Shown: positions 1 to 42,321 of the stretch, piece after piece | Layout: each line of letters starts with the position of its first letter | How positions within the stretch are numbered: the first letter of the stretch is position 1 | Virus record (IMG/VR): IMGVR_UViG_3300016294_000004 | Span: 1 to 42,321 of that record | Reading direction: 5' to 3' (one strand) | Origin: a virus | Lineage: Duplodnaviria; Caudoviricetes | DNA: 42,321 bases | Notes under the pieces: generated by a model | What the model saw: the letters and a program-made list of their open reading frames with translations, nothing else | Databases searched by the model: none | What the model was told of the DNA's origin: nothing | Translations under genes and position numbers: made by a program

Positions 1-123
1 GCCATCAACGCCATCAGGTCCTCGAACGTCAGCGCCGCCATGTACGCCTGCTCGGTGACGAAGTTGTCGAGGCCCTGCGTGCTGAACTTGGCGAGGTTGT
101 CGGTCACGGTCTGCGCCATGGCC
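1..123. repeat. Terminal direct repeat, copy 1 (circular assembly overlap)
   Basis: Bases 1-123 are identical to 42199-42321 and fall inside the capsid ORF, implying a circular or permuted genome of 42198 bp. Confidence 0.95.
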
Positions 124-512
124 GCGCCGCGTTGGCCTTCCGCCAAGTTGATGCTGATCCGCGACGGGTTCACCGCCGTGATCGAGCGCCAGTTGGCCTG
201 AATGCCGAGCCCGCCGGTCTGGCGCGGGATCATGTTGCGGAGGATCGTCGTGATCGGATACAGCAGCCGCGCGCCCTGTTCCAAGTCGTACTGCGCGAGA
301 CCGGAGATGGCGGACGTCGGCTGGGTGAATGCCTTCTGCAGGAGCCACTGCGAGCCCGGAAGCCCGGCGACGTCCTTGTACGCGAGCGGCTTCATCGTCG
401 CTTCGCGCAGCATGTTGATCGCCGCAGACAGGGAATCTGTCGACTTGGCGATCTCCGGGCGGAAAGCAAACCGCCGGAATGCATCGATTACTGCAGGTTT
501 CGGGGCGTCCAT
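1..512 (-). CDS. Major capsid protein, 5' part (continues across the circular junction to 41124; about 528 aa in total)
   Basis: ATG at 512 with upstream AGGAG reads MDAPKPAVIDAFRR...YDLEQGARLLYPITTILRNMIPR...EGQRGAAMAQT, in frame with ORF 41124..42317. It lies directly downstream of the protease/scaffold gene. Confidence 0.8.
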   Translation of the reverse strand, partial: MDAPKPAVIDAFRRFAFRPEIAKSTDSLSAAINMLREATMKPLAYKDVAGLPGSQWLLQKAFTQPTSAISGLAQYDLEQGARLLYPITTILRNMIPRQTGGLGIQANWRSITAVNPSRISINLAEGQRGAAMAQTVTDNLAKFSTQGLDNFVTEQAYMAALTFEDLMALM

Positions 513-572
513 TGCTGGGCTCCTCGTCGATCTGGTACGGTTAGGTTGGATGGTTGATCGGAGTCCGGCCCC

Positions 573-2342
573 TTAAGTAGCCGGTGCCATGTTCAGGCGC
601 TGCAGCTTGAGCCGCCGCGCGAGTTCGTAGTCGACCGTCCCGTCGAGATTCTTGGCGACCGCGAGGTCGTCCTCGGTCAGGTCGATCAATTGCGGGTCGG
701 CGCCGTTCGCCTTGCCGGTCCCGTTGTCCTGTTCCTTGCTCCGCGCCACGGCCTGCTCGACCGTGCGCAGCATCACCGTTCGCGGCATCGGCTGGCGCTC
801 CAGCGCGGCGATGCGCTCGGTCGCCTTGGCCAGCTGCGCGACCACCGCGGCGTGATCCGGTCCGTCGGGCACCGGGGCACTCTTGGCCGCGGCCGCCAGT
901 ACCTTGTCCTGCCAGTCCATGTCGCCGAGCGACACGGCGTAGCCCTTGCAGATCTGGGAGGCGCGCTCGAGCGACAGTTTGCCGGCCAGCTCCTTGCGCA
1001 GGGCGCCGACCCGGCGTGCGGCCTCGAGCCCGTGCTCGATCTCGTCGTCCTCGCCGATGCCGGCGTGCTCCTTCAGCTCCTCGAGCATCTCCTCGGCCTC
1101 TTCCTCCGACATCTCCTTGAAGATCTCGACCAGCTCGCCGACCGCGTTGCGCAGCTTGCGCGGCACGTCGGAGTCGTCGCCCTCGGCGTCGAAGTCGTAC
1201 TGCGCGCCCCGGGCGACGCAGGCCAGACACTCGAGGCACTCGGCGAACTCCTGCACGTTCCACATGCCCTTGGTCAGCTCGACCGTGCCGTAGAGCTTGC
1301 GCCGACGCTTGGCCCGCCGCTGGATCGAGTAGGCGATCGCTTCCGCCTGCTTGGGGTCGGTCCCGGCCTTGATCTCGGTCGCGATGTTCGCGCTGCGGGC
1401 CTCGTCGCTGTCACTGTTAATCAGCGGCTTGGCCAGCTCGCCGGCGGCCGCCTTCTCCCCCTTGGTCCAGTTCTCCGGCAACAGGTCGGAGGCGCCGAGC
1501 GCCTTCGCCCGGGAGATGATGTGCGCCTTCGCCTTGGCTTTGTCCTTGGCCCGGCCGTAGGCGCGGATGGCGTTCTTCAGGTCCGACTTGTTGTCGATCG
1601 GAAACGACCCGTCGGGCAGGGCGTGACCGCTCTTCGCCCGCTCCTTGCGCTCCGCGGTCGAGAACTCCCGCTTCTCCAGCTCGGCCACGGTCCACAGCAG
1701 CGCTTCGATCGCGATCAGGTCGATGGCATCCTGTAGGGTCAAGCCGGAATCGTTCAGCGCCTTGCCGAAGGCCGCCACGTCCCCGTCGCTGCCGCGCACT
1801 TCGACCGGCGCCGGGTCGACAGCTTTGACCTTGAACTCGACGGTGCCGGTCTCGCCGTTCGCCTTGCGCACCTCGAAGAACTTCGCCGACGGGATGCAGG
1901 GCGAATCCACGACGCTGATCTCGGACGGGTTCGCGGTGTAACGCCGCAGCTGGCGCTCGTCGACCTTCTCGTACTTGGGCTCGCCGACGTAGGAGCCGCC
2001 GATGCTGTAGCCGGTGTAGACGCCCTCGAGGACCTTTTTCCACTCGCCGTCGTCGACGATCTTGCCGACGATGTCGATCGCCTTGTCCGCGTCGTTGAAC
2101 TCGATCTCCACCAGCTTGCCGGCAGCAACCTTACCGTGCATCGCGCGGATGTTGCCGAGGCTCTTGCCGTCGGTGTCCTTCTTGAACGACTCGCTCCACG
2201 CCTCGAAGTATGGCTTGGAGCTGTCGTAGTCGAAGATCTCGTCCGCGCGGTCCGGGACCTCGTGCGCCGCGCGCCCATAGACGAGCCGCTTCTCTTCGTC
2301 GACCTTGGTGATCTGTGCAAACACGCGCATCGGCTGATTCAT
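573..2342 (-). CDS. Prohead protease (XkdF-like) / scaffold fusion
   Basis: The N-terminus (ITKVDEEKRLVYG...IRAMH...YTGYSIGG...EISVVDSPC) resembles phage maturation serine proteases. It has an internal LPDGSFPI...AIRAYGR head-protein domain and an acidic coiled C-terminus, and lies between MuF and capsid. Confidence 0.75.
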   Translation of the reverse strand: MNQPMRVFAQITKVDEEKRLVYGRAAHEVPDRADEIFDYDSSKPYFEAWSESFKKDTDGKSLGNIRAMHGKVAAGKLVEIEFNDADKAIDIVGKIVDDGEWKKVLEGVYTGYSIGGSYVGEPKYEKVDERQLRRYTANPSEISVVDSPCIPSAKFFEVRKANGETGTVEFKVKAVDPAPVEVRGSDGDVAAFGKALNDSGLTLQDAIDLIAIEALLWTVAELEKREFSTAERKERAKSGHALPDGSFPIDNKSDLKNAIRAYGRAKDKAKAKAHIISRAKALGASDLLPENWTKGEKAAAGELAKPLINSDSDEARSANIATEIKAGTDPKQAEAIAYSIQRRAKRRRKLYGTVELTKGMWNVQEFAECLECLACVARGAQYDFDAEGDDSDVPRKLRNAVGELVEIFKEMSEEEAEEMLEELKEHAGIGEDDEIEHGLEAARRVGALRKELAGKLSLERASQICKGYAVSLGDMDWQDKVLAAAAKSAPVPDGPDHAAVVAQLAKATERIAALERQPMPRTVMLRTVEQAVARSKEQDNGTGKANGADPQLIDLTEDDLAVAKNLDGTVDYELARRLKLQRLNMAPAT

Positions 2343-3142
2343 GGTGTCTCTTCCTCGGCCGCGAGTGCGGCATCACGTTTGTCCCAATCGACCACCGGGA
2401 GAACCTGACACCGGCAGTTCGGATGTGCCGGCGGCGCGTCGTCGCCGCTGGAGAAGTCGTCGTCCAACGCGATCACGCCGTCGGCCTCGTTGTCCTCGCA
2501 CTCGTCGCAGGCGTCCTCGTGCGCCAGCCACTGTTTGCCGGAGACCACCCCGGACGCCTCGTAGCTCGCCATCGCGCCGTTATTGGCCGCGAACTGGGTC
2601 TCGGTGCGCGCGATCATCATGGCGCGGTCCTCCGAGAACCCCTCGGACTGCACGATCTCGTCCGCCAGCTTGTCGTTGCTCCAGCCTTCCTTGACCGCGT
2701 CCAGAACAACGCCGCGGAGGTAGTCGCGGGTGGCGTCGGTGATGGCCCAGCGGGCGTCTGGATTCTCGACCAGCTTGCCGGCCTCAGTAAGGCGCATACC
2801 GACGAGTTCGGCCGAGCGCTCGCTGGCGTAGTCGAGGGTCTCGTCGCGAACCACGTTGAGCACTTCGCTGCGCACCTCCGTGCCCAGCCCGATCTGGTGA
2901 AGCGCGACCGTGGACCCGTCGGCGCCGACGGCCTCGAGGATGGGACGGATGTCGCCGGTGAGCACGGACCAGCCGGAGAAGTCCAGCTCGGCGAGGATGC
3001 GGGCGACCTCGTCGGCTTCGTCGTCGGAGGTGGCAGCGCGCTCGAGCTTGGCCCGCGCCAGCTCGACCTGATGGGCGAGCGCCGGCCCCTGTCGACGGAA
3101 GAACGCAAGGATGATCTCCGCAAGCTTCTTCTCCGCACTCAA
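2339..3142 (-). CDS. Phage Mu gpF-like (MuF) minor head protein; start uncertain, possibly made by frameshift from portal
   Basis: RAMMIARTET, KQWL, CDEC and PPAHPNCRC motifs typical of MuF / SPP1 gp7. The only candidate start is a TTG overlapping the portal stop, with no Shine-Dalgarno. Confidence 0.85.
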   Translation of the reverse strand: MSAEKKLAEIILAFFRRQGPALAHQVELARAKLERAATSDDEADEVARILAELDFSGWSVLTGDIRPILEAVGADGSTVALHQIGLGTEVRSEVLNVVRDETLDYASERSAELVGMRLTEAGKLVENPDARWAITDATRDYLRGVVLDAVKEGWSNDKLADEIVQSEGFSEDRAMMIARTETQFAANNGAMASYEASGVVSGKQWLAHEDACDECEDNEADGVIALDDDFSSGDDAPPAHPNCRCQVLPVVDWDKRDAALAAEEETP

Positions 3143-4845
3143 TAACGCGTCACGGTCGACGTTGACCGGGCGTGCCGGGGACGGCTTGCGGCTTTTCCCA
3201 AGACCTTGCCCGCGACCCCCGGCGCGGCCGGCTGGGGCGGGCCGGGCTGGGCCGCTGGCGCGCCGGTCGCACCGAACTGCGGCGCGCGAGCGGCGGCACG
3301 CTGGTCCTTGTCGTCGAGCTGGTCCTCGGTCAGGATGGTGGCGTTGACGGTCGAGGCGAAGGTCGCCATGTCCATCTGCTCGCGCATGTCGTCCGGCATC
3401 GCGTCCTCGCCCAGCTTGGCGCGCACCTCGTCCGGGTGATAGACCTTGGCGTTGACGTAGATCTGGTAGGTCTGCGCCTGCTCGAGCGGATCGGCGACCT
3501 CCTCTTCCTGCCAGCGGAAGCACAGGTCCGGATAACCAAACTTGGTGCGGATGATGCGGTCGATCAGCGAGCCCAACCATTGGCGCCACGGCTGCTCGCC
3601 TTCCTCGTGCGCCTCGGTGTGGTGCGTCTTCTCCTGCCCCTTGTTCATCTGCTGGATGAACGGCATCGGGTTCAGGCCGAACGCGAAGCACATGATCCGA
3701 ATCAGCCACTCGTCCGACTTGTCGGTGAGAATCCGCTCCTTGGTGTCGACCGGCTTGGCGCCGTCTGGGACGAACATCGTGCCGCGGCGGTTCTGGACGT
3801 TGCCCTGCAGCACCGAGTCCCACCACAGCTTGAACTTCGCCATCTCGTCCACGTTCCACGTCGACGGCAGGGCGATCAGCAGGTCCGGCGTCGAGCCCAT
3901 CGTGTAATACGACAGGAAGTACGCCTCGCGATAGATCGCGATGTTGACCGTGGCAATCATCTGCTCGACCGGCCCGTAGCCGTACAGGCTGTTGACGCGC
4001 GGATTGCGCGGCGCGTACATCAGTTCTGGGAACGGGATGCCGTCTGGCGCCAGCGGCACCGGCTGGCCCCGCGGCACCGGCTTGATGTAGTCGCACGCCG
4101 GGAGCCCGTTCTTGATGACCTGCTGGTAGCCCGGCCCGACGTCCGGGTCCGGGACGCGTCCGTCGGAGCCGATCTTGGGCGAAATCAACGATCCGTCGAT
4201 GATATGCAGCGCGGCGAGGTCGCCTTTGCGGTCGGGTTGCAGCCAGATCGCCGGCGCGTCGTAGACCATAACCTGCTCGAGCAGCATCCGCGCCCAGTCC
4301 GAGAAGATGTGCTCCCGGTCGGGCATGAAGAAGACCTCCTCGAGTTCATCGCAGCGCTTGTCGCGTTTCCCCTTCTTGTTGCGCGGCCCGATCTGCCACG
4401 GGTCAAACACGATCTTGTCCTTAACCCGTTCGATCAGCAGGCGCAGGACGTCGTAGTTCTGGGCGAGTGCTTGGAGGGCGGCGAAGCCGATCGGTTCCCC
4501 GGTGCGCGGCGTGACCCACGTGTTACGCCCGACCTGATAATCCCACGGCCGGCCGACGACCGCGGCGTCCGGGTATTGTGCGATCGGCTGCAACGGTTGC
4601 TGCGGCGGAAACAGGACGTTGGCTGCGTCCGCCCCGGTAATGAGCACGTTCCACGCTCGGCCGATGCGCTGCATCAGTGGCAACTTGGTGGGCGTGGCCT
4701 GCGGTGCGCCGAGCCGGGAGGTGTCGAGCGGCGTGCCGGTGGCGTACCCCGGAGCGCCACCATACCGCCGGGCGTCCGCACTGTACTGCTGCAGCATCGC
4801 CGGGGTCGGGTAGTCGTACGGACCGGCCGCGTTCGGGTCGGCCAT
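3139..4845 (-). CDS. Portal protein
   Basis: 568 aa downstream of terL. Motifs YGYGPVE, YYTMGSTP and DEWLIRIMCFAFG resemble HK97-type portals. Confidence 0.85.
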   Translation of the reverse strand: MADPNAAGPYDYPTPAMLQQYSADARRYGGAPGYATGTPLDTSRLGAPQATPTKLPLMQRIGRAWNVLITGADAANVLFPPQQPLQPIAQYPDAAVVGRPWDYQVGRNTWVTPRTGEPIGFAALQALAQNYDVLRLLIERVKDKIVFDPWQIGPRNKKGKRDKRCDELEEVFFMPDREHIFSDWARMLLEQVMVYDAPAIWLQPDRKGDLAALHIIDGSLISPKIGSDGRVPDPDVGPGYQQVIKNGLPACDYIKPVPRGQPVPLAPDGIPFPELMYAPRNPRVNSLYGYGPVEQMIATVNIAIYREAYFLSYYTMGSTPDLLIALPSTWNVDEMAKFKLWWDSVLQGNVQNRRGTMFVPDGAKPVDTKERILTDKSDEWLIRIMCFAFGLNPMPFIQQMNKGQEKTHHTEAHEEGEQPWRQWLGSLIDRIIRTKFGYPDLCFRWQEEEVADPLEQAQTYQIYVNAKVYHPDEVRAKLGEDAMPDDMREQMDMATFASTVNATILTEDQLDDKDQRAAARAPQFGATGAPAAQPGPPQPAAPGVAGKVLGKAASRPRHARSTSTVTRY

Positions 4846-5066
4846 CAGTGCAACCTCTCGATGATCTTGGTCGCGTGCTCCTCAGCATCCGGCACGTCGA
4901 CGCCCATCGCACTCTCGAGCAGCGCCAGCCGCTCGTGCAGTGCCACGATGGCGACGCGCTGGGCATCGATCGCGTGCGCTTGGCTATGGACCGAGGCGCA
5001 CAGCCCGACCACGCGCTGTTCGAGCCACAGCACGCGGTCGCGCCAGAGCTTGAGGAACGGCGTCAC
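4845..5066 (-). CDS. Hypothetical coiled-coil protein
   Basis: 73 aa ORF overlapping both neighbours at stop/start codons. Confidence 0.55.
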
Positions 5067-5434
5067 GGCAGCAGCGGGATCCCGGTAGCGCCAGTGGCGC
5101 CGGTAGGTCCGGTCGGGCCGGTCGCCCCAGTACCGCCGGTGGGAGCGGCGGATGGGCCGATCTTCCCGGCCGAACCCGTGGCGCCCGTCGAGCCGGTCGT
5201 ACCGGTGGTTCCGGTGCCGCCGGTCTTGCCGATCGCACCGTCGGCGCCGGTGATGCCGACCGCCCAGTTGAACCCGGCCCGCAGCAGGCCGGAATCGAAC
5301 GCCGCCGGCGGGATCGACAGCACGCCGTTGGCGACGGTGTAGGTGTTGCCGTCCTTCAGGTAGAACTGCGACCCGTTGGGGAACGCCGCCGGCGCCGACA
5401 GCACGTAGCGGCCGTCATTCAGAGAATAGGACAT
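5063..5434 (-). CDS. Collagen-like (Gly-X-Thr) putative virion fibre/decoration protein
   Basis: Short globular N-terminus followed by [18 protein letters not shown]...GPT-GPT-GAT triplets. Confidence 0.7.
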
Positions 5435-5474
5435 GGTGTAACGCTCCTTGCGTTATGTGAACGTTACGCCAGCG

Positions 5475-5816
5475 TCACGGACCCGTCGGGCCAGTGGCTC
5501 CAGTCGCGCCCGTGCCGCCCACGGCTCCGGTAGCGCCGGTGTTGCCACCCGTCGGTCCGGTGGCACCGGTCCCGCCAGTACCGCCCGTGCCGCCTGTTCC
5601 GCCGACGCCGCCTACGGCGCCTGTGGCTCCGGTGGAGCCCGTGCCGCCGGTGCCTCCCGTCGGGCCGGTGCCGAAGTTATACCCGGCGGCGAACAGGTCA
5701 CGCGGGACGGCCGATTGCGGCATCGTCACCTGCCCGGATGCGACAGGATAGAAGACGCCGTCGAGGCCAAGCACGGAGCTGACGCCGGACGGTGCGTTGA
5801 TGGTCACGTTTGCCAT
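5475..5816 (-). CDS. Collagen-like (Gly-X-Thr) putative virion fibre/decoration protein, paralogue of 5063..5434
   Basis: ATG at 5816 with upstream GAGAGG reads MANVTINAPSG..., then [15 protein letters not shown] triplets to the C-terminus. Confidence 0.7.
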   Translation of the reverse strand: MANVTINAPSGVSSVLGLDGVFYPVASGQVTMPQSAVPRDLFAAGYNFGTGPTGGTGGTGSTGATGAVGGVGGTGGTGGTGGTGATGPTGGNTGATGAVGGTGATGATGPTGP

Positions 5817-5830
5817 GGTTAGCCTCTCGG

Positions 5831-7186
5831 TTAGGCGGCAGCGCGCTGCGCCTGTTGCTGGTAGAAATCGAGCAGCGAGCGCTCGGTGTTGTCGGCGAGG
5901 GCGGTCAGCGCCCACACCAATGCATCCATCCGGTCCGGCGACGTCTTGGCCGTGAGCGGATCGTAGTCGCACATCTGGTCCTCGAGCTGCGGGAACGAGC
6001 CGACGTGGTGGACGCGGCCCTGCTCGTACAGCGCGGCGATCGGCTCGGCCCGGGTCTGCTTGCCACGCGACGCCGTGACCTTGGTGTAGGGCACGTTCGG
6101 ATCGACCGCCCGGAGCAGCGCCTCGATCATGTCGCCGCCGTTGTTGGCTTCGCCAATCACGCGGTCGCCATTGAACGAGCGCAACGTCGCAACCGCCGTC
6201 TTGGCCCACGCCGCCGGATGGTCACGCTTCGATGTATCGCCGAGGACGAAGAAGTGGGGCGGGTTGCGTTCGTCGACCCCGGCCGCTATAATCCCAGCTT
6301 CCGACGCCACGCCCTCCTCCGAGGACGCGGACGGGTCCAGCGCGACCACTACCCGGCGCAGGGTCGGCGCTGACCGCACGCGGTGCTGGTCTAGATTACG
6401 GTGGTTCCACAGCGCGCCCGGGTTGTCCTCGAGCAGCTCGGCGTTCAGCTCCTGCCGGCCGAGGCGGGTGCCCTCGTACTTGCGGATGATGGTCGAGTAG
6501 TAGACCGCGGGCAGGTTGTCCCGGTTGTCGTACGATGTTCCACGTGTAACCACGCAGGCCGGGTCGGTCAGCAGCTCGCGGACGACCTTGATCGGGCGCG
6601 GCGTGGTGGTGACGATCGCCTGCGGTGTGCGGCCCAAGCGCAGGCCGAATTGCACCTGATCCCACGACTCGGCATAGCGCCAAGCCGCCAGCTCGTCGGC
6701 CCACACCTTCGCATGCTGCTTACCGCGCAGCCGGTCGGGCTCGTCCGCGGTGAAGATCAGCGATTTGCAACCGGATGGCCAACGCAGCTGGCGCCCGACG
6801 TAGTCCGGTCGTTCGTTGCGCGGGCAGATGGCGAGGATGCCGGACTCGCCCTCGATCATGATGTCGCGGACGTCGTCGAGCGTCGCGCCGACGAGGTTCA
6901 CGTACTGATTCGAGCGAGCCCACTCCCGGGTCTGCTCGGCACCAACTCGAGTCTTGCCGTAACCGCGGCCGGCGTCAACCAGCCAGTAGGTCTTGAGACC
7001 GGCTACGAACTCGGCCGGCGGACGCTGATCGGGGCGCTGCCAGAAGGCCCAGTCGAAGTACAGCGAGGCAATCTCGTCCTCATTCATCGCCTCCAGCCGA
7101 GACTGCCGTTCCGAGAAGGGCAAGCTCCGGAAGTAGCTTGCTGCGGACTGACTGCGCAGCGTCGATGACGACAGGAGAGTCTGCAT
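5831..7186 (-). CDS. terL: Terminase large subunit (alternative start 7087)
   Basis: Walker A AGRGYGKT, LRG, Walker B VWADE, coupling motif VTTTP, nuclease motifs VALDP and PDRMDALVWA. Confidence 0.95.
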   Translation of the reverse strand: MQTLLSSSTLRSQSAASYFRSLPFSERQSRLEAMNEDEIASLYFDWAFWQRPDQRPPAEFVAGLKTYWLVDAGRGYGKTRVGAEQTREWARSNQYVNLVGATLDDVRDIMIEGESGILAICPRNERPDYVGRQLRWPSGCKSLIFTADEPDRLRGKQHAKVWADELAAWRYAESWDQVQFGLRLGRTPQAIVTTTPRPIKVVRELLTDPACVVTRGTSYDNRDNLPAVYYSTIIRKYEGTRLGRQELNAELLEDNPGALWNHRNLDQHRVRSAPTLRRVVVALDPSASSEEGVASEAGIIAAGVDERNPPHFFVLGDTSKRDHPAAWAKTAVATLRSFNGDRVIGEANNGGDMIEALLRAVDPNVPYTKVTASRGKQTRAEPIAALYEQGRVHHVGSFPQLEDQMCDYDPLTAKTSPDRMDALVWALTALADNTERSLLDFYQQQAQRAAA

Positions 7187-7589
7187 CGCCCGTCAGCACG
7201 GTCCTTGTTGCGAACCGTTGCGGACGGTGGGCACGCAGCATGAGAGCAAGTAAGCCGTCGGAATAACGGCGGATGTGGCCGACTTTGCGGCCTTGATGGA
7301 ACACCGGTTCAAGGACGCCCCTGACCGCCCGGCGCCGAGCCTCCCTCTCGAGGTCGTCGCAGGCGTCCTGCAGGGCGCCATCGAAGCTAATCGCGAAGTC
7401 GGCGTCGGTGTCGCGCCACTTGTAGACGGTCGCCGTGCCGACCCCGGCGGCCTTGCAGCTGTCCTTGACGATGCCGCACTTGGCCAGCGCAGCGAGGAAT
7501 GCAGACTTGCGGGCCGCCCTCTCGGCTTCCTGACCCAACCAAGACAGCTCCCGACCATCTTGAACCTGCGGATCTCGCTTATCGGGCAT
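7080..7589 (-). CDS. terS: Terminase small subunit
   Basis: N-terminal HTH (SCKAAGVGTATVYKW) and LEREARRRAV-G...YSDGLL motif; directly upstream of terL. Confidence 0.8.
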   Translation of the reverse strand: MPDKRDPQVQDGRELSWLGQEAERAARKSAFLAALAKCGIVKDSCKAAGVGTATVYKWRDTDADFAISFDGALQDACDDLEREARRRAVRGVLEPVFHQGRKVGHIRRYSDGLLALMLRAHRPQRFATRTVLTGDADSPVVIDAAQSVRSKLLPELALLGTAVSAGGDE

Positions 7590-7631
7590 AGCCCCTCGAG
7601 GCTGGATTAAACACCCCGCCGGCGGCGCCTG

Positions 7632-8447
7632 TCAATGGGCTCCGGACGAGCGGATTCGGCTGGCGAGGTCCCTGAAGCTCTCGCCGGGCCGGGCTCGGAT
7701 GCCGACCTCGACCGCCTTGCGCTGGATGCCGTCGTCGCTTGCCCACCATGGCTGGTCGGCCTTCTTCTGTTGCTGCGCACCAGCGGCGCCGGCGAGCCAG
7801 TCGGTCCTGATCGCCATCATCAGCGCAGCGTCCCAGTCGGCGTACCTGTAGCCGTTGGCCGTGGCCTTGTCGATGAAGTGCGCCACGTGCTCCTCGAGGT
7901 TGGCCACCTTGCGTTCCGCAGCCCATGCCCGGACCCGGTCCGATATGTCGAAGGGTGTTGGGATCGGGGTCTTGGGCGGTGTACTGCGTGGGGGTTTGGG
8001 GGAAGATTTTAAACTCTTTTCTTTTCTGGTAACAGTTAATTCGTTACCGTTGGGTAACGCTTGGAGCGTTACAGCACGGTGTGCCTGAGTCCTCACTTGC
8101 CCGAGAGCCCGCGTCTTTGCCGGTTTCCCGTTGTGGCGACCGAAGTGCGGAATAACCACGGACGGTGGATCGGTGGCATCTGAACATCTCAGCCAGCCGA
8201 CGCCCTGCAGCGCATGTGCGAAACCGGGTCTACGGACTATGTCGTCGATGTCTTCTGCAGATGCCTGCGTTACAACAGCGTTACAATCCGGTAACGCTGA
8301 CACCGTTACATTCGCGTCGCACCATATCCAGAACCGCACCAACAGGCCGACGACCTCATGCGGTGATACCTTCAAGACGCGCGCTAGCGCACGCACCTCT
8401 GGCTTGTCCGGCAGCCCGTGCTCGACCTTGATCCAACTACCTGCCAT
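7632..8447 (-). CDS. Phage replication initiator (lambda O / DnaT-like)
   Basis: The N-terminus (WIKV...DKPEV...VVGLLVRFWIWCD) resembles lambdoid replisome organisers. It has a Lys/Pro linker, a C-terminal YADWDAA helix and an internal iteron cluster. Confidence 0.7.
   Translation of the reverse strand: MAGSWIKVEHGLPDKPEVRALARVLKVSPHEVVGLLVRFWIWCDANVTVSALPDCNAVVTQASAEDIDDIVRRPGFAHALQGVGWLRCSDATDPPSVVIPHFGRHNGKPAKTRALGQVRTQAHRAVTLQALPNGNELTVTRKEKSLKSSPKPPRSTPPKTPIPTPFDISDRVRAWAAERKVANLEEHVAHFIDKATANGYRYADWDAALMMAIRTDWLAGAAGAQQQKKADQPWWASDDGIQRKAVEVGIRARPGESFRDLASRIRSSGAH
8005..8310. other. Putative replication origin: GTAAC/GTTAC iterons plus AT-rich tract inside the initiator gene
   Basis: (C)GTTAC or GTAAC(G) at 8029, 8042, 8054, 8067, 8268, 8279, 8291 and 8304, next to the AT-rich tract GATTTTAAACTCTTTTCTTTT (8005-8025). 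Confidence 0.6.
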
Positions 8448-8487
8448 GCCTGTCCTCCCCGGGGTTTGGTGTTGCGGTGCAGCAAGG

Positions 8488-8688
8488 TCAGACTGGCGGT
8501 ACCAGCCGATACTCGTAGACGTGCGCCTTGGCCTGTTCCATCGAGCGGCAGGCGTGCATTCCCTTGGCGTACCATAGCGCCTCGTCCCGGGACACGAACA
8601 CCTGCCGCGGGACGCCGCCTCGACCGAGCACGACCCACAGCTCGCGCGGGATCTGCGGCCGCACCTCGAGGGTCATCGCACTTGCCAT
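8488..8688 (-). CDS. Hypothetical protein
   Basis: 66 aa ORF in the minus-strand gene run. Confidence 0.5.
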   Translation of the reverse strand: MASAMTLEVRPQIPRELWVVLGRGGVPRQVFVSRDEALWYAKGMHACRSMEQAKAHVYEYRLVPPV

Positions 8689-8987
8689 AGCACGCGGTCC
8701 TTGTCGCTGATCCGGCAGGGTGAGTGCAGGTAGCCGCGGAACACCAGCCAGCGGACCACGTTACCCCATACGCGCTCGGTCGGCGGGCGCACGAGGTAGT
8801 ACTTCTTGCGCAGCTGATGGAAGCGCGGGTCGCGCCGCATGCGCTGGCAGCTGAAGCCGCACTCGCGCACGTCCGGGAGCATGAGGTAACTCTCGAGGAC
8901 GTGCGTCGCCCGGCGCATCCAGTCGTGCTGCAGGCGCTCGACGTTGAGTAACGCCGCCGCCATCCCTTCCAGTCGTGCCTGTTCCAT
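8673..8987 (-). CDS. Hypothetical protein
   Basis: 104 aa ORF with GAGGAG Shine-Dalgarno. Confidence 0.6.
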   Translation of the reverse strand: MEQARLEGMAAALLNVERLQHDWMRRATHVLESYLMLPDVRECGFSCQRMRRDPRFHQLRKKYYLVRPPTERVWGNVVRWLVFRGYLHSPCRISDKDRVLWQVR

Positions 8988-9002
8988 CGTCGTCTCCTCG
9001 GG

Positions 9003-9125
9003 TTAGTCCCGGCCCAGCCACATCACCACCAGCGCGCCGATCGCGGCCACGAACAGCGCGAACCAGACCAGCCACGCGGCCAGCCCCTGCATCCGGCTCC
9101 GCTCGTCCTCGTGGTTGTCGGCCAT
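9003..9125 (-). CDS. Small membrane protein
   Basis: MADNHEDERSRMQGLAAWLVWFALFVAAIGALVVMWLGRD, one hydrophobic segment; read directly from the sequence. Confidence 0.5.
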   Translation of the reverse strand: MADNHEDERSRMQGLAAWLVWFALFVAAIGALVVMWLGRD

Positions 9126-9185
9126 GGCTTCACCTTGCGTCGGTCGCGCTTCGGGCGGTTGGCTTCGCGGATTTCTCGTCGTCGG

Positions 9186-9416
9186 TCAGCATTTTTCCTC
9201 CTTCGCCGGCGGACTCGCGGCGGGGCCATCAAGCGCAACGTCTAATTCGTCGGCGGTCATATCCCTCAACTCCTCCAGCACGCGCTCGCGGGTCAGGCGT
9301 TCAACGGCGCGCCCAAACACAATATTGAGCGGCGTAGTCATGTCGTTTTCCGTCTCGGCGTAAGCGACCTTCCACGCGGCAAGAATCTCGTCGTCGGTCA
9401 GCATGGCATGGCTCAT
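9186..9416 (-). CDS. Hypothetical protein
   Basis: MSHAMLTDDEIL..., with GGGGGAG Shine-Dalgarno and ATGA overlap with the upstream stop. Confidence 0.55.
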   Translation of the reverse strand: MSHAMLTDDEILAAWKVAYAETENDMTTPLNIVFGRAVERLTRERVLEELRDMTADELDVALDGPAASPPAKEEKC

Positions 9417-9790
9417 TTCTCCCCCTCGCCGTCGTAGCATTCGCACGCAATTTCAACCGTTGACTCGGAAAACAAATCCGTCGTTGCGTCTTTGGCCGTC
9501 AACAGATCGGCCCACGCAAACGAACGTCCCAATCCCTTGATGCTCGTCAATTCCGCATTGGCTTCCATTGCCAGCGCTCGCTTCATTAGGTTCGGGTAGC
9601 GTTCACGCAGATCGAATATCTCGATCTTCTTGGAAGACGGACAAAAGAAACAAGCCGACTTCCCCGGCTGCGGCAGACCAACCCGCGCGATAGCCTGAAC
9701 GCATTCTCCGCGCCCCCATCCCCACTCGATCAATGGATAACGCTCGTTTGGGTGATCTTTGGCCCGATGCCACTCATACGTCGCGGTTGA
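9413..9790 (-). pseudogene. C-terminal fragment of a PAPS-reductase-family (PP-loop) protein
   Basis: YPLIEWGW.R.EC...GLPQPGKSACFFCP and a terminal CEC match the C-terminal half of phage PAPS-reductase-like proteins. The N-terminal SGG-containing domain and a good start are missing. Confidence 0.6.
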
Positions 9791-9989
9791 TCGTTCGATT
9801 GGTGTCGATACACAGTCGCGTGAGATTCGCGACCAACCATCGCCCACGCTCCGCGTCCTTCCTCAACTCCGCGTTCTCCGCTTCTAGCGCGGCGACGCGG
9901 GCGCGCAGGCGCTCGATTTCGATACACGGCTGCCCATCGTCCGGTTGACACTGACAATAGCGCCCCGATCCGTCAACACACAGGCTCAT
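9774..9989 (-). CDS. Hypothetical Ead/Ea22-like mosaic protein
   Basis: MSLCVDG...EIERLRARVAALEAENAELRKDAERGRWL; the coiled-coil plus KDAER.RWL motif is common in lambdoid accessory genes. Confidence 0.5.
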   Translation of the reverse strand: MSLCVDGSGRYCQCQPDDGQPCIEIERLRARVAALEAENAELRKDAERGRWLVANLTRLCIDTNRTINRDV

Positions 9990-10267
9990 TTCTCCCCCTC
10001 GCGGGCGGCAACGATGGCGGCGTCGATTGCTGAGGCACAATTAACTGCACCAAAGTTTCCAAGCGGGTCGGCCTCGTAGCATTCAATGCATAGATGTTTC
10101 GCGTGTTCAAATGCCGCAGTCTGCGCTTGCTTAGCCGCCTTCCGCAACTCTGCGTTCTCCGCTTCGAGCGCGGTGAGGCGAGAGCGTAGGTGTTCAATCA
10201 GGTCGTCGACATCGTCATCGGGCACTGGGTCTATCCACACGTCCGGCAGATCGGCGCTCATCGTCAT
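9986..10267 (-). CDS. Hypothetical mosaic coiled-coil protein
   Basis: MTMSADLPD...ALEAENAELRK...AIDAAI; shares a 35-bp segment with the next gene. Confidence 0.5.
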   Translation of the reverse strand: MTMSADLPDVWIDPVPDDDVDDLIEHLRSRLTALEAENAELRKAAKQAQTAAFEHAKHLCIECYEADPLGNFGAVNCASAIDAAIVAAREGEK

Positions 10268-10482
10268 AGCTTCACCTGCGGCACCTGCCCCACCGGCTGG
10301 CGCGTCTCGCCGAGGATCGTCGTGACCACTTGCCACTGATGTGTCTGCATTCGCGCGAACATGCCGCGGTAGCGCCGGCGCACCTCGGCCTCGGCCTCCT
10401 CCGGGGACGCCACGATATAGGCTCCGCAGTCGACCTTCATTCCGTCGCGGTCGAGCAACTGCACTTTGACCTTGTACGCCAT
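10264..10482 (-). CDS. Hypothetical protein
   Basis: MAYKVKVQLLD..., GGAGG Shine-Dalgarno, coupled to the upstream stop. Confidence 0.55.
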   Translation of the reverse strand: MAYKVKVQLLDRDGMKVDCGAYIVASPEEAEAEVRRRYRGMFARMQTHQWQVVTTILGETRQPVGQVPQVKL

Positions 10483-11003
10483 CACACCTCCAGAATCGGG
10501 ACGTGGTGCACGAACAGCATCAGCTTCCGCTTGATCACGTACGCCCGGTTGGCGCGCGTGATCGGGCTCTTGGAGTCCTCGACCACCCGGGTGCCGGTGT
10601 CGACCCAGCGGTAGACCGCGTCGGCTACATACGACACGCGCCGCTCGAGCAGGCGCCCGTCCGGCGCGCGCTGATCCGGGAGCAGCAGGAACGGCACCTG
10701 AAACTGCAGCCCGTCGATCAGACCGGCGGCCGCCAGCGTGCGCAGCTGGTCGGCGCGGTCGGCCTCGCGCTTGGAGGCGAAGCCGCGCGTCGGGGTCTCG
10801 TGGTACTTGCGCTCGACAGGAGCACTCGCCGGCCGGGCACCCCGAGGGGAGACTGACCTCGCCGCGTCGTCGCCGAGTGCGGACCCGGCCGGCGGTGCAT
10901 CCGTGTTCGGCCCGCCGATGCGGCTGGCCTTGCGCCACTCCTGCTTGCGCGTGAACTCGAGCAGGCTGTGCTCGTCCGGGAACCGCAAGTTACGCGTAGC
11001 CAC
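10482..11003 (-). CDS. DUF1064-like PD-(D/E)XK endonuclease / resolvase candidate
   Basis: GFASKREA...LQFQVPF...YVADAVY...VEDSK...YVIKRKLM motif set. Confidence 0.75.
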   Translation of the reverse strand: MATRNLRFPDEHSLLEFTRKQEWRKASRIGGPNTDAPPAGSALGDDAARSVSPRGARPASAPVERKYHETPTRGFASKREADRADQLRTLAAAGLIDGLQFQVPFLLLPDQRAPDGRLLERRVSYVADAVYRWVDTGTRVVEDSKSPITRANRAYVIKRKLMLFVHHVPILEV

Positions 11004-11102
11004 GGAACACCAGCAGCAGGTTATGCGTCCAGATGAACACGTCGAACAGCGCGAGCGCCGCGACGCACAGGGCGTGCGTCAGCCCGACCGTGATCATCGA
11101 GA

Positions 11103-11309
11103 TCACGACCGCCGCCGCTGCCGCATCCGATCGTAGTACCGGCGCAGCGTCTCCGCGGTCCGGTACGACGGGTTGCGACTGTATCCCTTCACCAGCTTGC
11201 GCAGCGTGTAGTACGACAACCCGGTGCGCCCCGCGATATGGCGGATCACGGCGTGGTTCGCCTGTCCGTCGTCGACGCAGTCAGCGCGCAAGATCGCGAG
11301 CACATCCAT
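11103..11309 (-). CDS. Cro/XRE-like helix-turn-helix regulator
   Basis: 68 aa, IRHIAGRTGLSYYTLRKLVKGYSRNPSYRTAETL, with GAGGAG Shine-Dalgarno. Confidence 0.7.
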   Translation of the reverse strand: MDVLAILRADCVDDGQANHAVIRHIAGRTGLSYYTLRKLVKGYSRNPSYRTAETLRRYYDRMRQRRRS

Positions 11310-11456
11310 GCCTGATACTCCTCAGTCGAGTGGACAACGGGAGCCACGCCCACGGGCGCAGCCCGCCGGCACGAAGCACCCGACGCAACGTCTGCGCCCG
11401 CCACGGATGGGAGCGCAGATAGACGTCGCCCAGTAGCAGCCTGCGGTCGCGCGTCC

Positions 11457-11744
11457 TCATGATCGCACCCGGAGGGCGGCGCGAACCACGTCACGCGTCT
11501 CAACCACCTCCTCAGCGGTCAGACCCTCTAGCATCTGCTTGTCGAGGGCGCGCTCGACCACGCGCAGCGCCTCCTCGAGGTCGTTGGTGCGACCGAGGCG
11601 CTCGAGCCTGCCGCCGGCCACGCCGCGGGCTCCGGCGCGTAGGATGAACAGTGCGCGCTCTTTGCGTGTGTCGAAGCGGTGTGTCCCGCCGTACCCGGCC
11701 GGCGCGTCCTGTGGGAATGTGACGGCGTAGATGGCCTTGTTCAT
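11457..11744 (-). CDS. Hypothetical early protein
   Basis: MNKAIYAVTFPQD..., ATGA overlap with the upstream gene. Confidence 0.55.
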   Translation of the reverse strand: MNKAIYAVTFPQDAPAGYGGTHRFDTRKERALFILRAGARGVAGGRLERLGRTNDLEEALRVVERALDKQMLEGLTAEEVVETRDVVRAALRVRS

Positions 11745-11956
11745 GGCAGGACCCGGACTTCCATGTAGCCATCGAAGCCCTCCGGGGCAGCGGCGGTGAT
11801 GCGCCGCTTGACCTCGGCCTTGGCGTCCGCGTAGGTGCCGGTAGCCCAGAGCAGGCCGTCGAACGCGTCGAAGCATTCGAACGCCCACATGCCGCGACCG
11901 CGCGGCTCCTTCAGGTGTTCCCGCGCGTATGGCGTCGTGTCGAAAGTGATGATCAT
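11741..11956 (-). CDS. Hypothetical early protein
   Basis: MIITFDTT...PRGRGMWAF, AAGGAG Shine-Dalgarno; first clear gene after the leftward promoter. Confidence 0.6.
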   Translation of the reverse strand: MIITFDTTPYAREHLKEPRGRGMWAFECFDAFDGLLWATGTYADAKAEVKRRITAAAPEGFDGYMEVRVLP

Positions 11957-12102
11957 CTTGCGTCTCCTTGGGGGTTTGGGGTTCAGACCGGGCAGGGTGC
12001 CAGCAACCACGGCATCGTCGGAGCGCTCGTTCGGGGGTTAGCCCACACCACCGGCGTCCGACTGAGTGTGCCTGCCTGTTCACCTGCCCAGTTCCAGACC
12101 GT

Positions 12103-12132
12103 ATTAGAACACCGGCCACGGTCACGTGTCAA
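12103..12132 (-). promoter_or_regulatory. Leftward sigma70-type promoter
   Basis: On the minus strand, TTGACA (12132-12127), 18-bp spacer, TCTAAT (12108-12103). The spacer contains ACC-N6-GGT. Confidence 0.7.
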
Positions 12133-12175
12133 GTGCCGTCCGTCGGCGGATCATAACCGCGGGCGGTTCCAGACC

Positions 12176-12205
12176 TTGACAGCTAACCAGCAACGGTGGT
12201 CTAAT
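12176..12205 (+). promoter_or_regulatory. Rightward sigma70-type promoter driving the purZ operon
   Basis: TTGACA (12176-12181), 18-bp spacer, TCTAAT (12200-12205). The spacer contains ACC-N6-GGT. Confidence 0.7.
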
Positions 12206-12234
12206 GACGCGCCATCACCCCAAAGGAGGTCCAC

Positions 12235-12450
12235 ATGATGCCCCGATACGTCCGCGCCGGCCGCGCCAAGCTGATCCGCGTCAAAATGTCCGTGCTGTTC
12301 CGGCGCAAGCCCGTGCGCGCGCATCGCCTGTCCCGTCGGCTTGCCGGCGGCGGGCGGCTGCCGTGGCTGCACATCCGCGAGAAGCTGCGGCTCGTCCGCG
12401 GCGGCGACTCGCCGCTGTTCGGGCGCGCTTTCGAGCGCGAGTGGCGATGA
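12235..12450 (+). CDS. Small Arg-rich protein
   Basis: AAAGGAGG Shine-Dalgarno; first ORF after the rightward promoter. Confidence 0.55.
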   Translation: MMPRYVRAGRAKLIRVKMSVLFRRKPVRAHRLSRRLAGGGRLPWLHIREKLRLVRGGDSPLFGRAFEREWR

Positions 12451-12626
12451 CGGAAGTCACGCTCCACGAGTTTATCGTCGGCTGCGCGGCCGCGGCGCGG
12501 ATCGTGGCCGACCGGGAGCACCTCGCCCAGCCGGTAATTGTCGTCAGCGTCAAGCTCGTGGACGAGGCGACCGGGCGCGAGCTGGGCGCGACCGAGGGCA
12601 CGTTTACGCTCCACACCAATCACTAG
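12447..12626 (+). CDS. Hypothetical protein
   Basis: MTEVTLHEFIVG..., ATGA overlap. Confidence 0.5.
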   Translation: MTEVTLHEFIVGCAAAARIVADREHLAQPVIVVSVKLVDEATGRELGATEGTFTLHTNH

Positions 12627-12637
12627 ACGAGGGAGAA

Positions 12638-13702
12638 ATGACACGACCGCGGCAACGGGTCACGATAGTGACCGACCTGCAGTACGGCAGCACCGGCAAG
12701 GGCCTGCTGTGCGGCTACTTGGCCCGGCGCGACCCGGCGATCACCGCCGCGGTCACGGCGTGGGCGCCTAACGCCGGCCACACTTTCATCGACGCCATGG
12801 GGCGTAAGTTCGTCCACCGGCAGCTGGCGAACTCGATCGCCTCGCCGGCGGTGCGCGAGATCTTCCTCGGCCCGGGCTCGGTCATCGACGTGGTGACGCT
12901 GGCCGCCGAGATCGAAAGCTGCCGCGACCTGATCAAGCGTGGTGTGCGTATCTACGCCCACGCCAACGCCGCGGTGCTGCGCGACCGGCACGTGGTCGAG
13001 GAGCAGGCGCTGCTGCGCATCGGCTCAACGCAGAAGGGCGCGAGCGCCGCGGTCATCGACAAGATGCGCCGCGACGTGTCGAGTGCGATCCTCGCCGAGA
13101 CCCTCAGCATCGAACTGGACGAGATCGGCGTCACGGTGCTGGACCCGGAGCGCTACTCGCACGAGCTGATGCAACACGCCGAGATTCTGGTCGAGGGCCA
13201 TCAGGGGTTCTCCCTGTCGGTCCACCACGGCATGTGGCCGTACACCACGAGCCGCGACACCAGCACCAGCGCGATCCTCGCCGACTGCGCCGTCGCGTTC
13301 CCGCTCGAGACCTCGGTGTGGGGCGTGTTGCGCACCTTTCCGATCCGGGTCGCCAACCGCTACGACGACGACGGCAAAATGATCGGGTTCTCCGGCCCGT
13401 GCTACGACGACCAGCTCGAGACGACGTGGCAGGCGCTCGGCCAGAAGCCGGAACTGACCACCGTCACGCAGCGCGTGCGCCGGGTGTTCACCTACTCGAC
13501 CCGGCAGATCGCGCACGCCACCAGCATCAACGGCGTGGACCACGTGTTCGTCAACTTCATGAACTACCTGCCGCCGGGCGAGCGCTGGGGCTTCATCCAG
13601 CGCGTGGCGTTCGACACCCACGTCCTGCCGCCCGACATGCTGTTCGGCTACGGCCCGACCGAGACCGATGTCCGCGAGTTCAACGACGAGGAGGCATGGT
13701 GA
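12638..13702 (+). CDS. purZ: N6-succino-2-amino-2'-deoxyadenylate synthase (PurZ, adenylosuccinate synthetase paralogue)
   Basis: PurA-family motifs PNAGH, GSTQKG, EG.QG, PYTTSR and TTVT..RR. The P-loop is QYGSTGKG (Ser in place of the PurA catalytic Asp of GDEGKG), with PIRV and an NFMN motif in place of the GTP-binding TKLD. Neighbours are mazZ and datZ. Confidence 0.93.
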   Translation: MTRPRQRVTIVTDLQYGSTGKGLLCGYLARRDPAITAAVTAWAPNAGHTFIDAMGRKFVHRQLANSIASPAVREIFLGPGSVIDVVTLAAEIESCRDLIKRGVRIYAHANAAVLRDRHVVEEQALLRIGSTQKGASAAVIDKMRRDVSSAILAETLSIELDEIGVTVLDPERYSHELMQHAEILVEGHQGFSLSVHHGMWPYTTSRDTSTSAILADCAVAFPLETSVWGVLRTFPIRVANRYDDDGKMIGFSGPCYDDQLETTWQALGQKPELTTVTQRVRRVFTYSTRQIAHATSINGVDHVFVNFMNYLPPGERWGFIQRVAFDTHVLPPDMLFGYGPTETDVREFNDEEAW

Positions 13703-14187
13703 TCAAGAAACACGATCCGTTCGACCGCTATCCGCTGCCATGGCGAGCCCTGCCGGAACTGGGGCGCGTGTTCGCCGCCAACGGCGCGCTGGTGTGCATG
13801 TGCGTCGCCTACGACGAGCAAGTCGGCGTGCGGCCCGAGATCGAGAGTCACGCGGAAGCCATCGCGGCGGCCGTCAACGCCGGCCAAGCTATAAACATAG
13901 CTGGCGCCTTCGCCGAAGTGCAGGAGAAGGTCACGGCGTGGGCGGACGAGGTATTCCCGGGCAGGCGACCGGAGATCGCGTTCATGAAGCTATTCGAGGA
14001 GGTGGGCGAGGTCGTGACCGACCCCTACAACCGGCTCGAGTGGGCGGACCTGATCGTGCTGATCGTCGACCTCGCCGCGATGTACGGCATCCGAGACCTC
14101 GGCTCGGCCGTGCTGGAGAAGATCAAGATCAACCGCGAGCGCCAGTGGGCTCGCTCCAAGACAGGAGTTATGAGTCATGTTGAGTGA
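13696..14187 (+). CDS. mazZ: MazG-like (d)GTP diphosphohydrolase (MazZ) with an N-terminal extension
   Basis: WADEVFP...KLFEEVGE...EWAD...D...KIKINRERQW all-alpha NTP pyrophosphatase pattern; sits between purZ and datZ. Confidence 0.8.
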   Translation: MVIKKHDPFDRYPLPWRALPELGRVFAANGALVCMCVAYDEQVGVRPEIESHAEAIAAAVNAGQAINIAGAFAEVQEKVTAWADEVFPGRRPEIAFMKLFEEVGEVVTDPYNRLEWADLIVLIVDLAAMYGIRDLGSAVLEKIKINRERQWARSKTGVMSHVE

Positions 14188-14758
14188 AGCACGCGAGATG
14201 ACGCTGCACGAGCGGCTGCGGAACCAAGTCACCAAGCGCTGGCACATCGTGCACACCGACCGGGAACAGACGGTCGCCGAGCACCTGTGGGCGGTGACGA
14301 TCATCGGCTGGGACTTCTACAAGCGGATGGACTTCACGCTGCCGTTCGACCTGTGGACCGAGTACCTGCTGACGCACGACATTACCGAGGCCATCACCGG
14401 CGACCTGCCGACGCCGAGCAAGAAGTTGCTCAAGTTCGACGGCGACACGCTCGGCTACGACGTCTCTAAGCAGTTCGCGGCGATCGATCTGTGGGCGAAT
14501 ACCTTCGACGGCGGTCTGCCCCGGGCGGCGCTCAAGGTGTGCGATCTGACCGAGGCTATCGTGCACATGGACCGGCACGGCCGCGGCGCGCACGCCCAGT
14601 CGGTCCGCCGGCTGTTGTTCGACGCACTGGTCGCCCACGTAATGCACGTCCGCACTGTCTGGCCGGCGTACGACTGGATCACCCACGGTTCCGAGCTGTT
14701 CAACTCCGCCCTGTCCGGGCCGGGGGGTCTGCCGGACGGGGAGCTGTGGCTGTTCTAA
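14177..14758 (+). CDS. datZ: HD-domain dATP triphosphohydrolase (DatZ)
   Basis: KRWHIV...QTVAEH...HDITEAITGDLPTP.K...KVCD..EA, the HD pattern of DatZ; adjacent to purZ and mazZ. Confidence 0.85.
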   Translation: MLSEAREMTLHERLRNQVTKRWHIVHTDREQTVAEHLWAVTIIGWDFYKRMDFTLPFDLWTEYLLTHDITEAITGDLPTPSKKLLKFDGDTLGYDVSKQFAAIDLWANTFDGGLPRAALKVCDLTEAIVHMDRHGRGAHAQSVRRLLFDALVAHVMHVRTVWPAYDWITHGSELFNSALSGPGGLPDGELWLF

Positions 14759-14860
14759 CCGTCTGCGGTGTTGGAGAGCCGACGGACGGTCATTGTGTCC
14801 CATAACCGCCTGTGGTTTAATAGAGGTGTAGTAAAGCCCAAACCACCACGAAACGGAGAT
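14755..14860 (+). promoter_or_regulatory. Repeated promoter/operator/leader module
   Basis: TTGTGT (14793), 17-bp spacer, TTTAAT (14816); ACC-N6-GGT at 14758 and 14805; aligns over about 100 bp with 16314-16413. Confidence 0.7.
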
Positions 14861-14866
14861 CCTTCG

Positions 14867-15061
14867 ATGAAGACAACCCAAACCGGCGTCAACTTCACGT
14901 TCGTGCGCTACATCGCGATCCGGTCCAAGGGCTTCAACGGCCCGGTCGACACGCTCGAGCTGTACACGGACGACGCCAACGGCGAGTTCATCCTAATTCA
15001 AGGCGGCCGCGTCGTCAAGGACGAACGCCTTCTCGCCCTCGTTCGTGCGGGGCGCGTATGA
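14867..15061 (+). CDS. Hypothetical protein
   Basis: MKTTQTG..., GGAG Shine-Dalgarno after the repeated promoter. Confidence 0.55.
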   Translation: MKTTQTGVNFTFVRYIAIRSKGFNGPVDTLELYTDDANGEFILIQGGRVVKDERLLALVRAGRV

Positions 15062-15288
15062 TCACCGTCAGCGAACGCCACAACTTCGAGAACGGCGACC
15101 GCCGCTATTTCGGCCAATACACCCGCGGCACGCGCACGATTGAGTTCGTGTGCAAGCGCTGGCGCCCGGAGGGCGAGTTCACGTTCGAATCCGCGACCGT
15201 CGACGGTGCCGGCGTGTTCCTGACCAACGCCGAGATGCTCGTGATCAACGACGCCTGCGACCGCTTCGACCAGCGGTGCATGCCGTGA
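15058..15288 (+). CDS. Hypothetical protein
   Basis: 76 aa, ATGA overlap. Confidence 0.55.
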   Translation: MITVSERHNFENGDRRYFGQYTRGTRTIEFVCKRWRPEGEFTFESATVDGAGVFLTNAEMLVINDACDRFDQRCMP

Positions 15289-15545
15289 CCGCCGCGTCCG
15301 CCAAGCCGGCCCGCCCCAAGTGGGGCGAGCCCGGCTCGCGCACCCGGCGCGTCACCCGGGGCCGCGTCTGGTCGAGCGGCAAGTACCGGCCCGTGATCGT
15401 GATCGTCTACCCGGACGGCGTGATCGGGCTCCGGCTGCTCGGCACGCGCAGCGAGGAGACCGTGTTCGCCGCGGACGTGTTCCGGCGCGCGGCGCTCGAG
15501 CGGGCCGCCTTCGAGCGGCGCAAGAAGAAGGGGAAGGCGTCATGA
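15285..15545 (+). CDS. Hypothetical basic protein
   Basis: GTGA overlap; ...RPVIVIVYPDGVIGLRLLGTR... Confidence 0.55.
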   Translation: MTAASAKPARPKWGEPGSRTRRVTRGRVWSSGKYRPVIVIVYPDGVIGLRLLGTRSEETVFAADVFRRAALERAAFERRKKKGKAS

Positions 15546-15994
15546 CCCCGTTCGTGCAGAGTGCGCTATCGCCGGAGGCGTTCGATGTCTGGCGCTACAT
15601 CCGCGACGGAATGTCTCACGAGGACGCCGAGGCGACCGTGGCCCACCTGCTGCGCGACATGATCTTCGTCAACGACATCTATCAGGTCAACATGCAACTC
15701 GTCCCGGCGCAGCCCGCCAGTGGCTGGCCGGAGATGTGGCACCTGTCGATCAAGCGGCGTGACAAGAAGATCATCCGCGACTGGCGCCACCTGCAGCGGA
15801 TCAAGAACGAATTGGTCGGCCCGGAGCACGAGGGCATGGAGCTGTTCCCGGCCGAGAGTCGGCTCGTCGACTCCGCAAATCAGTACCACCTGTGGGTCAT
15901 GGTCGACGCGACCAAGCGGTTCCCCCTCGGCTGGCAGACCCGGTTCGTCGACGACGCGCCATATCCCAACACCAAGCAGAGGCCGTTACCATGA
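15542..15994 (+). CDS. Conserved phage protein (HLSI...W..LQRIKNELVG...E.FP...LVD.AN.YHLW family)
   Basis: Motif pattern recalled from a widespread phage domain of unknown function; ATGA-coupled. Confidence 0.65.
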   Translation: MTPFVQSALSPEAFDVWRYIRDGMSHEDAEATVAHLLRDMIFVNDIYQVNMQLVPAQPASGWPEMWHLSIKRRDKKIIRDWRHLQRIKNELVGPEHEGMELFPAESRLVDSANQYHLWVMVDATKRFPLGWQTRFVDDAPYPNTKQRPLP

Positions 15995-16317
15995 ATAAGG
16001 CCGCGTTCCGCGCCTCGCTGGCCGAGCTTCAGCTCGAACTGACCAAGCTCACCGCCTCGAAGGGCGAGGACTACAGCAACAGCGACGACCAGCTGGCGAA
16101 CTTCAAGCGGCTGGCCGAGCGGCTGGGCACGACGCCGGAGACGATCGCACTCGTCCATCTGTCCAAGCATCTCGACGCGATCGACTCGTACGTGCGCCGG
16201 CGCGCCGATGCGACGTACCGGCCGTCCGAGCCGATCCGGGGTCGCATCCTCGACGCAATCCTGTACCTATGGCTGCTCGAGTGTCTGCGGGCGGAGCGCG
16301 AGCCGGCCGCGCACTGA
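15991..16317 (+). CDS. Nucleotide-modification-associated MazG-like / all-alpha NTP pyrophosphohydrolase-like protein
   Basis: KGEDYS...LANFK...KH.DAI...E.I.GRI.DAI.YL pattern seen in proteins near phage nucleotide-modification clusters. Confidence 0.6.
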   Translation: MNKAAFRASLAELQLELTKLTASKGEDYSNSDDQLANFKRLAERLGTTPETIALVHLSKHLDAIDSYVRRRADATYRPSEPIRGRILDAILYLWLLECLRAEREPAAH

Positions 16318-16413
16318 CCGCCTGTGGTGTGGCCCGTCCGACGAGCGGTTATTGACACGCTAACCGCGTCCGGTTACAATAGAGGTGTCGTAAGCCCAAA
16401 CCCCAACGGAGAC
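16314..16413 (+). promoter_or_regulatory. Repeated promoter/operator/leader module (near-consensus sigma70)
   Basis: TTGACA (16352), 17-bp spacer, TACAAT (16375); ACC-N6-GGT at 16317 and 16363. Confidence 0.8.
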
Positions 16414-16419
16414 CACACC

Positions 16420-16677
16420 ATGGCAACCACCCTGATCATCACGCTGCTGGAACAGACCGACGACGGCGACGTCGTCCCCGTCAACCTTGGTATCGCCTCG
16501 AGCCCGGACGAAGCCGTCGAGCTGGCGAAGGACGGATTCCGCCGCTGGACGAATTTCGAACTCTCGCCGCGCAGCCTCGAGGACGTCGCGACGCTGTCGC
16601 TGGCGATCTGCCGCAACCGCGACCACGAAGTGTCGTACAAGATCCCGGGCACCCGCATCTGGATCGAGGGGCGCTAA
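16420..16677 (+). CDS. Hypothetical protein
   Basis: MATTLIITLL..., GGAG Shine-Dalgarno. Confidence 0.55.
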   Translation: MATTLIITLLEQTDDGDVVPVNLGIASSPDEAVELAKDGFRRWTNFELSPRSLEDVATLSLAICRNRDHEVSYKIPGTRIWIEGR

Positions 16678-16678
16678 C

Positions 16679-16879
16679 ATGAACCGCTACTCCGTCACCG
16701 TGTTCCGCGCCACCCGCAACCCGGCCCGCTTCGTCGTCGACGCCCTCGACGGCGCGCACGCCGCCTGCATCGGCTGGCTCCGCGCCACCGACAACCACTA
16801 CACGCCGCTGGTCGATCCGCAGGGCCTCGACCACTACGTCGTCGACGGCCTACACGTCTGGGCCTCCCCGCACGAATGA
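16679..16879 (+). CDS. Hypothetical protein
   Basis: MNRYSVTVF..., GAGGGG Shine-Dalgarno. Confidence 0.5.
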   Translation: MNRYSVTVFRATRNPARFVVDALDGAHAACIGWLRATDNHYTPLVDPQGLDHYVVDGLHVWASPHE

Positions 16880-16956
16880 CCCAGCCTCCGCCCCGGCGTG
16901 CCGGGGCGCGGGATTGGCCAATCGGTCGATCACCCAACCCAACCTAGGAGAACACC

Positions 16957-17961
16957 ATGGCACACATGATCGACGACTCAAAGGGCTTCCCCGCAATCGC
17001 GTTCGTTGGCGAGACCCCGTGGCACGGACTCGGCACGCAGCTGACCCCGGACGCGGACATCGACACGTGGACCCGTGAAGCCGGCCTCGACTACGAGGTC
17101 AAGGAATCGATGGTGAAGTACCTCGACGGCGACGAGCTGAAGGACTACCCGGAGCGCAAGGTGCTGTTCCGCTCTGACACCGGCATGCGCCTGTCCGTCG
17201 TGTCGAAGCCGTACTGCACCGTCCAGCCGCGCGTGATCATGGACTTCTACCGCGCCTTGGCCGAGAAAAACAAGGTCCGGATGGAGGTCGCCGGCGCGCT
17301 GGACGGCGGCCGCCGGATCTGGGCGCTCATGCGCTTGGGCGAGGGCGTCAAGCTGCTGCACGCCGAGGAGGTCCGCCCGTACCTGCTCGTCGCCACGTCG
17401 TACGACACGTCGATGGCGACCATCGGCAAGGACACCGGCATCTGCGTGGTGTGCAACAACACGCTCACCATGGCCGCTGGCAACGCCAACACCGGCGAAG
17501 GGCAGTCGGAGAAGGACAGCGTCGCGATCCGGATCCCGCACTCGCAGGAGTTCGACATCGACGAGGCGCGGATCGAGCTGGGCCTGTGCTTCGACCGCTT
17601 CGAGGAGTTCATCAGCAATGCCCGCCGGCTGGCCAAGGTCAAGGTCGACGACGCGTTCGCGACGCAGTTCCTCAAGACGCTCCTCCCGACCCCGGTCAAG
17701 ACCATCGAGGGCAAGCGGGTCGAGCTGAAGGTCGAAGAGGGCAAGACGTTCAAGTGGATCATGGACCTGTTCAAGGGCCAGCAGATGGGCGCCGACATCG
17801 AGGAGCGCAGCGGCACGGCCTATGGCCTGCTCAACGCCGTGACCGAGTACGTCGACCACCATCGCGGCGTGCAAGCGTCCCGCCTGTCGTCGGCGTGGTT
17901 CGGCAACGGCGGCGCACTCAAGGACGACGCACTGCGCATCCTGTGCGAAGTGACCGCGTAG
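16957..17961 (+). CDS. DUF932 family phage/plasmid protein (TIGR03299-like)
   Basis: MAH...PWHGLG...AGLD.EV...AGALDGGRRIW...VCNNTL...GTAYGLLNAVTEYVDH...WFG motifs. Confidence 0.85.
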   Translation: MAHMIDDSKGFPAIAFVGETPWHGLGTQLTPDADIDTWTREAGLDYEVKESMVKYLDGDELKDYPERKVLFRSDTGMRLSVVSKPYCTVQPRVIMDFYRALAEKNKVRMEVAGALDGGRRIWALMRLGEGVKLLHAEEVRPYLLVATSYDTSMATIGKDTGICVVCNNTLTMAAGNANTGEGQSEKDSVAIRIPHSQEFDIDEARIELGLCFDRFEEFISNARRLAKVKVDDAFATQFLKTLLPTPVKTIEGKRVELKVEEGKTFKWIMDLFKGQQMGADIEERSGTAYGLLNAVTEYVDHHRGVQASRLSSAWFGNGGALKDDALRILCEVTA

Positions 17962-17976
17962 TGGTGTGGTGATTCC

Positions 17977-18004
17977 GCCGGGGCGCGAGCCCCGGCTTTT
18001 TCTT
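17977..18004 (+). terminator. Rho-independent terminator
   Basis: GCCGGGGC-GCGA-GCCCCGGC 8-bp stem with a GNRA loop, followed by TTTTTCTT. Confidence 0.85.
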
Positions 18005-18016
18005 CAGGGAGACACA

Positions 18017-18280
18017 ATGAAAACCCTAATCGTAGCACTGGCCGTCGGGCTCGCCGCCTGCGCGACCGTTCCGACGTTCCGCCCGGCGGCGAATCAGGAC
18101 CAGCAGGCGCTCGCGAGCGCCGACTACGACTGCCGGCTGCAGGTCAAGGAAGCGTCCAAGGGCCGCTGGGCATCCGGCGGTCTGCTGTTCCTCGCCATCG
18201 CGGCGCAGAGCGCCGCCAATCAGGACCGTGACCTGTACGTGTCGTGCATGCAGGCCCACGGTTTCGTTGCCAACCCCTAG
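18017..18280 (+). CDS. Putative lipoprotein
   Basis: MKTLIVALAVGLAAC is a signal peptide with an LAAC lipobox; Cys pair DC...CM..HG. Confidence 0.7.
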   Translation: MKTLIVALAVGLAACATVPTFRPAANQDQQALASADYDCRLQVKEASKGRWASGGLLFLAIAAQSAANQDRDLYVSCMQAHGFVANP

Positions 18281-18291
18281 GAGAATGCCCT

Positions 18292-18522
18292 ATGCTGAAG
18301 CGTCTCATCCGCGGCATCCGCGTGTTGCTGCTCAGGAACGACATCGCCCACCTCGAGTCGGCCATCGACGAGGAGCGCGAGCGTCACGCCCAGTTCGACG
18401 CGCGGATGCGATCGTGGATGCGGGAGGTCCAGTGGCGCCGGGGCGAGATCGAGCGCCTGTACGGGCGGCCGCTCGAGATCGACTGGAGCTTGGCCGGATA
18501 CCCGTCGGTCCGTAAACCGTGA
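18292..18522 (+). CDS. Hypothetical coiled-coil protein
   Basis: 76 aa, AGGAG Shine-Dalgarno. Confidence 0.5.
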   Translation: MLKRLIRGIRVLLLRNDIAHLESAIDEERERHAQFDARMRSWMREVQWRRGEIERLYGRPLEIDWSLAGYPSVRKP

Positions 18523-19313
18523 ACCGCTTCGTGCGCGATCTGCCGGCGGCCGACTACCACAAGGTCGAGGCCCTGTCCGCGTCCGGCGCCAAGAAGCTGC
18601 TCAAGTCGGCGCTCCACTACCGGCTCGAGCGCGACCACCCGTCGGAGCCGACGGCCTCGATGCAGCTCGGCACGCTGGTTCACCTGTTGGTCCTCGAGCG
18701 CGACCGCGTCGCGTCCGGGGTCGCGATCTTCGAGGGCAAAAGCCGGAAGGGCAAGGCGTGGGACGAGTTCGAGCTGGAGCACGCCGGCCAGCTTATCGTG
18801 ACGGTGGAGGAGTTCGGATTCGCGACCGCCATGGCCGACAGCGTGGCCGACCACCCGGCGGCCGCCAAGCTGCTCGCCGCCGCCACGGAGCGCGAGTTCT
18901 CGCTGTTCTGGACCGACGCGCAGTATGGCGTGCCGTGCAAGTGCCGGTTCGACCTGATCGCGCTGGGCGGCGGCGTCGACCTGAAGAGTACCAGCGACGC
19001 TTCGCCCGACGGCTTCCCCCGGCTGGCGGCGACCTACGGCTACCACATCGGCGCGGCGCACTACAACTCCGGGGCGGAGCATGTGCTCAACGAATCGCTC
19101 CGGTTCTTCGTCCTGATCGCGGTCGAGAACGAACCGCCGCACGCGGTCGCGGTCTACAATTTTGACCCGGCCGACATCATGGCCGGGCAGCACCAGATGG
19201 CGATTGCCGCCGAGCGCTACCGGGACGCATTGGCCCGGAACGTCTGGGCCGGCTACTCGCCGACCATCCAACCGCTACGCATGCCGCGCTGGGCGCGGCG
19301 CTTCGACGTCTAG
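18519..19313 (+). CDS. RecE / exonuclease VIII-like PD-(D/E)XK exonuclease (DUF3799-like)
   Basis: YH...LSAS...GTLVH...LE...E.S.FW...KCRFD...DLKST...YGYH..AA.Y motifs; upstream of Bet. Confidence 0.85.
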   Translation: MNRFVRDLPAADYHKVEALSASGAKKLLKSALHYRLERDHPSEPTASMQLGTLVHLLVLERDRVASGVAIFEGKSRKGKAWDEFELEHAGQLIVTVEEFGFATAMADSVADHPAAAKLLAAATEREFSLFWTDAQYGVPCKCRFDLIALGGGVDLKSTSDASPDGFPRLAATYGYHIGAAHYNSGAEHVLNESLRFFVLIAVENEPPHAVAVYNFDPADIMAGQHQMAIAAERYRDALARNVWAGYSPTIQPLRMPRWARRFDV

Positions 19314-19323
19314 GAGAAACGAC

Positions 19324-20286
19324 ATGGCAGAAGAAGGTCAACAGGAAGTCATCAAGGCTCCGGCGAAGGTCGCCTCCGGCGGGCTCGTCACCAAGCTCGC
19401 CAACCGCTTCGAGGTCGAGCCGTCCAAGCTCCTGACGACGCTCAAGTCGACGGTGTTTCGGGTCCCGGCCAAGAACGGCGGCACCGAGGAGATCTCAAAC
19501 GAGGAGATGATGGCGCTGCTGGTGGTCGCCGACCAGTACAAGCTGAACCCGTTTACCCGGGAGCTGTTCGCGTTCCCCAACAAGAGCGGCGGCATCGTCC
19601 CGGTCGTCTCCGTCGACGGCTGGTCGCGGATCATCAACGAGCACCCGCAGTTCGACGGGCTCACCTTCGAGGTCGGCCCGGGCGACGAAGCCAAATACCG
19701 CGGAGCGCCGGCGTGGATCGAGTGTATCATCCACCGCAAGGACCGCTCGCACCCCATCGTGGTCCGCGAGTGGATGCGCGAGTGCTTCCGCGACACTGGC
19801 CCGTGGCAGAGCCACCCGGGCCGGATGCTCCGGCACAAGTCGCTGATTCAGTGCGCCCGGCTAGCGTTCGGGTTCGCCGGCATCTATGACGAAGACGAGG
19901 CCGCCCGGATCGTGGAGGGGGAAGCGACACGAGTCCAGAATGCCGCGGTCGACGACATCAACGCCGCCCTGACGCCAAGGCCGGCGCCGATCATCATCGA
20001 CGGCGAGACCGGAATCGCGACACAGGCCGGCACGGGCGGAGGTGTAGCACCGGAGCCGCCCGCCGCGGAGCCACCCGCCGAGCCGGCGAAGCCATCGGAG
20101 CCACCCGCCGCGGAGCCGGCGAAGCCGAAGAAGGTCACGTATGGTACAATCGCGGTCGCGATCAGCTCGGCCAAGACCAAGGACGCGCTACACAAGGCCG
20201 AGGCGCTGATCGACACGAACATTGACGACATGATGCGCCGGGACGAGCTGCACGTGATCGCGGCCGCCCGGCTGCAGCGGCTATGA
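19324..20286 (+). CDS. bet: Single-strand annealing recombinase, lambda Bet/RecT family
   Basis: LLVVADQYKLNPFTRELFAFP...GGIVPVVSVDGWSRIINEHPQFDG...GPWQSHP.RMLRHK..IQCARLAFGFAGIYDEDEA closely matches lambda Bet. Confidence 0.92.
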   Translation: MAEEGQQEVIKAPAKVASGGLVTKLANRFEVEPSKLLTTLKSTVFRVPAKNGGTEEISNEEMMALLVVADQYKLNPFTRELFAFPNKSGGIVPVVSVDGWSRIINEHPQFDGLTFEVGPGDEAKYRGAPAWIECIIHRKDRSHPIVVREWMRECFRDTGPWQSHPGRMLRHKSLIQCARLAFGFAGIYDEDEAARIVEGEATRVQNAAVDDINAALTPRPAPIIIDGETGIATQAGTGGGVAPEPPAAEPPAEPAKPSEPPAAEPAKPKKVTYGTIAVAISSAKTKDALHKAEALIDTNIDDMMRRDELHVIAAARLQRL

Positions 20287-23078
20287 GCGCCGGCGTCCTC
20301 TGCCCGGTGTGCCGGGCGCAGAGCACGCGCCGGGTCGGCGAGTCGCCCTACTGGGCCTGCCCGAGCTGCGACGTATGGTTTCAGCACCCGCTACCGTCCA
20401 AGGTGTACATCGGAGCCCACGAGCCGCCGCCGGAGCAGATGCCGGACGAGGAACGCGCGGCGAACGTCGACCTCGCGCGCCGGCTGGCCGAGCGGATGCG
20501 GTTCACCGCCCGGCCGAACGAGCAGCCGCGCACGCTTGACATCGGCGCCAAGCTGCCGGTGCTGGCCGACGCGCTGGCCCGCAACCACAACGCGCAGGCA
20601 GTCGTAATCGAGCACGAGCCGATCGCATCGGGCCAGTTCATGGTCGACGTGGTGCGCGTGGACTTCGAGGCGTTCGTGGCATCGCGCCGCTGGTGGAAGG
20701 CGTTTGATCTCGTGACGCTGATCCACACCTTCGAGCACTTCGCCCGCCCCCTCGACGCGCTATCCAAAATCCGGCGCTTCATCAAGCGTGATGGCCGGCT
20801 GTTCATCCGCATGCCGGATCACAGCGTGCCCGGCTACGAGCGCGACCTCACGCCCGGCCACTACACCATCCACCCGTATTACCACTGCCTGCAGTCGGTG
20901 CTGGAGTGCTGCGCCCAGCTGAAGGACCAGTGGGCGATCGAAGAGCGGCAGGAGCTGCGCCCGGGCCAGTCGGACTTCTGGCTGGCGCCCATCGACCGGC
21001 GCCCGCTGATCGGGCTCGGCATGATGGTCAAGAACGAGGAGCGCGACCTGCCGCGCTGTCTCGACAGCGTGTTGAGCATCGTCGACCACGCCGCCATCGT
21101 CGACACCGGGTCGACCGACGGCACCGGGAAGGTCGCCGCGGACCGCGGCATCACCACGGTCCCGTTCTACGGCGCCAGCGAGAGGAACGAAACCGGCGAC
21201 TGGACGCTGTGGGACTTCGCGAAGGCCCGCAACCGTTACTGCGAGCTGGTCGAGGCGGGCGGCGTCGACTGGCTGCTGTGGATGGACGCGGACGACGCGC
21301 TGCTGACGCCGAACGTGGCGCGCCGGCTGACCTACTGGACCGAGCACGACATGTTCGGCGCGGTGATCCAGCTCAGTGCCAACCCGAACAACACTGGCAC
21401 GCATTTCCGACTGTGGAAGACCGAGAAGCACGTCCGATTCGGCGGCCGGGTCCATGAGTGGCCACTGACGGACGGGCTCAAGTGCGCCGTGGTAGATGCC
21501 TTCATCATCCGGCACGATGGCACACCACACGAGGGCGCCGAGGATTCAAACGCACGCAACGACCGGATCCTTGCCCGGCAGTGGCAGGAGGAGCCGTCGA
21601 CCCGGTGCGCGTTCTATCTGGCGTGCAACCACCGGGACGGCGGCCGGGCAGAGCAAGCGATCGACTGGTTCACCAAGCGGATCGAGATGGGCGACGGCTA
21701 TTTCGACGAGTGGTTGTTCGCGCACCTGTACAAGGCCCGCGTCGAGCGCGCGCAGGGGCGCCAAGACGAGGCCGAGGCGACGCTGGTCGAGGCGCTCGAG
21801 CGCCAGCCCGACTGGGCCGAGCTGTGGATGGAGAGGGCATGGTGCGCCCGCGACCTCGGCCGGCACGCCCACGCCATGGAGTACGCGTTCCGCGCGATGG
21901 AGTGCAAGCCGGCCAAGACCATGCTCTGGCGTGAGCCCAACCAGTACACGGACCAGCCGCGCCGGATGCTGTCGTGGTGTCATTCGTCGCTGGGTAACAA
22001 CGAGCTGGCCTACGTCTGGGCGGTCGAGGCGCAGAAGCAGATCGGCGGCCGGGACGCGGACTGGGACCAGCGTGTGGCCGAGCTGCGCGAGCTGGTCGTG
22101 CCGCGGTTCCCGGCCATCGTCGGAGAGGCGATGCGCCCGGCCATCGCGCTACACCGGCCCGGGGCGATCGGCGATGTGCTGATGACGCTCAACATCGTGC
22201 CGATGCTGCGCGAGGCCAACCCGGACCACGACATCCACTACTTCTGCCATCGTAGGCTGCACGGTAAGGACGCACTCGGTTCGCTGTTCTCGCAGGCCGG
22301 CGTCGACCTCGTCCTCGACTTTACGCACCTCGACGCGCGACGCAAGGACTACGAGCGCGTCGTCGACCTGATCGGCTACCCGGTCGGGCGCGGCGCCCGC
22401 GGCTACCCGGAGCGCCCGATGGAGTTCCACCTCCTGCAGTATTTTGCGAACGAGATGGGCATCACGGTTAACGAGTCCGCCCTGCCGTCCCTGACGCTAC
22501 GCCGCCCGGCGCGGGTCGGCTGCTGCCCAGTCCACGACTACATCACGATCCAGAACCGGGCTGGCTGGAGCAAGTACAAGGAGTGGCCGGCAGACCAACA
22601 ACAGTTGCGGCAGCTGACCGACGCCCTCGAGATGCCGTACGTCTTCATCGACGAGCGCGTCGGGCTTACTCTCGCCGAAGCGATCGCCGTGTTCGCCAAC
22701 GCCCGCATGCACGTCGGGGTCGATTCGTTCTGCAACCACCTGACGAACTACTTCTGGACCGACGAGCGCGGCGGCCGCAAGGTCCGCGGCGTCATCGCGT
22801 GGGGCAGCACGCAGGCCAGCGCCGCCGGCTACGACAGCAACATCAACATCTCGCGCGGCCTGACCTGCCAGCCGTGCTTCCGTGAGAACCCGGCGATCTC
22901 GCGCCAGCCACGCGGCCCGTGCATCAACATCGCGGACGCCAAGGCCAGAAGCGACGCCGGCGTGTCGATGCTGGCCGCGCCGTCCTACGACGACCCGCGG
23001 GCTCCGGAGTGCACGAGCCAGATCAGCGTAGACGAGGTACTCGCCGCCGTTCACCGGCTGTGGGAGGAAACCGCATGA
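20283..23078 (+). CDS. Multidomain SAM methyltransferase - GT2 glycosyltransferase - TPR - GT9 glycosyltransferase fusion
   Basis: CPVC...CPSC Zn ribbon; LDIGA and FDLVT..HTFEH (class I MTase); MMVKNEE..L.RCL.S...VDTGSTDGT...DFAKARN...DADD...GRVHE (GT2); helical TPR-like repeats; GAIGDVL...KEWP...VGVDS...H...WGST (GT9). Confidence 0.85.
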   Translation: MSAGVLCPVCRAQSTRRVGESPYWACPSCDVWFQHPLPSKVYIGAHEPPPEQMPDEERAANVDLARRLAERMRFTARPNEQPRTLDIGAKLPVLADALARNHNAQAVVIEHEPIASGQFMVDVVRVDFEAFVASRRWWKAFDLVTLIHTFEHFARPLDALSKIRRFIKRDGRLFIRMPDHSVPGYERDLTPGHYTIHPYYHCLQSVLECCAQLKDQWAIEERQELRPGQSDFWLAPIDRRPLIGLGMMVKNEERDLPRCLDSVLSIVDHAAIVDTGSTDGTGKVAADRGITTVPFYGASERNETGDWTLWDFAKARNRYCELVEAGGVDWLLWMDADDALLTPNVARRLTYWTEHDMFGAVIQLSANPNNTGTHFRLWKTEKHVRFGGRVHEWPLTDGLKCAVVDAFIIRHDGTPHEGAEDSNARNDRILARQWQEEPSTRCAFYLACNHRDGGRAEQAIDWFTKRIEMGDGYFDEWLFAHLYKARVERAQGRQDEAEATLVEALERQPDWAELWMERAWCARDLGRHAHAMEYAFRAMECKPAKTMLWREPNQYTDQPRRMLSWCHSSLGNNELAYVWAVEAQKQIGGRDADWDQRVAELRELVVPRFPAIVGEAMRPAIALHRPGAIGDVLMTLNIVPMLREANPDHDIHYFCHRRLHGKDALGSLFSQAGVDLVLDFTHLDARRKDYERVVDLIGYPVGRGARGYPERPMEFHLLQYFANEMGITVNESALPSLTLRRPARVGCCPVHDYITIQNRAGWSKYKEWPADQQQLRQLTDALEMPYVFIDERVGLTLAEAIAVFANARMHVGVDSFCNHLTNYFWTDERGGRKVRGVIAWGSTQASAAGYDSNINISRGLTCQPCFRENPAISRQPRGPCINIADAKARSDAGVSMLAAPSYDDPRAPECTSQISVDEVLAAVHRLWEETA

Positions 23079-23293
23079 AGCTGCGCGTTACGTTTGACAT
23101 CGAGGCACCGTACGACGTCGTCAACGACCGCGAACTCGAGCAGAAGATGGCGCGCGGTCTCATGGTGCGCGTGGACGAGTGGCTCGCCTATTGCGCCGAC
23201 CTGTTCGGCGGCAAGATCGTGCGGCACAACGCGCGGTTCACCCGGCTTGCGACCGACGACGAGCGCGAGCTGTACGTCCCCGGGAGACACTGA
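23075..23293 (+). CDS. Hypothetical protein
   Basis: MKLRVTFDI..., GGAGG Shine-Dalgarno, ATGA overlap. Confidence 0.55.
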   Translation: MKLRVTFDIEAPYDVVNDRELEQKMARGLMVRVDEWLAYCADLFGGKIVRHNARFTRLATDDERELYVPGRH

Positions 23294-23496
23294 TGGATCT
23301 CGCCGCTGCGATCTCGGCCTACGTCGAGGCCCGCCTCGAGCTGGAGCGCCACTACAAGGCGGCATCGCCGCCGCCACACGTCGATATCAACTACCGGCTC
23401 AAGCTGTCACAGCTCCATTGCGTCTGCCGGATGATCGAACAACAAAAGGGCGAGCCGCAGCCCGCCCCAAAGACAGGACCGAACAAGAAGAAGTGA
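23293..23496 (+). CDS. Hypothetical protein
   Basis: MDLAAAISAY..., TGATG overlap; last plus-strand gene. Confidence 0.5.
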   Translation: MDLAAAISAYVEARLELERHYKAASPPPHVDINYRLKLSQLHCVCRMIEQQKGEPQPAPKTGPNKKK

Positions 23497-23497
23497 T

Positions 23498-24001
23498 TCA
23501 GTGCGTCGGTGCTGGGGCGCTCGCGCCGGGACCGGTAAACGTCATCGTCGCCGAGACGGCCGGGCCAGCGATCACCTCGAGCGTGCCGGTCACGACGAAG
23601 CCGGACGGCGGCGTCGTGGTCGGGTCGCCGTACGTCGCAGTGATCTGCGCTTGACCGAGCGCGCCGGTCAGCGTGACGGTCGCGGCGTCCGTGCCCGAGC
23701 CGTCATCCGGCAGCGGGACCACGGTCGCAATGGTGGCGTCGCTGGTCGCCCACGTTGCCGTGCCGGGATCGGCGGCCGGCTGGCCCGCCGCGTCAACGAA
23801 ACCACCGATGGTGGCGGTGAATGGTCCGCCGTTGTCTGGGACTTGCATGGTGTACCCCTTTCCGATGAACGACAGAGTGATCGATCCCAGTCGTAGCCCG
23901 ATGGTCGCCGCCACGATCTGCGGGGCGGCCGGCTGCTCACAGCAGGCGCACCGCAAGATCCGGCACAGGTCGTCCGCGTCCCCCTCGAACTTAAACAACA
24001 T
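23498..24001 (-). CDS. Ig-like (Big_2-like) domain protein (alternative start 23849)
   Basis: TWATSDATIATV...G.AQITAT motif of bacterial Ig-like domains. Confidence 0.6.
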   Translation of the reverse strand: MLFKFEGDADDLCRILRCACCEQPAAPQIVAATIGLRLGSITLSFIGKGYTMQVPDNGGPFTATIGGFVDAAGQPAADPGTATWATSDATIATVVPLPDDGSGTDAATVTLTGALGQAQITATYGDPTTTPPSGFVVTGTLEVIAGPAVSATMTFTGPGASAPAPTH

Positions 24002-24151
24002 GGCGAACAGATTGTATCATACAACAAATGACACCGCAATGACACCCCGCGGCGGCCTCTCCGTGGCGCTCCAGATGGCGCCAAGCTATAACCATAGCCG
24101 GACGCTCCCGGGAGCCCAAGGAGACCCCCAAGGAGCGCGCCGGCGACCCCG

Positions 24152-24358
24152 TCACTTGAGCCTGACTGCCCCGATCTCCGCGACCCCGACGAGGTTCAGC
24201 AGCAGGACGATCAGGATGACGCAGATGACGACCACAAACACGATCCGCACGAGCTTGCCGACCGGTTCCGGCAGGGTGAACTGGCCGATGATCCACCAGC
24301 CAAGCCCGGCGATGATGACGAGAACCAACAGCCAGATCAGGAACGCGACTAGCGACAT
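24152..24358 (-). CDS. Small two-TM membrane protein, holin candidate
   Basis: MSLVAFLIWLLVLVIIAGLGWWII...LPEP...IVFVVICVILIVLLL; GGAGG Shine-Dalgarno; in the lysis region. Confidence 0.6.
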   Translation of the reverse strand: MSLVAFLIWLLVLVIIAGLGWWIIGQFTLPEPVGKLVRIVFVVVICVILIVLLLNLVGVAEIGAVRLK

Positions 24359-24366
24359 GATGCCTC

Positions 24367-25167
24367 CTACTGGATAAGCTGCGGTTTGTTGATCTCGCAA
24401 AACCAGTTCCCCGGAGCGCCGGTGTCCACCACGAAGTTCGCGTACACCTTCGTCCCGAGCGGCAGGTCCACGAGCCAGTACGCCTGCCCGGGCGGCGCGG
24501 TCTGCACGCCGAAGCTCCAGTTGGGGTTCAGACTCGGCGCGAGCGGTCCGGTGATCGGTGGTGTCCACGGAATCGGCGGGCCGTTCGGCGTGAACGACAG
24601 CCAGCCGATGATGCGCGAGTTGTCGCCGCCCTGTCCGTAGCAGCTGACCTTGCCGATGTTGTTGTAGTCGCGTGGGTACTGCGTCGTCGTGGTGTCGAAC
24701 TCGACCGCCCACGTCACGCCGTGCATGATGCCGTTGACCTGCGTGCGCAGGTTCGCTTGCGTGATCTTCGCGTTGATGACGCTGTTGCCGGGGTACGGAC
24801 CGGAGCCCGACGCCGTGACCGTGACCGGCGCGTAGCCGATCACGCTGCCGAGCATCGCGTTGACCTGCGTCGCACCGGCAGCGATGGCGGTCGCGAGCCC
24901 GCCCGCTGCGATGCTGAGGAGCGCGGGGTTGTTCGAACTCCACGTGACCAAGTTCGTGATCGTCGCCGACGACCCGTCGCTGTAGACGCCCTTCGCCGTG
25001 TACTGCTGCGTGGCGGGCGCGTTGACCGTCGCGTTTTGCGGTTCGACAATGATCGACTGCAGCGTCGGCGGCGGCGGGCCTCCGGCACTGATATTCACGA
25101 TCTTGCCGGTCTGGTCGACGGAGGCGACCGCGCCGTCGATGTTCACGTTCACGGTAACTCCGGTCAT
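24367..25167 (-). CDS. Ig-like (Big_2) domain protein
   Basis: LQSI.V.P...TQQYTAKG.YSDGS..TIT..VTWSSNNP...G.ATAI..G.T.V.A is a clear Big_2 pattern, followed by a C-terminal beta-rich domain. Confidence 0.8.
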   Translation of the reverse strand: MTGVTVNVNIDGAVASVDQTGKIVNISAGGPPPPTLQSIIVEPQNATVNAPATQQYTAKGVYSDGSSATITNLVTWSSNNPALLSIAAGGLATAIAAGATQVNAMLGSVIGYAPVTVTASGSGPYPGNSVINAKITQANLRTQVNGIMHGVTWAVEFDTTTTQYPRDYNNIGKVSCYGQGGDNSRIIGWLSFTPNGPPIPWTPPITGPLAPSLNPNWSFGVQTAPPGQAYWLVDLPLGTKVYANFVVDTGAPGNWFCEINKPQLIQ

Positions 25168-25170
25168 GTC

Positions 25171-25386
25171 TCACCTTCCTTTCGCAGGTTGTTCGCGCAG
25201 TGCCAGCGCGTGCATCTCTTCCCGCAGCTGCTTGATGTCGTCGTCGTGGCGCGCATCCGCGGCCTCGAGCCGCTCGATCCGCACCGCCGACGTCTGCACC
25301 TTCTCGTAGATCGACCACACGACCCCGACCGCGCCGGCGACCGCCGGGATCAGAGCACCCCACCACCAGCGGCGGCCATTAGTCAC
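25171..25386 (-). CDS. Holin/antiholin-like membrane protein
   Basis: One TM segment followed by a coiled coil, immediately after the endolysin. Confidence 0.5.
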   Translation of the reverse strand: MTNGRRWWWGALIPAVAGAVGVVWSIYEKVQTSAVRIERLEAADARHDDDIKQLREEMHALALREQPAKGR

Positions 25387-25925
25387 GCGGTTACTGTCCC
25401 GGCGGCGCCAGCCAGCGCCGTCATCCGGTTAGACCAGCCGTGGGCGAAGACGGCCTGCGTCGGGTCGCGCCTCACGATCGCAGCATACACCATCCGGCGG
25501 GCTTCGATCAATTTCGACGCCAGCATCACGGCCGGCTCGGCATCAATCGCAGCCAACGTCGACGGCCCGACGATGCCGTCGACCTCGCGCGGATCAAAGC
25601 CGAGGACCCGCTGCTGCAGAATCCTGACGATGCTCATGACGCCATGTTGAACCGCGCCGTCGAACACCACGAGGTCGAGCGGCGCGTCCATCTGGTCGCA
25701 GCGCGTCGGTCCCCAGTAGCGCTGCTGGTAGATCGCGGCGGTCTGCAGGTCCGAAATATAGCGCACGTCGGCGTCGGCGCAGCCGTTACGCGCGAGCCAC
25801 GCCGAGTACACGCGCTGCGTGATGCCGTGGTTGGTCGGGCCGCCCGGGTCCGCCGGGTTGTCGACGTAGCCGCCCTCTATATCCGGACGCAGCTCAAACG
25901 CGAGGCACTGGCTGAAGCGGTCCAT
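25383..25925 (-). CDS. Endolysin, glycoside hydrolase family 108 with C-terminal peptidoglycan-binding domain
   Basis: EGGYVDNPADPGGPTNHGIT, IY...YW, FDGAVQHG, DGIVGP.T and GW.NR motifs. Confidence 0.92.
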   Translation of the reverse strand: MDRFSQCLAFELRPDIEGGYVDNPADPGGPTNHGITQRVYSAWLARNGCADADVRYISDLQTAAIYQQRYWGPTRCDQMDAPLDLVVFDGAVQHGVMSIVRILQQRVLGFDPREVDGIVGPSTLAAIDAEPAVMLASKLIEARRMVYAAIVRRDPTQAVFAHGWSNRMTALAGAAGTVTA

Positions 25926-25927
25926 GA

Positions 25928-26635
25928 TCAGTTCGGCACGCAGTAGTCGAAGCGGACGTAGCCGTCGTTGGCGTTACCGCCGCGCAAGAACGCATTTGGG
26001 CCGCTGCCGCCGCCGCCCGCGCCCCACGCGCTCGTCGCCGCATCGCCACCGGTTGCGCCGTTGCCGCCGCCGAGGCCGCCGAGGCCGAAAATCGTCGACG
26101 CGCCGCCGGCTCCGCTTGGGTTCGCCGCCGAGCCCGCCCCATTTGTTCCGCCGGATGGCGCGCCGCTCGCTCCTTTGATGCCGCTGCCGCTCGTCCCTCC
26201 GCTTCCGCCGCCGTTGACGCGATGCGAACCGTTCTGCACCGGCAACGTCCCCGACGTATCGCCGACGGTGTTCGCTGCCGGTGCATTCATGCCGCCGCCT
26301 GCCGATCCGTTGCCCGGTACTGGCATTGCCGGAGACCCCTTCGCAGTGAACGGACCGCACGTCGTATCGCCGCCTGCTGATCCGACCGTGCCGCCTGATG
26401 TCGCGCCTGCGCCGCCCGCACCGATCGATCCCGTCACTGTCCCTCCCGGCGTCACTGCGAGCGGTCGAGCGATGACGATCTCGCCGCTTCCGCCGCCACC
26501 GGCCGCCGCCGATCCTGACGTGTGCGCGCCTCCGCTTCCGCCGCCGAGCATCGTGACCCACACAATAGACACGCCGCTCGGGACGTTGAACGTGTAGTTC
26601 CCTGCGCCTGTGAACTCGGTTGACTGAGTGCCCAT
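25928..26635 (-). CDS. Glycine-rich tail fibre adhesin-like protein
   Basis: F...G..TF.VP.GVS.VWV..LGGG.GG...GGGGSGE...G.DGYV pattern of glycine-rich domains. Confidence 0.7.
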   Translation of the reverse strand: MGTQSTEFTGAGNYTFNVPSGVSIVWVTMLGGGSGGAHTSGSAAAGGGGSGEIVIARPLAVTPGGTVTGSIGAGGAGATSGGTVGSAGGDTTCGPFTAKGSPAMPVPGNGSAGGGMNAPAANTVGDTSGTLPVQNGSHRVNGGGSGGTSGSGIKGASGAPSGGTNGAGSAANPSGAGGASTIFGLGGLGGGNGATGGDAATSAWGAGGGGSGPNAFLRGGNANDGYVRFDYCVPN

Positions 26636-26639
26636 CGCA

Positions 26640-28490
<1,851 letters not shown>

Positions 28491-28501
28491 CGCTTTCTCT
28501 C

Positions 28502-31500
28502 TCAGTGTGGCGCGAACAGTTCAACCGCAGCGCCGCAGGATGATTGCGAACAGGTGTTCGCTGGCGTCGCGTCACGATTCGTGACGGTGATGTAATAGTC
28601 GGTGAACGGATTCAGATTCAAGAACCCGAGCGGCGTGATCGCATAGCCGCATACGATGTCGAAGTTCGGATCCGTGCTGATGCTTTTGCCGAATGACGGG
28701 TCGACATCAGAAGTCGACACGCACGGCTGCGTGGCGACGACGGCAGTGCGCGTCGTCACTGGCCCTTGAAACTCGAAGATCGAAATGCGCTGCTGCGACT
28801 GCGGTCCGCTCGGCACCGCCGCGCCCGTCTTGAAGTGCAGCACGACGGCATCGTTCGGACCTAGCTGCGGGATCGGCACGACCGGACCGGTGATGTCCCA
28901 AGGGACTTCGATATTCACGACGTTGAAGCCGACGCACGCCGAACCGCCGCCTCCGCCCCCGCCGCCGCCTCCGCTGCCGCCGGCGACCGGGATCTGCAGC
29001 GTGGCCTTGGCGTCCATCGCACCGCCGAGATTCGCGCTGACGTAGTAAGTCGTCGACGGCAGCAGCGTCGGGAATTGCGTCGGCGACGGATTGTTCGTCA
29101 TGTAGAAGAGCAGCAGCGGCGACGTGCCCGACTGCACTGCATCCGGCGCGAGCGGCGCACCGCAGGGCGACGCGGACAGCACCGCGTTGATCGACACCGG
29201 GGTGGCGCCGGTGTTCGGGCCGAGGTTGATCTGCCCGAGCCCGGCGACCGCGACGCCGGTCGTGAACGAGATGACCCACGTGTGCGCGTCGTCGGCGCTC
29301 GCATTCGTGACCGTGGACGGCGCGGTCCCCCACGTGAACGAACTGGTCTGCTCCGGCAGGGTGCACCCGCCGGTCGGCGGCGGCGGGTCGCTGTTGTATG
29401 GAGGCTGCGGATTCAGCGGCACGTCATTGGTCGAGCCGGCCCCGTCCACGATGGTGTGCGCCTGCACGCCCAGCTTGTAGGTGCCGACCTGCCCGACCGT
29501 GACGAAGATCTGCTTTTGATTAGCGCCGAAGTCCGTCACCTGCATCGCGTGCGTGTAGGTGAAGGCCGGCGAGGCGAGCCCGGTCACGATGCGCGCGACC
29601 GTCGTGAAGGTCGAGTCCCAGATCTGGAGCACGTACTCCTCGGACGGCTCCGAGACCGGCACGTCGGTGAAGTCGACCCACTGCCCCGAGATGCGCGTGC
29701 GTCGCGTCCAGTCGATCTGCACGCTGCCGTCGAACGGGTCGCATTGCGCGCCATCGAGGAGCACCGGCGAATAGGGGCGCAGCGTCGAGCCGTCGTTGGT
29801 GAACTCGACGAAGCTCGTCGCCTGCAGCGACTGGCCCGAACTCACCGCCTTGAACAGCCGCGCCTGTCCGAGGTCCGAGTACGGCCCGTCGATGTCCAGC
29901 ACCGGCAGGATGACGAACACTTCCTGATCGGCGTGTGTCTGCATCGCCCATTCGGTGCCGCGGCGGCCGCGCAACAAGCCGGACAGCTGGAACTCGCTCG
30001 GTCCCACCTGCACGACGTTCTTGAACTGGATGATCTCGCGCCCGCACAGCGCCATATTCATGCCGTTTAGCACGGACCCCTCGGTCGCCGCCTCCGGCTG
30101 GCCGCCGCCGTTGCCGATCGTCACGTCGATGATCGTGCCTTCGTCGAACATGTTGCCGCCGCCGAAGGTCGGGATCACGCCGTTAACCACGCCGATGACG
30201 TTCGGGACACTCTCGGCGCCGATCTGGTCGTAGGTCACGCCGACGTCGATCGATTCGTACAGCGTCGCGCCGCCCCACGACTGGCCGGCGACCGTCCCGC
30301 ACATCGCGGCGTTCGGTCCGTTCTTGGTGTCGGTATCGGTCAGGAGCGGGATATTCAGCATCAACAACTCGGTCGGTTGCGTGCCGGGCGGCGGCGACGG
30401 CTTGAAGCCGCTGCCCGTCGTGCCGACCGGACCCTGCGACCAGATCGACGACAGCGCGGCGCAACCCTCGAACGCCAGCGTGCCGTCGGCCTTGTCCTTC
30501 TTCGAGATGATCCGGATCTCGTAGCCGTGCACGATGATCACATCGGTCGGCTCGAGATACCAGTACTTGCGCGGCAGGTCGAAGGTGAACGTCTCGCGCT
30601 CCGCCCACGCCTGCGTCAACAGGGTCCACGCGATGGCCGACGCGTGCTGGTCCGACAGCGTGATCGCGAGGTCGACTTTGTTCGCGAGCTGGGTCGTCTC
30701 GACCGCGATCCGGCGCGAGTACTGGGAGCCAATCTGGTAGTCGGCCGCGAGCTGCAAATAGTTGACGTTGATCTGCACCGGCAGGTCCACGTCCTGCGCG
30801 CGCTTGGCGACCACGATGGCCGGCGGCGAGCTGCCGGTGGTGTGCGCGGCGGTGTCGGTGTCGGCGATCGTCAGGGCCGGCGCCGCGCCGCGCTTGACGA
30901 ACTTCATCGTGGCGTTCGACTCGACCCCGTCGAAGTAATACGCGGCCTGCAGCGGCGTGATGTCGTCCCGGCACGCCGACTGCTGCGTGATCGCGTAGCC
31001 GTCGACAAGGTCGACCAGTGCCGTGACGTCGATCTGCCCGGTCGTCAGGCCGGCGCGGACCGAGATGTCGCTGACCACGTCGGCGAGTGTGAGCTGGCCG
31101 CCGCCGGTCGCGAGCCGGGCAAGCAGGGCGATCGTCTGGCCGCCGACGTAGCCGCAGTAGCCGATCTTGGGCGAGAACAACGACGGCAGCTCGAACGAGT
31201 CCGAGTAACCGGTGTCGATGTTCACTGGTAGCGTCGTGCCCGAAACCGGGTCGAAGTTCAGCAGGCCGGTGCTGTCGATGTAGTACATCGAGGTCATGCC
31301 GCCCTGCCGCGCTTGCCAGAAGTGCATCCCGTCGTTCTCGGCAACCATCGCTGCGAGGATGCCGACCGTTCCGAGCGCGGTCGGTCCCCACACGCCAGCG
31401 AGCGAACTGTTAACCGGGACGCCATGGATGCTGCCGGTTCCGCTCACGACGTAGTTCGTGCCGTTGTACGTGATCTTCCACCACACGGTCGGGTTCGCGC

Positions 31501-32623
31501 CGTGCGTCGGCGCAGTGAACAGAAAGAGCGTGTTCTGGTCAGACGAGATGCACGCGCCGCTGACGTACAGACCGCCAGTGACGATTGATGCGACATCGAA
31601 GCCTGCAACGATGCCAGTGCCGACGAGCGTGACCGAGCCGACCGCGATTGCCGGATCGTGCGTGCCGTCGCCGCCAGTGGGATAGAAAACTCCGGTCGAA
31701 TGGCTCTGCTGATACCAGACCGGCTGGCCGTTGAACATGCCGATCGGGAAGTAGTTCCACGATTCGTACGGCGGGAAAGTGAGCTGGAAATGCCGGCGGA
31801 TCGGGAACGCGTCGTTCGCGCCGGCCGTGTCGGTGCCGTCGCTGGTCAGGTCCTGCTTGAACAGGTCAATGGTGTTGGTCGACAGCGACCGGACGCGGAT
31901 GTCGGTGGTCGCCGCCGGCCACGCGCTGATATACGGCAGTTGCGCAGTCGGATTGTTCGCCGATTGCCACGGGCCGACCGGCGAGTTCTTCGAGACGATG
32001 TAGACCCCGACCTCGTTCGGCGCGTTCTCGACCTGCACCTCGAAGTTGAGCTGCGGCAGCGCGTTGCCGTACTGCGACAGGTCGAAGTCGGTGAACACGG
32101 CGTACGCGTAGCCGTGCATCGCCGGCACGAAGCCAACGCCGAGCACCGCCTCCATCGTCGGGTCGGGGTTCTGCGTCGTGGTGCCGAGGTACAGCGTGAC
32201 CGGGATCGGGTCGAGCGTCAAGCCACCCGGGCGCGCGTCGTAGATGATCGTGCCGTTGGCCCAGATCCGCAGGATGGCCGTGACCGGCCCCTCGGACAGG
32301 ATCACCGCGAAGGAATCGGTGTAGCTGTAGGTCGTGACTTTCGGGCCGCTGCCCTTGCCGCCGCTGGTGTGCGTGACCTTCTTCAGGTCGTCCGCCCACA
32401 TCACGACGCCGGCGACGCGCATCGTCCCGTAGATGATCGGGATCATCTTGCCGTAGTCGCTGGTCTGGACGTGCAGGTCCTTCAGCTGCGGCCCGGTCTG
32501 GCCCTTCTGGAAGAACAGCGAGCCGACGGCCGAGCCGACCGCCCAGCCAATGGCCGCGCCGGCAGGACCCCCGATCAGGAACCCGATGCCGGCGCCAACC
32601 GCACCGAGGACGAGTGATGCCAT
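28502..32623 (-). CDS. Tail tip / central baseplate protein (GTA-like, host specificity)
   Basis: GP.L.DL.VQTS.YG..IP..YGTMRVAG..MWA, GGKG, ILRIWANG, DP.MEA..G, LS.YGN.LP.L.FEV and LSGLLRGRRGTE motifs of GTA-like tail proteins; 1373 aa. Confidence 0.85.
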   Translation of the reverse strand: MASLVLGAVGAGIGFLIGGPAGAAIGWAVGSAVGSLFFQKGQTGPQLKDLHVQTSDYGKMIPIIYGTMRVAGVVMWADDLKKVTHTSGGKGSGPKVTTYSYTDSFAVILSEGPVTAILRIWANGTIIYDARPGGLTLDPIPVTLYLGTTTQNPDPTMEAVLGVGFVPAMHGYAYAVFTDFDLSQYGNALPQLNFEVQVENAPNEVGVYIVSKNSPVGPWQSANNPTAQLPYISAWPAATTDIRVRSLSTNTIDLFKQDLTSDGTDTAGANDAFPIRRHFQLTFPPYESWNYFPIGMFNGQPVWYQQSHSTGVFYPTGGDGTHDPAIAVGSVTLVGTGIVAGFDVASIVTGGLYVSGACISSDQNTLFLFTAPTHGANPTVWWKITYNGTNYVVSGTGSIHGVPVNSSLAGVWGPTALGTVGILAAMVAENDGMHFWQARQGGMTSMYYIDSTGLLNFDPVSGTTLPVNIDTGYSDSFELPSLFSPKIGYCGYVGGQTIALLARLATGGGQLTLADVVSDISVRAGLTTGQIDVTALVDLVDGYAITQQSACRDDITPLQAAYYFDGVESNATMKFVKRGAAPALTIADTDTAAHTTGSSPPAIVVAKRAQDVDLPVQINVNYLQLAADYQIGSQYSRRIAVETTQLANKVDLAITLSDQHASAIAWTLLTQAWAERETFTFDLPRKYWYLEPTDVIIVHGYEIRIISKKDKADGTLAFEGCAALSSIWSQGPVGTTGSGFKPSPPPGTQPTELLMLNIPLLTDTDTKNGPNAAMCGTVAGQSWGGATLYESIDVGVTYDQIGAESVPNVIGVVNGVIPTFGGGNMFDEGTIIDVTIGNGGGQPEAATEGSVLNGMNMALCGREIIQFKNVVQVGPSEFQLSGLLRGRRGTEWAMQTHADQEVFVILPVLDIDGPYSDLGQARLFKAVSSGQSLQATSFVEFTNDGSTLRPYSPVLLDGAQCDPFDGSVQIDWTRRTRISGQWVDFTDVPVSEPSEEYVLQIWDSTFTTVARIVTGLASPAFTYTHAMQVTDFGANQKQIFVTVGQVGTYKLGVQAHTIVDGAGSTNDVPLNPQPPYNSDPPPPTGGCTLPEQTSSFTWGTAPSTVTNASADDAHTWVISFTTGVAVAGLGQINLGPNTGATPVSINAVLSASPCGAPLAPDAVQSGTSPLLLFYMTNNPSPTQFPTLLPSTTYYVSANLGGAMDAKATLQIPVAGGSGGGGGGGGGGSACVGFNVVNIEVPWDITGPVVPIPQLGPNDAVVLHFKTGAAVPSGPQSQQRISIFEFQGPVTTRTAVVATQPCVSTSDVDPSFGKSISTDPNFDIVCGYAITPLGFLNLNPFTDYYITVTNRDATPANTCSQSSCGAAVELFAPH

Positions 32624-32624
32624 C

Positions 32625-33089
32625 TCAGCCGACGCCCTTAAGACGCCACAGCGACACGACCCGCGAGCGCCACACCCGGTCGATGCCGTTCTCCGCGACC
32701 CGGCGCGCGCTGGCGTAGCTGTGGATCATGTAGTCCGGGTTCACACCGGACAGGAAAGCGAAGTGCTGCGGCGGCGGGTTCGGGCCGGCGCCCGGGAGCC
32801 CGCGGAAGTTGAGCACGATGACGTCGCCGAGCTGGCGGTCGATCCATTCGACCGGGTTCATCCAGCGGGCACAGCCGCGGGCGATCCACTCGACCAGCGG
32901 CGCGCGGCCGTAGCCGTTGAACTCGAGCGAAGCATCGGTCAGCCAGTCATCGGTCAGGCCGGTGCTGGCGCAGACGCCGCCGATCAGGCCGATACAGTCA
33001 CAGCCCAAGCGCGAGCGGCCTTGATGCTGCCAGCGCGTACCGACCCAGCGGCGCGCTTCAGCGACGAGCGCGTCGCCGGCAACGGTCAT
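32625..33089 (-). CDS. NlpC/P60 family tail-associated peptidase
   Basis: EARRWVGT.W.HQGR...GCDCIGL...H...MIHSY. Confidence 0.88.
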   Translation of the reverse strand: MTVAGDALVAEARRWVGTRWQHQGRSRLGCDCIGLIGGVCASTGLTDDWLTDASLEFNGYGRAPLVEWIARGCARWMNPVEWIDRQLGDVIVLNFRGLPGAGPNPPPQHFAFLSGVNPDYMIHSYASARRVAENGIDRVWRSRVVSLWRLKGVG

Positions 33090-34183
33090 TGCTTGCCCGT
33101 CTGGATCATGCGGTCGATGCCCGGCAGATAGGGCTCGCCGCGGAAGTTGACCACGTTCGAGAAGCGATCGTGGCAGGTGGTCACGCTCTTGTCGCAGCCG
33201 GCGACCATGGTGTAGGCGTCCCCGACTTGCACGAGGTACGGCATCGGCATGAACAGCATCCACTGCCCCGGCACGTAGCTGCGGACCTCCATCGACAGGC
33301 CGGCGTTGTTGCCACTCGTGAACGTCATCAGTCCGAAGTCGAAGTAACCCGTCCCGGAGCCAAGCGGCGTCGCCGTGCCGCTGTTGGTCGTATAGGTGCT
33401 GAAGGACGACGTGTCGATTGACAGGTCAAACTGGGTCTTGGCCGTGTTCGGGTTGTTGAACGTCTGGACCGCGTTGATCTGCGTCATGCCGAGGCAACCA
33501 CTGAATGTGACCGGGGAGCCGGGCGCAATGTTGAGCGCCGCGGCCAGCGTGACGTGACCGGGGTTCGCCTTGGTGACGGTCTGGATGACGACGCCGCCGG
33601 ACGGCCCGGGTTCGGTGCGCGCCGTGTCATACATCGTCTGGTTGTCCGCGCCGACGCCGGTCAGCGTGCTGGTCACTGTGAACGGCGTCAGGTCGACCTG
33701 ACAGAACGAGTCGCCGAGATTGTTGCGGCACGATGGCGACGTGAGCTGGCCGATGATGCGCGAGTACGCCTGCGTCAGACCGCGCAGCTCGGCCTTGAAG
33801 AAGCCGCGGTCGGCGCTGACCTCGCCGATCCAACCGGTCCGGAGGACCATGTTGCCCATCGTCAGGTCGGCCCAGTTGACGATGAAGATCTCGACCGCGG
33901 CGTGGTCCCACAGGCCCGCGGCGAGGTCGGCCTCGACGATGTTCGGCAGCACGAGCGGCCCTTCGACCTCGAGGTTATCGACCGAGAGATCGCCGCGCCC
34001 TTCGATGTCGCTGCGCGAATAAGCCGTCGTCGGGACGTACGTGACGCCGCCGAAGGTGATCGGCTGATCGTGATCAGTGAACCCGAGAACCGTGCTGTCC
34101 AGCCGCGTGATCTTCCAACAGGTCGAGACGGTCTGGTACGGCTGCGCCAGATGCGCCTTGAGCGCGACGCTGATCGGGATCAC
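33086..34183 (-). CDS. Baseplate hub protein (DUF2163 / TIGR02218-like) with an inserted beta domain
   Basis: CWKITR.D...GFTDHD...DL.AG.WD.A...C...LGD..C...GCDK...TC..RF.N.VNFRGEP..PG. Confidence 0.85.
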   Translation of the reverse strand: MIPISVALKAHLAQPYQTVSTCWKITRLDSTVLGFTDHDQPITFGGVTYVPTTAYSRSDIEGRGDLSVDNLEVEGPLVLPNIVEADLAAGLWDHAAVEIFIVNWADLTMGNMVLRTGWIGEVSADRGFFKAELRGLTQAYSRIIGQLTSPSCRNNLGDSFCQVDLTPFTVTSTLTGVGADNQTMYDTARTEPGPSGGVVIQTVTKANPGHVTLAAALNIAPGSPVTFSGCLGMTQINAVQTFNNPNTAKTQFDLSIDTSSFSTYTTNSGTATPLGSGTGYFDFGLMTFTSGNNAGLSMEVRSYVPGQWMLFMPMPYLVQVGDAYTMVAGCDKSVTTCHDRFSNVVNFRGEPYLPGIDRMIQTGKQ

Positions 34184-34770
34184 GACAGGTTCCGCAGCTC
34201 GATCAGCCGGAGCATCTGCCAGTCGAACAGCGCCCCGGTCGAATCGACCATCATCTGCGACAGGTCGTCTTCGAACCGGACCGGGATGTCGAACGCGCCG
34301 GTCCACGCGGTCGGCGTGCCGCTGCTGACCGTGACGATGCCGGTCGTGTAGTCGACGCTGACGCCGCTGCCGCCGGTGACAACGATCGGGGAGACCGGCT
34401 TCAGGATCGTGCGGTCGAACGTCGTCGAGCCGACCGTATAGCGCTTCACGCACTGGAAGTGCGTCGCGTCAATCATCGAAAACTTGCCGCCGCCTTCGTC
34501 GAGGTAGTCGAAGTAGTCCTTCATGCGAAAGCCACCGAGCTGCCCCATCACAACCATCCACAGATTGCGGAGCGCGGTGTAGTAGTAGGCGCTGTTCGAG
34601 TTCAGCGCCTGCTGCGCGTCGTCGCACTGCCAGCGGCCCTTGGGCTGCGCCCACGCGGCGTTCCGGTACTCCTGCCCGCCATACGTCTCGACCACGATCG
34701 TCTGCCATCCGGAGCCCCCCTTCATCCAGCGCGCGATGTTGTCCGGGAACCGCGGCGTCTCGATGAACAT
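34180..34770 (-). CDS. Distal tail protein (DUF2460 / TIGR02217-like)
   Basis: RFP..I....GG..W.T.VV....G.E.RN..W...G...GFR.KD..D...FD.PVRF..D. Confidence 0.85.
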   Translation of the reverse strand: MFIETPRFPDNIARWMKGGSGWQTIVVETYGGQEYRNAAWAQPKGRWQCDDAQQALNSNSAYYYTALRNLWMVVMGQLGGFRMKDYFDYLDEGGGKFSMIDATHFQCVKRYTVGSTTFDRTILKPVSPIVVTGGSGVSVDYTTGIVTVSSGTPTAWTGAFDIPVRFEDDLSQMMVDSTGALFDWQMLRLIELRNLS

Positions 34771-34772
34771 GG

Positions 34773-37361
34773 TCAGATCCTCGACACCACGCGATTGACG
34801 CTGCGCGCGGACTCGGCCGCGATCTGCGCCTGCGTGCGCCCGTCGACCGTGCCGTCGACGTGGAAGTGGTTGTTGACGACGACCGGGCCTGCCTTGTACG
34901 CGCCGGTGCGATTGTCGACCGCCGGGACGACACGCTCGCCTTTGTGCACAACCGCCAGCATGTCGCGCGGGATATACGGGCTGCCGGAGGCGTAGAACGG
35001 GATCCCGGCCATCGCGAGGAAGCCCATCGGGTCTGACATGCCGACGACATCAGTCGCGCCGCCGAGCAAGCTGCTGAAGATGCTGCCTGCGCCGCCCATG
35101 CCGCCCGCTGCAAGCTGCGATTCAATCGCCGCCGTCAGCGCTGTCACCGCTGTCGTGTTCGCTGTCGTCGCAGTCACTTGCGCCGTATTGCCTGCGCCGC
35201 CGCCGAAGATGCCGGCGATCTTGTTCAACATGTCGCCGCCCGCGGTCCCGGCGCCGAAGAACTGCTGGATGATCGCCTGCGACGCGATCTTGTTCAGCGA
35301 CGCCACAATCGAGTTCGCAGCATCGAGGAAAGTCTGCTTCCAGTTCTTAGTGTTCGTGATCAGCTTGTCGAGTGTGTCGACCATGGTGGACTCGAGCGCC
35401 TGCCGCACCTGCAGCGCGTACTGCTGGCGGTCAAGCTCGGCCGCGTTGTCGATCTTGGTCAGCTCGGCCTGATAAGTGCGCTCCAGACCTAGTAGCTTGG
35501 CGTGGATCTCCTCGCGCTGGACGATGGTCAAGTTCTGATCGAGTAGCTGCTGCTCCAGCGCGGCGCGGTCGATCTCGTACAGTTGCGCCGTGTACTCGCG
35601 CTCGGCTGCCAGCTGCTGCTGTTTGCTGATCTGGAACAGCGCCACGCCCTGCTGGAGACCGGCCCGCGCCTGCTCCAGCTCAAACTTGCTCGCGTCGATT
35701 ACTTCCTGCGCCGCGATCTTGGCGACCTGTGCGTGCTGGGCCGCCCATTGCTGGTCGATCTTGATGCGCTCGGCAACCGCCGCCTTGTATTGGCGCGAGT
35801 TCGCGCCGTAGATCGACGCGAGATAGGCGAGCAGTTCATCAGCGATGCGCTTCTGCTCGCCCTCGTTGTTCTTCGCCGCTTCGATTTGCAGCTTGAAGTC
35901 TTCGACGGTCAGCGCGACTTGCTCCTGCGCAACCGCCTTGACCGCGGTGTAGAACATCTTGTAGGCGGCCGCGTACTCCTTCGATCCCTTCTGGACGAGC
36001 GCCAGTTTGCCCGCCCAGAACGACGCCTCCTGCGCCATCGACCATTCGCTGAACAGGCCCTGCTGGAGCTTGATCTCTTCGAGTTCTTGCCGCCACTGGG
36101 CAACGATGTCCGCGCCGCCACCCTTGGGTTTCGGCGAGAACCGCTCGGTGCCGCCGGCGGCCGTAGCGCCGCCGCCCTTCTTGGCCGTGACCGTGTCGTC
36201 GAGTAGACTGGCGATACGCTTACTCGACTCGCTGACGATCCCTTCGATCGCTGCCGTGCCTGCCTTGGCGTCCGCGACCATCCGGTTCCAGCCGCGCTTG
36301 GCGGCGTCAGCCGCGCCCTCGAAGTCCAGATGGAGGAGCGCCGCGCCGATGTCGAAGAACGCCTGCTCGGCGTCGGCTATGGTCTTGACCAGCGCGATCC
36401 ACGCTTCGATCATGATCCGGATGCCGGCGACCAGCGTTTCGCCGATGATCAGGAAGCCCTTGATTGCGTTCAGGAGCGCCGTCACCGCCTGCGGTCCGAT
36501 CTCGCCGAAGTAGCGCGCCAGCCGCTCGAGGGACGGCAGCACCGCTTCGCCGATCTTGTCGGCCAGCGCACCCAGCCCGACTTGGAAGGCGTTCACCTCG
36601 ACCCGGTAGTTTTCGAGCCGGTCGATCTTGTCCGGCCCCATTTCGATGTTGTACTCCTCCTGCAGCTGCTTGGCGCGTTCCTGCACCCGATTCAGGCGCT
36701 CCATGTCGGTCGCGAAGTCCTTCGCGTTGCGCCCGACCGCTTCCAGTGCGAACATCTGCTGGTCGGTGCCGACCTTGAAGTCGAGCATCCGCTTGTAGAC
36801 GTTCTGCATGATCTGCTCCATCGGCAGGAAGCTGCCGGTGGCGTCCTTAACCTTCACTCCGAGCCGGTCGAACTCGTCGCCCTGCGTCAGCAGCCGGCGC
36901 CCGACCCGCATCGCCATCTGCTCGAATGCCCCGGCGTCCACGCCGGCCAGCTTGAGTGCGATGCCGAAGGTGGTCGCCCGGTCGGCGGTCATGCCGAGCG
37001 TGATCATCAGCCCGCGTACCGTGTCCTCGAACGCCAGCGTCTCCTTGATCGCCTCGCCGAACAGCGCGCCGCCGCCGAGCGCCAGCGTCAGGCTGCCGAG
37101 TACGCCGCGGAACCGCTCGACCACGCCGGCGACGCCGTCGAAGCCCTCCTTGACCGAGCCTTTCAGCTCGAGGAACGAGCGCGACAGGTCGGCGTTGTTC
37201 TTGAGCGCCTGCGCGGTGTCGGTCTTGTGCTTGGTCGTAAACGCCGCGAGGGCGCTCGAGATCTGGGCGAGGGACGCGGCGATGCTCTTCGCCGCCTCGT
37301 CCATCGACGACGTCGCGCCGCTGACGTCGGCGCCTAGTCTGACCTCGACACCTTCAGCCAC
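34773..37361 (-). CDS. Tape measure protein
   Basis: 862 aa Ala-rich helical protein with C-terminal ASG..YIP.DM.A.VH.GERV.P; lies between the tail chaperones and the distal tail gene. Confidence 0.85.
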   Translation of the reverse strand: MAEGVEVRLGADVSGATSSMDEAAKSIAASLAQISSALAAFTTKHKTDTAQALKNNADLSRSFLELKGSVKEGFDGVAGVVERFRGVLGSLTLALGGGALFGEAIKETLAFEDTVRGLMITLGMTADRATTFGIALKLAGVDAGAFEQMAMRVGRRLLTQGDEFDRLGVKVKDATGSFLPMEQIMQNVYKRMLDFKVGTDQQMFALEAVGRNAKDFATDMERLNRVQERAKQLQEEYNIEMGPDKIDRLENYRVEVNAFQVGLGALADKIGEAVLPSLERLARYFGEIGPQAVTALLNAIKGFLIIGETLVAGIRIMIEAWIALVKTIADAEQAFFDIGAALLHLDFEGAADAAKRGWNRMVADAKAGTAAIEGIVSESSKRIASLLDDTVTAKKGGGATAAGGTERFSPKPKGGGADIVAQWRQELEEIKLQQGLFSEWSMAQEASFWAGKLALVQKGSKEYAAAYKMFYTAVKAVAQEQVALTVEDFKLQIEAAKNNEGEQKRIADELLAYLASIYGANSRQYKAAVAERIKIDQQWAAQHAQVAKIAAQEVIDASKFELEQARAGLQQGVALFQISKQQQLAAEREYTAQLYEIDRAALEQQLLDQNLTIVQREEIHAKLLGLERTYQAELTKIDNAAELDRQQYALQVRQALESTMVDTLDKLITNTKNWKQTFLDAANSIVASLNKIASQAIIQQFFGAGTAGGDMLNKIAGIFGGGAGNTAQVTATTANTTAVTALTAAIESQLAAGGMGGAGSIFSSLLGGATDVVGMSDPMGFLAMAGIPFYASGSPYIPRDMLAVVHKGERVVPAVDNRTGAYKAGPVVVNNHFHVDGTVDGRTQAQIAAESARSVNRVVSRI

Positions 37362-37629
37362 GACCAGCGATCCGCTTTGGCCGCACCGGCAGGCTCATGA
37401 TCTCGGCCTCCTGCTGGAGCTTCTGTTCATCGATGGACGGCTTCCGCTCGAGCCACGCGGCGGCCGTGGCGATGTGCGTCGGCGGGTGCCGGTCGTAGTG
37501 CTGCATCATGGCGCGCAGACGCGGGAGCGTCAGGAACTCACCGATATACTCCCACGTCCACCCCGTAGCCGCCGCGAGGTAGGCGTACACGTCCGGCCAA
37601 TCTACGGGCTTGGCCGGGGTGTCTCCCCC
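37354..37629 (-). CDS. Tail assembly chaperone, GT-type extension (probably via -1 frameshift)
   Basis: The frame DWPDVYAYL...GWTWEYI...LTLPRL...PP has no own start or RBS and overlaps the end of the upstream chaperone in the -1 frame. Confidence 0.65.
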   Translation of the reverse strand, partial: GGDTPAKPVDWPDVYAYLAAATGWTWEYIGEFLTLPRLRAMMQHYDRHPPTHIATAAAWLERKPSIDEQKLQQEAEIMSLPVRPKRIAGRG

Positions 37630-37958
37630 GGTCGCGCTACCTCGAACCCGGACACCCTGACGACGGCTTGAAACGCCGGTATAAAGTTGCCGATGTCGAG
37701 CAGCTTGCGCAGCTCGTCCTGCGTCAGGTCCGGATAGTTGCGCGACAGGCCGGCGTGGATCACGGGCAGGCAATAGCTGATCTGCTCCGCGAAGTTCTTG
37801 CCGGACAGGCGCTCGCTCGCCTTCGAGATGTCCTCTTCGAACTGCTGTACTTGGTCGAGGGAAAGCGGCGCGATCACCAGATCGACGCCGCCCAAGTTGA
37901 TTGCCGTGCCCGGGATCTTGCCTGCGACCGGGGCGTACCTGCTGCCGTTCGCCTCCAC
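37602..37958 (-). CDS. Tail assembly chaperone (gpG-like)
   Basis: 118 aa, LGG..L.IAPLSL...L.RNYPDLT; between tail tube and tape measure. Confidence 0.7.
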   Translation of the reverse strand: MEANGSRYAPVAGKIPGTAINLGGVDLVIAPLSLDQVQQFEEDISKASERLSGKNFAEQISYCLPVIHAGLSRNYPDLTQDELRKLLDIGNFIPAFQAVVRVSGFEVARPGETPRPSP

Positions 37959-37960
37959 GG

Positions 37961-38722
37961 TTACTCGCTCCACGACTGATACGAGATGTTGCCGTTGGTG
38001 TCGGCGAAGCAGGCGAACTCCGCGTCCGGGATGGTAAAGTCGTCGTTCTTGAACGTGCTGTCCATCTTGTTGCAGACGGCGTTCGGGAACTCGACCCACC
38101 ACGTTTTGCCGTTCTTCTGCGCCATGAACTGGAGCATGAAGCTCGGCTGGTAGCCCATCGGCAGGTTGACCACGGTCAGCTTCTTGGCCGCAGTGATCGC
38201 GGTCGACGTGTAGGCGTACGACACGAACACGGTTTTGCCCTGATCCTGCGTCGAGAAGATGTAGTTGCCGGAGCCGGTCATCTCGTACTGGCCGCCGGTC
38301 GGGCCGGTCGCCACCCGGGTGTACGGCACGCCGTTGCCGTCCTGCACGCCCTGATCCAGCGCGAACGCGCCGCTGCTCGGCGGCGTGACGGTGATCCCGC
38401 CGGTGCCGCCGGTCGCCTGCGTGCCGGTGAGGTCATGGAACAGCGCCTCATAACCGGCCGTGAGGGTCTGACCGTAGAACACCGAGTTGAACAGCTCGGC
38501 ATTGATCCGGGCAAACTTCGCCTTGACCATCGCCTTGCCCTTGCCGCGGCCGACGTCCACCGGGAACTGGTTCGCGCCGTACAGCTCCTTCGACTCGAAG
38601 TCGAACGACACGCCCACCTCCTGCAGGATGCCGATCTCCACCGGCGACGACGGCGTCAACGCATTGCCGGACGCGTCGGACTGGGGAGTCGCGATCAGTA
38701 CGCCAGCACCAAAGGTCCACAT
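37961..38722 (-). CDS. Major tail (tube) protein
   Basis: FGAG.L...GILQEV.V.F....KELYG..QFP....RG...K.DDF.IPD.EF; AGGAG Shine-Dalgarno; position upstream of the chaperones. Confidence 0.75.
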   Translation of the reverse strand: MWTFGAGVLIATPQSDASGNALTPSSPVEIGILQEVGVSFDFESKELYGANQFPVDVGRGKGKAMVKAKFARINAELFNSVFYGQTLTAGYEALFHDLTGTQATGGTGGITVTPPSSGAFALDQGVQDGNGVPYTRVATGPTGGQYEMTGSGNYIFSTQDQGKTVFVSYAYTSTAITAAKKLTVVNLPMGYQPSFMLQFMAQKNGKTWWVEFPNAVCNKMDSTFKNDDFTIPDAEFACFADTNGNISYQSWSE

Positions 38723-38733
38723 AGTAAAACTCC

Positions 38734-38922
38734 TTATCCGGGCGTCGCCGGGGTTGGGTTGAAAGCGATCCGGTAGACGTAGCGGCCGCCGGCTTCACGC
38801 TTCTTGATGATGACGGCCTCGCAGTCGCCTTGGTGCAGGGCCATCCGGTTGAGAGCGGCAGCGATCGCCTCTCCCGCGTTGCCGGGGATGGCGATCTTGG
38901 GCGAGCCGTTGGCGTGGTTCAC
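38734..38922 (-). CDS. Hypothetical protein
   Basis: 62 aa, GTGA-coupled, fills the gap before the tail tube gene. Confidence 0.45.
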   Translation of the reverse strand: MNHANGSPKIAIPGNAGEAIAAALNRMALHQGDCEAVIIKKREAGGRYVYRIAFNPTPATPG

Positions 38923-39368
38923 GGGATCAGGACCGTAATCGGGACGCGGACGATGGAGGTCGACTGGAGCAGCCCCTCGGCGATCGCCACCTGCCCCTCG
39001 ATATAGACGTGCTCGACGATGCCGCCCAAAGTCTGGACGTTGCCCGGGTTGCCCGGCTGCTCGACGATGTCGTCCAGCACGTCCAGCGCGTTGTTGACCA
39101 GCGTCGACGGCAGGACCGCCAGCGGGTCGCCGGTGTTGACGTAGATCAGCACGTCCGCCTTCAGCGTGCGGATCGCCGGGATCCCCTTGCCCTTCTTGAC
39201 CCACTGTTCGCCGCGTTCCTCCATGTACAGCGCCGGCATCTCGCCCGGGCTGACGTCCGCGAAGTGGCGCAGATACCGCTGCATGGTCACAAACTGACCC
39301 TGCGCGTTGATGTTGGACGTGATCAGCGACCATAGGGCGGTGTAGATCTGTTCGCGCGTCGGGCTCAC
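38919..39368 (-). CDS. Tail terminator / completion protein
   Basis: 149 aa, REQIY.AL...QTLGG.V; position in the head-tail module. Confidence 0.6.
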   Translation of the reverse strand: MSPTREQIYTALWSLITSNINAQGQFVTMQRYLRHFADVSPGEMPALYMEERGEQWVKKGKGIPAIRTLKADVLIYVNTGDPLAVLPSTLVNNALDVLDDIVEQPGNPGNVQTLGGIVEHVYIEGQVAIAEGLLQSTSIVRVPITVLIP

Positions 39369-39532
39369 TTGCGCCGGCCCCGGACCGCGATCATGAACGG
39401 CTGAGGCGAGCGCGTGCCGAGGACGGCCGCGACGGCCACCGGGAGCCGCTTGGGACGCATCGTGGCTACAGATATACGTTGGCCTGTCGCCACGTCGAAG
39501 AAGACCCCCTCCCGTGCAGCCGGGGACGTCAT
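39365..39532 (-). CDS. Small hypothetical protein (55 aa)
   Basis: MTSPAAREGVFFDVATGQRISV...; ATGA and GTGA overlaps on both sides; read directly from the sequence. Confidence 0.45.
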   Translation of the reverse strand: MTSPAAREGVFFDVATGQRISVATMRPKRLPVAVAAVLGTRSPQPFMIAVRGRRK

Positions 39533-40050
39533 CCCATCACCTTTCTAGCCGCGGCGGTGAGGGCATCGCCGAGCTTCTGGGTCGCGAGCGGCGTGATGTC
39601 GGCCAGCGCCGGTGCCAAGAACGGCCGCGCGGCGTGGCTCTTGGCCGGGATGTTGGCGTGTGCCGCAAACACCACCTGCCCGCCGACCTCGAACCTAAGC
39701 GCCTTGGCGGTCTTGGGGTAGACGGTGAAGGCCGGCGTGGTGAAGCCCAACTCCCACGCCCGGCCGTAGCTGACGTTGGTGCCGACGTAGTAGTCGAAGC
39801 GGTCGCCGCTGTCCTCGAACCGGGTCCGGGTGTCGCCCGGACTGCGCGCGGTGCGCTGGCCGATGGACGACGACAGGCGCCCGGTCCGGACGCGCAGCGC
39901 CTGCCCGTCTAGGTACTGGGTCTGGACGATGCGCTGCAGCTCGAAGCCGAGCGCGATCACCGTGTCGCGCACGTCGCGCCGGGTCTGCTCCGGCAGCCGG
40001 CCCAGCCGCGCCACCAGTTCGCGGTCTCCGATCAGTGCGCCGCTCACCAT
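39529..40050 (-). CDS. Neck / tail completion protein (HK97 gp10-like)
   Basis: VRTGRL.SSI...VGTNVSY...E.G...ARPFL.PA. Confidence 0.75.
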   Translation of the reverse strand: MVSGALIGDRELVARLGRLPEQTRRDVRDTVIALGFELQRIVQTQYLDGQALRVRTGRLSSSIGQRTARSPGDTRTRFEDSGDRFDYYVGTNVSYGRAWELGFTTPAFTVYPKTAKALRFEVGGQVVFAAHANIPAKSHAARPFLAPALADITPLATQKLGDALTAAARKVMG

Positions 40051-41069
40051 ATCGGAGCCCTCCGCGCGTACTGCTCCATGACGCCCCTCGCCCGGTCGGT
40101 CAGGGCCTTGACGTTGAACGTGATCGACTGTTGCTCGATCGACTCCGAGGTGACGCCGATCCGGGCGCGCGCCTTGAACCAATCGCCGATCAGGTCGATG
40201 CACGCCTGCTCGATGTCGTACGGGATCATGGCGTAGGAGATCAGCACCAACTGGCCGACGTCGGCGACGTTAAAGCCGTAGGTGCTGCCGAGCGCCGTGT
40301 ACTGCCCCTGCAGCGGCGCCGACGCGACCCGCACCAGCGGCGTGCCGTTGGCGTAGGTTACGCCGAGATCGCCGGCGCTCCAGCGCGCGATGGTGGTCAG
40401 GGTCAGCGACGCCGGCACGACCTGCGGCTCGTTCGGGATCATGTAGCCGGCGTTGTAGGTCCACTGGACGTTCTGATAGCCGCGGCAGAACTGAAACCCG
40501 GACAGATAGACCTGCGCCTCGTCGAAGGTGTAGCCGGACGGCCCGTACGGGAACGGCACTCCGGCGTAGGTCTGGTTGACCGGCGTCAGCTGCGGCCGCG
40601 GCGGGATCACGATGCCGTCGATGACCAGCGACGTGATCGACGTGATCGGGGTCTGCTTGGACGGCATCGTCGGCTGGCCGAGCCCGTTGCGGGTCTCGTT
40701 GTACTGCTGGTTGGCGATGATCCGCGACATCCAGCGCTGCATAAACGACGAGCAGGCCGAAATCAGCCGCTCGAGCAGCGAGTGGTCGATGGACGCGAAA
40801 CCGCCGACGGTGTAGACGCCAAACGACGTAGTGTCCACCCCAATCGAGAAGTGCGTCGGATCGATAACCGTCACCGGGTAGGTCTGGCCATTCACTTCCG
40901 TCATGCCGCCGACGCTGGTCAGCGTTACCGGCATGGTGGAAAGGAACGCGTTGGCGGCCGGGGTCGTCACGACGCCCGGGTTGGTGTTACTGATTCCGGA
41001 GATCGGGACCGCGGACAGGTTGAGCCACTGCGCCGCGTTGGCGTAGATGGTGAGGTCGAGCGGGCTCAT
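40044..41069 (-). CDS. Head-tail adaptor with two inserted beta domains
   Basis: LERLI.A.S..M...F.RG.QNV..TY.AGY...IP.DIEQAC..L; follows the capsid gene. Confidence 0.7.
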   Translation of the reverse strand: MSPLDLTIYANAAQWLNLSAVPISGISNTNPGVVTTPAANAFLSTMPVTLTSVGGMTEVNGQTYPVTVIDPTHFSIGVDTTSFGVYTVGGFASIDHSLLERLISACSSFMQRWMSRIIANQQYNETRNGLGQPTMPSKQTPITSITSLVIDGIVIPPRPQLTPVNQTYAGVPFPYGPSGYTFDEAQVYLSGFQFCRGYQNVQWTYNAGYMIPNEPQVVPASLTLTTIARWSAGDLGVTYANGTPLVRVASAPLQGQYTALGSTYGFNVADVGQLVLISYAMIPYDIEQACIDLIGDWFKARARIGVTSESIEQQSITFNVKALTDRARGVMEQYARRAPIW

Positions 41070-41072
41070 GGG

Positions 41073-41114
41073 AAAAAGGGGCGCGCGCCGTTACGAGGAG
41101 GCCAACGCGCGCCC
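41073..41114 (-). terminator. Rho-independent terminator after the major capsid gene
   Basis: On the minus strand, a GGGCGCGCG...CGCGCGCCC stem followed by CTTTTT. Confidence 0.65.
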
Positions 41115-41123
41115 GGTCCGCTA

Positions 41124-42321
41124 TTAGTTGCTCATGCCGGTGATGACGCCAAACGCCGGCGGGAAGTACACCTGCAGCACGCCGTCGAAGTAGACGCCCA
41201 TCGTCCGTTGCATGGTGACGACCGGCCACTCGACCGACCAGTAGTCACGCCGCAACAGCTTCCGGATCAGGTTCGGGACGTTCGACAGCGGGTACGGGTT
41301 GGTCCGGCTGTAGAACAGCGCCGTGCCCTGCGGGATGAACGGATGCGCGTGCACGTCCAGCCGCGTGTTGCCGAAGCCCACCTTGTTGTTGTACACCTTG
41401 AGCTGCGCCGCCGCCGACAACCCGTTCTCCGAGGCGTCGCCCATCACGAACGGCGCGAGGTTGGTGTTGCCGTTCAAGATCAGCGCCGACGCCTTGCCGT
41501 GGTCGTACGGCGACATGAAGATATCGGTCGGCACGAGGCGATAGTTGCTGATGCGATCGCTGATCAGGTTGTCGAACTCGGTGATGCCACCCGACCCGGA
41601 ACCACTCGAGGTCAGGGCCGCGCCGCCGAGGTCTTTGACGTATGCCCCGGAGCCGCTCTTCACGATCTGGGTCAGGATACCGTCGTAGGTTAGCGAGTTC
41701 AACGACGTGTCGGTCGCCGGGATGGCGGTCGCAGCTTGATTCGTGCCGGCCGGCGCCGCGTTGATCGTGACGCTCGGATAGCCGGTGATGGCGACGATCT
41801 TCTCGCTGCCGCCGCTGCCTTCGTACCACGCATAGCCGAACGCGCCCGTGACTGCGGCGACTTTGGCGTTGATCTGCTGCGTCGACGTGCCGCCAGACAG
41901 CGTCACGGACAGCGCGGCGCTCTGAATGCCGCAGAAGCCTTGAATCGGTGTCGTGGTCCCGTCCATGTTGGCCCGGGTATACGGCAGCGGGACGCCGGTG
42001 GACGACACGCTCGCCCGGGTCATGCCGTCGAACGTGAGCGCGACGCAGATCACCGAGTAGGTGCCGTTGCTGAACGAGCCGCCGGTGTTGCTGACCGCGC
42101 CCTGCGTCGGCGTCGGCGTGGTCTGCAGCGCCACGCTCGAGTTGCCGCCGATGTCGAGCAGTTCTTCCGCTTCCATCGTGGCCTGCAGCGTTTCAGTCGC
42201 CATCAACGCCATCAGGTCCTCGAACGTCAGCGCCGCCATGTACGCCTGCTCGGTGACGAAGTTGTCGAGGCCCTGCGTGCTGAACTTGGCGAGGTTGTCG
42301 GTCACGGTCTGCGCCATGGCC
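41124..42321 (-). CDS. Major capsid protein, 3' part (starts at 512 across the junction)
   Basis: EELL.IGGN, YDGIL, VH.HPF.PQG and DY..VEWP motifs; followed by a terminator. Confidence 0.8.
   Translation of the reverse strand, partial: AMAQTVTDNLAKFSTQGLDNFVTEQAYMAALTFEDLMALMATETLQATMEAEELLDIGGNSSVALQTTPTPTQGAVSNTGGSFSNGTYSVICVALTFDGMTRASVSSTGVPLPYTRANMDGTTTPIQGFCGIQSAALSVTLSGGTSTQQINAKVAAVTGAFGYAWYEGSGGSEKIVAITGYPSVTINAAPAGTNQAATAIPATDTSLNSLTYDGILTQIVKSGSGAYVKDLGGAALTSSGSGSGGITEFDNLISDRISNYRLVPTDIFMSPYDHGKASALILNGNTNLAPFVMGDASENGLSAAAQLKVYNNKVGFGNTRLDVHAHPFIPQGTALFYSRTNPYPLSNVPNLIRKLLRRDYWSVEWPVVTMQRTMGVYFDGVLQVYFPPAFGVITGMSN
42199..42321. repeat. Terminal direct repeat, copy 2
   Basis: Identical to 1-123. 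Confidence 0.95.

Follow-up and report, generated by a model that had tools for sequence, protein, structure and literature searches.

The window analyzed here, a stretch of 42,321 nt, is the complete, circular genome of a soil phage which was found to carry the Z triad (purZ, mazZ, and datZ), whose genes serve to replace adenine by 2-aminoadenine (Z), and, as judged from its sequence, no polymerase at all, a combination that is new. It is likely that the host replication machinery makes Z-DNA in this phage, because the triad is present while polymerase, primase, and helicase were undetected. With a probability of roughly two in three, Z enters progeny DNA through the host replisome, which is loaded at the phage origin and works from a dNTP pool that the triad has shifted. 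In the literature searched, no natural Z phage is described as making Z-DNA with host replication machinery, and a phage-encoded DpoZ or PrimPol is taken to belong to every Z phage; PolA is stated for all Z phages except S-2L (PMC8342488), and a phage polymerase has been named a critical feature (PMC12944874). The evidence on the window consists of assembled contigs.

The genome had appeared complete to the first-pass annotation, and this is borne out by a 123-nt terminal direct repeat (1–123, equal to the copy at 42199–42321), which is the assembly overlap of a circle, by the IMG/VR rating (DTR, completeness 100%), by coverage of the circle junction at 100% identity in L101, and by a MAG (G105) holding the whole circle in two contigs, both entirely phage and lacking host flanks. 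The circle was recovered in three other assemblies. The phage was found in 24 soil runs, which are not read as a wide distribution because the runs may come from one site. In correction of the earlier picture, the window is a deletion allele without ~450 nt at 9771/9772. The extra sequence in other assemblies is only ~450 nt of a PAPS-reductase-like gene, of which the window holds the 3′ part (9413–9771, minus strand, matching phrog_424 positions 290–380 only), the missing 5′ part being present in L186 and L192.

Misassembly, either by fusion of Z-phage and lambdoid-phage sequences or by loss of a replication module, would be suggested by contigs that break at 9283–9776, between initiator and purZ, where the ~450 nt are missing. 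It is largely refuted, as the breaks correspond to three alleles of this one gene, and in run X3 a contig (record 5) passes straight through the full allele. Two X1 contigs (39,300 and 2,721 nt, minus two 30-nt overlaps) add up to 41,961 nt, the size of the circle with the shorter allele, and a single X2 contig spans 9775–28400 without a break; these and the two G105 contigs all support the circle, from assemblies that differ, though the samples may share one site. The genome has a full set of head, tail, and lysis genes. A six-frame search of the window for an integrase (PF00589) gave no match, and the phage is likely lytic because neither an integrase nor a partition gene was found. As to a CI-type repressor, the called genes include a single HTH protein of 68 aa, and no host-flanked prophage was found (G105).

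The purZ gene (12638–13702, plus strand) encodes a 2-amino-deoxyadenylosuccinate synthetase of 354 aa, which scores 306.9 bits against NCBIfam NF038379 (cut-off 300). Its motifs GSTGKG, ELTTVT, and NFxNY align with phiVC8 PurZ, to which it is matched at E 3e-67 (vs. 6e-21 for PurZ0, 7vf6). It is a PurZ of the ATP type: Ser replaces the PurA catalytic Asp within GSTGKG, the adenine-binding motif is formed by N306, F307, N309, and Y310, and the aspartate loop TTVT lies within ELTTVT. The mazZ gene (13696–14187, plus strand; MazZ-1/DUF550, PF04447) encodes 163 aa with an N-terminal extension; in alignment it keeps E35, E38, E50, D53, D60, and R83 of S-2L MazZ (residue roles taken from PMC8342488), with I56 replaced by V, and therefore both dGTP-only and dATP/dGTP activity are possible. 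The datZ gene (14177–14758, plus strand; phrog_7076) encodes an HD-domain dATP triphosphohydrolase of 193 aa, whose sole PDB match is DatZ 6zpa (E 2e-14) and which keeps W20 and I22 of S-2L. Thus, a datZ with W20/I22 and a mazZ with its metal ligands adjoin purZ. The GC3 of the three genes (0.84–0.94) resembles that of the head and tail genes (0.86–0.92), which argues that the cluster is long resident. Lambdoid genomes readily acquire cargo, and the cluster might accordingly be a recently captured and inert passenger; this is very unlikely, given that the frames are intact, the catalytic residues are kept, codon use fits the genome, the gene order is kept in the relative L185, and the window PurZ forms its own well-supported clade (SH-aLRT 99).

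No polymerase, primase, helicase, or integrase was detected among the 62 called genes (Pfam, PHROGs) or in 56 ORFs searched with NCBIfam, 37 of which are overlapping alternative frames. Six-frame searches of the window were empty for polymerases of family A (PF00476, none at E ≤ 1), family B (PF00136), and family C (PF07733) and for a DnaB-type helicase (PF03796), and tblastn with two DpoZ-type proteins reached a best E of 0.4. The S-2L PrimPol and helicase queries gave nothing below E 0.2 against the window, a search that a very remote AEP could escape; PF09250 is uninformative here because it missed its positive control, S-2L. Profile, six-frame, and S-2L PrimPol searches therefore all agree with the first-pass annotation that DpoZ/PolA, PrimPol, helicase, and primase are absent, and the objections it had foreseen (a hidden polymerase, a dropped module, a described phage of the same build) were looked for without any being found. 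A polymerase might still come from elsewhere, as an unrecognized phage protein or from a parasitized co-infecting DpoZ phage. Remote folds do escape profiles, as the failure of PF09250 on S-2L illustrates, and several small early genes are without annotation (e.g., DUF7694, with no usable Atlas hit). This source is nevertheless improbable, since all early genes above ~200 aa with coding-like codon use have families and the S-2L PrimPol query finds nothing, while the satellite idea is opposed by the head, tail, and lysis set and by the phage's own initiator and iterons.

The replication initiator (7632–8447, minus strand; 271 aa, phrog_2509 E 4e-35) is matched by 59 phage records, including Rac ydaU and some annotated as "primosomal protein I." Its predicted model (pLDDT 75.7) has an N-terminal winged helix and a putative DnaT-like three-helix domain at residues 156–222. 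With VIA, the top two of 48,161 chains were DnaT structures with middling scores (4ou6, Z 6.0; 6aep, Z 5.9; rmsd ~4 over 66–67 aligned residues), and a Foldseek search of the PDB gave nothing at E ≤ 0.001. The initial description of an O-like initiator with internal iterons holds for the iterons, seven GTAACG copies, out of 19 in the whole genome, lying inside the 816-nt gene, but "O-like" is too loose a label for a winged-helix initiator that resembles Rac YdaU and has a second, putatively DnaT-like domain. The likely origin (8003–8310, minus strand) comprises GTAACG/CGTTAC iteron clusters at 8042–8072 and 8268–8309 and an A-rich tract at 8003–8032 (77% AT), and the iterons adjoin the 30-, 50-, and 100-mers with the highest AT content genome-wide. 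An initiator with internal iterons and an adjoining AT-rich tract is a feature of lambdoid replication modules that the window shares. Initiators of the Rac YdaU/phrog_2509 type are 36–45% identical to that of the window in the N-terminal domain and share the arrangement of CGTTAC iterons and, after them, a purine tract; CGTTAC was among the top hexamers in eight of 18 homologous initiator genes examined. However, purZ is absent from 78/78 other loci with such an initiator (≤10 kb each side). Neither a helicase loader (P/DnaC-like) nor DnaB was found near the initiator among the 62 genes or with PF03796, so that no loader or helicase gene adjoins it. Two genes of 66 and 104 aa without family assignment are its neighbors. 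An origin compensating for Z:T stability was considered and rejected: the unwinding tract (20/30, vs. 14–21 in purZ-free homologs) is not AT-richer, and hence the origin shows no compensation for the third hydrogen bond.

A divergent promoter-like pair (12102–12205, TTGACA-18-TCTAAT on each strand) appears to face the initiator operon on one side and the Z operon on the other; the window has three sites of the form TTGACA-N16..19-TNTAAT, while 200 resamples averaged 0.0. The third gene downstream of the promoter-like site is purZ, and the same operon holds a RecE/exonuclease VIII-type nuclease (18519–19313, plus strand; phrog_412 E 9e-75) and a Bet-like single-strand annealing protein (19324–20286, plus strand; TIGR01913 above cut-off). 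Both had been named in the first reading together with a DUF1064-like nuclease (10482–11003, minus strand; PF06356, phrog_190 E 2e-18), likely a Holliday junction resolvase, and the profiles confirm all three. A small Cro-like HTH regulator of 68 aa (11103–11309, minus strand; phrog_6223 E 9e-5) has a homolog in the same place in L185. The all-alpha phrog_6802 protein (15991–16317, plus strand) is also present in L185 and in 12/53 PurZ+PolA loci, with 0/19 among purZ-free initiator loci. It is possibly a fourth nucleotide-pool enzyme with a MazG-like lead: Atlas pointed to DUF1599 (18% of one cluster), and the best Foldseek rows were MazG-like, all at E > 0.5, with nothing in the PDB at E ≤ 0.001. 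A DUF932/TIGR03299 protein (16957–17961, plus strand) likewise occurs in 9/53 PurZ+PolA loci.

Cultured PurZ-family phages have their own polymerase in all eight cases checked. A search for PurZ contigs gave 404, of which the best 80 were listed. Among near-complete uncultured PurZ records, 41/44 carry PolA; the exceptions (G039, G056, and G060) are rated 100% complete, possess purZ, datZ, and other lambdoid-type initiators, and gave no PolA, PolB, PolC, or PrimPol match, and G056 has an 81-nt terminal repeat. The polymerase-free purZ architecture is therefore rare, yet recurrent. The initiators of the polymerase-free groups gave no cross-hit at E ≤ 1, and three different initiator families pair with purZ in this way. 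Independent purZ capture by the three groups, which lie apart in quick trees, was not retained; the claim is limited to different initiators because a single clade is compatible with an AU test (p 0.19). The suggestion of an undescribed Z-phage lineage thus stands insofar as no phage of such build was described in the literature searched, and fails in that three initiator families are not one lineage. Of the PurZ relatives whose context could be read, L185 is the nearest (53% PurZ identity); it has the gene order of the window, HTH-purZ-mazZ-datZ-phrog_6802-RecE-RecT, and showed no polymerase in the 12.8 kb examined out of 22.2 kb. The closest PurZ relatives are P0003 and P0005, the latter on a 42-kb contig, and neither a single-protein PurZ scan nor a clade-specific DNA pattern found a relative in viral_contigs. 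GTDB genomes hold 12 purZ-like loci, one being the window phage without host flanks, five having purZ next to PolA, and six being distant (30–34%) with no datZ match. Plasmids gave no purZ at E ≤ 1e-30.

Among 4-mer palindromes, those that contain A/T are not avoided in the window, as in Z+PolA loci (log2 O/E 0.13; Z+PolA median −0.01; purZ-free initiator loci −0.21), a weak and confounded sign of Z; for A/T 6-mers (−0.39) the window lies at the border between these groups. Avoidance of GC-only palindromes was rejected as a Z signature, as 4-mers did not separate the groups (p 0.13) and the window lacks the 6-mer trend, in a comparison confounded by GC and host. GATC is nearly absent from G056 and G060 (log2 O/E below −8), avoidance which suggests that GATC sites may still be targeted in these phages, in which purZ has a late position downstream of terL. 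Both observations would suit an active triad that mainly poisons the host pool or blunts defense, acting so late or weakly that packaged DNA stays mostly A, as would the toxicity of the triad in E. coli, the reported Z sensitivity of sigma factors and AT-rich origins (PMC8342488), and an origin in the window without adaptation to Z. This reading is unlikely: the window has purZ in third place behind a promoter-like site, in the RecE/Bet operon, and active PurZ and DatZ should mark the phage's own DNA, because a phage copied by the host replisome shares one nucleotide pool with its host.

Substitution through the pool has precedents. S-2L, like the window, has purZ-mazZ-datZ in that order, a MazZ-1 type enzyme, and no DpoZ, and also, close to purZ, genes for an annealing protein and a PD-(D/E)XK nuclease. 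Its selectivity stems from the pool, and full substitution is reached with a non-selective PrimPol (PMC8342488, PMC10201439). However, it has PrimPol and an SF2 helicase, and the window has neither but an iteron-type initiator. The DpoZ phages similar to phiVC8, SH-Ab 15497, and PMBT28 share the ATP-type PurZ (40–44% identity), DatZ, and DUF550/MazZ, but carry PolA, usually 0.3–4.3 kb from purZ; helicase and primase genes, lacking in the window, are annotated in the two DpoZ-phage records examined. Bacillus phage vB_BpsS-140 is cultured and lacks PolA; its PurZ-family gene is PurZ0-like with a GSEGKG motif, and no datZ or mazZ match was found within the 33 kb examined; unlike the window, it encodes Pol III alpha in unannotated ORFs plus a primase-helicase. 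In engineered E. coli with the Z cluster, as proposed here, DNA is copied by the host replisome while the triad shifts the pool. With the triad alone, Z reached 12.1% in plasmid (22.7% normalized) and 3.9% in the chromosome, and Klenow treats A and Z alike (PMC8342488); the PMBT28 triad gave 19–20%, rising to 29–61% with DpoZ, helicase, and SSB (PMC12944874). That system is artificial, toxic, and partial (4–23% Z), whereas the arrangement in the window is natural and recurrent. Accordingly, the proposal that Z depends wholly on the pool keeps its core, although pool dependence is not new, and copying of Z-DNA by the host replisome agrees with the missing phage polymerase but does not imply full Z.

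By analogy with characterized homologs, MazZ would convert dGTP to dGMP, PurZ would turn dGMP into the succinyl intermediate, and host PurB, Gmk, and Ndk would complete dZTP, with dATP being removed by DatZ and PurZ. The gene layout suggests that the Z cluster, RecE, and Bet would be transcribed early from the divergent control region. The initiator would bind the iterons and then open the A-rich tract, its DnaT-like domain holding the single strand and bringing in host DnaB, primase, and Pol III, and RecE, Bet, and the resolvase would make concatemers for packaging. As to extent, we tentatively favor a substantial though incomplete replacement of A, by a small margin over near-complete replacement, which is rather doubtful; natural Z DNA has been reported solely with complete substitution (PMC13128860). 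Equally doubtful is the boldest form of the proposal, an essentially all-ZTGC natural phage with an iteron origin copied entirely by unmodified DnaB/DnaG/Pol III, with three unrelated initiator families, lineage promoters without the adenine that sigma reads at −11, and a MazG-like fourth enzyme helping to clear dATP.

A self-sufficient, polymerase-free phage would make it testable whether fully Z-substituted DNA can be handled by an iteron origin, host RNA polymerase, and the replisome of a cell, and it also asks how far pool control alone reaches. This question is what stands in the way of a ZTGC cell. Should substitution prove only partial, such phages would have natural A/Z hybrid genomes, and the enzymes of polymerase-free Z phages are candidates for a higher Z yield with host polymerases.

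The genome is classed in IMG/VR as having direct terminal repeats and as 100% complete, with a terminal repeat of 123 nt. The junction of its ends is crossed at 100% by L101, a contig of the same phage from a different assembly, and the entire phage is present, host flank absent, in two contigs (34,780 and 7,795 nt) of MAG G105. At least 90% of the words of window 7600-17500 were found in 24 runs, and the contigs of seven of these were compared. A single contig of run X2 covers 9775-28400 without a break, and two contigs of run X1 together give the exact circle length with the short allele of a PAPS-reductase-like gene. The apparent completeness noted in the first-pass annotation was borne out by the repeat, the junction, the G105 contigs and the X1 sum. 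The title of G105 is Vicinamibacterales, and its binning, taken alone, gives a weak hint of the host; relatives of the phage genes are proteobacterial.

Contig breaks fall at 9283-9776, and at this region L186, another contig of the phage, has 222 differing bases, the coding start of the PAPS-reductase-like gene whose end is present in the window. A longer allele occurs in record 5 of run X3 and in contig L192; by arithmetic on record coordinates, as distinct from fetched sequence, the window is short of about 450 nt at this gene. The full allele and two distinct middle-deletion alleles (window 9313-9771; L186:120-341; L192:1-381) coexist in the same samples. The surrounding cassette has a low GC3 (0.61), and in fragment G053 such a gene also lies close to the initiator.

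Gene calling, based on ORF lists together with scoring of codon use, gave 62 genes; their scans against Pfam and PHROGs identified a complete packaging, head, tail and lysis set on the minus strand. The capsid and portal are nearest to those of Brevundimonas phages Strzyga and Polewnik (39-42%). Collagen-like Gly-X-Y repeat genes occur as a pair between terL and portal (5063-5816) and as a pair in the tail-fibre region (26640-28490). The early region is divergent. Its leftward arm carries a Cro-like HTH gene, a DUF1064 gene, several small genes and that of the initiator. Its rightward arm carries purZ, mazZ, datZ, phrog_6802, DUF932, RecE, Bet and, ending the operon, a 931-aa fusion protein (20283-23078) in which a methyltransferase domain is joined to a GT2 glycosyltransferase and to TPR repeats; this protein could act as a modifier of the virion, cell surface or DNA.

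The Z (2-aminoadenine) cluster (purZ-mazZ-datZ, 12638-14758, plus strand) is real and, judged by its residues, looks intact. PurZ scores above the NCBIfam cut-off and matches PurZ of phiVC8 and S-2L at E about 1e-66, compared with 6e-21 for PurZ0, and it retains the GSTGKG serine together with the TTVT loop and NFxNY. In the MazZ alignment the metal-binding residues of S-2L are conserved along with D60 and R83, I56 being replaced by V (residue roles from PMC8342488), and DatZ keeps W20 and I22 (roles from bioRxiv 10.1101/2025.10.22.683976). GC3 values of purZ, mazZ and datZ (0.94, 0.84 and 0.91, respectively) match those of the structural genes. The neighboring phrog_6802 protein (15991-16317) is all-alpha with invariant KGxxY, NF, KH and ExxxGRxxD motifs, accompanies Z clusters in 12 of 53 loci, and is possibly an uncharacterised nucleotide pyrophosphatase of the Z pathway.

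No polymerase, primase, helicase or integrase was matched among the 62 genes (Pfam, PHROGs) or among 56 ORFs, 37 of them alternative frames, compared with NCBIfam. Six-frame searches of the window for PolA, PolB, Pol III alpha, DnaB, tyrosine integrase and the S-2L PrimPol were all empty, while positive controls detected PolA, Pol III alpha and DnaB in phage records and PolB and integrase in control genomes; a PF09250 search was discounted because this profile missed S-2L. Structure models among the early genes covered the initiator and the phrog_6802 protein, other small genes being judged by profile. In these searches the claimed absence of DpoZ/PolA, PrimPol, helicase and primase stood, as did the claimed presence of an initiator with internal iterons. 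The initiator (271 aa; 7632-8447, minus strand) matches phrog_2509 and also 59 phage records, Rac ydaU among them. Its gene contains seven of the 19 genome copies of GTAACG, adjoining the tract where AT content peaks genome-wide; this tract is no AT-richer than at 24 purZ-free homologous loci. The first domain was modeled as a winged helix, and the best two structural matches of the second were both DnaT, at a middling Z score of 6. DnaT binds ssDNA and bridges to DnaB/C (PMC4132743).

PurZ scans of viral_contigs yielded 143, 404 and 154 relatives, the third being seeded with polymerase-free sequences, and the best 80 of each were listed, not dereplicated. The PolA profile PF00476 was searched in 103 listed records and found in 49 of the 50 longest, 42 of a further 50, and none of three fragments chosen for lacking PolA near purZ; among the listed records with a completeness of 90% or more, 41 of 44 had it. 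In the further 50, six of those lacking PolA were incomplete, five being 9-37% complete and one (G061) having an ordinary Z-phage primase before purZ. No PolA, PolB, PolC or S-2L PrimPol match was obtained in the three complete exceptions, the uncultured records G039, G056 and G060. G039 (41,962 nt, linear, end repeat absent) has DUF550, datZ, purZ, DnaB, RecT, an exonuclease and a candidate initiator, a 210-aa ORF read by eye and without a family match. The survey for polymerase-free purZ contigs with an O-like initiator did find G056 (29,192 nt, 81-nt repeat; 44 ORFs scanned) and G060 (32,115 nt, linear; 12 ORFs scanned), which carry such an initiator (phrog_270/678), terL, purZ directly after terL, and datZ, and with which fragments G052-G054 group. 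L185, the closest relative with readable context among the matches listed (PurZ 53% identical), has the window's gene order and carries RecE, RecT and SSB, with no polymerase in the 12.8 of 22.2 kb covered. In quick trees (76 and 35 rows) PurZ of the window groups with that of L185 and of the close relatives P0003 and P0005 in one clade (SH-aLRT 99), and a single clade of all polymerase-free PurZ was not rejected (p-AU 0.19).

No described purZ phage of the same build was met among the cultured records tested. PurZ matched 201 such records, and all eight tested have their own polymerase (six PolA, S-2L PrimPol, vB_BpsS-140 Pol III alpha). Bacillus phage vB_BpsS-140 (L273:26885-30492) has a dUTPase and a PurZ0-like gene, and two ORFs omitted from its annotation encode Pol III alpha; it is a candidate for a Z phage that uses a family C polymerase. 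Distant PurZ-like proteins (540-564 aa) were also seen on bacterial MAG contigs (L201:4609-11038, L202, L203); that of L201 is fused to a kinase-like N-terminus and adjoins four tyrosine recombinase genes.

Three TTGACA-18-T[C/T]TAAT sites (12176 plus, 12132 minus, 7635 minus) were counted after the motif had been picked by eye, where 200 resamples averaged 0.0. A similar divergent pair occurs in L185 at 1216(+) and 1196(-). These promoter-like sites have a near-perfect -35, TCTAAT, TTTAAT or TCAAAT instead of TATAAT, and a conserved position; a site at 16352 is canonical. Adenine at -11 has a role in promoters, and the three sites would lack it if the register is right. A general effect of Z on this position is disfavoured because 147 of 234 such sites, many canonical sigma-70-like, keep A in 53 PurZ loci with PolA, which suggests that host RNA polymerase tolerates Z at -11. 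Sequence signatures of Z are weak. In a comparison with 53 and 19 dereplicated loci, each at least 15 kb, the window showed no avoidance of A/T 4-mer palindromes and a borderline value for 6-mers. GATC is near-totally avoided in G056 (L264, L265) and G060 (L266, L267) despite purZ and datZ, and CCGG likewise in G060.

From characterised homologues, the triad would lower dATP and, helped by host enzymes, make dZTP, which host polymerases would accept. In E. coli the triad was toxic and brought Z to 12.1% in plasmid DNA (22.7% once normalised) and to 3.9% in the chromosome (PMC8342488), figures from which pool control would often fall short of complete substitution; in S-2L, complete substitution is reachable by pool control (PMC10201439). 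For this phage complete substitution appears possible and rather unlikely. Observed here were the genes, their residues, the iterons, the circle and the lack of detectable replication enzymes; a phage that had to borrow the host replisome and expressed the triad would make Z-containing DNA. A literature search, with most subscription papers outside its scope, brought up no publication about a PurZ phage that lacks a polymerase; papers outside that scope may include such genomes in their tabulated predictions of Z viruses. The window pairs known Z chemistry with a replication chassis on which the papers covered do not describe it, a build that is rare (3 of 44 other listed near-complete records) and recurrent.
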